From Gammaproteobacteria bacterium (GTDB taxonomy: Bacteria; Pseudomonadota; Gammaproteobacteria; S012-40): 64,000 nt of DNA. The notes under the pieces were generated by a model. It searched no databases and had not been told where the DNA came from. It worked only from the letters and a program-made list of their open reading frames with translations. Shown here piece by piece: positions 1-64,000 of the stretch; position 1 is the first letter of the stretch, and each line of letters opens with the position of its first letter. Location of the stretch: assembly GCA_027021445.1 (NCBI GenBank), contig JALUUH010000138.1, positions 8,275 through 72,274 on the forward strand, in the 5' to 3' direction. Made by a program: the position numbers and the translations under genes.

Positions 1-10
1 ACCGACATAA

Positions 11-835
11 CTACTTGCCTTTGTTTATTGCATTCTGCGATAACAAATCAAAATGAATTTTCGGGTCAAGATAACTATTGAGTTTATCTTGCATTTTCAT
101 GGGATCCGTTTTCTGACTCAGCATTACAAAGCCTTCAGCGATAAGACTATTTCTAAAGCGCATTACATTTGTCTTTTGATCTGTTTTTAGTGCCGCTGGT
201 TTAAATATTAGATTTGCAGAGATCACTCCATATAGCGTCGTAATGAGAGCCAATGCCAATCCTTGCCCAAGCTGGCTCACATCCGCTTTTAAGTTATCCA
301 GCATAATCACCAGCCCTACCAAGGTTCCAATCATCCCAAAGGCTGGAGCAAAGGCTGCCATTGTCTTAAGCACCCCTACTTGAACTTGCGCACGGTCATA
401 CATAGTCTCAGTAAATTCAAATAAAAGGTCTCTAAGATCTTCCCCCTTATAGCCACTGGCTAATAGACCTAAACCATAGCGCGTAAAATCATCCAGTTTA
501 TTTGCGTCAGCATTTTCAAGCTTTTCATCTAAGATCGCTGGGCCATGCTGTCTAACGTCTTGACTCCATTTTAACAACTGCCCTACGTCTGCAAACAAGG
601 AACCTGGGCTCACTCGATGTGGAACTAATATCCCAAATAATGCTTTTATCGTTTTATACACATGCATAAATTGATATGAAATGAGAGTTGCTGAAAATGT
701 TCCTCCTATAACCATGGATAAACTGGCTATGCTCAAAAAAATCATCGAATTGTCGGTCGATGAATACACGGCATAGGCGAATAAGCCAAAACCTGCAAAT
801 ACTCCGATCAGCGTATCCCATGCAATAAATCTCAT
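11..835 (-). CDS. MotA/PomA-like stator channel protein (MotA/TolQ/ExbB family), 274 aa
   Basis: The topology is 2 TM, a large loop, then 2 TM. The family motifs 'AFAPAFGMIGTLVGLV' and 'GLALALITTLYGVISANLIF' are typical of MotA_ExbB channels. The length fits MotA/PomA. A MotB partner would lie off-window, below position 11. Confidence 0.75.
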   Translation of the reverse strand: MRFIAWDTLIGVFAGFGLFAYAVYSSTDNSMIFLSIASLSMVIGGTFSATLISYQFMHVYKTIKALFGILVPHRVSPGSLFADVGQLLKWSQDVRQHGPAILDEKLENADANKLDDFTRYGLGLLASGYKGEDLRDLLFEFTETMYDRAQVQVGVLKTMAAFAPAFGMIGTLVGLVIMLDNLKADVSQLGQGLALALITTLYGVISANLIFKPAALKTDQKTNVMRFRNSLIAEGFVMLSQKTDPMKMQDKLNSYLDPKIHFDLLSQNAINKGK

Positions 836-850
836 TCGTTTTCATTCATC

Positions 851-2431
851 CTATAAATTGGCAATTTTTCTTTTAATTGTCTTAACATCTCTAATCCAAG
901 GTTTGAGCGACTTATTTTTTTTCGACAGGTTTTTTGCCAAGGTTTTAGCCTCTTTCAGAGTGCTGTAAAATCCATATTGAATAACATGTAGTTTCTTTTT
1001 TCCTGATCGGTCAATATAATGCAAATAAGCACTTTTTTTCATGCCGTTATTTTTAAAAAACTGATTGACGCTATTCTTATGAGCGGCTGATAACACTTGC
1101 AATGTATAGCCTGAGTTAGGCAAATTGAGAAACCAATCGCCGCCTTTCACAGTGATAAATTGCTGATTTGTGTTTCGTTGCTTAAGCTTTTTTGTAGTGT
1201 TTAAGCGGTGTTTTTTTTTCTGATTCATAGGTACTGTCACTGCAGTACTCAGTTTTGCTTGCACGATATTCGGCTGATTTTTTGGCGGTAATTTTTGATC
1301 GAGAAAAGTATATGATTTTTTGATCCCGTGACTAGCAGCCGACCTAAACCACTGGTCTGCCATATCAGCTTGCTGCCCCGTTCCTATCCCATAGAGATAA
1401 GTTAGCGCTAGATTATGCATTGCTTTTGCAAACCCTTGATTCGCTGCACGCCTAAACCAACGATGAGCTTCAAAATCATCTTTATTAACACCTTCTCCAA
1501 GAACATAGCGCACGCCTAAAGAATATTGCGCGTCCACATGACCCTGCTCTGCAGCCATCCGATACCAAAATATCCCTTGTTTATTATCGTGAACGGCGAT
1601 GGCTCCCGTGAGATATAAGCGTCCTAAGCGATATTGAGCATCTGCAGGGCCAGGAGTTGCAGCTTGTTTCAGCAATTCAAATGATTTTAATTTCGCTTCT
1701 GCGCTCGCTTTAGGATTATCCAAATTCTCAATAGCCAATGCATACTGAGCGTTCCTAGAACCATTCTTAGCTGCTTTTCTTATCCAGTAGTCGGCCTCAC
1801 TATTAGACTTTTCACCTAAAAACCCATTACTGTATAATTTCGCTAACTTCTCTTGCGCCTCAACAACTCCATCTTCAGCTAAATACGTTAATAGTGATTG
1901 TGCTTTGGGATAATCTGCACGTTCTACTGCTTTCGCAGCTGCATCCATAACAGCTGAGTTGAGCGCGTGGTACTCTTCTTCAATAACGTTTTTTTCTGCG
2001 CCAGTCTTAGCTCGACGTAACCAGTCGCGCGCGCGATCAAAATTTACAGGGGTGTATTTACCATCTCTAAAGGTATTAGATACCACAAGTTGAGCACGCC
2101 AATTTCCATCGTGGGCTGCATAATACATCCACTTTATGGCATCCTTACGCTCAGCTAAATTTTCCGATTGAAGCAACATCGTGCCGAGAGCCATTTGCGC
2201 ATCCACCACCCCACTATCCGCTAACGGTGTAAGAACGCTTCGCGCAAATACCGTGTTACCTCTCACCAGCTCACTAACCGACTGATTAAAACGCGATTCT
2301 TCTGATTTCTCTAAGACTCTACTTGAGGGCACCGGCAATTGCTCAAGGCGATCCCAAGCGTTTGCTGCAAAAGAGGCTAATAGCGTGAGCAAACATATAG
2401 CTACTGATATTGAATATTGCTTGTTAACCAT
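851..2431 (-). CDS. Secreted Sel1-like repeat (SLR/TPR) protein with C-terminal SPOR domain, 526 aa
   Basis: There is an N-terminal signal peptide ('LLTLLASFAANAW'). Repeated 'A.YxLGxxYxxGxGVxxD...AxxWxxxAAxxG' Sel1 units are present. The C-terminus 'GYTLQVLSAAHKNSV...IQYGFYSTLKEAKTLAKNL' looks like a SPOR peptidoglycan-binding fold. Confidence 0.7.
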   Translation of the reverse strand: MVNKQYSISVAICLLTLLASFAANAWDRLEQLPVPSSRVLEKSEESRFNQSVSELVRGNTVFARSVLTPLADSGVVDAQMALGTMLLQSENLAERKDAIKWMYYAAHDGNWRAQLVVSNTFRDGKYTPVNFDRARDWLRRAKTGAEKNVIEEEYHALNSAVMDAAAKAVERADYPKAQSLLTYLAEDGVVEAQEKLAKLYSNGFLGEKSNSEADYWIRKAAKNGSRNAQYALAIENLDNPKASAEAKLKSFELLKQAATPGPADAQYRLGRLYLTGAIAVHDNKQGIFWYRMAAEQGHVDAQYSLGVRYVLGEGVNKDDFEAHRWFRRAANQGFAKAMHNLALTYLYGIGTGQQADMADQWFRSAASHGIKKSYTFLDQKLPPKNQPNIVQAKLSTAVTVPMNQKKKHRLNTTKKLKQRNTNQQFITVKGGDWFLNLPNSGYTLQVLSAAHKNSVNQFFKNNGMKKSAYLHYIDRSGKKKLHVIQYGFYSTLKEAKTLAKNLSKKNKSLKPWIRDVKTIKRKIANL

Positions 2432-2600
2432 GATTTCCTTGTCTATTTTTCCATGTAGGTTATCTCGACCAAAATAACTTTTACTTAAATTTCAAATGGA
2501 AATCTTAGGACCTTAGAAAGTGCGATCATCAACATGGTGCAAGAAGGGAAATGGAGAAGGAACAAACTGAATGGAGTAATTATAACTTTAATAATAGGGC

Positions 2601-2629
2601 AAATAAAAAAGCCTCCGTTTGAGGAGGCT
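2601..2629 (-). terminator. Rho-independent terminator downstream of the HU-like gene
   Basis: A 7-bp GC-rich stem (agcctcc / ggaggct, 2610-2616 / 2623-2629) is followed on the minus strand by a T-run, the complement of aaataaaaaa at 2601-2610. Confidence 0.7.
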
Positions 2630-2831
2630 CTTGCTTAAATCTACTAGAGACCTTTGCACGATCATATTTCCCGCCCCAACGATATTCACCAACAAGGAAG
2701 GCTGAGGAAAAATGAACTCAAAATCCTCATTTGCTCCAGCAAACTCGACAATTGCTTTTACATCACCGAAAACGCCTACTTTTGGCGCTAGAACGAAAAC
2801 TATTTTTCGTGCAAAAATCTCTACGAATAAA

Positions 2832-3251
2832 TTAAACCATATCTTTTAACGCTTTTAGAGGTAATATTTTCACGATATTTCGTGCAGGCTTTGCTTTAAA
2901 CATCATCTCTTCGCCATTGAAGGGATTAATGCCTTTACGTGCTTTCTGCGCGGGCTTCTTAACAACTTTAATCTTAAATAAACCAGGCATTTTGAATATA
3001 CCACCACTTCGTTTTTTGAGATGTCTATCAATAATATTGTTATAAGAATCAAAAACCGCCGTAATTTCTTTTTTACTTAGACCGGTATCATCCGCAATTT
3101 GAGTGTACATTTGAGTTTTAGTCATAGGCTCAGCTATCGCAGTCGTCGCCAACTTCTTAGGCGCCTCTTTCACTTTTTTTGCAGAAACTTTTTTTGCTAC
3201 GACCTTCTTTTTTGAAGCCACTTTTTTAGATGCTGCCTTTTTTTTCGCCAT
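2832..3251 (-). CDS. HU/IHF-family DNA-binding protein with lysine/alanine-rich histone-H1-like N-terminal tail, 139 aa
   Basis: I moved the start to ATG 3251, which is preceded by GAGGAG. The N-terminus is 'MAKKKAASKKVASKKKVVAKKVSAKKVKEAPKK'. It is followed by an HU fold ('TKTQMYTQIADDTGLSKKEITAVFDS...GINPFNGEEMMFKAKPARNIVKILPLKALKD'). Confidence 0.8.
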   Translation of the reverse strand: MAKKKAASKKVASKKKVVAKKVSAKKVKEAPKKLATTAIAEPMTKTQMYTQIADDTGLSKKEITAVFDSYNNIIDRHLKKRSGGIFKMPGLFKIKVVKKPAQKARKGINPFNGEEMMFKAKPARNIVKILPLKALKDMV

Positions 3252-3688
3252 GATCCACTCCTCTAGTAACAATATTGCGTTTGCGTGCGGAAACTCTACA
3301 ATACAAGTCATTTCCCTGTGCGGAAGACTATAATGTATCGATACAAAAATCTACTCAAATAACACCGTTAACAAGATATAATTCGCTTATATATGTGTAG
3401 AAAAGCCTAACTTCTCATCCTAACAGTAAAAAATTTCCAAGTAAGTTTCAGATAACGTATTTAACGCAACCAAAGAGAGAGTACTCAATAAAACCATACT
3501 ACGCTTTTTACGCCATACAGAATTAAGCCTAGGGCCAACAAAACTTTTATTTACTGATCTCATAATATGCATCATCGACATAAAGTTCGTGACCAAGCCT
3601 TATACAAATGAGAAAATACTTTCGGGCTTGGATTTGCTTTTTTTATGAAGAACTTTAATTATAAATTGACTAGGACATACTATTAGAT

Positions 3689-4429
3689 ATGCGAATTAAA
3701 CTATTTATCATCACTTTGACTCTGTTGACCATGTCAGCGTGCACAGGCGACACTTATTCCGAATTACATATTGCCGCCGCCAGAGGCCAAGCAGATCGCG
3801 TAAAAGTCTTGCTGGATCAAGGAGCAGAAGTTGATCAATCAAACAAACATTCGAAAACCTCGCTGCAACTAGCAGCCGCAGCAGGGCACACGGATGCCAT
3901 GAAAGTATTACTCGAACGCCAAGCCAATATCGATTCTCAAGATATCGATGGCATGACACCACTTATGGAGGCTTCAGCAGCAGGGCACACTGCAGCAGTG
4001 CAGTTGCTCGTCGATGAAGGCGCACAAATCAATATCACCAATAAATATGACGCGACTGCGTTAACTAATGCCGTATTTTTCGGGCACCTCGGAGCAACCA
4101 ATGCATTATTAAGCGCCAAAGAAAAACTCAGTTCAGCAACTGCAGAAAAGGCTTTGCTTATTGCGTCAGGCTTAGGACACACTCCGATTGTAGAAGCACT
4201 CACAAGCTACGGAGTAAACATCAATTCTCGCGGAAAAAAGGGGCGAACACCGCTAATGGCCGCCATTAAGTTTCAACATACGGATACTGTAAGCTTTATA
4301 TTATCGAAAAATATCGATCTCACAATACGCGATGACGATGGGTCTACCGCACTGATGCTGGCAGAAAATGCGAAATCTAATGAGGTGATTAAGCTAATAG
4401 AAGAAAAGATCAAAAGCGAATCAAAATAA
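3689..4429 (+). CDS. Ankyrin-repeat lipoprotein, 246 aa
   Basis: A lipobox is present ('LLTMSAC'). There are at least 6 ANK units of the form 'G(H/A)TxxVxxLLxxGAxxD/N' (e.g. 'TPLMEASAAGHTAAVQLLVDEGAQIN'). Confidence 0.8.
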   Translation: MRIKLFIITLTLLTMSACTGDTYSELHIAAARGQADRVKVLLDQGAEVDQSNKHSKTSLQLAAAAGHTDAMKVLLERQANIDSQDIDGMTPLMEASAAGHTAAVQLLVDEGAQINITNKYDATALTNAVFFGHLGATNALLSAKEKLSSATAEKALLIASGLGHTPIVEALTSYGVNINSRGKKGRTPLMAAIKFQHTDTVSFILSKNIDLTIRDDDGSTALMLAENAKSNEVIKLIEEKIKSESK

Positions 4430-4430
4430 A

Positions 4431-5129
4431 CTAGAATATTTCTACGCTTTCTTTTTTCTTTATTTCCACTGTTGTTGCTGGCATGGGGCCATCTTCTTGT
4501 CGCCACCAGGCTGCAGGCGAACCCTCATGCGGAACACTATGGCATCTTTCGCAGGTCCATAATGCAAATGCGACCTTGTCGTGACATCGACCACAATATT
4601 CTCCAGCAATAATGGCATCCATCCCAATTTTTGGATTACCTCCCTTTTGCGGGAGAAAAATAGCAGGGTGACAATTTGAGCAATCCAACCAACGAGTATG
4701 CGCAAGATGGGGAAACCTAACCCAAGGCATTTGTCCAGTATCTTTAAACATGATATCTAAATCCATGATAGTCATTTCTTCATCACCATGTAGACTCATT
4801 CGTGGATTTATAATGCCCTCATCAATGGCGGCTACCCAATTCACCCCCCCTCTTCGGTCAAAAGGAAAATTTTCCATAGAAGCTTGAGGTTCTTGTAAAA
4901 ATGCGAGTTCTTCACTGGCAGGATCATGAATACCATCTTCCCTGAGAGAATGAAAAACAGGCTCTCGCTTAAATATTCTCGTATCCTTTTCTTGATAAAC
5001 CCCCTGATCTCCAACCACCGTATAGTCAGCAACAGCAGTATCATTCTCAAGCTTATTGACTGAACATGCAGAAAAAACGGCAATGAAAATAGTTATAATC
5101 GCTAACACGTGGCCCCACTTCATTCTCAC
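4431..5129 (-). CDS. Trihaem c-type cytochrome (c7/c3-like), lipoprotein, 232 aa
   Basis: The signal and lipobox read 'IAVFSAC'. Three CxxCH motifs are present (CSNCH, CGRCH, CERCH). The context 'MDAIIAGEYCGRCHDKVAF' is typical of c7-type trihaem domains. Confidence 0.7.
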   Translation of the reverse strand: MRMKWGHVLAIITIFIAVFSACSVNKLENDTAVADYTVVGDQGVYQEKDTRIFKREPVFHSLREDGIHDPASEELAFLQEPQASMENFPFDRRGGVNWVAAIDEGIINPRMSLHGDEEMTIMDLDIMFKDTGQMPWVRFPHLAHTRWLDCSNCHPAIFLPQKGGNPKIGMDAIIAGEYCGRCHDKVAFALWTCERCHSVPHEGSPAAWWRQEDGPMPATTVEIKKKESVEIF

Positions 5130-5161
5130 CTTCTCCCTTTTTGCGCGTTCTTTAACACTGT

Positions 5162-5692
5162 TTATGGCCTTGCACCCGCCTCTTGCAACATTCTGACTAA
5201 GTCGGTGTGATTTTCAGTTACGGCAATCATTAATGGAGACCTTCTATCATCCGTATATACTTGGAGCTTTGCACCATGCTTTAGCAGAACTTCAACAGTG
5301 TCGTTCTGTTCTCGTAACACAGCTCTGAGTAAAGGCGTCCAACCATCGATACTTCTCGCCTCAATATTAGCGCCTTTTGCGAGCAATAGCTCCACCACTT
5401 CAGTTAAGCCTTTTTGCGATGCCTTTATTAACGGCGTCCACTCATTGGAGTCTTTTGTTTCAATATCTGCACCCTTCTCAATTAGGTATTCCACCATATC
5501 AAGATCATTCGTTTGCACTGCATGCATTAAAACCGACCAACCATAGTTATTCTTCTCGTTTACATCTGCGCCATTTGCTAGCAAAGTCTCTACTTGTTCT
5601 TTTTCTGACTCAATTACCGCTTTCATCAACGGTGTGTTTCCATCACAAGCATATAAAAACAATGTCAGTAGTAATAATAATAAATATTTCAT
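5162..5692 (-). CDS. Ankyrin-repeat lipoprotein, 176 aa
   Basis: A lipobox is present ('LFLYAC'). There are 4-5 ANK units (e.g. 'WTPLIKASQKGLTEVVELLLAKGANIE'). Confidence 0.8.
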   Translation of the reverse strand: MKYLLLLLLTLFLYACDGNTPLMKAVIESEKEQVETLLANGADVNEKNNYGWSVLMHAVQTNDLDMVEYLIEKGADIETKDSNEWTPLIKASQKGLTEVVELLLAKGANIEARSIDGWTPLLRAVLREQNDTVEVLLKHGAKLQVYTDDRRSPLMIAVTENHTDLVRMLQEAGARP

Positions 5693-5900
5693 AAATCAAT
5701 AAACCTATCCGTATACAACGCATGAGAATTTGCATCTGCGGCAAGCCGCAAAATCAAAGAGGAATATAACACGTGTGAATTGAATAGAGAAAAAGGAGAG
5801 AGATTTAACAATTAGAAACAATTAAGCCAAACTAAACTCACACAAAATAACCATTTGATTAAACGGGTTATTTGCTGCGTTAGCAGCTCTTAATGACACC

Positions 5901-5940
5901 GAGAACAGCCTCCTAGGAGGCTGTCTGAGAAGCCTCCTGG
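5901..5940. repeat. Solo palindromic repeat unit (CCTAGG-core hairpin), member of the window-wide repeat family
   Basis: A perfect 20-bp palindrome 'acagcctcctaggaggctgt' lies at 5905-5924. Its arms match the terminal inverted repeats of the ~170-bp elements at 24538 and 25635. Confidence 0.6.
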
Positions 5941-5949
5941 AAAATAAGG

Positions 5950-6768
5950 CTAAGGGTTACCATCCGTCACAACTATGGATTCTAGCTTGAGCGTAGGTTG
6001 CTTCACCACACTTGATACAGCGGCCTTCATCTTAATTCCAAAAAAAGTGTCACCAGGATCAGTAAAAAACTTTTTCCATTCCTGGGCAGTAAACTGATGC
6101 GGCCCCTCAACCTCTAGGGTTCCCAACGTCAAATAAGGCGATGATTCCTCACCTTCAAAAACGAATTTGGCTTTATAATTTGTATTATCCATGGTGATAA
6201 CCACTTGCGCAGGTATTTGAGGCAACCACAGCAAGCCTTTGTTAACATTCGATCTGTCACCGTTTGATTTAATCCTAAAAACTTGTACAAAACCATCGCC
6301 ACGAATGCGCAAATCGATTCGTGGACCAAATAACATACCATCTCGCGGGTCAGCACCTACGGAAAACACCACTGACCGATTTGCCGGAATATCATTCGCG
6401 GTAAACTCTATGCCATTAAATTCAAACACACGTTCGAAATTAGGATCACCAGAACCGAGCGCATCATTGTAGAAATTAAACTCAGGCAAGCTGGTGGCAA
6501 CGACATATGCATCAAATATATCCGAAGTGCTAAAAACTAATTTACCATCTGCTTCGGCAAAAACTAGAGCCCCTCTCCCCCTAACCCCTGCACTATACAT
6601 GGTTTTAGTAACTTCCTCACCAGATATTGAATCTATATAGGTGACAGTTTTAGGATCTCCATCATCAAATTCATCTTCGAAAAGAACCTGCGAGTATACA
6701 GGCACACTTAAAATCATGCCCACCACCAGCACCCACCAAAACGCTCTCAAACTGTGAATAAAATTCAT
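5950..6768 (-). CDS. Secreted hypothetical protein (beta-rich), 272 aa
   Basis: It is a long ORF with an N-terminal signal sequence ('WWVLVVGMILSVPVYSQ'). I recognised no family motif. Confidence 0.5.
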   Translation of the reverse strand: MNFIHSLRAFWWVLVVGMILSVPVYSQVLFEDEFDDGDPKTVTYIDSISGEEVTKTMYSAGVRGRGALVFAEADGKLVFSTSDIFDAYVVATSLPEFNFYNDALGSGDPNFERVFEFNGIEFTANDIPANRSVVFSVGADPRDGMLFGPRIDLRIRGDGFVQVFRIKSNGDRSNVNKGLLWLPQIPAQVVITMDNTNYKAKFVFEGEESSPYLTLGTLEVEGPHQFTAQEWKKFFTDPGDTFFGIKMKAAVSSVVKQPTLKLESIVVTDGNP

Positions 6769-7071
6769 ACCAACACCCTCACACCTTAAAATTCCATGAC
6801 ATTCTGTTCATTAAAGCGCAGTTAAATATAAGATTTCGACTGCCACTTCATGAAATCTTCACAAACAAACCTATACAATTAATCATTTCTTAATTAATCG
6901 ACTGAATTAACAACGTAAAACACGGCTAAATAAGCTCAGATAATTCCTGAATAATAACCGTACAAACAACTCTATCATAGATCACTTTAAAAAACCTATT
7001 CATAAATTGTTGAATCTTTAAATACACATTCAAACCAATGTTGTTGATGCGTTATTCTACCCCTAATAGCG

Positions 7072-8550
7072 TTATTTTGACTCTGATATCATGGAGCAAA
7101 ATTGACTTCTCCACTGGTTAAAGCGCCCATTAAGGGCCAAGTCTTTTTTTGATACAAACTTTTTCTCATTCTGGTTAGTCAAAAACCCTATGTTTTCCGT
7201 CTTTTTTAACGCCAGTAAATTTCGCAAGCCCCTACAAGTGGCCTCAGAATGTGTCTTTCTCAATACCAGAATTTCAGCAAGATTAGCCAGTTTTTGGCAA
7301 AAACCCGCGTTCTGAGATAGACCTCCACTTAATACAATATGCCTGACATTCGCATGAGGCATTCTGAGAATATTTTCCACACATAAAAAGACGATACTTT
7401 CAAGAATGGCAACCGATTTTTCTGGCGTGCTAGCAGCCCGGTTAAATTGACTTTGAAAATTTGCAACCCAAAAAGGTGAGCCAACACCCGATATACCGTT
7501 GAAAAACAAGGGCGGATCTTTTATTTCATTGACCCATTTCAGCAAGCTTTTATCCAAGTTCGCAATGCCCTCTTGGTCTGCGAACCACTGCAGCGCACGC
7601 CCCGCGCCATTAACGGTTCCTTCGATAAGCGACAAACTCTCTTGCTCATCTTGGTAAACAATGCTCTGCAAAAGCCGTTGTGGCGGCACTTCTTCAGCCG
7701 TGGTATCGAGCAATTTCTGGATAAAAACCCCCGTTCCCGCATTAATATAGATAGTGTTACAGTCGGCAACTTTGTCCACAAAAAAAGCAGCCGCCTGATC
7801 CCCTGTGCATATATTCACGGGTATCAAGCAATCCTTAAAGGCAATATGCCCATAATCCCATTGAGTAGGAACATACATAGGTAATAACTCAAGAGGAATT
7901 CCAAATTTTGCTAATAAATCTGCACTCCAACAATGCCCGTGAACATTTAATAACATGGTGCGCGAACCATTTGAAGGGTCAACCACATAAGGCTTCTCAA
8001 CAAGCACTTGGTTTAATATAAAACTCGCGACGGGTGCAATACGAAGCCTATTTTCCGCCAATGCGGTCTGCACTTCGGGTATGTTTTTCAGACACCAATG
8101 TATTTTAGTTGCCCCATAATGCGCATTAGGGAACAAACCCGTAATTTCACGTGTTTCACCCCTAAAACCATCGATTAGCGACAACAACTCGACAGCGCGC
8201 CTATCCTGCCAACTTATAATGGGACTTAACATCTCATCCGTTGCAGAATCCCACGCGATAATGCTCGAACGCTGAGTAGCGATACCCGCACAACAAATAT
8301 CCGCAACCCGATCACCTAGTTCCGATAACACCTCATCAATCACCGTTGTAATACTGTCTATGAATTGCCGGGCATCATGCTCCACTCTATTGCCTTGCTG
8401 GAAAGTGTCAATTTCGCAAACGGAAGTACTTAATGGCACACCTCGTTGATCGTAGACAATTGCTCTACTCGCATGCCCACCCTGATCAATTGTAAGATAG
8501 AGCACATCCTGAGAATCGTTTTGAATATTCTGTTGCTTTAAGCTTGGCAT
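7072..8550 (-). CDS. FGGY-family carbohydrate kinase (glycerol/xylulose-kinase-like), 492 aa
   Basis: The N-terminus 'YLTIDQGGHASRAIVYD' has the ASKHA phosphate-1 pattern. The C-terminus 'VLSGGLSQNAGFCQKLANL' has the FGGY_C pattern. Confidence 0.75.
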   Translation of the reverse strand: MPSLKQQNIQNDSQDVLYLTIDQGGHASRAIVYDQRGVPLSTSVCEIDTFQQGNRVEHDARQFIDSITTVIDEVLSELGDRVADICCAGIATQRSSIIAWDSATDEMLSPIISWQDRRAVELLSLIDGFRGETREITGLFPNAHYGATKIHWCLKNIPEVQTALAENRLRIAPVASFILNQVLVEKPYVVDPSNGSRTMLLNVHGHCWSADLLAKFGIPLELLPMYVPTQWDYGHIAFKDCLIPVNICTGDQAAAFFVDKVADCNTIYINAGTGVFIQKLLDTTAEEVPPQRLLQSIVYQDEQESLSLIEGTVNGAGRALQWFADQEGIANLDKSLLKWVNEIKDPPLFFNGISGVGSPFWVANFQSQFNRAASTPEKSVAILESIVFLCVENILRMPHANVRHIVLSGGLSQNAGFCQKLANLAEILVLRKTHSEATCRGLRNLLALKKTENIGFLTNQNEKKFVSKKDLALNGRFNQWRSQFCSMISESK

Positions 8551-8633
8551 ATACTCTCAAAAACTATTGCACAATTCATATTGAATGTTAGAAATACTTC
8601 TAGGAATAACACATTTATTAAGCGAGCGCTCAA

Positions 8634-9005
8634 ATGAAATACACGGGGATCCTACACTCAAGTATTATCGTAAAAGACTGTACACAGTCATTGAAGTTTT
8701 ATCTTAATATATTAGAAATGCAACTCATTAATCAACGCCCGGATTTAGGCTTTCCGGGGGCGTGGATTAAAATTAATGACCTTCAGCAAATCCATTTACT
8801 CGAAGTTCCAAACCCCGACTCCATGACTACCCGACCACAACATGGTGGACGCGATCGACATATAGCGATAGGGGTCTCATCTCTCGAAAATCTAATGACA
8901 CGTCTTGAACAAGCAGGAGTAGAATACGCACTCAGTCGATCAGGAAGAAAGGCCTTATTTTGCAGAGACCCAGATGGTAATACGTTGGAGTTTATTCAGG
9001 TTTAA
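8634..9005 (+). CDS. VOC/glyoxalase-family protein, 123 aa
   Basis: The sequence 'ILHSSIIVKD...SLKFYLNILEM' through 'HIAIGV...LFCRDPDGNTLEF' matches the paired beta-alpha-beta-beta-beta VOC pattern. Confidence 0.7.
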   Translation: MKYTGILHSSIIVKDCTQSLKFYLNILEMQLINQRPDLGFPGAWIKINDLQQIHLLEVPNPDSMTTRPQHGGRDRHIAIGVSSLENLMTRLEQAGVEYALSRSGRKALFCRDPDGNTLEFIQV

Positions 9006-9035
9006 TGAAAGGTATCTACCCGTAACGATTGAAAT

Positions 9036-12000
9036 TTACGACGAATCACTTAATGCCAGCAAACTTGCGTTGCCACCCATGGCGGTAACATTATTAGACA
9101 CTGTTTTTTCGGTCACAAATTGCTGCAAATAGTGGGGGCCACCAGCCTTCAGGCCCGTTCCCGATAAACCCTGACCACCAAAAGGTTGAACGCCCACAGT
9201 AGCGCCAATCATATTTCTGTTAACATAAATATTACCGACGTTTATGCGCTCAATAATATAATCGATTTTTGAACTTATCCTACTGTGGATACCAAACGTA
9301 AGCCCAAATCCCAACGAATTTATTTGATTAATAACATCATCTAGCTCTTCAGCCTTATAAGTATAAAAGTGCAAAATCGGGCCAAACCGCTCCACGGTTA
9401 ACTCCGATAATTGAGCAATATCTAGCAAGCTCGGCGAAACATAATGCCCGCAGCTTAAATGATCAATGGGAACCTGATAAACCAGCTTGCGTGCAGATTC
9501 GGCAATGTAATTATTCAGCTCATTTTTTGCTTGCTCACTAATAACCGGCCCTACATCGGTTTTAAACTGATTCGGCGAACCCACAATTAACTGCTCCATT
9601 GATCCAATTAATAACGCTTTAACTTTTAGTGCTATATCTTCTTGCACCACAATTACACGCAAAGCTGAGCAACGCTGACCCGCACTGTTAAATGCCGAAA
9701 ATATCGCATCAGTAACCACTTGCTCAGGCAAAGCAGTACTATCAACCAACATCACATTCTGACCACCGGTTTCAGCAATTATTGGAATTATCGTAGAATG
9801 TTTTAATGCCAATTCAGTATTTATCCAACGCGCTGTCTGCAAAGAACCCGTAAAAGCCACACCCCCAATCGCAAAACCTTGGGTAAAAATTTTAGAAAAC
9901 ACCTTTCCTTTCGCCGGCAAAAATTGCAAAACCTCGTTAGGCACACCCGCCTCTAATAACAGTTGCACCGCCCTGAATGCAACAATAGGGGTGGCAGAAG
10001 CTGGCTTAGCAATAACCGAATTACCAGAAACCAAGGCGGCCACAATTTGCCCCATAAAAATAGCTAACGGAAAATTCCACGGACTGATACAAACAAACAC
10101 ACCGCGGCCATGCAAACTCAGAGTATTAATTTCTCCCGTAGGTCCAGGCAAATTTTCTTTGCTTGAAAACAAACGCCTCGCCTGAAAAGCATAATAACGG
10201 CAAAAATCGATCGCCTCTCTCACCTCCGATAGTGCATCTGAAATACAACGCCCTCCCTCGCGAACAATAAGCGAAACCATTTCCAAGCAATGCTGCTCGA
10301 GTAAATCAGCAGCGCGCTCAAAGATACAAGATCGCTCATTAAGTGTGCGAGAATGCCAAAGCTGAAATCCATTTTTTGCGGACTGTAAGGCGGATTCTAT
10401 TTGATCATATTCAGCAAAAACAACGCTGCCAATTTTTTTATCAATATTAAATTTTTCAAAACTCGCAACAGCATTGGAATTTCGAATTATTGAACCATTA
10501 ATAATTGGGCCAATATGCCAGCACTCATGTTCTCTCGATGACAACTCCCGCTCGATATTATCATTTACCAAAAAATCGTCGAGATTAAAACCAGGTGAGT
10601 TCTTTCTATCAGGTTGAAACAAATCAAGAGGCAAAGATATATATTTATTTCTTCGACCTAACTCAGATTTTACCTGACTGACCGGATCTTCAATAATTTC
10701 TTCAATCGAAATAAGTTCATGCTCAATTCGATTGACAAACGAAGTATTGGCACCATTTTCAAGTAATCGTCGTACCAAATAAGGCAACAACTCTTGGTAT
10801 GACCCTACGGGTGCATATACTCTTACCGCAACATCTAATCCATTTTTTCCAACAGTTTTTGAATATAACGCATCACCCATACCATGTAATTTTTGAAATT
10901 CGTACCTAGATGAACTCAATGTCATTTCTGTTACAGCTGCTATGGTGTGTGCATTATGCGTCGCAAATTGTGGATAAAAATAGGCATTGTTCTGTAATAG
11001 ATATTGCGCGCAAGCCAGATAAGATAAATCAGTATTTGCTTTACGTGTAAAAACAGGAAAATCATTCAGACCTTGTTCATGTGCTCGTTTAATCTCAGTA
11101 TCCCAGTAGGCTCCTTTTACCAGGCGAACAGGAATGCAATGCCTCGTTTTTTCTGCGAGCAATCGTAACCAATTCAATACGGGAAACGCCCTCTTCTGAT
11201 AAGCCTGAACAGCAATTCCTAAACCATTCCAGTTTGCAAACTGTTGCTGCGAGAGCACACACTCAAAAACCAGCAATGACAAATTTAATCGATCAGACTC
11301 TTCAGCATCCAAGGTTAATGCGAGAGCATGAGAACAAGCAAGCTCTGCAAGAGCCATCACTTTTGGCAGCAAAAATTCTACAATTTGATCATTCTGAAAA
11401 ACTTCATACCGAGGCAATAAGGCGGAAAGTTTTACCGATATACTCGGCGCACCAAAAAAACCTTCCGATGAATCGTTCTTTTCAAGTCTTGGTTCAGAAG
11501 CCATTTCCAGAATCGCTAAACGATATTTAGTATAATAGCTTTCTGCATCGTCTGCGGTTTTTGCAGCTTCTCCTAGCATATCAAATGAATAACGAAAACT
11601 TGCATTATCTTCTTCATAACTTCTCGCTAATGCAGACTTTATATCTATACCCATCACAAACTGTTTACCTAGAATACGCATCGCTTGCTTGATTGCAACA
11701 CGTAATACAGGGTCACCAAGCTTAGCGATTAAGTCAGAAAAATAATGATCTAAGCCCGCGTCAAATTTTTTCTCAGGTTTTAATATTTTTCCAGATAACA
11801 TCAGAGCCCATGTCGATGCATTCACAAACAAAGACTGGCTATTACCCAGATGTTTTTCCCAGTTGGCCTCCGCCAACTTTTCACGAATAAGAATATCAGC
11901 CGTCAAGTCATCGGGAACTCTTAATAAAGCCTCAGCCAAACACATGAGTACAACACCCTCATCCGAAGTTAAATCATATTCATGCAAAAATGCCTCTATA

Positions 12001-12191
12001 CCTTTTTGTGATTTTTTTGTAGATCTAACTGTAGTAACTAATTTAGCAGCTCGTTTTTGAATTGACAGAATGGACTTTTTACTTGGCTGATAAACTTCAA
12101 GCAAACGATTAATACAAAATACCTCATCCTCAAGATAGGCATGGTTGATACTTTCACAAATAGTGCGTAATCGTTTATTACTATTCATCAC
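9036..12191 (-). CDS. putA: Bifunctional proline dehydrogenase / 1-pyrroline-5-carboxylate dehydrogenase PutA (no N-terminal RHH DNA-binding domain), 1051 aa
   Basis: The PRODH barrel shows 'SFDMLGEAA...VKLSAL' and 'YAPVGSYQELLPYLVRRLLENGANTSF'. The ALDH half shows 'ISPWNFPLAIF' and 'ETGGQNVMLVDSTALPEQ...SAGQRCSA'. Confidence 0.9.
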   Translation of the reverse strand: MMNSNKRLRTICESINHAYLEDEVFCINRLLEVYQPSKKSILSIQKRAAKLVTTVRSTKKSQKGIEAFLHEYDLTSDEGVVLMCLAEALLRVPDDLTADILIREKLAEANWEKHLGNSQSLFVNASTWALMLSGKILKPEKKFDAGLDHYFSDLIAKLGDPVLRVAIKQAMRILGKQFVMGIDIKSALARSYEEDNASFRYSFDMLGEAAKTADDAESYYTKYRLAILEMASEPRLEKNDSSEGFFGAPSISVKLSALLPRYEVFQNDQIVEFLLPKVMALAELACSHALALTLDAEESDRLNLSLLVFECVLSQQQFANWNGLGIAVQAYQKRAFPVLNWLRLLAEKTRHCIPVRLVKGAYWDTEIKRAHEQGLNDFPVFTRKANTDLSYLACAQYLLQNNAYFYPQFATHNAHTIAAVTEMTLSSSRYEFQKLHGMGDALYSKTVGKNGLDVAVRVYAPVGSYQELLPYLVRRLLENGANTSFVNRIEHELISIEEIIEDPVSQVKSELGRRNKYISLPLDLFQPDRKNSPGFNLDDFLVNDNIERELSSREHECWHIGPIINGSIIRNSNAVASFEKFNIDKKIGSVVFAEYDQIESALQSAKNGFQLWHSRTLNERSCIFERAADLLEQHCLEMVSLIVREGGRCISDALSEVREAIDFCRYYAFQARRLFSSKENLPGPTGEINTLSLHGRGVFVCISPWNFPLAIFMGQIVAALVSGNSVIAKPASATPIVAFRAVQLLLEAGVPNEVLQFLPAKGKVFSKIFTQGFAIGGVAFTGSLQTARWINTELALKHSTIIPIIAETGGQNVMLVDSTALPEQVVTDAIFSAFNSAGQRCSALRVIVVQEDIALKVKALLIGSMEQLIVGSPNQFKTDVGPVISEQAKNELNNYIAESARKLVYQVPIDHLSCGHYVSPSLLDIAQLSELTVERFGPILHFYTYKAEELDDVINQINSLGFGLTFGIHSRISSKIDYIIERINVGNIYVNRNMIGATVGVQPFGGQGLSGTGLKAGGPHYLQQFVTEKTVSNNVTAMGGNASLLALSDSS

Positions 12192-12230
12192 TCGTCGCTA
12201 TTTAATTAAGAACCCCAACTGGGGAAAATA

Positions 12231-12248
12231 TTGCATAGCCCTATGCAA
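12231..12248. promoter_or_regulatory. Candidate operator: 8-2-8 perfect palindrome in the putA / rocF divergent intergenic region
   Basis: The palindrome is TTGCATAG-CC-CTATGCAA. It lies between the divergent starts at 12191 (-) and 12371 (+). Confidence 0.3.
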
Positions 12249-12370
12249 AACCATGCGCTTAATAATAAAGATAATAAGATTAAAGGAATTCAATAATTGA
12301 ACCGAACTGACTACATCGACTATTCGTATTTCACCCACTCTTATGTATTGATATGCACTAGGATTTTATC

Positions 12371-13255
12371 ATGACGCAAAATAAAATTAATATTATCGGT
12401 GTAGAATCATGTGCTGGAGCGCGCGATCAACGATGTAATCGAGGACCTAAAAAAATCAGAAAACTCGGCATCGAGCGAGTATTAAGCGACAAATCACAGC
12501 AAACTTCCTGGACCAGCCTTTTTCCATCGAATCAAAGCACATCAAACAGCGCCATTAACAGCATAGATACTATTGAATATCTCTGCCGAGAACTGGCTAA
12601 TCACACTCAGTATTCGATGCGCCAGAACGAAAAATTTCTCGTACTAGGCGGCGACCATTCCTGCGCGATTGGCACCTGGAGCGGTGTATTAAATGCACTA
12701 AACAACGATCAAAATCTTGGACTCATTTGGATTGATGCACATTTAGACAGTCATCTGCCAGAGACCAGTCCGAGTGGTGCAATACACGGCATGCCTATCG
12801 CAAGTCTACTCGGACACGGTGACAAACGACTTCGGGACATCGCTAATCGGCCAAATAGGATTAAACCCAAAGATCTTAGAATTATCGGCGCCAGAAGTTT
12901 TGAAGAAGGAGAAACTTCCTTATTAGAAATCCTAGATGTCAATATAACCGACATTAATGCCGTTAACCAACGTGGTCTACATAGGGTAATTGAAGAATCG
13001 ATTGAGTACATGAGAAATACAACATCTTATTATGGGATTTCAATTGACTTAGACGCGATTGACCCCGTGGATGCTCCAGGTGTCGGCAGTCCCGCAAAAA
13101 ATGGGCTAAATGCTGACGATTTAGCTTCGGTACTCACGCTTGCAAAACACGATAATAAATTTGTCGGATTAGAAATCACTGAATTAAACCCAGCACTTGA
13201 TATTGACGAAAAAACGGCAAAACTTGCAATTACCCTTGCTCAAACCGTGTTTTAA
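12371..13255 (+). CDS. rocF: Arginase (ureohydrolase family), 294 aa
   Basis: The Mn-ligand motifs are 'GGDHSCAIG', 'WIDAHLDSH', 'SPSGAIHGMP' and 'SIDLDAIDP'. Confidence 0.8.
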   Translation: MTQNKINIIGVESCAGARDQRCNRGPKKIRKLGIERVLSDKSQQTSWTSLFPSNQSTSNSAINSIDTIEYLCRELANHTQYSMRQNEKFLVLGGDHSCAIGTWSGVLNALNNDQNLGLIWIDAHLDSHLPETSPSGAIHGMPIASLLGHGDKRLRDIANRPNRIKPKDLRIIGARSFEEGETSLLEILDVNITDINAVNQRGLHRVIEESIEYMRNTTSYYGISIDLDAIDPVDAPGVGSPAKNGLNADDLASVLTLAKHDNKFVGLEITELNPALDIDEKTAKLAITLAQTVF

Positions 13256-13330
13256 TCTAGATTAATCTTGGGTATAGCGTTAAATTAGCACGACGGTATT
13301 GTGGGATATAGAAAACCCCGAAGGAAGTCT

Positions 13331-14533
13331 ATGAGCATTATCAATCAAGAAAAACGCTTTTGTGCACATAATTACGAACCTCTGCCCGTGGTATTAGCGC
13401 GTGGCAGAGGCATTCATGTATGGGACGAACAAGGCAAACGCTATATCGATATGATGAGCGCTTATTCCGCAGCCAGTCACGGCCACGGTCACCCCCGACT
13501 CATTGCAACTTTGAATGCTCAAGCGGCTCAGCTATCCATTGTCTCGCGTGCATTTTACACCGCCAAACTTGCACCTTTCCTCGAAAAAGCCTGTTCAATG
13601 ACAGGGCAAAACATGGCTCTACCCATGAACACCGGAGCAGAAGCTGTTGAAACAGCTTTAAAAGCCGCGCGTAAATGGGCTTATACAAAAAAAGGTGTGC
13701 CCGCTGATAAAGCGGAAATTATAACCTGTGAAGGGAATTTTCATGGCCGAACTATCACCATCGTCGGGTTTTCCAGTGAAGAACAATACAAAAACGGATT
13801 CGGGCCGTTTACCCCTGGATTCAAAAATATTCCATTCGGAGATAGCGCCGCCCTTGAAGTAGCGATCACCGATAATACCGCCGCATTCTTAGTTGAACCT
13901 ATTCAAGGAGAAGGCGGGATTATCATTCCCCCAAAAGGATATCTCGCTGAATGTGCGCGTATATGTCGTGAAAAAAATGTTCTATTAATTTGCGATGAAA
14001 TCCAAACAGGTTTAGGACGAACTGGCCAATTTCTCGCCTGTGAACATGATCATGTACAACCCGATGGTGTCATTCTTGGCAAAGCACTTGGCGGCGGAAT
14101 TCTGCCCGTTTCCCTGTTTCTAGCAAGCCGAGAAGTCATGGAAGTTTTCCAACCCGGCGACCATGGCAGTACATTTGGCGGCAACCCTCTCGGAGCGGCC
14201 GTAGGACTAGAAGCACTCAATGTGACGATTGAAAAACGTCTACCCGAACAAGCTGCAAAGCTTGGCGAATATTTCATTAGTAGCTTACGCAATATAGAAA
14301 GTCCTTTGGTATCAGAAGTCCGTGGCAAAGGACTCATGATAGGACTAGAAATTGATCCTGCATATGCAACTGCGCGTGAGGTCTGCGAGACTCTGATGAA
14401 TAAAGGTTTATTGACGAAAGAAACCCATGAGACCGTTGTTCGACTCGCACCACCGCTCATCATCACCAAGGCTGAAATAGATCAAGTACTCGGAATCATC
14501 GAAAAATCATTGCATAGCCTGGCAAAACCCTAA
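13331..14533 (+). CDS. rocD: Ornithine aminotransferase (class-III PLP aminotransferase), 400 aa
   Basis: I set the start at ATG 13331, which follows AAGGAAG. Supporting motifs are 'YIDMMSAYSAASHGH', 'FLVEPIQGEGG', 'CDEIQTGLGRTG' and 'ILGKALGGG'. The gene is adjacent to the arginase. Confidence 0.8.
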   Translation: MSIINQEKRFCAHNYEPLPVVLARGRGIHVWDEQGKRYIDMMSAYSAASHGHGHPRLIATLNAQAAQLSIVSRAFYTAKLAPFLEKACSMTGQNMALPMNTGAEAVETALKAARKWAYTKKGVPADKAEIITCEGNFHGRTITIVGFSSEEQYKNGFGPFTPGFKNIPFGDSAALEVAITDNTAAFLVEPIQGEGGIIIPPKGYLAECARICREKNVLLICDEIQTGLGRTGQFLACEHDHVQPDGVILGKALGGGILPVSLFLASREVMEVFQPGDHGSTFGGNPLGAAVGLEALNVTIEKRLPEQAAKLGEYFISSLRNIESPLVSEVRGKGLMIGLEIDPAYATAREVCETLMNKGLLTKETHETVVRLAPPLIITKAEIDQVLGIIEKSLHSLAKP

Positions 14534-14689
14534 GGTAGAAGGTGGAATCTAGAATCCAGCCCCTGCAAATTCCTGATGTTATACTAATCCTACAAATCAC
14601 TTCTTCAAACGTGTCCAGACTTGATGGCCTTCTATTTCTAGACCGACTTGTAAGTCGTCGAACGATTTATTTAAACAAAAGGTATACCA

Positions 14690-15163
14690 ATGATGAAAAC
14701 CTGCCCTTGTGGTTCTAAAAAAATAGTTAGCAACTGCTGTGACAGATTCATTTCTGGAAACGAAAACCCACAAACCGCTGAAGAACTCATGCGTTCACGT
14801 TTTACCGCCTATTCCCAAAACAATTTTTCTTATCTCGAAAAAACCTATCACAAATCAACCCGCACCAGCTACAAAGATTTTAATGCCGACAGTGTGGATT
14901 GGACGGGACTCGAAATACTTGAAATTGAAAATGGAAAAATTGAAGATAACACTGGAACGGTTGATTTTATCGCACATTATGAAAGCAATAATATAAAACA
15001 TGCGATGCGGGAAAAAAGTTCTTTTGTAAAAGAAAATAAACAATGGTTTTACCTTGATGGAAAAGCGAAACCATTACCTACAACACATCACAAGAAAAAA
15101 ATTGGGCGCAACGAACCTTGTATTTGCAGCAGCGGGAAAAAATACAAAAAATGCTGTGCTTAA
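14690..15163 (+). CDS. YchJ-family protein with two SEC-C zinc motifs, 157 aa
   Basis: The N-terminus is 'CPCGSKK...CC' and the C-terminus is 'GRNEPCICSSGKKYKKCC'. Confidence 0.75.
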   Translation: MMKTCPCGSKKIVSNCCDRFISGNENPQTAEELMRSRFTAYSQNNFSYLEKTYHKSTRTSYKDFNADSVDWTGLEILEIENGKIEDNTGTVDFIAHYESNNIKHAMREKSSFVKENKQWFYLDGKAKPLPTTHHKKKIGRNEPCICSSGKKYKKCCA

Positions 15164-15189
15164 GAGACTCGTTTAACACAAACTATATT

Positions 15190-16176
15190 CTATATTCCCG
15201 GCTTAATCAGAACTTTCATCGTTCCTTTTTGCTGAGAAAAATCAATCGCATTCCCAATCTCTGACAACGGGTATATTTTTTCAATCAAACACCTAGGATC
15301 AATCAAATTGGCTTCCATCGCTTTTATGGCTTTTTCGAATGGGCCACAACGCGAGCCTATTAAAGTTAGCTCTCGAATAATAACTTGAGACAAATCAACG
15401 GTGCTAGGAAGATAAGTGCTTTTTAATACAATATATCCCAAAGAACAACAGGCCTTGATAGCGCGCTTAAAACCAGATATATGACCACTGGTTTCAATAA
15501 CCAGATCATATCCCATTGATATAATTTCACGCTCATCAATACAATTCACCGATATATCTTTTAACAAATGCTTTTGCTTAACATGCTTGGTAGAAACAGA
15601 TATTTCGTTGTCCGTTAATGCTAATACCCGCGCAATAAGCTGACCCAGCTTTCCCGCACCGATGATTAATATATTTTTGTGTTCTTCTATTCTTTCTATC
15701 TGCTCTAATATTCGAAAAGCTGCGGCTAATGGCTCAATAAACACAGCCTGCTCATCCGTCAATTGATCCGGCACATGGACTAAGGTATTTACATTGACCA
15801 GCAGATATTCCGCAAACGCACCGTTGCTAGCTCTAATGCCAATCACTTCTCTATTAGTGCAATGAGCATATTTCTCACTTGTGCAATATTCGCAGTGTCC
15901 GCACCATTGATTTATTTCAGCAACTACGCGCCTACCCTGCCATGCGCTAGCAACTGCTGAACCTAACTCCGCAACCAAGCCAACAAATTCATGTCCTGGC
16001 GTTCCTTTAAAACCGGCATAACCATTAATGATAGCTAAATCAGTAGAGCATATTCCAGCAACCAGAACTTTTAATAAAACTTCATTTTCAGAGGGCTTAG
16101 GTCTAGGCGTATCCGCTTGCAAAATCAATTCGCCATTATTGATGAAGGCAGCTTGCATTAAATCGGGCAAAACCAT
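15190..16176 (-). CDS. Zinc-dependent alcohol dehydrogenase-family oxidoreductase (MDR), 328 aa
   Basis: Supporting motifs are 'GICSTDL', 'GHEFVG', the structural-Zn motif 'CGHCEYCTSEKYAHC' and the Rossmann motif 'IIGAGKLG'. Confidence 0.75.
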   Translation of the reverse strand: MVLPDLMQAAFINNGELILQADTPRPKPSENEVLLKVLVAGICSTDLAIINGYAGFKGTPGHEFVGLVAELGSAVASAWQGRRVVAEINQWCGHCEYCTSEKYAHCTNREVIGIRASNGAFAEYLLVNVNTLVHVPDQLTDEQAVFIEPLAAAFRILEQIERIEEHKNILIIGAGKLGQLIARVLALTDNEISVSTKHVKQKHLLKDISVNCIDEREIISMGYDLVIETSGHISGFKRAIKACCSLGYIVLKSTYLPSTVDLSQVIIRELTLIGSRCGPFEKAIKAMEANLIDPRCLIEKIYPLSEIGNAIDFSQQKGTMKVLIKPGI

Positions 16177-16271
16177 TGCTTATATACCTAAAGCGCTAAA
16201 AACTGAAACGTACAAACTGCGAACACAAAGAAGCGACTTATCTCGCGATGATAGGAAAAAGGTCAAACACA

Positions 16272-16709
16272 TCAACGCCTCACTGGCATACTGATATCAA
16301 CCGATTGATTATGACTAAATAACAATGTAACAGGTATTACATCCCCCTCCTGAATAGGTTTCTTTTTATTAATCATCATCAAGTGTTTTCCAGACGTAGA
16401 AAACTCCACTTTTGCATTAGGAGGTATATCAACATGACGCAAATGCTCCATACGCATCATCCCGTCTATAATTGATGTGTTATGCATTTCTACTTTTTCA
16501 AATAAATCACTCTCTACACCGAGCAATTGAAAAGACTCATTAGGTGATTTATTGATTATCGTGAAATATCCGGCATATACTTTTACGATAGATGGCCCTA
16601 AGCGGATCCAGGCATCGTCTATCATTAAATCATTTTTTACACTCGTTGCAGCAACAGGAAAAACAAATACCCAGAATAAAACCAATGTCAGCAGAATTTT
16701 TTTAGTCAT
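16272..16709 (-). CDS. Periplasmic copper chaperone PCu(A)C (DUF461), 145 aa
   Basis: It has a signal peptide and the Met/His-rich Cu(I) motif 'VEMHNTSIIDGMMRMEHL'. It overlaps the SCO1 gene by 8 nt. Confidence 0.7.
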   Translation of the reverse strand: MTKKILLTLVLFWVFVFPVAATSVKNDLMIDDAWIRLGPSIVKVYAGYFTIINKSPNESFQLLGVESDLFEKVEMHNTSIIDGMMRMEHLRHVDIPPNAKVEFSTSGKHLMMINKKKPIQEGDVIPVTLLFSHNQSVDISMPVRR

Positions 16710-17334
16710 AATAATTAATCGACAACATCAACGCCTCACCTAATCGTTCAACTTCGTGTGGCGCCAATATATGAGTACGTAATCGTCCCTTCGGATCAAA
16801 TAAATAAACAGCACCAAAATGATTAACAATGTAATCATCTGAGGCCACATCACCTTCATAATCGTAAATCACGCCTAATGGCTCTGCAATAATATCAATT
16901 TGAGACTTATCACCACTTAAGCCAACAATCTCTTCACTGAAAAAAGAAAGATATTCTTTCAACTTTTCTGGTGTGTCGCGAGCAGGATCAACCGTGGCAA
17001 AGAGAAATAAAGTATCTTCGGGAAAATCGAATTTTTGACTGACCTTATCCATAACACCCAAACTTGTTGGGCAAAAATCAGGGCAGTTGGTATAACCAAA
17101 AAAAGCAACCGTCCATCGACCATTTAAATCAGCATTGGTAAATGCTTTTCCATTATAATCAATCAACGAAAACTCAGGTAGCTCCATTGCCGGTGATTCA
17201 ACAATGACACCTTTTAAGTGCTCGGGCATTTTTAAAGGCTCAAGCTCTCGGCTTGATAGACCAAACACAATTAAGCCAACACCAACTACAATAAGCACAA
17301 CCGAAAACAATCCTTTTCTAGCTAATTCACTCAT
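16702..17334 (-). CDS. SCO1/SenC copper chaperone / thiol-disulfide oxidoreductase, 210 aa
   Basis: I moved the start to ATG 17334 ('MSELARKG...'). It has a TM anchor, the motif 'FFGYTNCPDFCP' (CxxxC) and a downstream conserved His ('VNHFGAVYLFD'). Confidence 0.8.
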   Translation of the reverse strand: MSELARKGLFSVVLIVVGVGLIVFGLSSRELEPLKMPEHLKGVIVESPAMELPEFSLIDYNGKAFTNADLNGRWTVAFFGYTNCPDFCPTSLGVMDKVSQKFDFPEDTLFLFATVDPARDTPEKLKEYLSFFSEEIVGLSGDKSQIDIIAEPLGVIYDYEGDVASDDYIVNHFGAVYLFDPKGRLRTHILAPHEVERLGEALMLSINYYD

Positions 17335-17350
17335 TTTTAAGTACCGTGTT

Positions 17351-17782
17351 CTAACGCAAATTAAGTTTAGGAAGTTTGCTAGATTCAAATCTATACGTGA
17401 ATACTCTCGGTGGATCATCAGAGTTTATCATTTGCGCTAAAGTTAGCTTTTCTTTGCCTAAGCCGTTTTCATATTTTGTTACATACTCAAACATGTAAAA
17501 GTTTCCACTATATTTAGCATCATTCATTGCTGTTTTTACTTTAAGCGTTTGCCTTTCACCCATAACCGCATTTATTTGACCAAAATAGGCACGCCACTCT
17601 TCTCGTGTTCGAACAGCAAAAAAATCTTCGTCTGCCATATCCAATGCCGTATCATAATCTTGGTTTTTCAAGGCTTCCATAAAGACCACGGACAGTTTAT
17701 TAGCTTGCTCAGGATCCACTGAGCCACCGGTGGTACAGGAAGCAAGCATTAACATAATTATAATAAATAATATTCTCTTCAT
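17351..17782 (-). CDS. Lipoprotein of unknown function, 143 aa
   Basis: A lipobox is present ('MLMLASC'). The gene is tightly packed upstream of SCO1. Confidence 0.5.
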   Translation of the reverse strand: MKRILFIIIMLMLASCTTGGSVDPEQANKLSVVFMEALKNQDYDTALDMADEDFFAVRTREEWRAYFGQINAVMGERQTLKVKTAMNDAKYSGNFYMFEYVTKYENGLGKEKLTLAQMINSDDPPRVFTYRFESSKLPKLNLR

Positions 17783-17786
17783 TCTT

Positions 17787-18371
17787 TTATCCCTTTAGCT
17801 TTACAACTAAGCTATCAATTTTATTCTGATGTAATTTATGACGAGCTTCATTCAGTTCTGAAATATTAGTATAAGGTCCTACATACACCCGATGCCAAGT
17901 ATTGGCTTTAACATTGACTTCAACAATACGCGAAACCAGCCCCTGGAACGCCAATGTTGCTTTCAATTTATCTGCATCGCTGAAGTTTTTAAAGGACCCC
18001 ACCTGCAGAACATAAGTTCCTTTTTTTTCAGTTGAAGCAAGCGGTATAGGAACTTTACCATCAGGTAAAATATGATCCTGAGGAATATCCACTTCCATGT
18101 TTGGCAATAACTTATAAAAATCAAACGTAAAAGAGTTATCCCCGCCATCTTCATTTTGCGCCCTACTTTCCACCTTTTCAGACGGTGAAACCAAGCTTGT
18201 TTGAGTACTAGGGGCCACTCGAGTCTGCATATATAGCAGCAACGCCACAAATAATCCAACCAATAACCCTGTTAACAACCACAACCATACGGGAGCAGCA
18301 TTTGCTGGGACACTCTTATTCTTATTTGCAGTCGCTTTTTTACTACTTGATTTCGCTTTGACTGCCATCAC
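17787..18371 (-). CDS. SPOR-domain membrane protein (FtsN/DedD-like), 194 aa
   Basis: It has one TM ('VWLWLLTGLLVGLFVALLLY'). The C-terminal SPOR domain reads 'YVLQVGSFKNFSDADKLKATLAFQGL...HRVYVGPY'. It overlaps the argS stop by 4 nt. Confidence 0.75.
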   Translation of the reverse strand: MMAVKAKSSSKKATANKNKSVPANAAPVWLWLLTGLLVGLFVALLLYMQTRVAPSTQTSLVSPSEKVESRAQNEDGGDNSFTFDFYKLLPNMEVDIPQDHILPDGKVPIPLASTEKKGTYVLQVGSFKNFSDADKLKATLAFQGLVSRIVEVNVKANTWHRVYVGPYTNISELNEARHKLHQNKIDSLVVKLKG

Positions 18372-20143
18372 ATAACCTCTGGAGCTGAAACGCCTATTAA
18401 ACTCATGCCATTACTCAATACCTGACGAGTCGCACTAATCAATAACAAACGCGCATTTCTCAATGCAAGATCATCAACAATAAATTTATGTGCATTGTAG
18501 TACGAATGAAAGTGATTCGCTAAATCTCGAAGATAGTGCGGAATCTGGTGCGGTTCTAGATTCACTGCCGCAGACTCAACAATTTCCGGATAGCGAGCAA
18601 GGCAAGTAAGCAAGGAAAGCTCGTGCGAGTTATCAAGTAAAGCAATCGATTCCAAGGCCGTACTTGAATCAAATATGTAATTTTTTTCATTATCTGCTAT
18701 TTCTCTGAAGACAGAACAGATTCTCGCATGAGCATACTGTACATAAAAAACAGGATTTTCATTCGATTGAGATTTTGCTAAATCCAAATCAAAATCGAGA
18801 TGTTGCTCACATTTACGCATAACATAGAAAAAACGCGCGGCATCATTTCCAACTTCTGATCTTAACTCACGTAGGGTAACAAACTCCCCGCTGCGCGTAG
18901 ACATTTGAGCCTTTTTGCCCTTTCGATATAAAATGGCAAACTGCACCAGCAATACCTCGAGCGCATTAGAATCTAAACCCATTGCATCCAATGAGGCTCT
19001 AACACGTGGCACATAACCATGGTGATCCGCGCCCCAAACATCGATAATTCGAGTAAATCCTCGATCTAACTTATTCATGTGGTATGCAATATCAGATGCA
19101 AAATAGGTTGTTTGACCGTTATCACGCTTAACGACCCTATCCTTTTCATCACCAAATTTGCTAGAACGGAACCATAGAGCGCCATCCTTTTCATAGACGC
19201 AGTCGTGATCCAACAAACGCTGCAACGCCTTATCTACCACCTTCGAATCGACTAAAGAGCGTTCGGAAAACCATTCATCATAAACAACGCCAAATTCTCC
19301 CAAGTCCTGCTTTATATCTTCAATGATTTTGTTAAGGCCAAAGTCAAAAATAACCCGGTAATCCTTCTCCCCCAACAAAGCTTTCGCTTTATTGATCAAA
19401 TCATCTATATGCGCTTCTTTATCACCCTCTGGATTTTCAGAGACCTCATCAGCACATACACCTTTTATGATTTCAACAAATAACCGACTAAAATCAGCGC
19501 CATAAATCGCAAAAAGATCAGCCGCAATATCAACGACATATTGACCCTTGTAGCCATTCGATGGAAAAACGATAGAATCACCGCAGTGCTCGAGATAACG
19601 CAGCCAAACACTAGTAGCAAGAATATCCATTTGCCGACCAGCATCGTTAACGTAATACTCTTTGGAAACATCATAGCCAACTTCTGCAAGCAAATTCGCG
19701 ACAACGGCACCATGCGCTGCACCTCGCCCATGTCCTACATGCAGTGGGCCTGTAGGATTTGCAGAAACAAATTCAACTTGCACTTTCTCCTTATTACCCA
19801 GCAGACTACTGCCAAACCTGGACTTCTGCTCAACAACCTCATGAACAACATTGAGCAATGCCTGCGTGGTCAGATAAAAATTTATAAACCCTGGTCCCGC
19901 TAATTCTGTTTTTTCGATATATTTTGAGCTTGGTAACATGCGCACAAAGTCTTGCGCAAGCTTGCGCGGGTTTTGCTTTACCGTCTTCGCTAAACGCATC
20001 GCGATATTACATGAGAAATCACCATGCCTTGCATCCTTGGTACGATCGACAACAATATCCAAGACCAAATTATCAGGAAGATCCCCAGACTTTTGCAATT
20101 GCTGAATAGACAGTTTTATTAAATCAGATATATGCGACTTCAA
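18368..20143 (-). CDS. argS: Arginine--tRNA ligase
   Basis: The class-I signature 'SANPTGPLHVGHGR' is present. The KMSK-like motif 'QMSTRSG' and the C-terminal DALR anticodon-binding region are present. Length is 591 aa. Confidence 0.95.
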   Translation of the reverse strand: MKSHISDLIKLSIQQLQKSGDLPDNLVLDIVVDRTKDARHGDFSCNIAMRLAKTVKQNPRKLAQDFVRMLPSSKYIEKTELAGPGFINFYLTTQALLNVVHEVVEQKSRFGSSLLGNKEKVQVEFVSANPTGPLHVGHGRGAAHGAVVANLLAEVGYDVSKEYYVNDAGRQMDILATSVWLRYLEHCGDSIVFPSNGYKGQYVVDIAADLFAIYGADFSRLFVEIIKGVCADEVSENPEGDKEAHIDDLINKAKALLGEKDYRVIFDFGLNKIIEDIKQDLGEFGVVYDEWFSERSLVDSKVVDKALQRLLDHDCVYEKDGALWFRSSKFGDEKDRVVKRDNGQTTYFASDIAYHMNKLDRGFTRIIDVWGADHHGYVPRVRASLDAMGLDSNALEVLLVQFAILYRKGKKAQMSTRSGEFVTLRELRSEVGNDAARFFYVMRKCEQHLDFDLDLAKSQSNENPVFYVQYAHARICSVFREIADNEKNYIFDSSTALESIALLDNSHELSLLTCLARYPEIVESAAVNLEPHQIPHYLRDLANHFHSYYNAHKFIVDDLALRNARLLLISATRQVLSNGMSLIGVSAPEVM

Positions 20144-20241
20144 ACGATAATGTCCTAGATGTGTAATAAATAAGGGGCCTGGATTTTACCGTGCCCAGGG
20201 TGAAAAAACGAGCGCCAGACGGTGCCCACAACAAAGAAAAT

Positions 20242-20838
20242 CTAACCAGAATTATTTGGTCTTTTTTCCCCCTTGCTCCTTTCCACAAGGTTTTTGATAT
20301 TATTTCGATGCCGCCAAACCAATAACACTGCAATCACTATATTCATAGTTATTAGTGCATTAGAGCCTGTTATGTACCACATCAGCATAGGTGAGAATAG
20401 CGCTGCAATTAATGCAGAGACTGCCGAGATCTTGGTAAGAGCCACCACCAGCAACCAAACCAAGAATACCGATAAACCTACTGGCCATGAAATAGCGAGC
20501 AAAACCCCAGCGGCCGTCGCCACACCCTTACCCCCTTTAAACCCAAAAAAGACAGGATAAAGATGCCCGAGAAAAGCAGCCAAGCCAATGGCGGCTAATA
20601 TTTCTTCAGAAACCCCTAAAGCTAGGCCGATAAGCACGGGAATAAGCCCTTTCACGCAATCACCTGCTAAGGTAAATGCCGCTGCTTTTTTCCCCCCTAC
20701 GCGCAACACGTTAGTAGCCCCAGGATTTTTTGAACCTACGGTTCTTGGATCCTCTAAATGCATGAGCTTAGCGACAATAACCGCTGTCGATACAGAGCCA
20801 AACAAATATGCAATAATAATTAAACCAAAATCCATCAA
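20242..20838 (-). CDS. plsY: Glycerol-3-phosphate acyltransferase PlsY
   Basis: Supporting motifs are 'GSKNPGATNVLR', 'DCVKG' and 'GHLYPVFFGFKGGKGVAT'. It has 5 TM segments. Confidence 0.9.
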   Translation of the reverse strand: MMDFGLIIIAYLFGSVSTAVIVAKLMHLEDPRTVGSKNPGATNVLRVGGKKAAAFTLAGDCVKGLIPVLIGLALGVSEEILAAIGLAAFLGHLYPVFFGFKGGKGVATAAGVLLAISWPVGLSVFLVWLLVVALTKISAVSALIAALFSPMLMWYITGSNALITMNIVIAVLLVWRHRNNIKNLVERSKGEKRPNNSG

Positions 20839-20962
20839 TACCTACCGCCTTTTGCAAACACCAGAGGCATTCAAAATACCCCTTCCGACTAAGCAAATCA
20901 CTTGAAAATTATCCTAAATTCTGCAGTTAACCGCCATGCAGTATCTTTATATTGTTGATTAT

Positions 20963-21088
20963 CCTAGAATCCACAGCTGGACGAGTTGTAGCGAGGTTCA
21001 CCCTACGAATGAACTGCACAGCAGTTAGAAAAGTCAAAGATTTCAAAATGTTACCTTTATCGCTAAGCAATCAACTGCGGAACCTAGG
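20963..21088. repeat. Diverged copy (~126 bp) of the palindromic MITE-like repeat family
   Basis: The ends 'cctagaatccacagctgg' and 'caactgcggaacctagg' are imperfect inverted repeats. The internal 'gtagcgagg' is shared with the copies at 24538 and 25635. Confidence 0.45.
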
Positions 21089-21132
21089 ATTATAGTGATA
21101 GTTTTCTTCGAAGTCGCGTTAATCCTCGTTAA

Positions 21133-21170
21133 ATCAACTGCTGAACCTGGGAGGCTGTCTGGGAACAGAC
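21133..21170. repeat. Partial repeat-family end
   Basis: 'caactgctgaacctggg' duplicates the right end of the 20963-21088 copy. 'aggctgtctgggaacag' matches the arm at 5917-5933. Confidence 0.4.
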
Positions 21171-21351
21171 TAACCTACTGCGGACAAGACTATCTGAGAT
21201 AAACTACGATTTTTTAAGATGCTGCTTTACCAGACGTATGTGATAGAATTCATCCTACTTTTTATCATTGTTAAGAGTTTGAATCTATTTAATATTTTTA
21301 CAATCAGCACTTTGCTAGCAGCTTTTCTCACCGATCAATCAAGGCATAAAA

Positions 21352-21708
21352 ATGGATATAATTTACCTTTCCCAATTAAAGATAGAAACTATTATTGGAA
21401 TTTACGACTGGGAACGCAAAATCAAACAACTGGTGTGCATTGACCTAGAAATGGGCACAAACATTCAAAAAGCAGCGACCACTGACAGCATCCAAGACAC
21501 ATTAGACTATAAAGCGGTCGCCAAAAGAATCATCAGCTTTGTTGAAGCGAGTGAGTTTCAACTGGTAGAAAGCATGGCAGAAAAAATCACACAAATAGTG
21601 ATGCAAGAATTCCAGGTCCCCTGGGTCAAACTAAGACTCGCAAAACCTGGCGCAATAACCGGCTCACAAGATGTCGGAATATTAATAGAGAGAGGCAACA
21701 AAACCTAG
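21352..21708 (+). CDS. folB: Dihydroneopterin aldolase
   Basis: The sequence 'IETIIGIYDWERKIKQLVCIDLEM' through 'DTLDYKAVAKRI' matches the FolB pattern. Length is 118 aa and folK is adjacent. Confidence 0.85.
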   Translation: MDIIYLSQLKIETIIGIYDWERKIKQLVCIDLEMGTNIQKAATTDSIQDTLDYKAVAKRIISFVEASEFQLVESMAEKITQIVMQEFQVPWVKLRLAKPGAITGSQDVGILIERGNKT

Positions 21709-22190
21709 TGACCAAAGTATTTGTAAGCCTAGGCAGCAATATTAATCCCCAAAAACACGTTCGCAATGGCTTAAATGAATTAGAGAAACACTTTGCATCT
21801 CTCATTATTTCACCGGTGTATGAGAGTATTGCCATAGGTTTTGAAGGTGATAATTTTATAAACCTGGTCGCTAAATTTGATACTGTTCTCGACATTCATC
21901 AAGTATCAAACATTCTCACAGATATTGAAGATCAAAATGGGAGAACACGAGATAATATTAAATTTAGCGCGAGAACCTTAGATATTGACTTACTGCTTTA
22001 TGGTCAGCTATCGCTGAAAGAAAAGAAAATCAACCTACCCAGGCCTGAGATTTACCACAATGCCTTTGTACTAAAGCCTCTTGCGGATATTGCGGAAAAC
22101 CTCATTGATATTCATACGGGCAAAACCTATGGCCAGCTATGGAATGAATTCAATCAATCCTCACAACAACTTTGGCAAATAAATTTATAG
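21708..22190 (+). CDS. folK: 2-amino-4-hydroxy-6-hydroxymethyldihydropteridine pyrophosphokinase
   Basis: The GTG start overlaps the folB stop (TAGTG). Supporting motifs are 'VFVSLGSNI', 'SPVYES...FINLV', 'RTLDIDLLLYG' and 'LPRPEI..NAFVLKPL'. Confidence 0.85.
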   Translation: MTKVFVSLGSNINPQKHVRNGLNELEKHFASLIISPVYESIAIGFEGDNFINLVAKFDTVLDIHQVSNILTDIEDQNGRTRDNIKFSARTLDIDLLLYGQLSLKEKKINLPRPEIYHNAFVLKPLADIAENLIDIHTGKTYGQLWNEFNQSSQQLWQINL

Positions 22191-22196
22191 AACACC

Positions 22197-22853
22197 CTAT
22201 TGAACTTTCTTAACACCATTCGGTGTTCCCAGAATAAGCACATCGGCAGGGCGACTTGCAAATAAACCTACGGTAACAACTCCCGTTATTTGATTCAATG
22301 TCGACTCCATTGCTGGCGGATCAAGAATCTCAAGATTACGGATATCCAAAATTTGATTCCCATTATCGGTAACAAACCCTTCACGATAAACAGGCTGTCC
22401 ACCTAGCTTCACTATTTCTCGTGCCACATAACTTCTCGCCATAGGTATAACTTCAATCGGTAATGGAAATTGACCTAACAGATCCACAACCTTAGATTCA
22501 TCAGCAATGCATACAAATTTTCGCGCAACAGCCGCAATTATTTTCTCTCTTGTGAGTGCTCCACCCCCACCTTTGATTAAATGTAAATGCTTGGTAGATT
22601 CATCAGCACCATCCACATATACTTCAAGATCAATCACATTATTCAGATCAAATACTTCAATCCCATGAGATTTCAATAGATGAGTAGATGCCTCAGAGCT
22701 AGATACCACACCATCGATCTTATGCTTTACCGTGGCCAAGGCATCAATAAAAAAATTAACCGTTGACCCTGTGCCCACGCCAATAATGCCTCCCGTTGGC
22801 ACATACTCTAGCGCTGCTTCGGCGGCTTGGCGCTTTAATTCGTTTTGTAACAT
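22197..22853 (-). CDS. rpiA: Ribose-5-phosphate isomerase A
   Basis: Supporting motifs are 'GVGTGSTV', 'YVDGADE' and '[14 protein letters not shown]'. Confidence 0.9.
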
Positions 22854-23020
22854 ATGTTCTCCTTACTTAGAACTTAGATCAAGCAATACTCATATAGATT
22901 TTATCCGCAACAGAATACATTGGTATTTCCTGAGATTAAAGCTCTTATTAAAAAACAAAAAACTTCTTAAAGCCCAATCAATTAGTTACCAAGGCTCCGA
23001 TATTTGATAACTTACGCCTT

Positions 23021-24535
23021 ATGAGCATTAACTACTTAGATAAAATATTACAAGCCAAGGTTTACGATGTTGCTAACAAAACTCCCTTGGAATTGGCAAC
23101 CAAGCTATCCCAACGGCTAAACAATCAGATTTGGTTGAAACGCGAGGATCTACAGCCTGTTTTTTCATTCAAACTCAGAGGTGCTTACAATAAGATCATT
23201 CAGCTTTCAAAAAAAGACCGACAAAAAGGCATTATAGCCGCATCGGCAGGCAATCATGCGCAAGGCGTTGCATTAGCGGCGCAAAAAATAGGAATCCCCG
23301 CATTGATCGTCATGCCCAAAACCACCCCTGGCATTAAAGTGGAAGCAGTAAAGTATCTTGGTGCCAAAATCATATTGCACGGTAATTCATACGACGATGC
23401 ATTCGACCACGCAAAAAATATTGAACGATCTGATGGATTAACTTTTATACATCCCTATGATGATCTTGATGTCATTGCTGGACAAGGCACTGTAGCAATG
23501 GAAATGATGCAACAACGAGCACAGGGCTTTGACGCGATTTTTGTTCCGGTCGGAGGCGGAGGACTCATTGCTGGAATCGCAGCTTATATTAAAGCACTTG
23601 CTCCACAGATAAAAATTATTGGGGTAGAAGCGGATGATTCTGCTTGCCTGAAAGTCGCTCTTGACCACCAAGAGCGAGTCGTACTTGAACAAGTCGGCAT
23701 ATTTGCAGACGGGGTTGCTGTCAAACAAATTGGCAAAGAACCTTTTAACATTGTGCGCGACAAGATTGATGACATGGTACTTGTCACATCTGACGAAATA
23801 TGCGCATCTATTAAAGATATATTCGATGAAACACGGTCAATCACTGAGCCTGCTGGCGCACTTGCTGTGGCAGGTATTAAAAAGTATGTCGAGCAAAATC
23901 AGATAAACAAGCAAACGTTTGCCGCAATAGTAAGCGGCGCAAACATGAATTTTGATCGACTGCGACATGTCGCGGAACGCGCCGAATTAGGCAAACAAAG
24001 AGAAGCCTTGCTTGCCGTATCAGTGGATGAAAAACCTGGGAGCTTTCATCGCTTCTGCCATGTCATCGGTCAACGCGGAATCACGGAGTTCAATTATCGT
24101 TATGCCGATCCTAAGGTCGCTCACGTTTTTGCAGGAATCCAATTAAGAGAAGGCAATAAAGAAAAAGAAACGCTTATCGCCAAACTAGAAGATCACAACT
24201 ATCAGGTTCTTGATATATCGGATGATGACGTTGCTAAGTTACACATTCGTTATATGGTGGGCGGACATGCGCCTGGCCTAACCGACGAAATTATTTATCG
24301 GTTTGAGTTTCCAGAACGCCCAGGAGCATTATTGCTATTTCTCACTAAAATAGGACAACGTTGGAATATCAGCATGTTTCATTATCGAAATCATGGCGCT
24401 GATTTTGGTAGGATTCTGGTTGGCATACAAGTACCATCAAACGAAAAAACAGAATTTGATCGTTTTTTAGAAGAATTAGCTTATCAATATTGGGATGAAA
24501 CCGAGAATCCTGTTTACAAACTATTTTTAGGGTAA
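23021..24535 (+). CDS. ilvA: Biosynthetic threonine ammonia-lyase (two C-terminal ACT-like regulatory domains)
   Basis: The PLP lysine motif 'QPVFSFKLRGAYN' is present, along with 'ASAGNHAQGVA' and 'GGGGLIAG'. The 504 aa length implies tandem regulatory domains. Confidence 0.9.
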   Translation: MSINYLDKILQAKVYDVANKTPLELATKLSQRLNNQIWLKREDLQPVFSFKLRGAYNKIIQLSKKDRQKGIIAASAGNHAQGVALAAQKIGIPALIVMPKTTPGIKVEAVKYLGAKIILHGNSYDDAFDHAKNIERSDGLTFIHPYDDLDVIAGQGTVAMEMMQQRAQGFDAIFVPVGGGGLIAGIAAYIKALAPQIKIIGVEADDSACLKVALDHQERVVLEQVGIFADGVAVKQIGKEPFNIVRDKIDDMVLVTSDEICASIKDIFDETRSITEPAGALAVAGIKKYVEQNQINKQTFAAIVSGANMNFDRLRHVAERAELGKQREALLAVSVDEKPGSFHRFCHVIGQRGITEFNYRYADPKVAHVFAGIQLREGNKEKETLIAKLEDHNYQVLDISDDDVAKLHIRYMVGGHAPGLTDEIIYRFEFPERPGALLLFLTKIGQRWNISMFHYRNHGADFGRILVGIQVPSNEKTEFDRFLEELAYQYWDETENPVYKLFLG

Positions 24536-24537
24536 AT

Positions 24538-24705
24538 CTAGGAGCCTGTCCGAGTAGAAATCGTAGCGAGGGAAAACCATTTTGAGTCAGATTTTTCGAC
24601 TCAATAAGGTGAATATTGAGCATATTTAACGAATTTAATCGGAAAATCTGGCCAAAATAGATTGGCCGCAGTATAGGTCAGTCTGTTCTCGAACAGCCTC
24701 CTAGG
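24538..24705. repeat. ~168-bp palindromic MITE-like repeat, copy A (downstream of parA-like gene)
   Basis: The terminal inverted repeats are 'ctaggagcctgtccgag' and 'ctcgaacagcctcctagg'. It aligns over its full length (roughly three quarters identical by eye) with 25635-25806 in the same orientation. The parA-like stop codon (24701-24703) lies inside its right end. Confidence 0.65.
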
Positions 24706-25438
24706 CAAAAGTAGATGCTCGGCTAAAGGGGTTTGAATATCCTGCAGCCGATACCGTTGCACGCAATACCTGCTGCTTTTCTTTTTTGTCCTCACCTTCT
24801 TCTAGCCAGTTTATTAACGGCTGCCAGTCTTGTTTAGACTGCGCAACAAATGGCGAATCATGCTCTAGTATGCTGATTCCACTTTCTGCAGCATGTGCAT
24901 AATTTTCGTTTTGATTAAGGACCGCTATAAACTCAAAATCTAAATTATTAAAAATTCTTTGCAGTGCAAAAAACGACGGGCTGTTCTGATTGGCCCTATT
25001 CGCAACAAGACCAATGACCGCTTCAGTGGGTGAAATCCTAAATAATTTTTCTAGCTCCTGAATAAACATAGCAGTTGCTCTTATATCTATCGCAGACTGT
25101 TGAACAGGAATTAAAATCTTATCAACATTTTTCATAATCGCTGAATGACGCTGCAAATCAATGCCAGCGGGCGTATCAATGATTATTCGCTTTGTTTCCG
25201 GTGGGATACGCATTTGCCATGACCGAGTACTACCAGACTGGCTGCGAAAGGGGGAAATCCCATGAATGGCAGGTTTTGAATAAGGTCTCTGCTTTAACCA
25301 CTCAATGCTTGAAGCTTGCGGATCAAAATCCTTAAGAACTACTGGCAAGCCGATTGATGCATAATACCCTGCCAAATTCGTAACAATCGTTGTCTTGCCA
25401 CAACCACCTTTAGAATTAAGAACCATTATTGTTCGCAT
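24701..25438 (-). CDS. Orphan ParA/MinD-family P-loop ATPase, 245 aa
   Basis: The deviant Walker A 'LNSKGGCGKTT' is present, with 'DFDPQASS' and 'IIDTPAG'. An SD (GGGAG) precedes ATG 25438. No parB-like gene is adjacent. Confidence 0.8.
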   Translation of the reverse strand: MRTIMVLNSKGGCGKTTIVTNLAGYYASIGLPVVLKDFDPQASSIEWLKQRPYSKPAIHGISPFRSQSGSTRSWQMRIPPETKRIIIDTPAGIDLQRHSAIMKNVDKILIPVQQSAIDIRATAMFIQELEKLFRISPTEAVIGLVANRANQNSPSFFALQRIFNNLDFEFIAVLNQNENYAHAAESGISILEHDSPFVAQSKQDWQPLINWLEEGEDKKEKQQVLRATVSAAGYSNPFSRASTFA

Positions 25439-25634
25439 GATAACTCCCTTTATCTAAATTCCGTCCAATAATGCAGCGCACATGTAGATTTCCATAAATT
25501 GCACCGCTAATACAGGTACGCTGCCCTGTTATAACGACACAATAAAGCCGAGACTTTAATGAAAATCATAACCACTTCTTAGGGGGATCCATCCACTCAG
25601 TATTCATAGAATAGCAAATACATTTACATGTGTT

Positions 25635-25806
25635 GAGCCTCGGAGCTTGTCCGAGAATAGAAATCGTAGCGAGGGAAAGTTATTTAGAACCCGTTTTTTC
25701 GAATAAATGCAGCGAACAGTGGGATTTATTTAACGAATTTATTCGGAAAAAGGGGCCGAAATAGATTTTCCGCAGTAGGCCATTCTGTTCTAGGACAGGC
25801 TCCTAG
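25635..25806. repeat. ~172-bp palindromic MITE-like repeat, copy B (upstream of parA-like gene)
   Basis: The ends are 'ggagcttgtccgagaa' and 'ttctaggacaggctcctag'. An internal inverted repeat 'ttttcgaataaat ... atttattcggaaaa' is present. It is homologous to 24538-24705. Confidence 0.65.
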
Positions 25807-25807
25807 A

Positions 25808-26197
25808 TTATTCTTCAAGAACCGATTGAGCATAATTTAGCGGGATCTTTAGTACTGTTTCTTGCTGCTTACTATTTCGGATATAAAGATTTAATATATC
25901 TTTTTGAGGGTCACGCACTGGCAATGCCGTTCGATACACACCCATATTGCCATCTTCAATGGCTTGCTTCCACTGACCGGTTTCACCTAAACGTAATTTC
26001 ACCAGTAAATCCCAGGCCGGTTTGCGCCCTTCTCTGTTAGCCACCACAAGAAATTCAACCATCCCAATTCGCGGAACTGGCGGTCTCGTTTCCACTCTAA
26101 AAGAGAGCCCTTCCCATTCCTGCGTAGGTGATGTTGGCACGTTTCCTGTGCACGATGAAATCATTAACACTAGCACAGCAATACAAATTTTATACAT
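25808..26197 (-). CDS. Lipoprotein of unknown function, 129 aa
   Basis: A lipobox is present ('LMISSC'). Its start overlaps the upstream stop (TAATG). Confidence 0.5.
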   Translation of the reverse strand: MYKICIAVLVLMISSCTGNVPTSPTQEWEGLSFRVETRPPVPRIGMVEFLVVANREGRKPAWDLLVKLRLGETGQWKQAIEDGNMGVYRTALPVRDPQKDILNLYIRNSKQQETVLKIPLNYAQSVLEE

Positions 26198-26505
26198 TAG
26201 GAGTCACTCGCATTTGAAATTAGGTAAGCTAACAATTCCTTTTTGTCATTCTCAGGAATCGCGTCAAGTGAATTCATAATTCGATGATTATTCATTCGAT
26301 AGATAACATTTGTCCATTCCGATGACTTGTGCTCCACAGGCTTAGGTGGCGCATGACAATCATTGCAATATTTCATCAACATTGGATGATTATTCGCCTT
26401 CAATATGGATAACTCTTCTTCCGCTGGCTTCCCCATATCTGAGCACGCTGAAATTAAACCTGTCAATGCAACGAATAACAACAGAAAAATGCTATTTCTT
26501 TGCAC
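26197..26505 (-). CDS. Small monohaem c-type cytochrome lipoprotein, 102 aa
   Basis: A lipobox is present ('GLISAC'). It has a single CxxCH (CNDCH). It is translationally coupled to its neighbours. Confidence 0.6.
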   Translation of the reverse strand: MQRNSIFLLLFVALTGLISACSDMGKPAEEELSILKANNHPMLMKYCNDCHAPPKPVEHKSSEWTNVIYRMNNHRIMNSLDAIPENDKKELLAYLISNASDS

Positions 26506-26908
26506 TATTTTCTGCTTCTTTCTTTTGCTTCAGTTTTTTTTCTTTTTTTTCTGCTAACTGATGACGCAGATCAACAAAGTAATAAATGATAAAACTCATA
26601 AAAACAACCCAAGCTACGCCTGCCGGAATACCCCAATCAAACCAGGGCCGCTCATAGCCCGGTCTATTTCCCCAGAAAGGAAACGTAAGACCCACCGCGA
26701 CAAGTAATAACACCACAAATATCGCAATAAACCAGTACGGGATAATGACGTTATTTTCCGCCATGTCTTCGACCATTTCCCAGTCTTCAAGGCCTCTTCT
26801 ATCTTTGCGCTCTGCATCGGATTTATATCCAAAATTATCGTCTCTAGACTCGCCCCATTTGGCCTCCTCGGTTGAGTCTGGATTTACGGTATCTCTTTTA
26901 GCGGGCAT
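26492..26908 (-). CDS. Membrane protein with CcoP-N-terminal (FixP_N)-like segment, no haem motif, 138 aa
   Basis: 'EDMAENNVIIPYWFIAIFVV' resembles the CcoP N-terminal 'DNPLPxWW' TM entry. It shares 'P(F/I)WG(N/Q)RP' with ORF 34939-35619. The C-terminal tail is lysine-rich. Confidence 0.5.
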   Translation of the reverse strand: MPAKRDTVNPDSTEEAKWGESRDDNFGYKSDAERKDRRGLEDWEMVEDMAENNVIIPYWFIAIFVVLLLVAVGLTFPFWGNRPGYERPWFDWGIPAGVAWVVFMSFIIYYFVDLRHQLAEKKEKKLKQKKEAENSAKK

Positions 26909-26912
26909 ATAC

Positions 26913-28241
26913 TTAACCTCGTGTCACTACGTGATTTAAACGTACAAAATTTTTCCAACCATCGTCGGATTCCGCCCTTACGATGAAACTATATACACCG
27001 GGTGCCAATCCCGCACTTAAGTGTAAAAACAAATCTTTGCGGCCAACGGTATCAAAGTTCATACTTTGCTCACTCAAGGTGTAATCACCTTCCCGCAGAC
27101 CTTCGATAGTAAGCGTCACTGTGCTTGGCTCAAAAAGCTTATTGGCAATATTAATACGATATTCCGTAATTTGCTTCCCTTGATGAACTTCAGATTGATA
27201 AACCGCCAAGTTATGCGCATCGTAGGTAAACAAACCATAAACAAAAATACCCATTCCAATAAACCACACGGGTAAAACCCACATAAGTCTTTGTTTTGCA
27301 CTCGGTAAAGGTCTCATCTGTCGATGACTCTCTGATAAAGTCTCTCTATCGCCCATTTTGAAACTCAATAAACCCTTTTTATTTTCCTTGGTGTGCATGG
27401 TATCGCAAGCAGTAACACAAGCACCGCAGTTAGTACAACTATCAAAAGTGGTTGTATTTCTCGGGTCGATTTGAACCATACACTTACTGACGCAATAAGA
27501 GCATTTCTCACATTCCGACGAGCGAGCCGAATCATAATGAATATGTAAGGTATCTTTGGTTTTGAATAGAAACTGCCAAATTCGATAGATGCACATATAA
27601 CGACAGAGAAAATGCCTTACAACGGCTAAATTCACAAAAACAATAAAGGCAAATACCATGTAAATCCAACGTAGGGAGAACGCCGTTTCAGATTGATCCT
27701 GGAAGGAGATTAAACCCCATAGTTGCCCAGGTTCGATGAAATATAACAGGGGAACTAAAGCAGCTACAAACGATAAGCCAAGAAGTTTAGTTCCTAATAG
27801 GAACCAATTAATCGCTTTGTTTTTATGCCCCGCCACCTTAGTTTTAGTCTGACTTTCCCAGTCAATGACCGCGCGTTTACCCAATAATTTAAAGGTGAAC
27901 TTATCCGCTAACGACGAAAAAGTATTTTGCGGACATAGCCACCCACAAAATGCGGTGCCAACGGTAGAATACAGCATAATAAATGTACATGCTAAGGCTA
28001 ACCATAAACCAAATACTAATGAAAAATCGGCAAACCAGACTTGACGCCCAAGCACAACAAACCCAGATGAAACATCAATTCTAAATATCCCCGTAAGCGG
28101 AATTAACAATAACAGGACAATCATCCCAAATTGAGAGCCCTGACGCACCCAATCTAGAGAGCTTCTATTGAGCCCGGCATCGGTGACTACTGCTATCTTA
28201 CTGAGTGCTTCGTTTGCTTTCATAGTGACCGATTCTAACAC
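26913..28241 (-). CDS. CcoG/FixG/RdxA-family polyferredoxin membrane protein, 442 aa
   Basis: Supporting motifs are 'CGWLCPQNTF' and 'CRYMCIYRIWQ'. Two 4Fe-4S motifs are present ('CEKCSYCVSKC', 'CTNCGACVTAC'). There is a C-terminal Ig-like region. Confidence 0.8.
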   Translation of the reverse strand: MLESVTMKANEALSKIAVVTDAGLNRSSLDWVRQGSQFGMIVLLLLIPLTGIFRIDVSSGFVVLGRQVWFADFSLVFGLWLALACTFIMLYSTVGTAFCGWLCPQNTFSSLADKFTFKLLGKRAVIDWESQTKTKVAGHKNKAINWFLLGTKLLGLSFVAALVPLLYFIEPGQLWGLISFQDQSETAFSLRWIYMVFAFIVFVNLAVVRHFLCRYMCIYRIWQFLFKTKDTLHIHYDSARSSECEKCSYCVSKCMVQIDPRNTTTFDSCTNCGACVTACDTMHTKENKKGLLSFKMGDRETLSESHRQMRPLPSAKQRLMWVLPVWFIGMGIFVYGLFTYDAHNLAVYQSEVHQGKQITEYRINIANKLFEPSTVTLTIEGLREGDYTLSEQSMNFDTVGRKDLFLHLSAGLAPGVYSFIVRAESDDGWKNFVRLNHVVTRG

Positions 28242-28280
28242 GCCAATAGGCTGAATTCACTGAAAAACGTTTAATTCGAA

Positions 28281-28337
28281 CTAGGAACTTATCCGCGAAC
28301 AGTATACGTAACGATCGCAGTTCTCGGACAAACCCTA
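28281..28337. repeat. Miniature (57 bp) member of the CTAGG-ended palindromic repeat family
   Basis: 'ctaggaacttatccgcgaac' and 'gttctcggacaaaccctag' form inverted ends related to the TIRs at 24538 and 25635. Confidence 0.5.
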
Positions 28338-28484
28338 GTATGCACTGAAAATCCAAGCAAAGATTAAATTAACTTTAACTTTTGGAAGAAACAAAGTACT
28401 TGTATTTAAATATTTAATTCGCTATATTCGGTAAACGCATATGAGTTTATGTCGTTAAACAAAAACAATCTGGGGGATTGAATA

Positions 28485-28604
28485 ATGGTTGATAACATAG
28501 GAATTAATATCCTTATTCCATTGGCAGTATTTGGCTTCATCATAGTTGGTTCATTGATGATGGCAGGCGCTGCACTTAAGGATACGCTTGAGCGTCGTAA
28601 ATAA
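28485..28604 (+). CDS. Small hydrophobic peptide, 39 aa (not in ORF track)
   Basis: The ATG is preceded by GGGGGA. The sequence is MVDNIGINILIPLAVFGFIIVGSLMMAGAALKDTLERRK. A strong terminator follows directly. Confidence 0.4.
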   Translation: MVDNIGINILIPLAVFGFIIVGSLMMAGAALKDTLERRK

Positions 28605-28622
28605 ACGCTACCAGGAATCAAT

Positions 28623-28650
28623 AAAAAAACCCGGCAAGCCGGGTTTTTTT
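28623..28650. terminator. Bidirectional rho-independent terminator
   Basis: The sequence is aaaaaaa-cccggcaagccggg-ttttttt. It can serve both the + strand peptide ORF and the minus-strand operon ending at 28675. Confidence 0.8.
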
Positions 28651-28674
28651 ATGCTCAGAATAAACGGCATTTGT

Positions 28675-31299
28675 TTATAATGGCGGATTAATTTCCTTAT
28701 ATAGACTCCTATAATATTTGACCTGCTCCAGATCTCCCTCCGCTTCAGCTATCTCCCATAAATCTTTAATCGCAAAATAGTGATCCGATCTAATTCTAAG
28801 GATTTCTTCTAAAGCTTGCTTTGCTGAGAAGCCATGCTCCTGCGCTTGATTCTTCGATGTGTACATTTGATCCGCTAAACCAAAACCTAACCAACGATCT
28901 TTATTGTTATACGCATAACCTTCTCTTAACTTTTGCAGCGCTTTATTTGGATCACCTTGCAGCGAAAACATCATGCTCTCAGCCCACAAATCAGTTCCTT
29001 TATACGCATTGCCAAACTGTACAAGCTCATCATTTGGAATTGAAAATATACCAGCAACCAGGTTTTCTGCTTGACGCATCGATAACACATATAAAAAAGT
29101 TTCTAATAAATTAAATCTGCCTTCATATTTTGCTTGCGGCAAAAGAAACTCTAATTTGGGAGACCACTCTGACTGTATCGCCGCAACTCTTACATCCTCT
29201 ATGTCGCCGATATAACGGCTCATCCAAGTCCAAACTCCCTCATTACCCGTTTTCTCCATAGTCGCCGGATCATCATACGAAACAAAATGTGACCGCATCG
29301 AAGCATAGAAGTCTGGTTTTTCAAGCGACCCCACTAGCGCCAGCCTAAAACCATCCAAAAATATCGCCGAATGCGGAAATGAGCCTTTAAAAGTACTTAA
29401 AACAATTTTCAGAGATTGAATATCATATTGATTTAAAGCGATCCACTGCACAAAAAGTCCGCGCTGATTCAAGATTCTAGCGACTCGCGCAAAGTGCTCA
29501 CTGGACAATAACGCTCCCCTACCCACGAGATCTGGATGAAATAAATCCCCTATCACTACATCGTAACTGCGCTTTGTTAACTTAATATACCGCCTAACAT
29601 CGTCTCTAACGATATCAATTTTATTACTAACATCCAGATTAACCTTGGCAAAATAACTACCGGCAGACTCGATCGCCCCTGCAGATAATTCTACAGCTGT
29701 AATACTTACCTCAGGGAATGCTAACGCTCCCGACGCAGTAATTCCCGTACCTAAACCCAAAAACAATACCTCTTTTGGGTCGTGATGTAACAGCAAAGAT
29801 AATCTCGCTTGATTTTTCTGAACAGTAACTGCAGTAGGCTCAGTTGAAGCATCCATCCGCTGAAGATCAGAAAGCAACAAACGTTCACCCGATGGCTTAT
29901 CAACAACACTCGTTAAAGAAACTGCATCTTCATAATAAAAAACATCTTTGGAATTTTTAAATGCCTCAGGAAGCAGACTTGAAACAGCAGGAAAGCCGAG
30001 AAACAATAAACCAATGAGCGAAATTGAAACTGCAGATAGCTGATAGGACCTCGAAGGAGCCCAAGCCAAACCGGTAAAAACCACGACCAATATAGAAATG
30101 TATATAATGGATACCGAACCAAACACCGGCAATAAAACAAAAGCAGCCAGCAATGCACCGATGGCGCCACCCAGTGAATTTGCGCCATATAAAAGCACCG
30201 CATCCTCAGCGCTACCTGAGAGACTTTGAAGCAAAACCGGAAACCACATTCCGAATAGAAACGTAACGGGAAAAAACACTACAAACAACACAAAAAATTG
30301 ATTAATAATGGCTTCATTAAAACTTTGAAAGTCGCTTAATTCAGCCCACGAAGATACAAATGGCAGCAATAAGATAGATAACAGACCAAAAACCGCAATT
30401 AACAACGGAATTACTGCTAGCAATACCTTTCGCTGAAAAAACCGATGGGCAAAAGCACCTATACCTATGCCTAATAGAAAAATAGCCAAAAGCATGGCTA
30501 AAACATATTCAGTTCTTAATAACACCATTCCATAAAGCCGAACCCATGCTATTTGCAACATCAAAGCTGCCATCCCTATCAACCCATAAGCAATTAATGA
30601 GGTCTTACTAACAGAGTTTGGTTTTTTGCAGACTACTTTTGATTTACCTAGCTGATCTAAAAAAAAGGACAACACAAAACATAATATTGCGATAAACAAA
30701 CCTAATATTGCCACCAGACGAGAAGAAACTATCCAGCCAAACACAGGCAATAGATAAATTGGCGTAATTGAACCAACGACCCCGCCTATTGTATTAATTC
30801 CATAAATTTGCCCAACTGTAATTTTGTATGGCTTTAACACATCAAGTAACAACGCAAAGGTTGCGCCCATCGCAACAGCAGGAATGAAAAGGAGAATAAA
30901 ACATGCGACTGATTCCAAGAAAAGAAAGGAACTCCAACTATTTTGTTCCGTATTCAAATAAATGAAACCTTCAATTTCCGGAACAAATTTTGGTAGCAAA
31001 AAAGCAAAGATAGCAATAAAGGCTTCCAATAATGCGAACAGCCTTAACGGAGAAATATTGAGCCGGACAAAATAAGCCCCAAGAAACCCGCCAGCGCCTA
31101 GTCCGGCCATAAATGCGGCAACTGTAATGGCTACACCAAAAATGTTTACCCCAAATATAAGCGATAGCATACGAACCCATAATATTTCGTAGGCTAGAGA
31201 AGTAAATCCAGTTAGAAAATATGCAGTTGCTATTAAGAGAGCAATGAAGGGAAGTGTCGACTTAGTTGAAACTTGATTGCCTATAGTCGTTTCAGTCAT
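28675..31299 (-). CDS. Fused polytopic membrane domain / spermidine-synthase-like class-I methyltransferase-fold / C-terminal TPR-like protein, 874 aa
   Basis: The N-terminal region of about 450 aa has many TM helices. The middle 'VLFLGLGTGITASGAL...AVELS...YDVVIGDLFHP' is a SAM/dcSAM-binding, spermidine-synthase-like fold. The C-terminus is helical-repeat. Confidence 0.7.
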   Translation of the reverse strand: MTETTIGNQVSTKSTLPFIALLIATAYFLTGFTSLAYEILWVRMLSLIFGVNIFGVAITVAAFMAGLGAGGFLGAYFVRLNISPLRLFALLEAFIAIFAFLLPKFVPEIEGFIYLNTEQNSWSSFLFLESVACFILLFIPAVAMGATFALLLDVLKPYKITVGQIYGINTIGGVVGSITPIYLLPVFGWIVSSRLVAILGLFIAILCFVLSFFLDQLGKSKVVCKKPNSVSKTSLIAYGLIGMAALMLQIAWVRLYGMVLLRTEYVLAMLLAIFLLGIGIGAFAHRFFQRKVLLAVIPLLIAVFGLLSILLLPFVSSWAELSDFQSFNEAIINQFFVLFVVFFPVTFLFGMWFPVLLQSLSGSAEDAVLLYGANSLGGAIGALLAAFVLLPVFGSVSIIYISILVVVFTGLAWAPSRSYQLSAVSISLIGLLFLGFPAVSSLLPEAFKNSKDVFYYEDAVSLTSVVDKPSGERLLLSDLQRMDASTEPTAVTVQKNQARLSLLLHHDPKEVLFLGLGTGITASGALAFPEVSITAVELSAGAIESAGSYFAKVNLDVSNKIDIVRDDVRRYIKLTKRSYDVVIGDLFHPDLVGRGALLSSEHFARVARILNQRGLFVQWIALNQYDIQSLKIVLSTFKGSFPHSAIFLDGFRLALVGSLEKPDFYASMRSHFVSYDDPATMEKTGNEGVWTWMSRYIGDIEDVRVAAIQSEWSPKLEFLLPQAKYEGRFNLLETFLYVLSMRQAENLVAGIFSIPNDELVQFGNAYKGTDLWAESMMFSLQGDPNKALQKLREGYAYNNKDRWLGFGLADQMYTSKNQAQEHGFSAKQALEEILRIRSDHYFAIKDLWEIAEAEGDLEQVKYYRSLYKEINPPL

Positions 31300-31308
31300 A
31301 TAATAAAA

Positions 31309-31656
31309 TTAATATGGATAAAACCAAACAACCGCAGTGACCGCATGCGCCACTGTTAGAAATACCGAAACACCGGCAAATATCATATGAGGAACAAATA
31401 CATTTTTTCCATAAATCCCGAGAGCCAGGCCAAATGCAGATGTTGCAAAAATGAATACCAACAAAATAATTCCCATGATAAACAATATTTCATGCCTACC
31501 TTGATTGAGCTCACTCTCCTCTTGCACATTAGTTTCTACACTTTTGAAAGGCGCCATCACAGCCGCACCACTCGATTCGGTTGAAAAACTACTCATTGGA
31601 AAAGCAAGCAAAAGCAGTAAGAGACCAATTAAATGGACCTTAGTCATTTTTAGCAT
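31309..31656 (-). CDS. Small membrane protein (signal peptide + 2 TM, His-containing), 115 aa
   Basis: It sits in an operon with only a 9-nt gap. It is hydrophobic and contains 'VPHMIFAG...LTVAHAVTAVVWF'. Confidence 0.4.
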   Translation of the reverse strand: MLKMTKVHLIGLLLLLLAFPMSSFSTESSGAAVMAPFKSVETNVQEESELNQGRHEILFIMGIILLVFIFATSAFGLALGIYGKNVFVPHMIFAGVSVFLTVAHAVTAVVWFYPY

Positions 31657-31668
31657 TTGTATAACCTG

Positions 31669-31899
31669 TTATTTAGTTTTTTTTGAGGTATTGTCTTTTT
31701 TAAACGCAAAGCGCCAATACAATATTGCCATTAATACCGGAGCCGCAAGCACCATTGGCAATAAAAAGATAAAAATTGCCCAAGGTGTTTCTATCGTGAC
31801 GTGCAGCCATCTATAACTATCTGTTGCATCAGCAAAAGCAGACGATGAAAATAAAAGACTACAAACTACAGAATAAATGATTAAAAAATTCTTGCTCAT
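31669..31899 (-). CDS. Small membrane protein, 76 aa
   Basis: It has a signal peptide ('SSSAFADA') and one TM. It is packed within the operon. Confidence 0.4.
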   Translation of the reverse strand: MSKNFLIIYSVVCSLLFSSSAFADATDSYRWLHVTIETPWAIFIFLLPMVLAAPVLMAILYWRFAFKKDNTSKKTK

Positions 31900-31914
31900 A
31901 ATTATACCAACTGG

Positions 31915-32979
31915 TTAGTGATCTACATCTTTAACGGTGCGAAACCCATAAAAATCAGATGCAAAATTAGGCCATGAAAAGTTGCGATGATAGGACGAAG
32001 TTGAAAAAGGATCTCCTTTCCACGACCCACCCCTCATTACTTTATATCTTTCTTCAGTTTCCATAAAGTCTAACATTTTTAAATTTCGTTCTTTTGAATC
32101 TTTAGGGATAATGGGAACTTTTGCCTTGAACAGAGACTCAGATGCCTCGCTACCCTTGTATGGATAAAAATCATCCTCGACCCATTCACTCACATTTCCT
32201 GCCATATCCATTACCCCGTATGGGCTAGCACCCTGAGGATAAGTCGTTACATCCGTAGTAGACCCAACATGATAGTAGGTATTTAGGCGCTTAGGATCCA
32301 TTTTATTCCCCCAAGGCCAGCGTCTAGCATCTTCACCCCTGGCTGCCTTTTCCCACTCAACCTCTGATGGAAGTCGCTTACCCGCCCATTCTGCATACGC
32401 TCTAGCATCAAACCATGAAACCAATACAACCGGGTGCATTTTCAAACCCAAAGGTATTTTTCCAGATTCCCAGTGTAATGGCGGCCGATAGTCAGTGGCT
32501 GCAATGAATCTCGCATATTGAGCATTGGTTACCGGATATTTATCAATTTCATAAGCTGCAACATTCACGATATGCGCTGGCTTGTTCTGCGAGTCAGCTT
32601 TTCTATCATCGGTACCCAAACTATACTCACCAGCGGGAATGAGTATTCTGGTATCAAGTTCATTCCAAACTTCTTCGGTCAATAATGCATTAGCCTCATC
32701 AACAGAATAAGTTACCTTAGGGATCGCTCTGTCCTCTTGAGCTTGGTTTCGATATAAGTCTTCTCCCGCCGCTCTAAGATGATCATTTAATTCAGAGAGG
32801 TCATACGCTGCAAGATCGCGCATTTGGGTCATTCGGTTTAAACCCAACTCCAGAACATGGATGGTGCCCATAACGAGCGCAATTACGATACAAGACACAA
32901 AAGTAGCGCCTAGAATTTTTTTCCTGAATAATATCTGATCAGATGAAACTTTAGTTCTTTTCAAAGCTGGGACTTGCAT
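31915..32979 (-). CDS. Membrane-anchored formylglycine-generating-enzyme-fold protein (SUMF1/EgtB/PvdO/NirV family), 354 aa
   Basis: It has an N-terminal TM. Supporting motifs are 'YEIDKYPVTNAQYARFI', 'HPVVLVSWFDARAYAEWAGKRLPSEVEWEKAARG', 'GNVSEWVED' and 'VMRGGSW'. Confidence 0.8.
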   Translation of the reverse strand: MQVPALKRTKVSSDQILFRKKILGATFVSCIVIALVMGTIHVLELGLNRMTQMRDLAAYDLSELNDHLRAAGEDLYRNQAQEDRAIPKVTYSVDEANALLTEEVWNELDTRILIPAGEYSLGTDDRKADSQNKPAHIVNVAAYEIDKYPVTNAQYARFIAATDYRPPLHWESGKIPLGLKMHPVVLVSWFDARAYAEWAGKRLPSEVEWEKAARGEDARRWPWGNKMDPKRLNTYYHVGSTTDVTTYPQGASPYGVMDMAGNVSEWVEDDFYPYKGSEASESLFKAKVPIIPKDSKERNLKMLDFMETEERYKVMRGGSWKGDPFSTSSYHRNFSWPNFASDFYGFRTVKDVDH

Positions 32980-32988
32980 TACAGAACC

Positions 32989-33516
32989 TCATAAACTTTC
33001 TTTGTTAATATCAGCTGCGGATTCAGGTTTCTTGCTTTCCACTTTATTTTGATAACGAATGTGTCTATCAGACTTTGAACTTCGGCCATACGTTTTTTTG
33101 ATAACATACTCGCCGACTATTCCACCACCTGCGCAAGCTTCCACACAAACAATAACAATCAAAATCCAGTAGCCAATTGGCAGCACTGAAACACCTTCAG
33201 CTAAAAACCGAGTGTCATACGAAATAATATACTCGGGTATCAAAATCAATAGGGGGGGAAAATTGGCCAGCATTTTTCCGCCTAAGCCATAAATAGCAGA
33301 TACAAGCATCCCAGCGATAAACGGAACGACTATGATTGTTACAATCCACATTGGCCGGAAAGTATGTAAAAGCCCGTAATATAGCTCCAAATTTACGCCA
33401 GTTAGCATCTTGCCAAAATAGAAAACAACTGCGCCTGCAAAGACAGCAAATAACGCCCATCCTACATCGAGTATTTTTATTTTACGGGATAGGTTCTGAA
33501 TCATCGGTATAATCAT
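32989..33516 (-). CDS. Polytopic membrane protein of unknown function, ~171-175 aa
   Basis: It has 4 predicted TM helices and overlaps the upstream gene. The start is uncertain (33516 or 33504). Confidence 0.45.
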   Translation of the reverse strand: MIIPMIQNLSRKIKILDVGWALFAVFAGAVVFYFGKMLTGVNLELYYGLLHTFRPMWIVTIIVVPFIAGMLVSAIYGLGGKMLANFPPLLILIPEYIISYDTRFLAEGVSVLPIGYWILIVIVCVEACAGGGIVGEYVIKKTYGRSSKSDRHIRYQNKVESKKPESAADINKESL

Positions 33517-33988
33517 TTCCAGTTAATTTTTCATAACGTTTTTTTGTGGCATCTTGTAAATACCAATCCTTAACCTTTAACGTTGCAAGGTATTTAGCTA
33601 AAGTTTGACGCTCATCCACACTCAAGTGCGCATAGGAAGGCATACGATATTTTGGCTTCAACCTCGAGGGCAAAATATCTTGCGGAACCTCCGATGACAA
33701 ATAATTAAACAGCCAAGCTTCATCTCTAAACTCTCCAACACCATCAATAGCAGGCGCGGGTACAGCTTGATTCAGATCCCTGGTTCCCCATATAAAATGG
33801 CATTCTCTGCAATGAAGAGTTCGGAGAATATTTCCTGCTTTATTAGCTAGTTCTGGGCTAGCATTTGAAACAAATGGTATATCCATTTCTTCTTCAGCTA
33901 CATCTTCTTTATTACCAAACTTCAAGCCTGCAATTATTGCAACACTTAAAATCATCGCTACAGCGATACCTTTTTCACCGGTTCTCAT
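33482..33988 (-). CDS. Membrane-anchored monohaem cytochrome c with CcoO-like haem domain, 168 aa
   Basis: It has a TM anchor and a single CRECH. 'PAPAIDGVGEFRDEAWLFNYLSS...YRMPSY' parallels the CcoO pattern 'GPDL..VG.R....W...HL..P....MP.Y'. Confidence 0.65.
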   Translation of the reverse strand: MRTGEKGIAVAMILSVAIIAGLKFGNKEDVAEEEMDIPFVSNASPELANKAGNILRTLHCRECHFIWGTRDLNQAVPAPAIDGVGEFRDEAWLFNYLSSEVPQDILPSRLKPKYRMPSYAHLSVDERQTLAKYLATLKVKDWYLQDATKKRYEKLTGNDYTDDSEPIP

Positions 33989-34263
33989 TTTTTACGTGCT
34001 TTCGCCTCAAGCTTCTCTCTTAGAACATCCTTGCGTTTTTGCTCTTGTTCTTTTTGTATTTTAAGCATGTATTCGTATTCTTCAGGTTCCATTTTATCTT
34101 TGTCTTTTTCATCAAAGACAACATATTTTATATCTTCATCAAACTGTTCGTTTTTAGCCGCCCAGCGCAAAGCGATACCTGCACCAACTAATATTAGCGC
34201 AGCAACCACCAACCATAAATATATAGTCCATCCATCGGGTAGATTTTGAAAAAAATCAGCCAT
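33985..34263 (-). CDS. Single-TM protein with highly charged C-terminal tail, 92 aa
   Basis: The TM is 'IYLWLVVAALILVGAGIAL' and a K/E-rich tail follows. It has a 4-nt ATGA overlap with the next gene. Confidence 0.45.
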   Translation of the reverse strand: MADFFQNLPDGWTIYLWLVVAALILVGAGIALRWAAKNEQFDEDIKYVVFDEKDKDKMEPEEYEYMLKIQKEQEQKRKDVLREKLEAKARKK

Positions 34264-34274
34264 ACATAATTCCT

Positions 34275-34616
34275 CTAAATCAAGTAACCTTCAATTAACT
34301 GTACATAACCCATAATTACCGCTAAAAATAGTCCAATAATTATCGCGCCAAACATAACTTTTTCACCCGTTTTTAGTTTCTTGTCATCACCCTTTGGCAT
34401 ATATAGATAAATTATAAATCCAAATACAAGTAACGAAAGAACTAAAAAGAAAAAAATATAATTACTGAATACCTGTGAACGCAGACCTTCAATACTCATA
34501 TCTACGCCAAACACAATATTATTATCAGAAACACTCTCAACGACAAATGTCGGCAGCCAATCAAAAACTAATATCTGGCTCATGATGGAGAAAACTAAAC
34601 TACTAAAAACTTCCAT
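34275..34616 (-). CDS. Membrane protein of unknown function, 113 aa
   Basis: It is the first ORF after the terminator at 34709-34745 and has 3 hydrophobic segments. Confidence 0.4.
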   Translation of the reverse strand: MEVFSSLVFSIMSQILVFDWLPTFVVESVSDNNIVFGVDMSIEGLRSQVFSNYIFFFLVLSLLVFGFIIYLYMPKGDDKKLKTGEKVMFGAIIIGLFLAVIMGYVQLIEGYLI

Positions 34617-34708
34617 CTAATGCACCTTTTATTTAATTATAAATATCAATATTTAAGTGAGACTTAGAGTCATTAAATTAAAGAAAGTTTCGTTTAATAA
34701 CCCCTGCT

Positions 34709-34745
34709 AAAAGAAAAGCCGCTCCATTAAGGAGCGGCTTTATTT
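34709..34745 (-). terminator. Rho-independent terminator ending the ccoN-like operon
   Basis: An 8-bp stem (gccgctcc / ggagcggc, 34718-25 / 34731-38) has a 5-nt loop and T-rich flanks on both strands. Confidence 0.7.
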
Positions 34746-34776
34746 CTTGCAAAGCACTGACTAAAAACGTATTTAA

Positions 34777-34926
34777 TTAATTAAATACATCGTCGTCATT
34801 GCCCGCTTCTTCTGAATGGCGCTTCCAATGAGCATCTACTAGGAATATCCCATACAAAGTAGGACAAAGAATAGCGAACGCTATCATGCCAGCAAATACA
34901 CCTGGCGCATAATCATAATCAATCAT
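34777..34926 (-). CDS. Small TM peptide, 49 aa (not in ORF track)
   Basis: The upstream context is TAAGGAGTCATACAAATG, so an AGGAG SD sits right after the upstream stop. The sequence is MIDYDYAPGVFAGMIAFAILCPTLYGIFLVDAHWKRHSEEAGNDDDVFN. Confidence 0.5.
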   Translation of the reverse strand: MIDYDYAPGVFAGMIAFAILCPTLYGIFLVDAHWKRHSEEAGNDDDVFN

Positions 34927-34938
34927 TTGTATGACTCC

Positions 34939-35619
34939 TTATATTCTACCAATGTCAGGCTTTCTCGTAAAATGAGGTAGCTGCTTAATAACAATAATCA
35001 TTGTTATTATGAAATAAGTCACATAAAAAACATCAATCGTGTAACCCTTATCCCACCATGGCTGCAAACGTTCACGAACCAGTTTTCCACCTATTTCAAC
35101 ATAGTTGCCTTCGAAATTAGCAAGAACGATTCTATCACCGATTACGTTATACCAACTTAAAGGGTATAAGCCACCATTTTGAATTTCACGAATACCAGGC
35201 GCGATATTTAGAAGATCATCCCAAGTAATTGGATGTCTCTCCAAAGCACCCTGCAGACGACTATCAGCGCCACTATAAACCAAATTATAGAGATACTCGA
35301 TTTTCTTCTCCGGATCAGCGATTTGCTGTACTTCAGGCGAATTCATATTCGCAACAAATTCCTTGAAGTTGTCAGCAGTAGGCCGCTGCCCCCAGATAGG
35401 CATGGTTATCATGAACGCCGTAAGTATTATCAACGCCATGATTAAAACTAAAGGCATCGGAAGACGATTATTGCCTTCACTTAACCCACCATGTTTTTCT
35501 TTTTCCCAATGCTCTATCATTTCTTTCTGTTCTTTATCATCAGAAAGGCAGTATAGAGGCTGATCAAATTTCCAACCCATAATTAAATCCCCCGTTATCT
35601 CAAGCTCGTCATAATCCAA
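34939..35619 (-). CDS. Haem-less CcoP-position protein: FixP_N-like TM entry + soluble domain + C-terminal TM, 213-226 aa
   Basis: 'EGNNRLPMPLVLIMALIIL' resembles the CcoP N-terminus, and 'PIWGQRP' is present. No CxxCH is present. The likely start is ATG 35580 (GGGGGA SD) rather than 35619. Confidence 0.5.
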   Translation of the reverse strand: MDYDELEITGDLIMGWKFDQPLYCLSDDKEQKEMIEHWEKEKHGGLSEGNNRLPMPLVLIMALIILTAFMITMPIWGQRPTADNFKEFVANMNSPEVQQIADPEKKIEYLYNLVYSGADSRLQGALERHPITWDDLLNIAPGIREIQNGGLYPLSWYNVIGDRIVLANFEGNYVEIGGKLVRERLQPWWDKGYTIDVFYVTYFIITMIIVIKQLPHFTRKPDIGRI

Positions 35620-36575
35620 TCTACCAATGCACGAACCTGTGAATCAGCTGCAGGCTCAGGCACATCAGGCGGATAAATTGAATCACCTTTAAGGTACGTC
35701 ATATACTCAGCTCGCCACTTAGGAAAGTCAATTGATGCACCGCTAGCATCGCGAGCATCCGAAGGACCTTTACCAATTGGCGCCCAAAGATAATCAAACC
35801 TAGGCATGATTGAGTTAGGCTGAACTAAACGCGGATTAAAAAAGTGCATATACATCCATTCACGCGATGAATTACGTGAAGCTACGTGCAAAATATCCGG
35901 TGCTTTACGATCTGAACCGAAAGCGGTAGGCATTTCACCATTGAAGTCACCAAGATATGGCGGAGTACCAAAATACTGCCAATCTTGGGTTTCTTCTGGT
36001 AGCAATGTATGACACCACCAGCAACCCTCTGTGATATAGATGGTTTTACCTGCTCCAACAAATCGCTTAGCATCATCACCAACCGAACTTAGAACCTTAT
36101 CTACCGTCCATCCACGTACTGCCGTTGCATTCTCCACATAATCCAACTCTTCACCGTTGAACTCACCTTTAACAATGGTGAACACTATACCGTCACCCGG
36201 TTTAGCATCGTTAATTTTGCCAACATTGACACTTAACTCTTCAACCCCTAAACCAAGCTGATCAGTATGATTAATACCAGGCGAAAATGGAGTACCAGGC
36301 TTGTATACATAAGCTCTTATTGGCGGATCAATTGCAGCGCCCGTTGAAGGATCTTTGTCTAAAATTACAGTTACTGGCTTACCATCACCTCGCACCAAAG
36401 GATCTTCATAACTAAATCCTATAAGACGACCAGCAGAAAGCTGTTTATCCAAGCCAACCCAAGTAGAAACACCTGAACGGAAGTCAAAACTTGGGAAGAA
36501 CAGTGTAATACTCATTGAAAAGCCCATCATCAAACCGATGCCGGCTGAACCAAATTTATGTTGTCTAAAACCCAC
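35595..36575 (-). CDS. CcoO-like monohaem subunit with ~150-aa insertion between TM anchor and haem domain, 326 aa
   Basis: 'GKTIYITEGCWWCHT' and 'FGSDRKAPDILHVASRNSSREWMYMHFFNPRLVQPNSIMPRFDYLW' match the canonical CcoO/FixO pattern. The extra segment spans roughly residues 40-190. Confidence 0.8.
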   Translation of the reverse strand: MGFRQHKFGSAGIGLMMGFSMSITLFFPSFDFRSGVSTWVGLDKQLSAGRLIGFSYEDPLVRGDGKPVTVILDKDPSTGAAIDPPIRAYVYKPGTPFSPGINHTDQLGLGVEELSVNVGKINDAKPGDGIVFTIVKGEFNGEELDYVENATAVRGWTVDKVLSSVGDDAKRFVGAGKTIYITEGCWWCHTLLPEETQDWQYFGTPPYLGDFNGEMPTAFGSDRKAPDILHVASRNSSREWMYMHFFNPRLVQPNSIMPRFDYLWAPIGKGPSDARDASGASIDFPKWRAEYMTYLKGDSIYPPDVPEPAADSQVRALVDWIMTSLR

Positions 36576-36666
36576 TTGTCACTCCTCCCTAGAAGCAATC
36601 GTTAATCCTGAGGGAAAAAATCGGAACTCCCTCAGGATCTCAAATGCTGCTATTTCAAATTTACGA

Positions 36667-38076
36667 TTACCGCTCGTAAGCCATTTCATGCGCATAACGA
36701 CCATCAGGTATGATAGTACCTTCACGGGCTGTCATCCACATGTTGTATAACCAAATTGTGTTACCGGTAAATACCATAGTTCCACCAATCCAACGTGCAA
36801 TCATATATGGATGCTCAGCAATAACCACATCAATATATGGAACTTCGTAGATTTTACCAGCGCCTTGAATGAGTCCGGCGATAGTCATGGATATCCAGTA
36901 AATACAGAAACCTACAATTACAAACCAATAATGCAGATTTGCCAAGGCTAATGAATAGAGTTTACGGCGTAACATTGCTTGTAAACCGAAGTAAACTGCA
37001 GCAATCTCTAGGAATGTAGACATTCCTAACAACGCTAAATGCGCATGCGCAACAATCCAACCAGTACCATGTACGTACCAGTTAATAGCGCGAGTTTGCT
37101 GGAAGCCACCTTGCATATTCAATGGAATCGCAAGCAAAACACCTGTTACGGAGAATTTGATTTCTACATTCTCTACAAACAAGCTCCACTTACCTTTCAT
37201 TGTTAACAATATGTTAGCAATAAAAGCCACTGCCGGGATAAGAATCAAAACACCTTCTACTGAAGCAAAAGACTTCAACCATTCAGGCAGCGGAGCCGAC
37301 ATCAAATGATGAGAAGCGGGTGTTGAGTAGAAAGCGATGATTGACCAAAAATGCAAATGACCAATTCTATGCGAATAAAGGGGATTCCCCGTTATTTTTG
37401 GAATTGTATAATAAGCAATAGCCGCTGCAACCGGCGTGATCCATAGACCAAGCAAGTTATGTGCGTGCCAGAAAGTCAAATAAGCTTCTGTTAAACCAGT
37501 CAGGTTAAAGAGCTCGGGTGATTGACCAATAGTTACTGTGATTATGGTCAAAAATATCATCGAGCCAAAAAACCAGTTCGTGATGTATATGCCCTGGGTT
37601 TTACGATGAGCAATTGTCATCCAAACATTAATACCCAATGGAAGTAAAACACCAAAAATAACGACTAAATCGATAGGCCAAATCAAGTCACTGTATTCAC
37701 GACCTGAAGTAATCCCCATCCATAACAATAGAAGCCCTAGACTTAAACCAATGTTCCATAGAAACACATTCCATAAGCCTAATTTTTCTGACCATAACTT
37801 GGTATTACCCAGTGATGGCGTCATGTACATCATCGTCATGGCAAAAGCCATAGAAATCCAACCAAGAATTACCGCAAGCACATGCACTTGACGCATATGG
37901 CCAAACGCAAATAACTCCGTACCAGTAACCCAGTCAGGAAACGCAAGTTTTGCAGCGTTAAACGAGCCTAAACCCGTTCCTACTACAAACCAGAAAATAG
38001 ATGAATAACCAAAGAATATGGTTGCCGACCCAACCGGTATGTCCTCATTCTTTGCAAATAATAATTTTAGCAGCAT
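36667..38076 (-). CDS. C-family (cbb3-type) haem-copper oxidase catalytic subunit, CcoN-like, 469 aa
   Basis: It has 12 TM helices. By my count, H65 ('MRQVH'), H206 ('WHAHN'), Y250 with H256/H257 ('AFYSTPASHH') and H344/H346 ('VAHAH') are present. Their spacing equals that of the CcoN ligand set including the cross-link Tyr. Confidence 0.85.
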   Translation of the reverse strand: MLLKLLFAKNEDIPVGSATIFFGYSSIFWFVVGTGLGSFNAAKLAFPDWVTGTELFAFGHMRQVHVLAVILGWISMAFAMTMMYMTPSLGNTKLWSEKLGLWNVFLWNIGLSLGLLLLWMGITSGREYSDLIWPIDLVVIFGVLLPLGINVWMTIAHRKTQGIYITNWFFGSMIFLTIITVTIGQSPELFNLTGLTEAYLTFWHAHNLLGLWITPVAAAIAYYTIPKITGNPLYSHRIGHLHFWSIIAFYSTPASHHLMSAPLPEWLKSFASVEGVLILIPAVAFIANILLTMKGKWSLFVENVEIKFSVTGVLLAIPLNMQGGFQQTRAINWYVHGTGWIVAHAHLALLGMSTFLEIAAVYFGLQAMLRRKLYSLALANLHYWFVIVGFCIYWISMTIAGLIQGAGKIYEVPYIDVVIAEHPYMIARWIGGTMVFTGNTIWLYNMWMTAREGTIIPDGRYAHEMAYER

Positions 38077-38122
38077 TTAAACAGTCCTCCCAATTAATAA
38101 ACCCTGATAATCAAATACAAGA

Positions 38123-38212
38123 TCACTCTTGCATTTTATTAAAAAGGTACCAGGACAACCACATACTTGAAAAAGCAAGCAGAATCCCACAAGCGCCCGC
38201 AAATGTAGCCAT
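38123..38212 (-). CDS. Tiny TM peptide, 29 aa (not in ORF track)
   Basis: The SD TAGGAGG lies 7 nt before the ATG. The sequence is MATFAGACGILLAFSSMWLSWYLFNKMQE. It lies immediately upstream of the ccoN-like start. Confidence 0.4.
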   Translation of the reverse strand: MATFAGACGILLAFSSMWLSWYLFNKMQE

Positions 38213-38231
38213 GCCAAACCTCCTAATTTAA

Positions 38232-38522
38232 TTACCAACCAGTGTTATCGCGTTGAGACTCGATTTCACCATGTTTTTTCATTGCTAGACCAAAGATGAT
38301 CGCGAAAGCAAGCCCAAAAGCAAGCATCATGACATCTACGAAACCCGAGAAAGTTGATGGATTATAAGCTTCTCCATACCAACCGCCCCAGCTTTCATAC
38401 GGCCCTCTACCAACCGCACACATAACCGCGGCACCAAACACACTTCCATTCCCCATACCGGTAGTAAAAGCACCGATAACAAGAGCCCAGAAAGTCTTTC
38501 CTATTGTTAACTTATTTTGCAT
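38232..38522 (-). CDS. Small 3-TM membrane protein, 96 aa
   Basis: I moved the start to ATG 38522 (GGAGG upstream). The protein is Gly-rich and hydrophobic. It is the first gene of the ccoN-like operon. Confidence 0.5.
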   Translation of the reverse strand: MQNKLTIGKTFWALVIGAFTTGMGNGSVFGAAVMCAVGRGPYESWGGWYGEAYNPSTFSGFVDVMMLAFGLAFAIIFGLAMKKHGEIESQRDNTGW

Positions 38523-38797
38523 CTCCACCCTCCGAAGCAAATGATAAGACCCTATTAAAACGCAAATTCCCAAAGCAAATTATGATAATTAGTTTATGAA
38601 AACTTACACATCCCCCAAGCAAATGAGGAAACCTTGGCAGATTGACACAGCTAATGATTAACGTCAAGATAATTGTATGAAAAAACAATGGGCGACAAAA
38701 TGTTGGCAATCCCATAACAAAAAATAATACAATCATCACATTGAGAACACATAGAAACAACTATCTGTTTAATCAAAAATTAGAAAAGGCAGGAAAA

Positions 38798-39001
38798 ATG
38801 CAGAAAAGAGAAATGGCTATTTATATCTTTGTCGCCCTCAGCTCACTATTGGTAGTCTCTTACACAGTACACATGCTTATTGGAGGATTAGTTAGCGAAG
38901 AACTCGAAACACAGATAACAATTGGCGTGACCTTATTTTGGGCCTGCCTCATTATTGCAGCTGGCTTTGACATCGCCAAACGAAGAGGACTCAGAAATTG
39001 A
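38798..39001 (+). CDS. Small 2-TM protein, 67 aa (only plus-strand gene inside the island besides 28485)
   Basis: ATG 38798 follows AGGCAGGAAAA. It has two hydrophobic helices. Confidence 0.35.
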   Translation: MQKREMAIYIFVALSSLLVVSYTVHMLIGGLVSEELETQITIGVTLFWACLIIAAGFDIAKRRGLRN

Positions 39002-39105
39002 GAGACGGCAAGCTGAAAAAGCAAAATGGTATTTACGCAACACAAGAAAACATCAAGTATTTTATCACTATTTATGAATGACTAATAATGAAAAACCACA
39101 GCCGA

Positions 39106-39561
39106 TTACCTAAACACACGAAGCAAAGCCTTCGCTTCACTAAAGCTGCTTTCACTTGAAAATTGACCCTTATGAAAAACTTGCTGCTGTTTTTTTCCTT
39201 CCCCATCCAAACCGGACAAGCCTATACTTTTACCCGCAGTATCCGAAAAAAACCTCACATCCTTCACCATATCGATTGCTTCGCCGTTGCGCAACTCCAA
39301 ACGCACCGACTTATGTGACACATCCAAAGCTATAGCCGATGACGGCAATATCATTAACCGAGTTTTGGCAATGCGATTAAATGCGATCAAGAAAATCATA
39401 GTCGTCATAAACACTAATAGATAAGTAATGTTTTGCTCTCCATTAAACCAAAATTGCGCGGCAATTGAGACCAACGCTACCAGTGTTGGAATATATAGCA
39501 GCAAATCCCACTTCACGCCCTTTTTATCTTGCACAAACTCAAATCTAGAACTTTTTGACAT
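39106..39561 (-). CDS. Membrane protein (2 TM + soluble C-terminal domain), 151 aa
   Basis: It is an ORF packed 4 nt after the upstream gene. I recognised no motif. Confidence 0.45.
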   Translation of the reverse strand: MSKSSRFEFVQDKKGVKWDLLLYIPTLVALVSIAAQFWFNGEQNITYLLVFMTTMIFLIAFNRIAKTRLMILPSSAIALDVSHKSVRLELRNGEAIDMVKDVRFFSDTAGKSIGLSGLDGEGKKQQQVFHKGQFSSESSFSEAKALLRVFR

Positions 39562-39565
39562 ATAC

Positions 39566-40072
39566 CTAACCTTTCTGCTCTGCCAGTATCCGGCCTAATA
39601 CACCATCCAACTCACCATAAAGTAGGCGACCAGGCCGACGAAACACAACTGTACCAGAAGTATCAATAATAAATGTCCACGGATCACCCTTAACCCGATA
39701 GGAAATAAACGCCTCTGGATTCATATATTGATCCATATGCAGAAAAATAACATCTTTTCCATACTTATCAATAATGGCTTTTAACATTTGGAGCTGCTTA
39801 TCACACACCGTACAATGACCAGGCGTAGCAAACTCAATAACAACCGCCTTGTTCAACGCAAGAGCATCATCAACTGAATACTGATACATTCGCGCATCAG
39901 GATGACGATAACTCGTCAACCTACTTAAGTCCCCGCCCACATCATCAATGAATTTGGTTCGCAGACTCGGCGCCTCCATTCCCAAACCCAATTTGCCCGC
40001 AGGATCTTCCATTCCACAGCCAACCAGAAGACTAAACACACCTAATAACAAAGAAAACTTAACGAGCCTCAT
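39566..40072 (-). CDS. TlpA-like thioredoxin-fold lipoprotein (redoxin family), 168 aa
   Basis: I moved the start to ATG 40072. A lipobox is present ('SLLVGCG'). 'VVIEFATPGHCTVCDKQL' has the CxxC in the thioredoxin position. Confidence 0.65.
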   Translation of the reverse strand: MRLVKFSLLLGVFSLLVGCGMEDPAGKLGLGMEAPSLRTKFIDDVGGDLSRLTSYRHPDARMYQYSVDDALALNKAVVIEFATPGHCTVCDKQLQMLKAIIDKYGKDVIFLHMDQYMNPEAFISYRVKGDPWTFIIDTSGTVVFRRPGRLLYGELDGVLGRILAEQKG

Positions 40073-40589
40073 AAGCTTTTTCCCAATTAGAGCAGGTCTT
40101 ATATAAATTATACGCCCAGACAAAATTTGCTAATAAAACCAAGGTACCAAATATGCCCATGATAGCCAATAAAGGCTTCACTATAACCTCTACTTCCTGA
40201 GGCGTAGACATCACACTGGCCATACCACCCATTGTTCCAGCCATAACAAAAAACACCACCATACCGATGACACCCACGTTATGAACCCAAAAATGCACCT
40301 TAACTAAAGCCAAGCTGTAAATTGGCCTCTTGACCAGTCGCGGAACAATATAATAGATAGCTGCAAATATTGCCATTTCGACCCACCCAAGTAAATTTAT
40401 ATGAGTGTGGCCACGCACTATTAAATCACCATGAAGACGATGATCGACGAAATAGCGAAACTCAGCTATTCCTCCCATTAAAGCACCCCATGAAAAACCG
40501 ATAATACTGTATATGATACATGCATATACAAACCACAAAGTATACTTTCGATACTCAATATCATTCTCATGAATCCACGGCAAAGACAT
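40059..40589 (-). CDS. Stand-alone membrane protein homologous to CcoN helices ~IX-XII, 176 aa
   Basis: 'RGHTHINLLGWVEMAIFAAIYYIVPRLVKRPIYSLALVKVHFW' aligns with 'VAHAHLALLGMSTFLEIAAVYFGLQAMLRRKLYSLALANLHYW' of ORF 36667-38076. ATG 40589 is the likely start. Confidence 0.6.
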   Translation of the reverse strand: MSLPWIHENDIEYRKYTLWFVYACIIYSIIGFSWGALMGGIAEFRYFVDHRLHGDLIVRGHTHINLLGWVEMAIFAAIYYIVPRLVKRPIYSLALVKVHFWVHNVGVIGMVVFFVMAGTMGGMASVMSTPQEVEVIVKPLLAIMGIFGTLVLLANFVWAYNLYKTCSNWEKAYEAR

Positions 40590-40612
40590 TTGCAACAACC
40601 CTTCTATTTTAA

Positions 40613-41209
40613 TTATTTATCTTCCAACAAAACATCTGCCTCTGTAGGCGTCTTTTCTCTAATATCTGTATATTTATCACCCCATTCTTTAGGAGCCCAC
40701 ATTTCCACCATATTATCAATAAAAGCCGACTTTTCGGGCGGCGGCACTTTAGCAACAGAAGAACCAGGATCCGCCTTGAGCTCAGATAAAAATACCACAA
40801 TAGCATGCCGATCTTCAGCACTCATTTCACTGGCATAAGCTGCTTCTTTTGGGCGCAAACCATGGTCTAAAGTAATCCCGCCCTCATACACCGATTCCGG
40901 ATGCAAAAGAAATTGAGCCAGCCATTCTTTTGAACGTTTGGAACCAATCCCATCCAGAGACAGGCCCATACTGGTGCCAGTTCTTAATGCTCGATGACAG
41001 GAATTGCAACGTGCTTCACGGTATATTTTAGAACCCTGACTCCCTAATGGCGAAAAATCAAAATGCGTTGTCTGAGCAAACAAAGGCTCTTCAGAATTCA
41101 GTCTCACCGTTTCCAATCCAACGTATGCAATTAACGCCAACAAGAAAAAAACCCCAAATACTATAAATAAAATTTTCTCACCCGACTTTAAAGATTGTTT
41201 TTTTTTCAT
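40613..41209 (-). CDS. Membrane-anchored monohaem cytochrome c with CcoO-like haem domain, 198 aa
   Basis: It has a TM anchor and a single CNSCH. 'GLSLDGIGSKRSKEWLAQFLLHP' parallels CcoO. The start at ATG 41209 is preferred over the TTG at 41248. Confidence 0.65.
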   Translation of the reverse strand: MKKKQSLKSGEKILFIVFGVFFLLALIAYVGLETVRLNSEEPLFAQTTHFDFSPLGSQGSKIYREARCNSCHRALRTGTSMGLSLDGIGSKRSKEWLAQFLLHPESVYEGGITLDHGLRPKEAAYASEMSAEDRHAIVVFLSELKADPGSSVAKVPPPEKSAFIDNMVEMWAPKEWGDKYTDIREKTPTEADVLLEDK

Positions 41210-41410
41210 TATGTAACCGCACCAAATTAATTTAAAAAGCAATGGCAAAGAACTGCGAGCATATAGACTTGCTAATAAATGACTAGTTCACCCTTGCAAA
41301 ATATAAATATTGAAAGCAAAACATGTACGCTCGCCAAATCTAACAAAAAACCTCTAGAGAAAAAATCAATTTCGCAAATTATATTTCAATAAAACCCTAC
41401 TTTATTAAAA

Positions 41411-41450
41411 ACAAAAAAAAAGCGGGCTAAATGCCCGCTTTTCTTTTTTG
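41411..41450 (-). terminator. Rho-independent (bidirectional-looking) terminator after the cytochrome c4 gene
   Basis: The sequence is A8-agcgggc-taaat-gcccgct-T-rich. Confidence 0.8.
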
Positions 41451-41458
41451 CTTTTTAA

Positions 41459-42220
41459 CTAGTAGCCTCTTTCATAGGGCTGCATGATATTGCCCAATGA
41501 ATACGCAGATGCATTCGTTAAGTACGCCGCCGCATTATTAATATCTTCATCAGTCATGTTTTTAGCAACTTTTTGCATTTGACTTTGCGGATCATTTGTT
41601 CTTGACCCATCACGCCATTTTTTCAATTGATTGACTAAATATACATACTTTTGAAGTCCAATTTGCGGATAAATTGGTGGCGCACCACGCCCATTATAGC
41701 CATGACAAGCTCTACAAGAAGGCACGGGCTTAGCTCGATTGCCCTGACCATACTCAACTAAAGTCTTACCTTTGTGAGTCAAACCAACTTCAACACCCTG
41801 CTCTTTCAGGGCATTTAAATCAGATCCTTTGTACTCATCAGCCTTACCCGTTGTTAGGGTTGACAAATAGAAAGAAACGTCATTTCGATCCTGCGCCGAT
41901 AACCCCTTCGCATTATCATTCATAACAAACATAGTAGTGTCCAAACGCTTGTCAGTTGCATAATCTTCTAACTGCTTACGCAGAAAAACCCAAAACTGAC
42001 CCGCGATACGAGGCGTTCCTAATGCGTCATCACCTGTGCCATCTTGACCATGACACGATGAACACGCAGGAACTGAACCCTTACCGTTCTCATATATACT
42101 CTTACCATTCGCAACATCACCACTACCCTTTGGGTATTGCGGCGAAGACATTACTAATGAAGGTACTACTGCCCCTACTACGAAAGCGGCGACAGAAATA
42201 GCGGTGACTAACCGTTTCAT
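41459..42220 (-). CDS. Dihaem cytochrome c4-type protein, 253 aa
   Basis: It has a signal peptide and two CxxCH motifs (CSSCH, CRACH). Each is followed by a 'G...P.I.GQ' and Met-loop pattern ('LKKWRDGSRTND...MQKVA'). Confidence 0.8.
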   Translation of the reverse strand: MKRLVTAISVAAFVVGAVVPSLVMSSPQYPKGSGDVANGKSIYENGKGSVPACSSCHGQDGTGDDALGTPRIAGQFWVFLRKQLEDYATDKRLDTTMFVMNDNAKGLSAQDRNDVSFYLSTLTTGKADEYKGSDLNALKEQGVEVGLTHKGKTLVEYGQGNRAKPVPSCRACHGYNGRGAPPIYPQIGLQKYVYLVNQLKKWRDGSRTNDPQSQMQKVAKNMTDEDINNAAAYLTNASAYSLGNIMQPYERGY

Positions 42221-42350
42221 AACGAAGAAGCCCTCCCAAGTTAATTTTTAGCTTCCCAGAAACCTAAAATTTTTATTCTTTCCAGCCAAATACATTCAGC
42301 TAATTAATGAATTGGCTCAATACTGAAAGAACTAAAACCAACCAAAACTC

Positions 42351-42443
42351 TTACGAATTCATTTTAAGCATAAGCCAAGCAAGGACAAATGCTCCTGTGA
42401 ACCATAAGAGGTATAGAATTGCAATCGATTCTGTTTGTAACAT
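42351..42443 (-). CDS. Tiny TM peptide, 30 aa (not in ORF track)
   Basis: The upstream context is GGAGGTGGGCATG. The sequence is MLQTESIAILYLLWFTGAFVLAWLMLKMNS. It lies upstream of the c4 gene. Confidence 0.35.
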   Translation of the reverse strand: MLQTESIAILYLLWFTGAFVLAWLMLKMNS

Positions 42444-42715
42444 GCCCACCTCCCTAAACAGACATTAAAACCATTTATTTCTAAATCGCCGAAATTTATA
42501 TTACAGCGAACTTAGGCATTCAATCATTAAATGAAAATGGAGTCAACAGGCATCTAAAAGCAATTTTACAAACCAATCCAAATAATTACTGATATTACTA
42601 CTTCAAAATCGCCGAGAATTTGGCTTTAAACATTAAAGATGACGCAGAAATACAATTCCGATATGCTTCAGCTCTTTGAATTAACCGACAGTAAATAACC
42701 CGACAAAAAACAAAT

Positions 42716-44212
42716 ATGAACACAAATAAAATACCTGAACAAGTCTACGCACTAGGATTACTTATAGTATGGGGCGGAGCACTACTCACTTTTGGCGTAC
42801 TGAGACTAGACGCCTACGGATTAGACGAAAACGCAGCTCGCGGACTGCTTTTAAACTGGTCCATATCTGATCAAATCATAAGCCCCGTATTGGTTTTAGG
42901 GGTGCCAGATTTTCGCGCACTGCTTTTTGCACCCATCGGTATTTATTGGTCAGGGAGTATTTTAGCAGCCAAAATATTTAGCTTAATTATTAGCTTCATA
43001 GCCATATACTTACTCTATAAATGGTGTGAAAAACAAGGCCGCCAAGAAGCAGGATTAGTTGCTGGCGCGCTACTTTTAATCTCACCCACCTTCATAAGTC
43101 AAATCGACACTATGGGCGCCGCGCCTTATTTACTTCTCGGGTTTGGACTTGGCGCATGGCTTGATAACGCATATCGCTCTCGCAACAAGGATTTCGGGGG
43201 GTGGTATTTTCTGCAGCTACTTTGGATAGCCATTCTTGTTACCCTACACCCTATTGGACTTGCCTACCCTATCGCACTCGCAATTTGGTGGAAAACAAAC
43301 CCTGACAAGGTAAAAAACAGTAGACATATATATGTCGGCATCCTGATCTCAGCCTTGCTTGCTACTGCAATTAAAATGGGCTGGCAAGACCTCAGCTGGT
43401 TTGCAAACCCCATTGAACAACTAGCGCTTGCACTGCAAGGCAAAACAATCTGGAGCACCGAAGATATATTCTGGTTTCCTGGGTTTATCGCAACCGTATT
43501 ACTTATAATCATCGTATTAATTGATTATAAAATCTTAACTAAAGACCTACTTGGAATCATGCTAATCGTTGCATTATTTCTAGGCTTATTTGTAGCAGAT
43601 AGCGTTTGGGCAACCATCGCAATCACAATAATCATCTTTCGCGGCCTTACAATATTGATTGATTTTCAACAATCAAAAACAAGATCCTCTTTCATTGGAC
43701 AACGCGGCCTGTTCATCATCATTGCCTTTTTAATTTCAACTTTTTTCATGTTTGAAGCCAAAACACATGCTCTTACCATAAAATACGAAATACTCAGTCC
43801 TGAAGATGAACTCATACATGCTCTCGCGGAAATCGCCAAAGATGAAAACAAACCTTTTCGCGCAGCCAGTCAATGGCCTGGGCGAACTGTTATAGCAACC
43901 AAGCGCGACGTTCTACCCCTGCCGCCTGGATTCGAGAGCCCAGAAGCTTTCTGGGAAAATGCGGGTAAAAATTTAACCCATATTATTTTTAACCCTAAAG
44001 CCCCTGAAAACCAAGAATTAACTGCCAACTTGGCAAACCTTGTCGGCAAAACAAATACCTTAGCCCTAATAAAAGGTGGTGCGCTAATAAAACTCATTGA
44101 TCACGAAGTAAAACTCTTTATCCGCCCTGATGAAGAAATCATAGAAGAAAAAACAGCGAGCACAAATCAACAATCTAACACCGAAGAAACAAGCAACCCA
44201 TCATTGAAATAA
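42716..44212 (+). CDS. Polytopic membrane protein, possibly GT-C-fold (ArnT/PMT-like) glycosyltransferase, 498 aa
   Basis: It has about 11 TM helices followed by a soluble C-terminal domain. An acidic 'LDAYGLDENAARG' motif sits in the first extracytoplasmic loop, as in GT-C enzymes. The assignment is inference only. Confidence 0.45.
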   Translation: MNTNKIPEQVYALGLLIVWGGALLTFGVLRLDAYGLDENAARGLLLNWSISDQIISPVLVLGVPDFRALLFAPIGIYWSGSILAAKIFSLIISFIAIYLLYKWCEKQGRQEAGLVAGALLLISPTFISQIDTMGAAPYLLLGFGLGAWLDNAYRSRNKDFGGWYFLQLLWIAILVTLHPIGLAYPIALAIWWKTNPDKVKNSRHIYVGILISALLATAIKMGWQDLSWFANPIEQLALALQGKTIWSTEDIFWFPGFIATVLLIIIVLIDYKILTKDLLGIMLIVALFLGLFVADSVWATIAITIIIFRGLTILIDFQQSKTRSSFIGQRGLFIIIAFLISTFFMFEAKTHALTIKYEILSPEDELIHALAEIAKDENKPFRAASQWPGRTVIATKRDVLPLPPGFESPEAFWENAGKNLTHIIFNPKAPENQELTANLANLVGKTNTLALIKGGALIKLIDHEVKLFIRPDEEIIEEKTASTNQQSNTEETSNPSLK

Positions 44213-44445
44213 AAACCAACAAAACTTGATCGGGAAATGCTCATATCAGGCTTGTTCGTAATGAACTGGCCTGATCTCACTCAAGTCTCTGGTTTTATAT
44301 CACTACTTACTTGACTCAGGTCAACACAATGAATTAGTTTTGATAATCCTTGCATAACTAATTAAGTATTAAAAAGCCAATAAAACAACGCCTCCATGAT
44401 GATATCGGGGATATCACCCGAAAGAGCGAAAGGAAAAATCATAGC

Positions 44446-45444
44446 ATGAACCGCGCATACCGGACGTTTGTTCTGTGGCTAATCTGGGGATCTGCCGCAA
44501 CAACCATTTATTTAGGACTCTATCTAGACACCGACATACTTACCTTTTTTCGTCAAGATGAAAGCAAAATCACATGGATTATCATGTTTTTATTTTTACT
44601 TGGCGTTGCTGCGAGCTTTTTCCTCACTGTCGCACTCACCAAGGAGAGTATCGAGGCTGAACTACAAGATCAATTAGCCAGCGACCAAGGAATAGCGGGG
44701 GTCAAACCCTCTGGTCGTAGAAAAAAAGCCGTCAACCGCTTTTATGATTCACTCAAAGTGGTTGCCCTATCCAATGAAAAGCCAAATATTGATGCTTTAC
44801 TCGAAGTAGAGTTCTCTTCATATTCTCGCATGAGCCATGGCATAGAAATACTAGGCAACCTACTCATTACACTGGGACTTATTGGCACCGTAATGGGGTT
44901 AACGCTGACACTTACCGGGCTTACCACATCACTTGATGCTCTTGGACACGACCAAGACATGCTTTTATCTGGGCTCCGTAAAGCAATGGGCGGCATGGGT
45001 ACCGCATTTTATACCACGCTCCTCGGCGCCGTACTGGGCGGCGTCTTGCTTCGAATTTTTGCATTAATCACTGAAAATGGCGTCGCATTTCTATTAGAAA
45101 TAGTCGCCAAAACCTGCATGATTCATTGCTCCGCCGATTTTAAACAAACCGTAGAACGCGACATTCGCTTCCTCAATGTGGAAGTAGAGGCATTAGGCAA
45201 TCGAGTCAAAAGTTTAAAAGGGGCGTTTGATGACTCCAAGCAATCCGTCAACGAATTTCATGACAGCATTAAAAAATTATACGAACTCGGCGGCAGTGAT
45301 GACGGAGTCTACACATTACGTGAAACCTTGCAGATGCAAAAATATTATCGCGCACTACTTCGCCAGGAACTCCAACTAATGAACCAATTGAACCGCTCTT
45401 GGTGGACCAGATTCAAAGAATATTTAACCGGTCGCGGAAAATAA
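44446..45444 (+). CDS. MotA-like ion-channel protein (MotA/TolQ/ExbB family) with ~110-aa C-terminal helical tail, 332 aa
   Basis: The topology is 2 TM, a loop, then 2 TM. Family motifs are 'ILGNLLITLGLIGTVMGL' and 'GMGTAFYTTLLGAVLGGVLL'. The tail 'RDIRFLNVEVEALGNRVKSLKGAFDDSKQSVNEFHDSIKKLYEL...' is coiled-coil-like. Confidence 0.7.
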   Translation: MNRAYRTFVLWLIWGSAATTIYLGLYLDTDILTFFRQDESKITWIIMFLFLLGVAASFFLTVALTKESIEAELQDQLASDQGIAGVKPSGRRKKAVNRFYDSLKVVALSNEKPNIDALLEVEFSSYSRMSHGIEILGNLLITLGLIGTVMGLTLTLTGLTTSLDALGHDQDMLLSGLRKAMGGMGTAFYTTLLGAVLGGVLLRIFALITENGVAFLLEIVAKTCMIHCSADFKQTVERDIRFLNVEVEALGNRVKSLKGAFDDSKQSVNEFHDSIKKLYELGGSDDGVYTLRETLQMQKYYRALLRQELQLMNQLNRSWWTRFKEYLTGRGK

Positions 45445-45447
45445 AAA

Positions 45448-46233
45448 GTGAATCATGACATGAAACGCCGGCGCTTTAAAAGCACGAACATCTACGAAAG
45501 TTTTTCAGATGTATCCCTGTTGATGCTCGCAACCTTTATTTTTTTAATGGTAACTATCCTCATCACTTCGAGAATGGCACAAGAATATGAAGTACCTAAA
45601 CTCAAAGCGGAAATCGAGACTCTGAAAAATAAACTTGCGGCCTCGGAACTCGATAAGCAATCGTTTAGCAGCGCGCTAGAAGAAATGGTAGTGGCAGGAG
45701 AAGGGAGCGCAAGCGCACTTGATAAAGTGGTAGAAACCGCCACCTTTGGACGCAAAGACTTTGATTTATTTATCAAAGGACTAAAGGATTTACCGGGCTC
45801 TGATTTACACCTTATCATCGATGCATCAGGATCAATGCACGGACTGACCACATTTCTAATCCCTATACTGAGAGCTGTCGTTATTCGCTCCAATAAACAA
45901 CTTGCAGCTATTACTTGGTTCTCAGATGGGATGGCAGAAACATATACCGGAAGCCTTGGAGAAATGTTTGATAAATTAATGTCAGGCGCCCCATTCGGAG
46001 GTAATCGAGAAACCATCGGCAAAGCTTTACGCGTTGCCGCACGCAATGCCCATGCACCCGGCGCTTACATACTGGTGGGCGACGAACCTTCTGACGACAT
46101 TATTAATTATTCCGATATTCCAAGCCCCGTTTTTACCCTTCCTCTCGGTCGCTCTGACCCAGAAACCAATCAAGAATACAAAAAAATTGCCGAAAAAACC
46201 GGCGGACAAATGCTACACCTAGATTTTAAATAA
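45448..46233 (+). CDS. MotB/TolR-like N-terminal TM (conserved Asp) - coiled coil - von Willebrand A domain protein, 261 aa
   Basis: 'KRRRFK...YESFSDVSLLMLATFIFLMV' resembles the MotB/ExbD/TolR TM with its Asp. 'LKAEIETLKNKLAASELDKQ' is coiled-coil-like. The vWA MIDAS motif is 'IIDASGSMHG', with 'ILVGDEPSDD' downstream. Its GTG start at 45448 begins only 3 nt after the upstream stop (an in-frame ATG follows at 45460). Confidence 0.7.
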   Translation: MNHDMKRRRFKSTNIYESFSDVSLLMLATFIFLMVTILITSRMAQEYEVPKLKAEIETLKNKLAASELDKQSFSSALEEMVVAGEGSASALDKVVETATFGRKDFDLFIKGLKDLPGSDLHLIIDASGSMHGLTTFLIPILRAVVIRSNKQLAAITWFSDGMAETYTGSLGEMFDKLMSGAPFGGNRETIGKALRVAARNAHAPGAYILVGDEPSDDIINYSDIPSPVFTLPLGRSDPETNQEYKKIAEKTGGQMLHLDFK

Positions 46234-46393
46234 TATGAGACCTTTACCTCACTTTGTTGTAGATTCAGCCCTCTATCTCAGATAATAGAGTGCTGCATAG
46301 TCTCAACTTTAAAACCTGAGTAAAATGTTCTAGTAATACCACACTTTTTAGTTATAATATTAAATACGTTTAAAAAAAAAGGGGTAATTTATT

Positions 46394-46783
46394 ATGATCA
46401 CTATTCCTGTTGATACAAGGATAATAGGTGAAATTAAAAGCAAAGGCCCCATTTGCATTGAAGGCCATGTTTCAGGGAAAGGCGAAATAAACGGCTATTT
46501 ACTGCTGGGCACGAGCTGCTTATGGCAAGGCGATGTTGTGGCTGAATCGATTTTTATAGAAGGAAGAATCGAAGGTAATATAATTGCAAAAAAACAGATC
46601 AGTATAGCCTCTGGGGCAGTAATCAATGGCGATATATTCTGCCCAAACATTTTAATAGTGAGCGGCGCAGTTATAAACGGCCAACTTAATATGAAAAAAC
46701 CAGAAGCACCTATCCAATTTATAGGGCAATCCTCTCAGACTACCAAGCATACAGAGCAAGATAAACAAAAAGCCATCGCATAA
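46394..46783 (+). CDS. Bactofilin (polymer-forming cytoskeletal protein), 129 aa
   Basis: The repetitive beta-helix pattern reads 'IEGHVSGKGEINGYLLLG...IFIEGRIEGNIIAKKQISIASGAVINGDIFCPNILIVSGAVINGQLNM'. Confidence 0.8.
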   Translation: MITIPVDTRIIGEIKSKGPICIEGHVSGKGEINGYLLLGTSCLWQGDVVAESIFIEGRIEGNIIAKKQISIASGAVINGDIFCPNILIVSGAVINGQLNMKKPEAPIQFIGQSSQTTKHTEQDKQKAIA

Positions 46784-46886
46784 AGGGGCGATAACAAAAT
46801 ATCTTTGCATTACCATTAGATTCATGAATACTGATATAAAGTGAGCGCCCACCTAAACAATCTACAAACTAAACCGCACTCGGTCA

Positions 46887-48827
46887 TTATTTCGACAACA
46901 AGAGAACTTCAGCCGTTTTTGTACCACCTTCTAAGCATACTCGTTTTTTCTGTAGCAAAGCCCCATTTTCATCTATTAAATCACCGATCTTCACATCGTC
47001 CTTGACAGTGTACGGAAAACGGGCAAATCGTCCGATACTACGCAGCCTCTGCTTTGATATATTGCCAACCCACACTCTCTCAGCGTCTTCATTTTCTAGT
47101 TTAGCAACCGGCCAAAGCCTAATAATATACCGTTCTTCATCAAGCAATAATTTTTTCGTTAACTGTAGCGACTCGAATTTACCCGCGTAAATTTTGGGCA
47201 ATGGCGCGAGTTCACTCATTTTTGTCGTCGCTGAAAACCATCGTAAAAAGCTAGAAAAAGTAAAATTAACCGACTCCTCCCAATTCGTTAATTGCAATAC
47301 TTGTCTAATCTCATCAGCGCTAGCAGCCCATTGAAACGTAATCGGGAAGTGATTCTGGCGCTTGTCGTTATACACATCACACCATCCTCCATTCCACCAT
47401 TGCTCTAATTTTACAGTTTTCAAATTAGAACGTTCACTAGACCGATATTCATCCTGTAAAAATCCGGAAATTATTCCCACACTAAACACCATAACCAAGC
47501 CCAGACTAGCAAGGCCTAAATATGTACGACTTGGTAAATTATAAGCGTGCCGACGATAAGACAAGCCCATAATAACAATCATAAAAAATGAAAACGATAA
47601 ACCAAACACCCACGTTGAAAAGGAAACATCACCATAATACAGCGCCGAAAAACTAATGATAAAAACCAATACACTGGCAATAGAATAAAATAGCCTGCGC
47701 ACAGATTTACTAAATTCTCCTCCGATCAAAGCAGATAAGACACCGAGCAAAGTGCTCACAAGCAATACATGCATTAGCTTCACAGCCAAAAAATACTCAG
47801 CGGCTAAAAACATCAATACACTGGCAATAGATGCAAAAAGCAAATACCAAAATGCCTGCATTAATTTAAAACCGACAAATGAAATTAATGCCATGAGAAA
47901 TACAACCCCAAGAAAAACAGGATTACCTAGCTGATAAAACACACTAAAAAAATAATCTAACCACGGGAAATGAATGGCACTAAAAAACTGCGATACATAC
48001 GAGTTAATAGAAACAATCAAGGGTGTGCGATGGAAAATAATTTGTGATAAAAGAACACTAAATGACATCAGCAGCACGGCAAACCAAAAAAACAGCGCAC
48101 CTTGTGGCTTTTTTTCGGAATCAACGAGATTCACCACAATCATTTTCATCACTGGGCGTGTGCGCCCCCAACGAATTAGCCGCAAAACCCATCCATCCAA
48201 TTTCGAACCCAGCAACTTAGATAGCTTCTTGACTAACCACAATATTGCCACCAGCAAAACAATAATAACAACGAATAAAATCCCGAGTCTCGTCGCTATC
48301 TCCGAGGCCAACCCTAATGAAGCACCAAACGCAACACCCGGTAACAGATACGCAGGCGCCCAGCCTGCCGCCGAAACAACATTGTACAGAAAAAACTTTT
48401 CGGGCCGCATTTGCATCATGCCTGCAATAGTAGGAACAACCGCACGTAAAGGCCCCACAAACCGCCCCAGAACAACGCTCTTTCCACCATGGCGCGCAAA
48501 AAATACTTTGCCATTTTCTAATAAATGCTTTCGATTTTTAAACGGCCATAAATTCGGGACTAAATCTTTGAAGTAATAACCAATCCAAAAACTAATAGCA
48601 TCACCCACTACCGCACCTAAAAAAGCCCAAAGCAAGGTCTCCCACAACCCGAGAAAACCCGTCCCTATCAGCGCACCAAAACTCAACATAATGAATGCGC
48701 CGGGCACTAACATGCCAATTACCAGCAAAGATTCCGCCATAGCAACGATAAACACCATTACACCGGCCCATGCAGGGTTGGCTTGTAACCAGTTAAAAAA
48801 AGGTTGTAAGTCGGTTAAAAAATCCAT
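46887..48827 (-). CDS. DedA/VTT-domain membrane protein fused to extra TM region and LssY_C-like C-terminal domain, 646 aa
   Basis: The N-terminal DedA pattern is 'VFIVAMAESLLVIGMLVPG...GRFVGPLRAVVPTIAGM'. About 8 more TM helices follow. The soluble C-terminus is 'WWNGGW...PITFQWAASADEI'. Confidence 0.6.
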   Translation of the reverse strand: MDFLTDLQPFFNWLQANPAWAGVMVFIVAMAESLLVIGMLVPGAFIMLSFGALIGTGFLGLWETLLWAFLGAVVGDAISFWIGYYFKDLVPNLWPFKNRKHLLENGKVFFARHGGKSVVLGRFVGPLRAVVPTIAGMMQMRPEKFFLYNVVSAAGWAPAYLLPGVAFGASLGLASEIATRLGILFVVIIVLLVAILWLVKKLSKLLGSKLDGWVLRLIRWGRTRPVMKMIVVNLVDSEKKPQGALFFWFAVLLMSFSVLLSQIIFHRTPLIVSINSYVSQFFSAIHFPWLDYFFSVFYQLGNPVFLGVVFLMALISFVGFKLMQAFWYLLFASIASVLMFLAAEYFLAVKLMHVLLVSTLLGVLSALIGGEFSKSVRRLFYSIASVLVFIISFSALYYGDVSFSTWVFGLSFSFFMIVIMGLSYRRHAYNLPSRTYLGLASLGLVMVFSVGIISGFLQDEYRSSERSNLKTVKLEQWWNGGWCDVYNDKRQNHFPITFQWAASADEIRQVLQLTNWEESVNFTFSSFLRWFSATTKMSELAPLPKIYAGKFESLQLTKKLLLDEERYIIRLWPVAKLENEDAERVWVGNISKQRLRSIGRFARFPYTVKDDVKIGDLIDENGALLQKKRVCLEGGTKTAEVLLLSK

Positions 48828-49074
48828 TTTTCGCCAGCGACAGCTCCTAGCTTAGAAAAATAATGAAAGGTAAACGTGCGCTGATCACGTAGAATGTCGC
48901 CCAGTAAAAGTAGCGAATAATGCCCTGAAATATAAAAATCGATTTAAATACCAGTGATTCGTAAAATAAACCAAGATTCCAGTAAATATTGATAAACAAG
49001 AAGACGCCCCTCGCAAAACCGAGAGGCAATAATTTGAACTTTCGATCTCAATCAAGCAAATCTTAAGAGTCAAT

Positions 49075-50355
49075 CTACAATGTTGCAAACGCTTTCTCAG
49101 CTGCTGCGACAGTCGTCGAAATATCTTCGTCAGTATGTGCACCAGATACAAAACCCGTTTCGTAAGCAGATGGTGCCAGATAGACACCTAACTCGAGCAT
49201 TTTGTGATAAAACGTTTTAAACCTTTCAGCATCACATTTTGTCACTTGTGCAAAAGTCGTCACCTTTTCTTCTTCGGTAAAGAAAAACCCAAACATTCCA
49301 CCCACCTGATTGGTCGTTAGAGGAATACCTGCAGATTTTGCAGCCTCTTCTAAACCAATGCATAATGACTCCGCTTTGCGTGACAAACCCTCGTGAAAAC
49401 CTGGCTGGGATGCGAGTTTTAAAGTCTGCATTCCAGCAGCCATCGAAATAGGATTGCCGGATAAAGTTCCGGCTTGATAAACCGGTCCCAAGGGTGCAAT
49501 TTTTTCCATTATTTCGCGTTTGCCGCCAAACGCTCCGACCGGCATACCACCACCAATAACTTTACCCAATGTTGTCATATCAGGAACGATTCCATAATGC
49601 CCCTGCGCCCCGCCCAGAGAAACCCGAAACCCAGTCATGACCTCATCAAAAATTAACACCGTCCCAAATTCATCACATACTTCACGCAGGCCTTCTAAAA
49701 AACCCGGCACTGGCGGTATGCAATTCATATTTCCAGCAACAGGTTCAACAATAATGCAGGCAACTTCACTACCAACTTCACTGAAAACCTGTTTAACCTG
49801 AGCAATATCATTAAAATTAAGCGTCATCGTATGCGTCGCCAAATCTGCCGGAACTCCGGGCGAAGTCGGCACACCTAAAGTCAATGCGCCAGATCCCGCC
49901 TTAACCAGTAACGAATCGGAATGACCATGATAGCAACCCTCAAATTTCACTATCCTATCTCTGCCCGTAAAACCTCGGGCTAACCGAATAGCACTCATGG
50001 TTGCCTCTGTTCCAGAACTCACCATGCGAACCATATCCATCGACGGTACCTGCTCACAAACTAAATCCGCCATTTCAGTCTCAATGGCAGTCGGCGCACC
50101 AAAACCTAGCCCGTTATCCACCACCGCCTTTACCGCTGCAATGACTTCAGGATGTGCATGCCCCGCAATCATCGGCCCCCATGAAGCCACATAATCGATA
50201 TAATTATTACCATCTTCGTCAGTAAGATAAGCGCCCTTTCCATTTTTAAAAAATACAGGGTCTCCACCCACACCTTTGAAAGCTCTCACTGGAGAATTAA
50301 CACCACCTGGAATACGTCTTTGGGCTTCTACAAATAAATCGTGTGAACGAGTCAT
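49075..50355 (-). CDS. hemL: Glutamate-1-semialdehyde 2,1-aminomutase
   Basis: I moved the start to ATG 50355. Supporting motifs are '[10 protein letters not shown]', 'FDEVMTGFR' and '[17 protein letters not shown]'. Length is 426 aa. Confidence 0.92.
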
Positions 50356-50356
50356 T

Positions 50357-50977
50357 TTATTTCCTTTTAAATAAATTAACATAAGCCAACGCAGTTTTTT
50401 GAGTATCCGCTACGCTGAATAATCCATCGATAACCGCGAGCATGTCAGCACCTGCGGTAAGCAAATCTTTTCCATTGCTTGGTGTAATACCACCAATCGC
50501 CACAATGGGAATCCTAATGCTATTTTTTGCCGCTAATAATAGACTCTTATCAGCTGGCACCGCATTGGGTTTAGTATGCGAAAAAAAAAACCGGCCGAAT
50601 GCCACATAATCTGCACCTTGCGCTTGTGCTTTAACCGCCAAACTCAGGTCGTTATAACAAGAAACACCGATGATTTTATCCGGCAACTGCGCCCTTACTG
50701 CCGAAAAATTGGCGTCATTCTTTCCAATATGGAGGCCATCAGCCGCTACTTTTTTCGCCAAATCAATATCATCATTAACAATAAATAATGCTGAATATTG
50801 ACTACAGAGTTCTTTTAATCGAATTGAGAGACTCAATCTCTCCTTCACCGCTGAACTTTTATCGCGAAACTGAATCACTTTAGCACCGGCTAAAAGTGCG
50901 ATCTCTACCTTTTCCAGTAAATGTTGATCTTCTCGTGTCACCACATACAGACCACCAAAATTAGCTTTTCTCTTCAT
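50357..50977 (-). CDS. thiE: Thiamine-phosphate synthase
   Basis: The start is at ATG 50977. Supporting motifs are 'GLYVVT', 'IQFRDK', '[11 protein letters not shown]', 'DGLHIG' and 'YVAFGRFF...VAIGGI'. Confidence 0.85.
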
Positions 50978-51785
50978 CAACAATATCGTTTTGTGCCCAA
51001 AAATAACGATTTGGCAAATACTGCCCCATTCCAAGTCGCCGCGCATTTTTCAACGCTTGCCAAGTAAACTCCTGGGCTTCATGCACCGCAGAAAGAGGAT
51101 CAATGCCTTGTGCCAATAAAGCCGCAATAGAAGCAGACAAAGTACAACCCGAACCATGATAAGTCTGTGGCAAACGCTCCCAAGTATACTCATCCAGCAC
51201 ACGACTATTACCGTAAAATGTATTAACAACTTTCTCCGTATTCTCATGCGATCCAGTGATCAGCACATATTCGCAACCAAAATCCATAAGCTCATGCGCG
51301 CAAGCATCCAAATTATCCGCTTCAGAGCATAAAATTCTGGCCTCCAGGCTATTGGGCGTAATAACCGTCGTCAGCGGCGCTAATAAACTCAACATCGCCT
51401 GCTGAATTTCACCATCTGCCAACTCTTCGCCACCACCTGAGGACAAGATTGGATCAAAAACAACGGGTAAATCTGGATAATCCATCAGGATAGAATGAAT
51501 AACCTCCACCGCCTCAACACTCCCAACCATACCTATCTTTATTGCGCTCACCGGCATATCTTCTAAAACCGCACGTGCTTGCTCAGTAATCGTTGTCAAA
51601 TCAACCGGCATATAGCCCAACACATTCTGCGTATCTTGAATCGTTAACGCCGTTACCACCGCAGCCGCATGCCCACCCATAGAAGAAATAGACTCAATAT
51701 CCGCCTGAATTCCGGCGCCCCCAGTGGGGTCATTCCCCGCGAAAGTCATAATCACTGGAATTTCAAACTGGTTCTCAGTATCCAC
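50961..51785 (-). CDS. thiD: Hydroxymethylpyrimidine/phosphomethylpyrimidine kinase
   Basis: Supporting motifs are 'AGNDPTGGAGIQADI', 'IKIGMVGS' and 'HGSGCTLSASIAALLAQG'. Confidence 0.88.
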   Translation of the reverse strand: MDTENQFEIPVIMTFAGNDPTGGAGIQADIESISSMGGHAAAVVTALTIQDTQNVLGYMPVDLTTITEQARAVLEDMPVSAIKIGMVGSVEAVEVIHSILMDYPDLPVVFDPILSSGGGEELADGEIQQAMLSLLAPLTTVITPNSLEARILCSEADNLDACAHELMDFGCEYVLITGSHENTEKVVNTFYGNSRVLDEYTWERLPQTYHGSGCTLSASIAALLAQGIDPLSAVHEAQEFTWQALKNARRLGMGQYLPNRYFWAQNDIVDEEKS

Positions 51786-52277
51786 TGCACACCTCTCGCA
51801 CGATTGATTATAAATACTTCATTTATCCCTACTACGCCCGTCTCATAAAGCTGAAACAACCGTAGATTTCATCAACATCGACCGTATTAGGCATGAAACA
51901 GTTCAGAGATTAGGAGTCATTCTAATCAATCATGCAATTATACCGACACCTGAGGCTTAGCTTCAAAAAAATTAACGGTTTCAGAGACACTAAAACCCGC
52001 GTATACACAAGCCCAAGAAATAGAAAATTACATCGTATTGACAGAATACATTAAGGTTAAAATTTATGGTGAACTGGGAAAAAATAGAAACCGTATTTTT
52101 CGATAAAGCTGGATAACTTTATATCGATTTGCCCCAACAGTTAATTAACACTCCTGTCGATGTACTCATTAAGATCTGCGTACAATACTTAATATGCTCT
52201 TCTATTCCGGCTAACTATCTGCATTAACACATATATAGCCTAGAAAGAGCGGCTTTAGGTGTAAGGAGCATTAACGA

Positions 52278-53540
52278 GTGTCACGATTATTTACTGAGGC
52301 AAAACGCCGTTTGAAAACTGCTTCTAAATACATTGATATCGACCCAGATGTCTTAGAAAAGCTCAAATACCCACAAGAAACCCTATCTGCAAGCTTACTT
52401 ATCAGGATGGATGACGGCTCCAGGCGATCATTTAAAGCCTGGCGCTGTCGCTATGATGATACTCGCGGCCCGACCAAAGGCGGAATACGATTTTATCCCT
52501 CAGTATGCTTAGATGAAATCATGGCATTATCTTTTTGGATGACATTTAAATGCGCGGTTGCAAACCTACCCTTTGGCGGAGGAAAAGGCGGAGTTGCCGT
52601 CAATGCACAAAAACTCTCAAAATCAGAACTTGAAAAACTGTCACGCACCTATGTAAAAGCGTTTAGTAAATTTATTGGTCCAGACCGTGATATCCCTGCC
52701 CCGGACATGTATACCAACTCCATGGTTATGGGATGGATGGCAGATGAATACAGTGCCATCGTAGGTCAACCCAGTCCGGCAGTCATTACTGGAAAACCAC
52801 TTGAACTAGGAGGCTCTCAAGGTAGAAAGGATGCAACAGGATACGGGGGATATTTAGTCATCCGCCACCTTGAAAAAGAATTTGAACTACACCCCAAAAA
52901 ATCATCCGTCATTATCCAAGGATTTGGCAATGCGGGCTTTCACTGTGCCAAACTACTGCACCAAGACGGTTATAAAATTATCGGCATCTGCGATTCAAAA
53001 ACCGGCTTATATGACAAGTCCGGCTTAGATCCCATTGCATTATATGACAATAAAATAAAACTCGGCGCCCTATTCAACCAATATACACCACCAAGCGTCA
53101 CTCAAATGAGTAATACAAAACTACTTGAAGAAAAATGCGACCTACTCATTCCCGCCGCTTTAGAAAACCAAATCACAGCACTCAATGCTGAAAATATAAA
53201 AGCATCCGTCATCTGTGAACTAGCCAATGGCCCCATAACATTTGCAGCAGACGAAATACTTGCAAAAAACAATATCACTGTTATTCCAGATATTCTCGCT
53301 AATGCGGGGGGAGTCATTGTTTCATATTTTGAATGGGTACAAAATAAAGCGGGCTACTACTGGGAAGAAGATGAAGTAAGAACTAAACTTAAACAACGAA
53401 TTGAACCGGAAGCCCATAAAATATGGAATTTAAAACTTGAACTAGGCATAGATATGCGAACTGCCGCCTATGTTCTCGCACTTGAAAGAATTAATGCGGC
53501 TGTTTCTGCACACGGCACCAAGGCATTTTTTGTTTCCTAA
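52278..53540 (+). CDS. Glutamate dehydrogenase (Glu/Leu/Phe/Val dehydrogenase family, ~420-aa type)
   Basis: The GTG start follows AAGGAG. Supporting motifs are the catalytic-Lys region 'PFGGGKGGV', 'DIPAPDM', the Rossmann motif 'IQGFGNAG' and 'ANAGGV'. Confidence 0.88.
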   Translation: MSRLFTEAKRRLKTASKYIDIDPDVLEKLKYPQETLSASLLIRMDDGSRRSFKAWRCRYDDTRGPTKGGIRFYPSVCLDEIMALSFWMTFKCAVANLPFGGGKGGVAVNAQKLSKSELEKLSRTYVKAFSKFIGPDRDIPAPDMYTNSMVMGWMADEYSAIVGQPSPAVITGKPLELGGSQGRKDATGYGGYLVIRHLEKEFELHPKKSSVIIQGFGNAGFHCAKLLHQDGYKIIGICDSKTGLYDKSGLDPIALYDNKIKLGALFNQYTPPSVTQMSNTKLLEEKCDLLIPAALENQITALNAENIKASVICELANGPITFAADEILAKNNITVIPDILANAGGVIVSYFEWVQNKAGYYWEEDEVRTKLKQRIEPEAHKIWNLKLELGIDMRTAAYVLALERINAAVSAHGTKAFFVS

Positions 53541-53607
53541 GACTATATACCCAAAGTGTTATGGGTATAGTAAAAATGAGATAAAAATTATTCGAGTACA
53601 GGAATAA

Positions 53608-53772
53608 TCACCCTCCAAGTAAACCGTAAAATCCTGCGGTTATTAATACCAACAAAACAGTTGCAATTGAAAACATAGCGATTGATAAAACCTGAGAAAC
53701 GGATCTCAGCTTATACGCAAACCAAAACAACAGCACGATAACCAGTAACAAAATCAGATATGCACGAGGCAT
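53608..53772 (-). CDS. Small 2-TM protein, 54 aa (not in ORF track)
   Basis: The upstream context is AGGAGTATACATG. The sequence is MPRAYLILLLVIVLLFWFAYKLRSVSQVLSIAMFSIATVLLVLITAGFYGLLGG. It is the last gene of the ABC/GldG operon. Confidence 0.4.
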   Translation of the reverse strand: MPRAYLILLLVIVLLFWFAYKLRSVSQVLSIAMFSIATVLLVLITAGFYGLLGG

Positions 53773-53806
53773 GTATACTCCTGCTCAATCGTTTATAAAG
53801 TGCAGG

Positions 53807-54820
53807 CTATTCTACCTCTTTATCCTTCACAAGGGCAGCGTGAGTCCTGCGAAAGTTTTCAGCCTTATGCTTAGGCACTTCAAATACCCAGTCGGCAACA
53901 TCACTCCGTAGCTTTAACAACGCATTTTCTATCACCGAATCATTGCTCGGAACACTTAGCCATAGAAAAAATTTACCCTCTAATTCGACAGTTGAGACAT
54001 CTAATACCTCGTTTGAAGTCAAAGAAAATTTTGTGCTTACAAGCGTAGATTCAGCAAACTCAAAATCTATTTTTTTCATAACGTCATCGAATGTCAGCCC
54101 ATTCAACGCATTCGCAATATTATCTAAGCTAGACTCGGACTCTAATACTTGATTGGCGGCTAAGCCATCGAGAGCAAATCCTTCCGCGTTTTCAATCCGC
54201 GCAATGCTCACTTTACTGCTATCTGGATGAGTAATTTGCACGGATGCAATTTGCTCCTTTTTAACATCAACTATGCCTTTGTCTAACCAGTCAAGTGCTT
54301 GGGAAAAAAGAGTAACAACGCCCTCAACCTTCCATACCTGAGGACTATCAATCCGCCTCACAAATAAAGAACGATTCCCTGAGCCTTGATTTTTTGAGTT
54401 TCCGACAATAATGGCCGCAAGTTCAGCATCATCTTTACCATAAACCACAATTTGTTTACTCGTGGCGCCTTCAATAGCGACATCCTCAACACCTAATTTA
54501 GAAAAATTTTCTGGTTTTTTTGTCTTTTCAGCTAAAACTGTGAGTTCAGACAGTTCAATGACCAGCTTTCGCACTTTCGAAAAATCGGCCTCATAATCAG
54601 ATTTTTGCTTGAGCTTCCAAGTATCACCCGATTTATAAACAGTGATATTGTCACCACCCGCTACCCGAATATCAATGGAACTTACCGCATTAATATTCTT
54701 CTCCAATTCAGGTAAAAACAAAACAGACTCATTAGAAACTTCTTCTTTATCACTCATAAAAAAAGTCAGTCCCGCTAAACCAGCCACTATAAAAAATAAT
54801 GCAATAATTCCTTTATTCAT
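53807..54820 (-). CDS. DUF4340-like periplasmic protein (GldG-associated), 337 aa
   Basis: It has an N-terminal TM and a beta-rich repeat body. It occupies the conserved position after the GldG-like gene. Confidence 0.55.
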   Translation of the reverse strand: MNKGIIALFFIVAGLAGLTFFMSDKEEVSNESVLFLPELEKNINAVSSIDIRVAGGDNITVYKSGDTWKLKQKSDYEADFSKVRKLVIELSELTVLAEKTKKPENFSKLGVEDVAIEGATSKQIVVYGKDDAELAAIIVGNSKNQGSGNRSLFVRRIDSPQVWKVEGVVTLFSQALDWLDKGIVDVKKEQIASVQITHPDSSKVSIARIENAEGFALDGLAANQVLESESSLDNIANALNGLTFDDVMKKIDFEFAESTLVSTKFSLTSNEVLDVSTVELEGKFFLWLSVPSNDSVIENALLKLRSDVADWVFEVPKHKAENFRRTHAALVKDKEVE

Positions 54821-54824
54821 AATC

Positions 54825-56720
54825 TCAAACTTTCGTCATATTCAAACGTTTAATACGAAGCATACCCACAAGGCCTGCAATAACAATGATCAACACAGGA
54901 ATCAGTGCAATATTCAATACTTTAAGTGTCGTACCCAAGCTTTCAATATTTTTCCCTAACTCATGCTGTACGGTACGTAATTCCTTGCGTGTTTGCACTT
55001 GCTGATTGCGAAACTTTTCAACTTCTGCCTTTTGCTCTGCACTCAAAATCATCGCACTTCCACCGTCTTTTTCACGTTGTAATTCTGCCAACTTACGTTC
55101 GGCTTGCTGCAATTTTTCTTGTAATGCCTTTTCAGTATCCTGGTATTTGTTTTCTGCTTCTTGCTGTAGCTCTAAGACTTTCTGAAACGGACGTGCCGAC
55201 TTACCTCGACCACGTAAACTAATAAGATCATTATTACCACTTAAGTTTTCTATTGCATTAATAACAAAAGCATCATTATTCGCTCGCGGTATTGCCATGC
55301 GATTGCCGAAAAAATTCTGCAGATTTACCCATTGTTTATCCTCTAATAAATCAGTATCCGCAACGACGACTACATTTATTTCATCTTTTGACTCAGATAA
55401 ACCGGTTTTTTTATTGCCATCTACTTCGATGCCATCAGGATATGCACTATTGACCTTCCCATGAATCCGTGCGGCGATAGTCAGTGACTCACCACCTGAA
55501 TTAAAGTCTCTTAGCAATTGTGCGGGATTTGGCCCAAATTGCACCCGACTCACCGGTATACTCATCGATTTTTCACCCGTTGATAATAAGGGCGTAAATT
55601 CAATATCAGACGCTTCATCTTTCGTCAAAAACCCTGGCGTTGCTACATTAACGAGTTTGAGATCAGAGGTAATAAAATCTTGTTGATTCAAGTTATTCTC
55701 ATTTAATGACAGCCACACAATATAGTCCATTGCTTGCATACGCTGACCAGATCGCGCATTAACCCGAGTCGCGGCATCTCGATCGGCGGCTAAGTTATCT
55801 TGCGCAAAATTAACACCCCAGCTGTTAAATAAAAGATCCAAATTTGATGACTTGCTCGCAGTCATGGCAGCCATTGGGTTCGACGGATCAGAAATAGGGA
55901 CTTCAGCTTCAGAAAACGGATCTACAAAAACAATGGCCCGCCCACCTTTTAGTATAAACTGGTCAATGGCAAATAAGGCCGGTTCTGCTAAATTTTTCGG
56001 ATGCACCAGCATTAAAATATCGATATTCGACGGAATGCTAGTAAAACCAGGCTCTATCTTCTGCACCTCAAAAAACTGCCTAAGCTGATTGACGATAAAC
56101 CATTCTTGCGGTCCCGTATTTTGGTTAGCAAAAGGATTTGCATTGCTTGCTGCGCCAAAAATCGGCAAACTTGAGGCTAAACCAAGCACAGGTTGCTGAG
56201 TATTAATTAGCTTATAAATAAGCCTTGTTAGATCATATTCTAAAGAGTCTTCTTTATCCGGTCGAAAAAATATAATCGATTCCTGAGCATCAACACTATT
56301 CACTCCGATTAAACCAAAATATCCTGCGCCACCGATATTATCAACCGGAACACCTTGTAATCCGTACTGAACTGCTTCGTCTTCTACATCAGAAAAAGGC
56401 TCCGGATCAGCGATAATTAGCTCGAGCTTTCCGTCTGCCAAATCCACATACTCGTTCAACAAATCGCGTACACGATGCCCATAAGAAAGCAGATTCGGAA
56501 CACTAGAAAACACTTTTTCTGAAAAATAAAATCGCAGCGTTATAGGCTCATCAATAGTCTGAAGTATATTTTCCGTACCTTCCGAAACAGTAAACAATTT
56601 ATCTTCGGTTAAGTCTAATCGACTCGAGGTAAATAGCATACTCGAAACCACATTAATCAAGAGTAAAAATGCGCCGATAATCAGCAAACCAGATATCGAC
56701 AAAAAGCGTATTTTTTTCAT
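54825..56720 (-). CDS. GldG-family ABC-transporter auxiliary protein, 631 aa
   Basis: It has N- and C-terminal TM anchors, a large periplasmic body and a coiled-coil 'QEAENKYQDTEKALQEKLQQAERKLAELQREKD'. It follows the ABC-2 permease. Confidence 0.7.
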   Translation of the reverse strand: MKKIRFLSISGLLIIGAFLLLINVVSSMLFTSSRLDLTEDKLFTVSEGTENILQTIDEPITLRFYFSEKVFSSVPNLLSYGHRVRDLLNEYVDLADGKLELIIADPEPFSDVEDEAVQYGLQGVPVDNIGGAGYFGLIGVNSVDAQESIIFFRPDKEDSLEYDLTRLIYKLINTQQPVLGLASSLPIFGAASNANPFANQNTGPQEWFIVNQLRQFFEVQKIEPGFTSIPSNIDILMLVHPKNLAEPALFAIDQFILKGGRAIVFVDPFSEAEVPISDPSNPMAAMTASKSSNLDLLFNSWGVNFAQDNLAADRDAATRVNARSGQRMQAMDYIVWLSLNENNLNQQDFITSDLKLVNVATPGFLTKDEASDIEFTPLLSTGEKSMSIPVSRVQFGPNPAQLLRDFNSGGESLTIAARIHGKVNSAYPDGIEVDGNKKTGLSESKDEINVVVVADTDLLEDKQWVNLQNFFGNRMAIPRANNDAFVINAIENLSGNNDLISLRGRGKSARPFQKVLELQQEAENKYQDTEKALQEKLQQAERKLAELQREKDGGSAMILSAEQKAEVEKFRNQQVQTRKELRTVQHELGKNIESLGTTLKVLNIALIPVLIIVIAGLVGMLRIKRLNMTKV

Positions 56721-56731
56721 TCTATGAGCCC

Positions 56732-57466
56732 CTAATCCGCTTTCTTCATTTCAACAAGAATGACATTGGCAAACAGCCAACAACCTATAAACGACGTAAA
56801 ATATATGATATCTCGCAAATCTATGACGCCCTTCATGAGGGAATTAAAATGCGTTAGAAAGCTTAAAGAACTAATCGCATTAATCATTGCCTGAGGCGCC
56901 CAGCCTTTAAAAAAATCAATCACCATTGGAAACCCGCTCAACATAAAAATAAAACAAACCACCACAGCAATCACAAAAGCAATCACTTGGTTACGTGTAA
57001 TCGCAGAAATACAGGCACCAATAGCGAGAAATGCGCCCGCCATTAAGAGACTACCGAGGTAACCGGCAAAAATCACGGCATTATCAGGACTGCCTAAATA
57101 ATTCACCGTAATCCACAAAGGAAACGTAAGCAGTAGCGCAATAGCGATAAACATCCACGCGGCTAAAAATTTACCGAGTACTGCCTGAGTCGTTGAAATA
57201 GGCAAGGTCATCAATAATTCAATCGTGCCCGTCTTTCTCTCCTCCGCCCAAAGCCGCATTGAAATAGCAGGAATGAGAAACAAATATAACCAAGGATGAT
57301 AGGAGAAAAACGGCAGTAAATCCGCTTGCCCGCGTTCAAAAAAACCACCCAAATAAAAGGTAAAAACCCCTGTCAATAATAAAAAGATAACAATAAATAC
57401 ATAAGCAACCGGCGTTGCAAAATAATTCCCTAACTCGCGCTTTAATATCGCCGTTACATTATTCAT
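56732..57466 (-). CDS. ABC-2 type transporter permease (GldF-like), 244 aa
   Basis: It has 6 TM helices and a 4-nt overlap with the ATPase gene. Confidence 0.75.
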   Translation of the reverse strand: MNNVTAILKRELGNYFATPVAYVFIVIFLLLTGVFTFYLGGFFERGQADLLPFFSYHPWLYLFLIPAISMRLWAEERKTGTIELLMTLPISTTQAVLGKFLAAWMFIAIALLLTFPLWITVNYLGSPDNAVIFAGYLGSLLMAGAFLAIGACISAITRNQVIAFVIAVVVCFIFMLSGFPMVIDFFKGWAPQAMINAISSLSFLTHFNSLMKGVIDLRDIIYFTSFIGCWLFANVILVEMKKAD

Positions 57467-58419
57467 GAACGCGCATCTCCCTCAATTTCAACTGAGGTAA
57501 TGTCCCTAAAAACCTCATCTAAATGTCCTGTTTCGACGTTTAATGCTTCAAACTGCCACCCATTTTCTTGCGCACTATTATTCACATCTTTGATAATGCT
57601 TTGGCCATTTTTTGCGACCACTCTAAAACTAAAAGTACCCGGCCGTGCTTCACGAAACTCAACATCAGCAACACCCGAAGTCTGTTTAAGTTTTTTTGCA
57701 ATAGCTCCAGCGGTATTGGTAGTCAACACTAAATTAACCGCATTGTGATAACGAGACTTGGCCTCAAGCTCATCCGGTGTTCCATCAAACAATAATTTTC
57801 CTTGGGCAATAATAATGGCCCGGTCACAAATCGCATTGACCTCTTCCAGGATATGTGTAGAAATAATAATCGCCTTATCTTTAGCCATATTCTGAATGAG
57901 CGCGCGAACTTCGTGTTTTTGATTAGGATCCAAGCCATCGGTTGGTTCATCCATAATCAAAACCTCAGGATCATGTAATATGGCTTGGGCAATGCCTACC
58001 CTACGCTTAAATCCTTTCGACAAGGTTTCAATGGTTTGATTGAGTATTTTTTCCAAATGCGTAATTTCAACCACACGATTTATCCGTCGCGTTTTTTCTT
58101 CACCTGAATAACCTCGAATATCCGCGATGAAGCTCAAAAAAGTCAGCGCCGTCATATCGCCATAAGCAGGCGCGCCTTCAGGCAAGTAACCCATTGATTT
58201 TTTAACTTCCATTGGATTTTTTAATACATCATTGCCACAAATTATCGCCGTACCTGATGTCGGATTTAAAAACCCCGCAAGCATTTTCATCGTTGTCGAT
58301 TTACCCGCACCATTAGGCCCTAAAAAACCCAATACCTCCCCGCGTTTAACATTAAACGAAACGTCGGAGACGGCTGAATAATTTCCGAAAACCTTTTCTA
58401 AATTTTTTACTTCGATCAT
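57463..58419 (-). CDS. ABC transporter ATP-binding protein (GldA-like), 318 aa
   Basis: Walker A is 'GPNGAGKST', the signature is 'LSKGFKRRV' and Walker B is 'LIMDEPTDGLD'. Confidence 0.88.
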   Translation of the reverse strand: MIEVKNLEKVFGNYSAVSDVSFNVKRGEVLGFLGPNGAGKSTTMKMLAGFLNPTSGTAIICGNDVLKNPMEVKKSMGYLPEGAPAYGDMTALTFLSFIADIRGYSGEEKTRRINRVVEITHLEKILNQTIETLSKGFKRRVGIAQAILHDPEVLIMDEPTDGLDPNQKHEVRALIQNMAKDKAIIISTHILEEVNAICDRAIIIAQGKLLFDGTPDELEAKSRYHNAVNLVLTTNTAGAIAKKLKQTSGVADVEFREARPGTFSFRVVAKNGQSIIKDVNNSAQENGWQFEALNVETGHLDEVFRDITSVEIEGDARS

Positions 58420-58611
58420 GTATATTTTTTCACCACGCTCGGCCTCTCATCATTTTGAGGAAATATCATTACTTTTGCAGTAGCCGCTTATTATCAATAG
58501 AACGCTTCTTCTGTCAAGATTGCCTATTAATAAACAACATTAAGCCCTGGTAACACGAAATCCCAAATATTTAATTCCCGCATTCGACTACACACTTTTG
58601 CAAAAGTTCGA

Positions 58612-59631
58612 CTAATGAATACCCAATATTTTCGCTCTAATCTCGCTTGGAAGTCCATTTAAGCCTTGCAACCCCCCTGTATGCAGCGCAACAACGGTCG
58701 ATCCCGTTGGGAAATACCCCTGCTCAAGCAAATCGAACATCGCATAAAACAACTTGCCCGTATACACAGGTTCCAGCTGAATCGCAAAGTCTTCTCTAAA
58801 CTTTTGAATAAAATCAATTAACTCATTAGAATATTTCGCATACCCTGAAAAATGGTAATTGGTTAGAATGGACCAGCTGATTGATTCTGCTGAAACAGTC
58901 AGATCACAAGATTGCAAAAACGTTTTCACTGCATCATTAAGGAAACTCGCATTTTTCAACACCGCTACACCGAGTATTTTTGTCTGTTCATGTTTTGATG
59001 CCAGTAAGCCACTTAATGTTCCAGCTGTTCCGCAAGCACTCATAAGATAATCGGGAATGCCATCGATTTGTCGATCAAGCTCAGCGTTGATCTCGGCACA
59101 ACCCTGCAACGCGAGACAATTACTGCCGCCCTCGGGCAATAAATAAAATGGCCCATACTGCGCGGTTAACCGATTGAGAAAATCAGCATCGGTTTTGTAA
59201 CGATACTGATCTCTGCTCACAAAATGCAATGTCATTCCACAGGAACGCGCATAGGACAAACTAGAATTATTGGCATATTCCTTTTCGCCACGAATCACCC
59301 CTATTGTTGCAAAGCCAAACTGCCGCCCTGCCGCAGCAAGCGCGACAATATGGTTTGAATATGCCCCGCCAAAAGAAAGCAAGGTCGAATGATTTTTTTC
59401 CTTCGCATCGAGTAAATTAAATTTAAGTTTTCGCCATTTATTGCCAGAAATATTGCTATCCAACAAATCATCGCGCTTAACAATAAATCGAATTTTATGC
59501 CTAGAAAATAAGGAAGAATGGAGTTCTTGAATAGGCGAAAAAGGAAGCGTAAGTTTTTTTTGCAAAATTTCCAAGGAACCCGTCTGAACCTGGGCTTTAA
59601 CTAACGCTCGGCGACTATATAAGCTAACCAT
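58612..59631 (-). CDS. PLP-dependent ACC deaminase / D-cysteine desulfhydrase-family enzyme, 339 aa
   Basis: The PLP-Lys region is 'SGNKWRKLKF'. Also present are 'SFGGAYSNHIVALA' and 'GTAGTLSGL'. Confidence 0.7.
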   Translation of the reverse strand: MVSLYSRRALVKAQVQTGSLEILQKKLTLPFSPIQELHSSLFSRHKIRFIVKRDDLLDSNISGNKWRKLKFNLLDAKEKNHSTLLSFGGAYSNHIVALAAAGRQFGFATIGVIRGEKEYANNSSLSYARSCGMTLHFVSRDQYRYKTDADFLNRLTAQYGPFYLLPEGGSNCLALQGCAEINAELDRQIDGIPDYLMSACGTAGTLSGLLASKHEQTKILGVAVLKNASFLNDAVKTFLQSCDLTVSAESISWSILTNYHFSGYAKYSNELIDFIQKFREDFAIQLEPVYTGKLFYAMFDLLEQGYFPTGSTVVALHTGGLQGLNGLPSEIRAKILGIH

Positions 59632-60431
59632 GACTCTTGCTGATCAATTTCTGTCACTTCTCCGTATTCGCCCGTGCCGGTGAGATATTCATTATCAGGG
59701 TCATCGTCTTCTTCAAACCCTTCCCAATAAATACGTACATTAGAAAAACCGGCTTCTAACAAAATCTCCCTGATCTCCGGCAAACTCCATAATCTCCAAG
59801 AATATGCGAACGCATTATCAAGGCGTGAACCATCTTCAAATTCAAAATGAATTTTACATTCAATATGCGCATTGATCGGATTATAATATTCTTGCTCCCA
59901 GATATAGGTAAAGTTTTCATCTTCTATCGGGCGTTCCTCTTCAACGATATCGGTGGTTGCCGTACCTCCCAGCAAATCTAAAAAAAACAAGCCCCCCTCT
60001 TCGAGAGAATGTCGAACATTGGCAAAATATTGCCGCATTAAAGAACGTGTTTCAAAAATACAATAGCTAAAATTAAATGCACAAACGATATCTGTTTTTT
60101 CGGTTTGTACTGACAATACATTCTCGTTCAATAAGGTTACGCGCTGCGCAATAGCCTTCCCTGCGGGTTTAACATTATGTTTCATACCCCAATCTAAAGT
60201 ATCTTGGCATAAATCCACGCCAATCGCCCGGTAGTCGTTCCCCTGTCTACACCATTCCGTGCTCAACAATGCAGTCCCGCAAAAGTCCTCCCGAAAAATT
60301 TCGGGCTCGGCTGCGTTAATTTCTCGATAAACCTGCAAGACAAATTCAATTTCAGTATCCGCAGTCTGTACCGATTTTTGATACAGAATATGCTTGTCCG
60401 CTTTTTCAGCCAGTGTCTTTTTTTTGCTCAT
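59601..60431 (-). CDS. Class I SAM-dependent methyltransferase, 276 aa
   Basis: The start is at ATG 60431. Motif I is 'EDFCGTALLS', with 'GVDL' and the post-I/II pattern 'GGLFFLDL'. Confidence 0.65.
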   Translation of the reverse strand: MSKKKTLAEKADKHILYQKSVQTADTEIEFVLQVYREINAAEPEIFREDFCGTALLSTEWCRQGNDYRAIGVDLCQDTLDWGMKHNVKPAGKAIAQRVTLLNENVLSVQTEKTDIVCAFNFSYCIFETRSLMRQYFANVRHSLEEGGLFFLDLLGGTATTDIVEEERPIEDENFTYIWEQEYYNPINAHIECKIHFEFEDGSRLDNAFAYSWRLWSLPEIREILLEAGFSNVRIYWEGFEEDDDPDNEYLTGTGEYGEVTEIDQQESWLAYIVAER

Positions 60432-60608
60432 AGGTTCCTGCCTTAGCATTCTTCATAAGGAGACAACCCTCAATATACCCAAAACGCTATAAGTATAAAT
60501 CGAACCTCTCGTTGGAATAGTCAATTTTAGCCAGTATCTCGATGAAATGCTATTCATAAGCAAAGTCGGTATAATCCCAGATTCCGCAATACTTAAACTT
60601 TCAGCAAT

Positions 60609-61091
60609 ATGCAATATTGTAGCAAACCAAATATTGAGCAGCTCAATAAAATACTCGCCGTTTACCACTTGAGTCTAGAACTCATCAGCACCCATAAAGA
60701 CATTCCGGGTAGTTTTTGGGGGGATAGTGAAGCCGGGTTAATTGGCAATACTTTATTTATCCGCAAAGATACGCCAATCCACTCGGCTTTGCACGAAGCC
60801 TGTCATTACATTTGCATGGATGGGCAACGCCGAAGTAACCTACATACCAATGCCGGCGGTGATTACGATGAAGAAAACGGCGTATGTTATTTGCAAATCC
60901 TACTGGGCGAAAAACTTCCATCTATTGATCGCAACATTATGTTCAATGACATGGACGAATGGGGTTATAGCTTTAGACTTGGCTCTACTCAGAAATGGTT
61001 TCACTCGGATGCCGATGACGCACAAAAATGGCTCATTGAGAAAGGCATATTGGATGCTGCAAACAAACCAACAGGCAAATTGCGAGAATAA
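60609..61091 (+). CDS. Hypothetical protein with HExxH motif, 160 aa
   Basis: 'HSALHEACHYICMD' contains HEACH. I recognised nothing else. Confidence 0.4.
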   Translation: MQYCSKPNIEQLNKILAVYHLSLELISTHKDIPGSFWGDSEAGLIGNTLFIRKDTPIHSALHEACHYICMDGQRRSNLHTNAGGDYDEENGVCYLQILLGEKLPSIDRNIMFNDMDEWGYSFRLGSTQKWFHSDADDAQKWLIEKGILDAANKPTGKLRE

Positions 61092-61096
61092 GCAAC

Positions 61097-61858
61097 ATGT
61101 TATTTTACCTGAGTAAAATCATCAAGGCCTTTATTATTCCACCCGGCTTATTCGTACTTTCTTTTATTGTCGGATTGATATTGCTTAAACGCAAACCGCG
61201 TTTAGCAAAAAATATCTTAATCATAAGCGTTACGTTCTTTTCCCTTATGTGCCTACCCATTTTTTCCTCCGTATTAATGACCAGTATAGAGACCTATCCC
61301 GCATTAAGTGATGAAAAAATACAACAGTCCAATGCGCAAGCTATCGTCGTACTCGGAGGGGGTCGTCAATATGACGCCAAGGAATATGGTGGTGATACAG
61401 TCAGCCCATTTACGCTGTTGCGACTTCGCTATGCCGTAACTTTGCATAAAAAGACCCAAATGCCACTATTAGTCACTGGTGGCGCACCACTCAATGATCG
61501 AATTCCTGAAGCTGAATTAATGGCTGCCGTATTAATAGACGACTATGCAATAACAACAAAATGGCTGGAGCAAAAAAGTAAAAATACCGCAGAAAATGCA
61601 GCACTAAGCGCCAAAATATTAAATGCAGAAAATATCAATAACATTCTCTTAGTTACCCAAGCATGGCATATGCGGCGTGCGGTTCGTTTGTTTGAAAACC
61701 AAGGACTCACTGTCACCGCAGCGCCAACCATGTTTGAAGGCCTCAAAAATAATGAAATCAGTGTTTTTGACTTTTTACCCAGCATCAAAGCTTTTCAAAA
61801 AAGTGGTTACGCCATTCACGAGATAATTGGCCAACTTTGGTATCTCATGCGCTATTAA
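61097..61858 (+). CDS. YdcF/ElyC-family (DUF218) protein, 253 aa
   Basis: It has N-terminal TM helices. Supporting motifs are 'IVVLGGG', 'LVTGG' and 'SKNTAENA...LVTQAWHMRRA'. Confidence 0.75.
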   Translation: MLFYLSKIIKAFIIPPGLFVLSFIVGLILLKRKPRLAKNILIISVTFFSLMCLPIFSSVLMTSIETYPALSDEKIQQSNAQAIVVLGGGRQYDAKEYGGDTVSPFTLLRLRYAVTLHKKTQMPLLVTGGAPLNDRIPEAELMAAVLIDDYAITTKWLEQKSKNTAENAALSAKILNAENINNILLVTQAWHMRRAVRLFENQGLTVTAAPTMFEGLKNNEISVFDFLPSIKAFQKSGYAIHEIIGQLWYLMRY

Positions 61859-61940
61859 TTTCCTATAGACTCGTTAACCTCTTTTTAATTCTGGTAAAAA
61901 ATCCTTTCCCGCCTGTTAAATGCACACTCCCTAAAAAATA

Positions 61941-61960
61941 AGTGTTGTCTAGACAACACT
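61941..61960. promoter_or_regulatory. Perfect 20-bp palindrome, candidate operator upstream of the lipase gene
   Basis: The palindrome is AGTGTTGTCT|AGACAACACT. It lies about 55 bp upstream of ATG 62016. There is no T-run after it, so it is not a typical terminator. Confidence 0.3.
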
Positions 61961-62015
61961 AAGATATCATGTCAACGATATAGTTAAATCTCAGCATTCA
62001 ACACAGGACGTAGCC

Positions 62016-62858
62016 ATGCGCAAATTTTACATCTTACTCATTTCAAGCTTATTCCTCATAACCACCAGTTGCACCCTACTTGATATTGTCGAGGAAAACC
62101 CCTCACTAGACCTTTCATTTAAACAAGCATATCAATACGCCGAACTTGCCAACGCAAGCTATCAAGACATCGCTGAGATAAACCAAGTCAATGCAAAATA
62201 TTCATTAAAAACTATCCATTCAAAGCTTGACACTAAAACCGCTGTTAATTATTTCGTAGCAAATTCAGGCAATCGTTATGTTATCAGCATTCGTGGCACA
62301 GCAACCATAAGTGATGCTATTACCGACTTAAAATTTAAACTCGTACAAAATCCACAACTCGGCATATATTTACATGAAGGCTTTGCTGCTGCCGCAAATA
62401 CGATAGTTGACGAACTGAGAGACCAGCTTCCTAAAAATGCCGATATTGAAATAACCGGTCATAGCTTAGGGGGCGCTGTCGCAGTTGCCATGGCCATCCA
62501 GCTCCGCCACGAAGGCTATCGAATTACTCGTGTTGCTACTTTTGGCCAACCCAGAGTTACCGATTTCAACGGGGCACAGAAATACGCTGGCGTAAAGATC
62601 ACACGCTATGTCACCGAAAAAGACATTGTTCCACTGGTACCACCTATAGCACCTACCGAGTTCAAAAAAACAGGTATTTACTGGCATATAGGAAATGAAG
62701 TATTACTCAACGAATTGGGAGGTTACACTTCGTTGAATAGCACACAATCGATGGGAAGAGCCATTAGCGCGACATTTTCAAATATCTCCGAGCGAGATAT
62801 AGACGCGCATAAAATGAAAAATTACCTGCGACTAACAGGCACATTGGCTATGCAATAA
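62016..62858 (+). CDS. Class 3 (fungal-type) lipase-family lipoprotein, 280 aa
   Basis: A lipobox is present ('LITTSC'). The nucleophile elbow is 'ITGHSLGGAVA'. Preceding it are 'ISIRGT' and 'HEGF'. Confidence 0.8.
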   Translation: MRKFYILLISSLFLITTSCTLLDIVEENPSLDLSFKQAYQYAELANASYQDIAEINQVNAKYSLKTIHSKLDTKTAVNYFVANSGNRYVISIRGTATISDAITDLKFKLVQNPQLGIYLHEGFAAAANTIVDELRDQLPKNADIEITGHSLGGAVAVAMAIQLRHEGYRITRVATFGQPRVTDFNGAQKYAGVKITRYVTEKDIVPLVPPIAPTEFKKTGIYWHIGNEVLLNELGGYTSLNSTQSMGRAISATFSNISERDIDAHKMKNYLRLTGTLAMQ

Positions 62859-62893
62859 ATGAGGCCATACCCAAAATGGACGACTTTGCACTG

Positions 62894-63343
62894 TTAAATC
62901 TTATTTTTGATTCTTGAAAATACGCCTTGACTATCTCCCTGCCTATTTTTTTCTTTCTGTTCACCCGTAGGTAAAATAGCATCAATTTTGCGCACAATCA
63001 TTTTCGCCATGGTATTACCAATATACTCCCTACTAGATGCAGTTGTTCGCATTTCATCCAATACATATAAAAGCTTTTTATATTTTTTTTCAAGCATCTG
63101 ATATTTTTTCTTCTCTTTATCTAGGTTGAAATTTAAAGCATCCATTTCCCCCTGAACCGCCTCGGCGGCATCCGCTGCGGTTTGACTCAACTTCCTTTCT
63201 AAAGCTTTTAACTGATTATTTTGCTCTGCAATGATCCGGGACTGATTCGCTTGCTGCTCTGTATAAGCACGCGCGTTAATTTGGGTGGTGAGATAAACCG
63301 TCACAATAAGAATAACAAGAAAAGAGATAAGAGTGATTAGCAT
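62894..63343 (-). CDS. N-terminally anchored coiled-coil protein, 149 aa
   Basis: It has one TM followed by heptad-like sequence 'QNNQLKALERKLSQTAADAAEAVQGEMDALNFNLDKEKKKYQMLEKKYKKL'. Confidence 0.45.
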   Translation of the reverse strand: MLITLISFLVILIVTVYLTTQINARAYTEQQANQSRIIAEQNNQLKALERKLSQTAADAAEAVQGEMDALNFNLDKEKKKYQMLEKKYKKLLYVLDEMRTTASSREYIGNTMAKMIVRKIDAILPTGEQKEKNRQGDSQGVFSRIKNKI

Positions 63344-63469
63344 AATTTTCTTTCAACAACTGGTATATACTCTGTTTCGGTCATCGGCATCACTAGCTTT
63401 AACACAATAACCATAAGCTTTGAGCTTCACAGTTAGCAGAAACTAACAAAAAACACTAAAGGATTAAAA

Positions 63470-64000
63470 ATGCCCATAACCGCAGATTTTTTAGACTTAA
63501 TGGCGCGTGGTGGCCCCGTTATGTGGGTGATATTCGTCGTCGCTTGGGTTGCGATTATCATGCTCATAGAACGTGCATTAAGAGTCAATAGCTGGCATCG
63601 GCAGGCGCTAAAAGATCAACAAGCACTTGAAGACGATAAAACACATCTGCCTGAAAAATCGAGCACGCAAAATACCAGCCCGATTGCACTATTAATCTCA
63701 CGCCTAGAATGGCAAGAAATTAAACACAACGATGATTTAGCCCAACAACTCAACATCCAACTCGCTGAGCTAATGCCAAAACTGGAAGGCACCTTGCCGA
63801 CCATCGCTATTATTGGCTCTCTACTCCCCATGCTTGGACTTTTAGGCACCGTCACAGGCATGATTGAAGTCTTTGAGGTTATCGCCTTACAAGGAACCGG
63901 CGAACCACAAGAAATGGCGCATGGTATTTCGCAAGCACTGCTCACAACCGCAAGCGGACTCATCATCGCGATTCCCGTTATCTTTTTTCATCACCTACTG
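63470..64000 (+). CDS. ExbB/TolQ-family proton channel protein (3'-truncated by window end)
   Basis: The ATG follows AAAGGA. Supporting motifs are '[27 protein letters not shown]' and '[19 protein letters not shown]'. The frame is open to position 64000. Confidence 0.8.

What the first reader, a model, noticed from the sequence alone, without database searches (positions are those of the whole stretch)
44446..46233. MotA-like channel with helical tail + MotB/TolR-like TM-Asp/coiled-coil/vWA protein: candidate undescribed ion-driven two-component machine
The two ORFs are separated by only 3 nt. The first has MotA topology (2 TM, loop, 2 TM) and both MotA_ExbB signature helices. It ends in a ~110-aa heptad-like cytoplasmic tail, a much shorter version of the tail that distinguishes ZorA from flagellar MotA. 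The second starts with a basic cytoplasmic stub and a TM helix carrying an Asp ('FSDVSLLMLATFIF'), which is the hallmark of the MotB/ExbD/TolR 'B' subunits of 5:2 rotary motors. Where MotB has an OmpA-like peptidoglycan-binding domain and ExbD/TolR have their periplasmic fold, this protein has a coiled coil followed by a vWA domain with an intact DxSxS MIDAS ('DASGS'). A proton- or sodium-driven stator whose output is a metal-dependent adhesion domain is not one of the characterised families I know (MotAB, PomAB, ExbBD, TolQR, AglRQS, GldLM, ZorAB). The window also encodes two ordinary family members (11-835 and 63470-64000), so this is an extra, specialised paralogue. The neighbours are a GT-C-like membrane protein upstream and a bactofilin downstream.
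Basis: partly seen in the sequence, partly recalled or inferred. Interest (0 to 1): 0.78.

Follow-up and report, generated by a model that had tools for sequence, protein, structure and literature searches.

The report
Ion-motor gene pair with vWA head
Two tightly linked genes appear to encode a small membrane motor driven by ion flow whose central 'axle' protein ends in a metal-dependent binding (vWA) domain in the periplasm; this design was predicted by computer in 2025 but its function is unknown, and this is a distinct, strongly conserved version found in uncultured Gammaproteobacteria.

Summary
ORF A (44446-45444) passes Pfam's MotA_ExbB cut-off, and its model matches only A subunits of 5:2 motors (ExbB best). 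ORF B (45448/45460-46233) has a basic stub and a TM helix whose Asp is kept in 80/80 genomes. A long helix follows, then a compact vWA fold with D-x-S/T-G-S-M kept in 80/80. A sits directly upstream of B in 78/78 assessable loci. No third gene is conserved and no second B-like gene occurs.

The claim 'undescribed' does not hold. Mol Biol Evol 2025 (PMC12204202) already reported, in silico only, TM-Asp 'transpore-helix' vWA proteins tightly paired with tolQ-like genes and lacking tolR/exbD. B is homologous (hhalign 98.4%) to a wider TM-Asp/coiled-coil/vWA family, also paired with MotA-like genes, that fits that description.

This family still differs from that description. It has a single B, a minimal vWA that fails Pfam cut-offs, and an A with a conserved ~124-aa helical tail. 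It is a stand-alone two-gene operon among housekeeping genes, as conserved as hemL, absent from plasmids and essentially from viral contigs. It is not Zorya and not a flagellar stator.

Verdict: a new variant of a computationally known but uncharacterised kind. Most likely an A5B2 ion-driven motor with a periplasmic vWA head. Interest 0.5.

The parts
44446..45444 (+). Gene A: MotA/ExbB/TolQ-superfamily subunit, 332 aa, the presumed pentameric ion-conducting ring
   Evidence: PF01618 at 28 bits against a cut-off of 22.9. The AF2 model (pLDDT 76) matches ExbB, ZorA, TolQ, PomA and MotA chains. 597 homologues.
44851..44925 (+). A TM3 (residues 136-160), 'GNLLITLGLIGTVMGL', with invariant Thr148
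   Evidence: Mean column identity 0.90; invariant columns listed. It aligns with 'GLLGTV' of the window's ExbB and 'GMIGTL' of its MotA.
44926..44997 (+). A loop between TM3 and TM4 (residues 161-184), inferred periplasmic, unusually conserved
   Evidence: Mean column identity 0.79, with invariant L163, L166, G167, D169, G176 and L177. The location follows from the topology (inference).
44998..45069 (+). A TM4 (residues 185-208), 'GTAFYTTLLGAVLGG', with conserved Thr190 and invariant Thr191
   Evidence: Mean column identity 0.95. It aligns with 'LTTASG' of ExbB and 'ITTLYG' of MotA in the same window.
45070..45441 (+). A C-terminal tail (residues 209-332): the TM4 extension plus two long helices (236-281 and 291-328) ending in the conserved 'LNRSWW'; inferred cytoplasmic
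   Evidence: AF2 secondary structure; sequence. Invariant E246, L250, F271, L291, Q298, Y301, L304, E308, N316 and W319. No such tail in the 199-261-aa partners of sister TPH-vWA genes; the 278-aa L081 partner extends ~47 aa past the aligned core.
45448..46233 (+). Gene B: TM-Asp / long helix / vWA protein, the presumed dimeric 'axle'. 261 aa from the GTG at 45448; more likely 257 aa from the ATG at 45460.
   Evidence: ORF; junction sequence; database gene calls of 257 aa; 564 homologues.
45493..45570 (+). B transpore helix 'YESFSDVSLLMLATFIFLMVTILITS' with Asp21 (codon 45508-45510)
   Evidence: Translation. D21 is invariant in 23/23 sequences and 80/80 loci. The 'YESFSD' motif is shared with the sister family. 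Sub-threshold ExbD hits in 6/23 members and MotB_plug hits in 4/23.
45571..45693 (+). B post-TM conserved segment ('SRxAQEYEVPKLK', beginning at S41 in the preceding part) and long helix with heptad-like spacing (residues 42-82), inferred periplasmic stalk
   Evidence: AF2 gives one continuous helix over residues 14-82. Conserved L52, L59 and L63. Only weak coiled-coil and FtsL-type matches. Coiled-coil dimerisation was not tested.
45799..46230 (+). B C-terminal minimal vWA-fold domain (residues 118-261), with the MIDAS-like D125-A-S-G-S129 (45820-45834) and 'GDEPSD' (residues 211-216)
   Evidence: pLDDT mostly above 90. Foldseek against the PDB gives VWF A2, CMG2/ANTXR2, NorD and TFIIH p34/p44 at probability 1.0 and TM about 0.55 on the target. 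Motifs kept in 80/80 and 79/80 loci. hhalign to a Pfam-positive vWA sister family gives 98.4%.

Best explanation
A and B form a self-contained, ion-driven 5:2-type membrane motor of the MotAB/ExbBD/TolQR kind.

Five A subunits would form the ring, with the conserved Thr of TM3 and TM4 lining the pore. Two copies of the single B would insert their Asp21-bearing helices into that pore. Protonation and deprotonation of the Asp (or Na+ binding) would then drive rotation of the ring relative to the B dimer.

B's N-terminal stub would be cytoplasmic. Its long helix would form a periplasmic stalk of roughly 6 nm or more. This stalk carries a minimal vWA head whose MIDAS-like site binds a still unknown acidic ligand in the periplasm or cell wall. 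The head thus takes the place of MotB's peptidoglycan-binding domain, or of TonB/TolA's C-terminal domain, as the anchor or force-applying end.

A's conserved cytoplasmic tail is a second, lineage-specific interface on the inside of the membrane.

The pair belongs to the 'tolQ-like + transpore-helix vWA' class predicted in silico in 2025. Within that class it is a distinct subfamily.

What is shown: family membership of A, the vWA fold of B, the invariant Asp and MIDAS motif, strict pairing, the absence of any other B-type gene, and housekeeping-like conservation.

What is inferred: the 5:2 stoichiometry, rotation, topology, the ligand, and the biological role, which is probably an envelope-related housekeeping task.
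For: A subunit:
- PF01618 above the gathering score.
- Nearly all of the top 40 Foldseek hits, and all confident ones, are A subunits of solved 5:2 motors.
- TM3 and TM4 show 0.90 and 0.95 column identity.
- The Thr positions align with the window's own ExbB and MotA.

B subunit:
- The Asp is kept in 80/80 loci.
- The 'YESFSD' helix is shared with a sister family at hhalign 98.4%, E 8e-15.
- Sub-threshold ExbD and MotB_plug hits, and weak matches to ZorB-type N-termini in the PDB.
- vWA fold and MIDAS-like motif.

Pairing:
- 78/78 assessable loci have A immediately upstream on the same strand.
- There is exactly one B-like or TPH-bearing gene per locus.
- The same pairing occurs in distant lineages and in the nearest outgroup.

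Extracytoplasmic head:
- Five Lys/Arg lie in the stub before the TM helix.
- Distant relatives of the head domain are secreted LysM-vWA proteins.

Prior in-silico 5:2 models of the class: PMC12204202.

Housekeeping character:
- In genomes L002-L007, B is 72-78% and A 65-71% identical to the window's proteins, against hemL at 66-80%.
- The neighbours vary and are biosynthetic genes.
- No plasmid hits.
Against: - No multimer model could be built here, so insertion of the B helices into an A pentamer is untested for this family.
- The vWA and ExbD/MotB_plug profile hits of B are all below the curated cut-offs.
- A's first helix (residues 6-27) is only moderately hydrophobic, so the protein may have 3 or 4 TM helices.
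- No partner or ligand gene is conserved nearby, so the output is unknown.
- The published class is described as occurring mostly as heterologous vWA pairs, which is not the case here.
- There are no experimental data for any member.
Confidence: 0.65

Rival explanations
1. A Zorya-like anti-phage defence module. The motor would sense envelope perturbation through B and signal through A's cytoplasmic tail to effectors.
For: PADLOC ZorA models are the best defence-library hits for A (E 1.8e-7). ZorA chains appear among the fold matches. A has a helical cytoplasmic tail. Weak N-terminal similarity of B to ZorB-type chains 8qyd_F and 8vvi_A (E about 0.3).
Against: - The ZorA hits cover only the shared TM core. 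The NCBIfam ZorA score is 17.6 against a cut-off of 500.
- B has no PADLOC hit and no peptidoglycan-binding domain.
- No ZorC/D/E-type or any other effector gene is conserved nearby.
- The neighbours are housekeeping genes.
- Conservation is as high as for hemL, and the pair is found in 193 loci of one gammaproteobacterial group.
- Absent from plasmids and essentially from viral contigs.
- The tail is about 124 aa, far shorter than the ZorA profiles matched here (383-1063 positions).
Confidence: 0.04
2. A specialised motility stator. It would be a MotAB/AglRQS-like unit whose vWA head couples to a flagellar, gliding or pilus apparatus, by analogy with the vWA adhesin CglB in Myxococcus gliding.
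For: The organism has a flagellar-type MotA. vWA domains act in bacterial gliding adhesion (PMC9946355). One sister locus lies next to a Chp/FimL chemosensory cluster.
Against: - A's fold is closest to ExbB/TolQ, not MotA/PomA.
- Its TM2-TM3 loop is only about 70 residues, which is inferred to be too small for MotA's torque-generating domain.
- No motility gene is conserved beside the pair in any of the five or so neighbourhood types.
- A is equally distant from the window's MotA and ExbB.
Confidence: 0.08
3. Not a rotary motor. B would be a membrane-anchored periplasmic vWA protein, Bat/YfbK-like or a metal or ligand sensor. A would merely act as a channel, chaperone or regulator for it, with the TM Asp serving assembly rather than ion coupling.
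For: TM-anchored vWA proteins without motor function are common (general knowledge of Bat-type proteins). The distant head-domain relatives P0261 and P0268-P0273 have no Asp-bearing TM helix, and the one whose locus was examined (P0261) has no MotA-like neighbour. No stoichiometry or rotation has been demonstrated.
Against: - The Asp is invariant in both divergent families.
- The pore Thr positions in A are conserved.
- A and B are paired across lineages that share only 30-40% identity.
- These are exactly the features under selection in proven 5:2 motors.
Confidence: 0.18

Closest known systems
tolQ-like + 'TPH-vWA' putative force transducers (Mol Biol Evol 2025, msaf138; PMC12204202, Fig. 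4c-d; seed from Idiomarina loihiensis)
   Same: - A MotA/TolQ-type gene is tightly linked to a vWA protein with an N-terminal transpore helix carrying the conserved Asp.
- There is no tolR/exbD/motB gene nearby.
- The vWA domain is predicted to be periplasmic.
- Function is unknown and there are no experiments.
   Different: - There is a single B gene per locus (80/80), not the 'heterologous pairs' reported as predominant.
- A carries a conserved helical tail of about 124 aa and probably a fourth, N-terminal TM helix.
- The vWA head is minimal (about 140 aa) and fails Pfam cut-offs.
- The family is narrow: one full-length 50%-identity cluster among 1.84 billion representatives.
- A direct sequence comparison with the Idiomarina seed was not possible with these tools.
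P0275-type TM-Asp / coiled-coil / vWA proteins with MotA_ExbB-like partners (Planctomycetota, Nitrosomonas and others; found here)
   Same: Homologous over the TPH, stalk and vWA core (hhalign 98.4%). Shares the 'YESFSD' helix. Lies immediately downstream of a divergent MotA_ExbB gene scoring 27-29 bits.
   Different: - These proteins are 305-318 aa with a full-size, Pfam-positive vWA domain.
- Their A partners are 199-278 aa and lack the long tail.
- They sit in longer same-strand clusters, including a PG_binding_1 protein and single-TM helical proteins.
- One locus is inside a conjugative element.
ExbBD / TolQR (Ton and Tol-Pal motors)
   Same: ExbB is the best fold match for A (ExbB chains 5sv0, 5sv1, 9ddo; TM about 0.55 on the target). 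The conserved Thr in the two pore helices and the Asp in the partner's single TM helix are shared. Gene order is A then B.
   Different: B has no ExbD/TolR periplasmic fold. There is no TonB/TolA-type third subunit. A has an extra N-terminal helix and a long C-terminal tail. The sequence relationship is remote (hhalign E about 1e-4 over the TM core only).
MotAB / PomAB flagellar stator
   Same: A 4-helix layout (2 TM, loop, 2 TM) is plausible. B has a cytoplasmic basic stub, an Asp-bearing TM helix and a conserved segment just after the TM helix, in the position of the MotB plug. There are sub-threshold MotB_plug hits.
   Different: There is no OmpA-like peptidoglycan-binding domain. The cytoplasmic loop is short, with no torque-generating domain (inferred). 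There is no flagellar gene context. TIGR03818 MotA scores 16.8 against a cut-off of 303.8.
ZorAB (Zorya anti-phage defence)
   Same: A MotA-like subunit with a helical cytoplasmic tail. ZorA chains are among the fold hits, and PADLOC ZorA models hit the TM core.
   Different: The tail is several-fold shorter. B has a vWA head rather than a peptidoglycan-binding domain. There are no effector genes. The context is housekeeping and inheritance looks vertical.

Membership tests
MotA/ExbB/TolQ superfamily (PF01618) | Profile match above Pfam's gathering score | tested here: met
   28.0 bits against 22.9, residues 118-206. The precomputed PF01618 hit is present on nearly all of the 120 listed homologues.
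MotA/ExbB/TolQ superfamily (PF01618) | Fold of a 5:2-motor A subunit | tested here: met
   The AF2 model has pLDDT 76. Foldseek against the PDB returns ExbB, ZorA, TolQ, PomA and MotA chains at probability about 1.0, with TM up to 0.56 on the target.
MotA/ExbB/TolQ superfamily (PF01618) | Conserved polar (Thr) positions in the two pore-lining helices | tested here: met
   T148, T186 and T191 are invariant and T190 nearly so. They align with 'GTV' and 'TT' of the window's ExbB and MotA. That these positions line the pore comes from knowledge of the ExbB/TolQ/MotA structures.
MotB/ExbD/TolR-type B subunit | Single N-terminal TM helix with a conserved Asp, encoded directly after the A gene | tested here: met
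   D21 is kept in 80/80 loci. B lies immediately downstream of A in 78/78 assessable loci.
MotB/ExbD/TolR-type B subunit | Profile match to PF02472 ExbD or PF13677 MotB_plug above threshold | tested here: not met
   Only sub-threshold hits: ExbD in 6/23 members (best E 1.5e-3) and MotB_plug in 4/23 (best 4.3e-4). The window protein itself has none.
MotB/ExbD/TolR-type B subunit | Periplasmic OmpA-like peptidoglycan-binding domain (MotB) or ExbD/TolR fold | tested here: not met
   The C-terminal domain has a vWA fold instead.
vWA domain (PF00092 / PF13519) | Profile match above the gathering score | tested here: not met
   PF00092 at 13.3 bits against 23.8; VWA_CoxE at 12.1 against 26.4. Among 23 family members the best vWA-type hit is VWA_CoxE at E 8e-4.
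vWA domain (PF00092 / PF13519) | vWA (Rossmann-like alpha/beta) fold | tested here: met
   The Foldseek top hits are VWF A2, CMG2/ANTXR2, NorD, TFIIH p34/p44, the Pactolus I-domain and Ro, at probability 0.96-1.0. The domain pLDDT is mostly above 90.
vWA domain (PF00092 / PF13519) | MIDAS DxSxS motif plus downstream Thr and Asp ligands | tested here: inconclusive
   D-x-S/T-G-S is kept in 80/80 loci. Candidate downstream ligands T165 and D212 are invariant. Their 3-D clustering and metal binding could not be checked.
vWA domain (PF00092 / PF13519) | Homology to proteins that do match vWA profiles | tested here: met
   hhalign of A1 against A2 gives 98.4%, E 8e-15. In A2, 13/15 members hit VWA_2, down to E 3e-10.
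tolQ-like + TPH-vWA class (PMC12204202) | vWA protein with an Asp-bearing transpore helix, tightly co-occurring with a tolQ-like gene | tested here: met
   class description.
tolQ-like + TPH-vWA class (PMC12204202) | No tolR/exbD/motB-type gene in the neighbourhood | tested here: met
   A profile of B's N-terminus finds exactly one hit per locus within about 6 kb either side. None of the recurrent neighbour clusters is ExbD-like.
tolQ-like + TPH-vWA class (PMC12204202) | TPH-vWA genes in heterologous pairs (stated as predominant, not universal) | tested here: not met
   There is one B-like gene per locus in 80/80.
tolQ-like + TPH-vWA class (PMC12204202) | Sequence homology to the Idiomarina loihiensis seed proteins | not testable with these tools
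Zorya (ZorAB plus effectors) | ZorA family profile above cut-off, with a long tail | tested here: not met
   NF033917 scores 17.6 against 500 and NF033915 scores 15.9 against 100. The PADLOC hits cover only the TM core.
Zorya (ZorAB plus effectors) | ZorB with a peptidoglycan-binding domain, and adjacent ZorC/D/E-type genes | tested here: not met
   B has no PADLOC hit. No third gene is conserved.
Flagellar stator MotAB/PomAB | MotA equivalog profile and flagellar gene context | tested here: not met
   TIGR03818 scores 16.8 against 303.8. The neighbours are cytochromes, hemE, gltD, mpl and similar genes.

The most novel reading that the evidence does not exclude
The pair is a housekeeping, two-way 5:2 transducer. 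Binding of a periplasmic or cell-wall ligand by the MIDAS site of the B-dimer vWA heads would anchor the axle and un-gate ion flow, as peptidoglycan binding does for MotB. The A pentamer would then rotate and turn its conserved cytoplasmic tail bundle, doing work on or signalling to a cytoplasmic partner. This would be a non-defence counterpart of Zorya, and a functional branch of 5:2 motors with both a periplasmic metal-dependent clutch and a cytoplasmic output.
Probability: 0.2. Interest if true: 0.8.

Novelty: new variant of a known kind. Interest (0 to 1): 0.5.

Why it matters
5:2 ion-driven rotary motors (MotAB, ExbBD, TolQR, GldLM, ZorAB) are a small set of machines that carry energy from the inner membrane to other compartments. 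Each new output domain has revealed a new biological process.

A B subunit ending in a vWA/MIDAS head was proposed only in 2025, and only from models. Nothing is known about its ligand or role.

This family offers a minimal and unusually well conserved example that should suit structural work. It has two genes, a single B, a compact head, and a conserved cytoplasmic tail on A. It evolves as slowly as core biosynthetic enzymes, which argues that it does something important for these uncultured Gammaproteobacteria.

Solving its structure and finding its ligand would show whether vWA-tipped axles pull, anchor or sense.

Tried and rejected
- Direct Pfam/NCBIfam assignment of B as vWA or ExbD/MotB. 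All hits were below threshold. I used fold search and a profile-profile comparison instead.
- PDB sequence profile search with B. It gave only noise plus weak N-terminal matches to ZorB-type chains.
- A conserved third gene. Clustering of 905 ORFs from 80 loci found none; the neighbourhoods fall into about five unrelated housekeeping types.
- Bactofilin as a partner. It is adjacent only in the six closest genomes, which cannot be told apart from shared ancestry.
- The 498-aa membrane protein as GT-C. There was no Pfam, NCBIfam or PDB-profile support. Its adjacency on either side of AB, in 19 loci that share the same cytochrome neighbourhood, is only weak evidence of a link.
- The defence hypothesis. 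PADLOC hits were limited to A's TM core, plasmids gave nothing, and viral contigs gave only two 57-residue matches at 32% identity.
- Retrieving the Idiomarina seed sequences from the paper's supplements. They are not held as text.
- Further literature. No other paper describes MotA/ExbB-vWA pairs.
- A 5:2 multimer prediction. No tool for this was available.
Full report
**1. The observation**

The two ORFs are present as described. A is at 44446-45444 (+, 332 aa). B is at 45448-46233 (+, 261 aa from a GTG start). The junction reads TAA-aaa-GTG-aat-cat-gac-ATG. Database gene calls and homologues give 257 aa starting 'MKRRRF'. B therefore most likely starts at 45460, 15 nt after A's stop codon rather than 3. 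No terminator-like site on the + strand separates or follows the genes.

A passes Pfam's own cut-off for MotA_ExbB (28.0 against 22.9 bits, residues 118-206). B has no Pfam or NCBIfam hit above threshold; PF00092 VWA scores 13.3 bits against 23.8.

- ORF 11-835 is a MotA/PomA-type protein (76 bits), but it is on the minus strand.
- ORF 63470-64000 is an ExbB/TolQ-type protein (91 bits).
- The downstream ORF 46394-46783 is a bactofilin (E 7.7e-20).
- The upstream 498-aa membrane protein has no detectable family, so 'GT-C-like' is unverified.

**2. Anatomy of B**

I aligned 23 homologues that are 58-77% identical to the window protein. Invariant features:
- the TM Asp (D21 in 'ESFSD');
- D125, G128 and S129 of 'DASGS', with position 127 always S or T;
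- 'GDEP' at residues 211-214, plus D217.

Across all 80 species-level genome loci, the Asp is present in 80/80, D-x-[ST]-G-S-M in 80/80, and GDEP..D in 79/80.

The AlphaFold2 model has mean pLDDT 82, and mostly above 90 in the C-terminal domain. It shows one continuous helix over residues 14-82 (the TM helix plus a stalk), two short helices, and a compact alpha/beta domain over residues 119-250.

Foldseek against the PDB returns vWA domains at probability 0.96-1.0, with TM about 0.55 on the target. These are VWF A2, CMG2/ANTXR2, NorD, TFIIH p34/p44, the Pactolus I-domain and Ro. The vWA assignment is therefore confirmed at fold level.

The stalk has conserved hydrophobic residues with 3-4 spacing (L52, I56, L59, L63 ... 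F73, L77, M80; read), with a break in the middle. I did not test coiled-coil dimerisation.

The segment right after the TM helix, 'SRxAQEYEVPKLK', is strongly conserved. It sits where MotB has its plug. That comparison is an inference.

The five Lys/Arg in the N-terminal stub fit an N-in, C-out orientation. In addition, distant relatives of the head domain are LysM-vWA proteins, some with apparent signal peptides; their LysM hits are at about Pfam's cut-off. Both points place the head outside the cytoplasm.

**3. Anatomy of A**

I aligned 24 homologues that are 48-77% identical to the window protein. TM3 ('GNLLITLGLIGTV') and TM4 ('GMGTAFYTTLLG') are almost invariant, with column identity 0.90 and 0.95. 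The loop of about 25 residues between them is also unusually conserved (0.79).

Residues 209-332 form a tail. It consists of the TM4 extension plus two helices (236-281 and 291-328), with invariant positions throughout and a conserved 'LNRSWW' end.

The AF2 model (pLDDT 76) matches, among confident hits, only A subunits of solved 5:2 motors. ExbB is best (TM about 0.55 on the target), followed by ZorA, TolQ, PomA and MotA.

Profile comparisons with the window's own ExbB and MotA are equally weak (E 8e-5 and 5e-5). They cover only TM3 and TM4, but they align the 'GT(V/L)' and 'TT' positions. A is therefore a separate deep branch of the superfamily, not a recent paralogue of either.

The first helix (residues 6-27) is only moderately hydrophobic, so A may have 3 or 4 TM helices. 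Either way the tail is predicted to be cytoplasmic.

**4. Distribution and context**

B has 564 word-indexed homologues and A has 597. The named ones are almost all from MAGs labelled Gammaproteobacteria.

In the one-genome-per-species collection, 193 stretches encode a relative. Nearly all of the best 80 are uncultured Gammaproteobacteria labelled Ectothiorhodospiraceae, Chromatiales, Chromatiaceae, Thiotrichaceae or Ca. Tenderia.

An exhaustive profile search of 1.84 billion 50%-identity representatives found only 34 hits, with a single full-length representative. The family is narrow and tightly conserved.

A lies immediately upstream of B on the same strand in 78/80 loci. In the other two, B is 44-64 nt from the contig end. 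No locus has a second B-like or TPH-bearing gene.

Clustering of all neighbouring ORFs found no third conserved gene. The pair sits in about five different neighbourhoods, next to cytochromes c, gltBD-hemE, mpl, a fructosamine-kinase-like gene and others.

In genomes L002-L007, B is 72-78% and A 65-71% identical to the window's proteins. This compares with 66-80% for hemL and 65-70% for thiD, but only 28-47% for the DedA-family neighbour and 36-40% for the bactofilin.

The family has no plasmid hits. In IMG/VR there are only two partial matches, 32% identity over 57 residues. This is the signature of a vertically inherited housekeeping module, not of a defence island.

**5. Wider relatives**

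The exhaustive search also picked up fragments (P0267, P0270) with the same layout but a divergent sequence. P0270 (Planctomycetota) overlaps by 4 nt the end of a MotA_ExbB-like gene.

A search seeded with P0270 found 69 proteins, mostly of about 305-318 aa, named from Planctomycetota and Nitrosomonas among others. Their N-terminus is 'SFYESFSDLIFATMAIFVLLM', and they have invariant D and S-M positions in the motif. Thirteen of 15 hit VWA_2, down to E 3e-10.

hhalign of the two families gives 98.4% probability (E 8e-15) over 186 columns spanning the TM helix, the stalk and the vWA core.

Their loci again show a short MotA_ExbB-like gene (199-278 aa, 27-29 bits) directly upstream. In these cases further same-strand genes follow. 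One locus is inside a conjugative element and one is beside a Chp/FimL cluster.

The nearest outgroup of B (P0245, E 1e-55) is paired with a tail-less 250-aa A. A second pair follows in tandem. Its A is 469 aa with a long tail, and its TM-Asp/coiled-coil partner has a different C-terminal domain.

The architecture is therefore modular: a MotA-like ring with or without a tail, and an Asp helix plus stalk with a variable head.

**6. What is already known**

[quoted passage not shown] According to the paper, these proteins:
- have no tolR/exbD nearby;
- are modelled by AF3 inside a TolQ-like pentamer with the Asp facing the Thr ring;
- occur mainly in Proteobacteria and Verrucomicrobia;
- are 'predominantly found in heterologous pairs';
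- have unknown function.

I found no other description, and a 2026 Ton/Tol motor review does not mention them.

The present pair meets every class-level feature except the heterologous pairing. I could not test sequence identity with the Idiomarina seed, because the sequences are not in the held supplements.

**7. Mechanism**

The best-supported reading is an A5B2 ion-driven motor:
- The Asp21 helices of a B homodimer sit in the Thr-lined pore of an A pentamer.
- Ion passage drives relative rotation.
- B's stalk presents two vWA/MIDAS heads in the periplasm. These bind an acidic ligand and so anchor the axle, or pull on a target.
- A's conserved tail provides a cytoplasmic interface specific to this family.

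The following are shown here: family and fold membership, motif invariance, strict pairing, single-copy B, and housekeeping-type conservation. The following are inferred: stoichiometry, rotation, topology, ligand and role. I put this reading at 0.65.

The rivals are:
- a non-rotary anchored vWA protein with an accessory channel (0.18);
- a motility stator variant (0.08);
- a Zorya-like defence module (0.04).

The remainder is unassigned.

**8. Verdict**

This is a new variant of a kind that is known only computationally and remains uncharacterised.

Interest is moderate (0.5). It is a clean, minimal and highly conserved representative of a motor class with no known function, with a distinctive tailed A subunit. 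But the central idea has been published, and nothing here reveals the biological role.

Noticed in passing
window 42716-44212 (+): A 498-aa multi-TM protein with a C-terminal soluble domain and no Pfam, NCBIfam or PDB-profile match. It has many invariant residues, including D37-E38 in what appears to be the first loop. It is adjacent to the AB pair in about 19 of 80 genomes: upstream of A in the window's clade and directly downstream of B in another clade. In both cases it sits within the same cytochrome-c neighbourhood. This may indicate a functional link or only a local rearrangement.
   Followed up: partly
window 46394-46783 (+): A bactofilin (PF04519, E 7.7e-20) lies 160 nt downstream of B. 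The adjacency is conserved only in the six closest genomes, so it gives no evidence of belonging to the system.
   Followed up: partly
window 46887-48827 (-): A 646-aa fusion of a DedA/VTT domain (N-terminal) with an LssY_C domain (C-terminal) and many TM helices in between. It is poorly conserved among relatives (28-68% identity).
   Followed up: no
window 11-835 (-) and 851-2431 (-): A flagellar-type MotA/PomA (76 bits) at the window edge. Its motB partner would lie outside the window. Immediately upstream on the same strand is a 526-aa protein with Sel1 repeats and a SPOR domain.
   Followed up: partly
window 36667-42220 (-): A run of minus-strand genes. It includes two c-type cytochromes with CxxCH motifs (40613-41248 and 41459-42220) and heme-copper-oxidase-like membrane proteins (36667-38076 and 40059-40598). 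The cytochromes and the 40059-40598 protein are conserved next to the AB pair in about 18 loci. These genes were not annotated with profiles here.
   Followed up: no
L088 (Logan SRR22216446 contig), 491-4635: Two MotA-like/partner pairs in tandem. The first is a 250-aa tail-less A plus the vWA-headed P0245. The second is a 469-aa long-tailed A plus a 260-aa TM-Asp/coiled-coil protein whose C-terminal domain lacks a DxSGS motif and does not look vWA-like (not tested). This suggests a wider, modular radiation of such motors.
   Followed up: partly
L085 (ENA ERZ650164 contig), 1-10948: A sister-family MotA-like + TPH-vWA cluster sits inside a conjugative element (TrwC relaxase and a T4SS coupling protein). 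In L084 the equivalent cluster follows a Chp/FimL chemosensory operon and is followed by a PG_binding_1 protein.
   Followed up: no
P0268, P0269, P0271, P0273: Extracytoplasmic-looking 300-335-aa proteins are the most distant detectable relatives of B's head domain. Three combine a LysM domain (hits at about Pfam's cut-off) with the vWA-like domain; P0273 has only a sub-threshold VWA_2 hit. They hint that this vWA subfamily works at the cell wall.
   Followed up: partly
L086 and L087 (IMG/VR contigs of 188-207 kb), 5001-5183: Two jumbo-phage-sized viral contigs encode a short stretch (57 residues, 32% identity) that resembles the start of B's vWA domain. This is probably just a generic vWA protein.
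   Followed up: no
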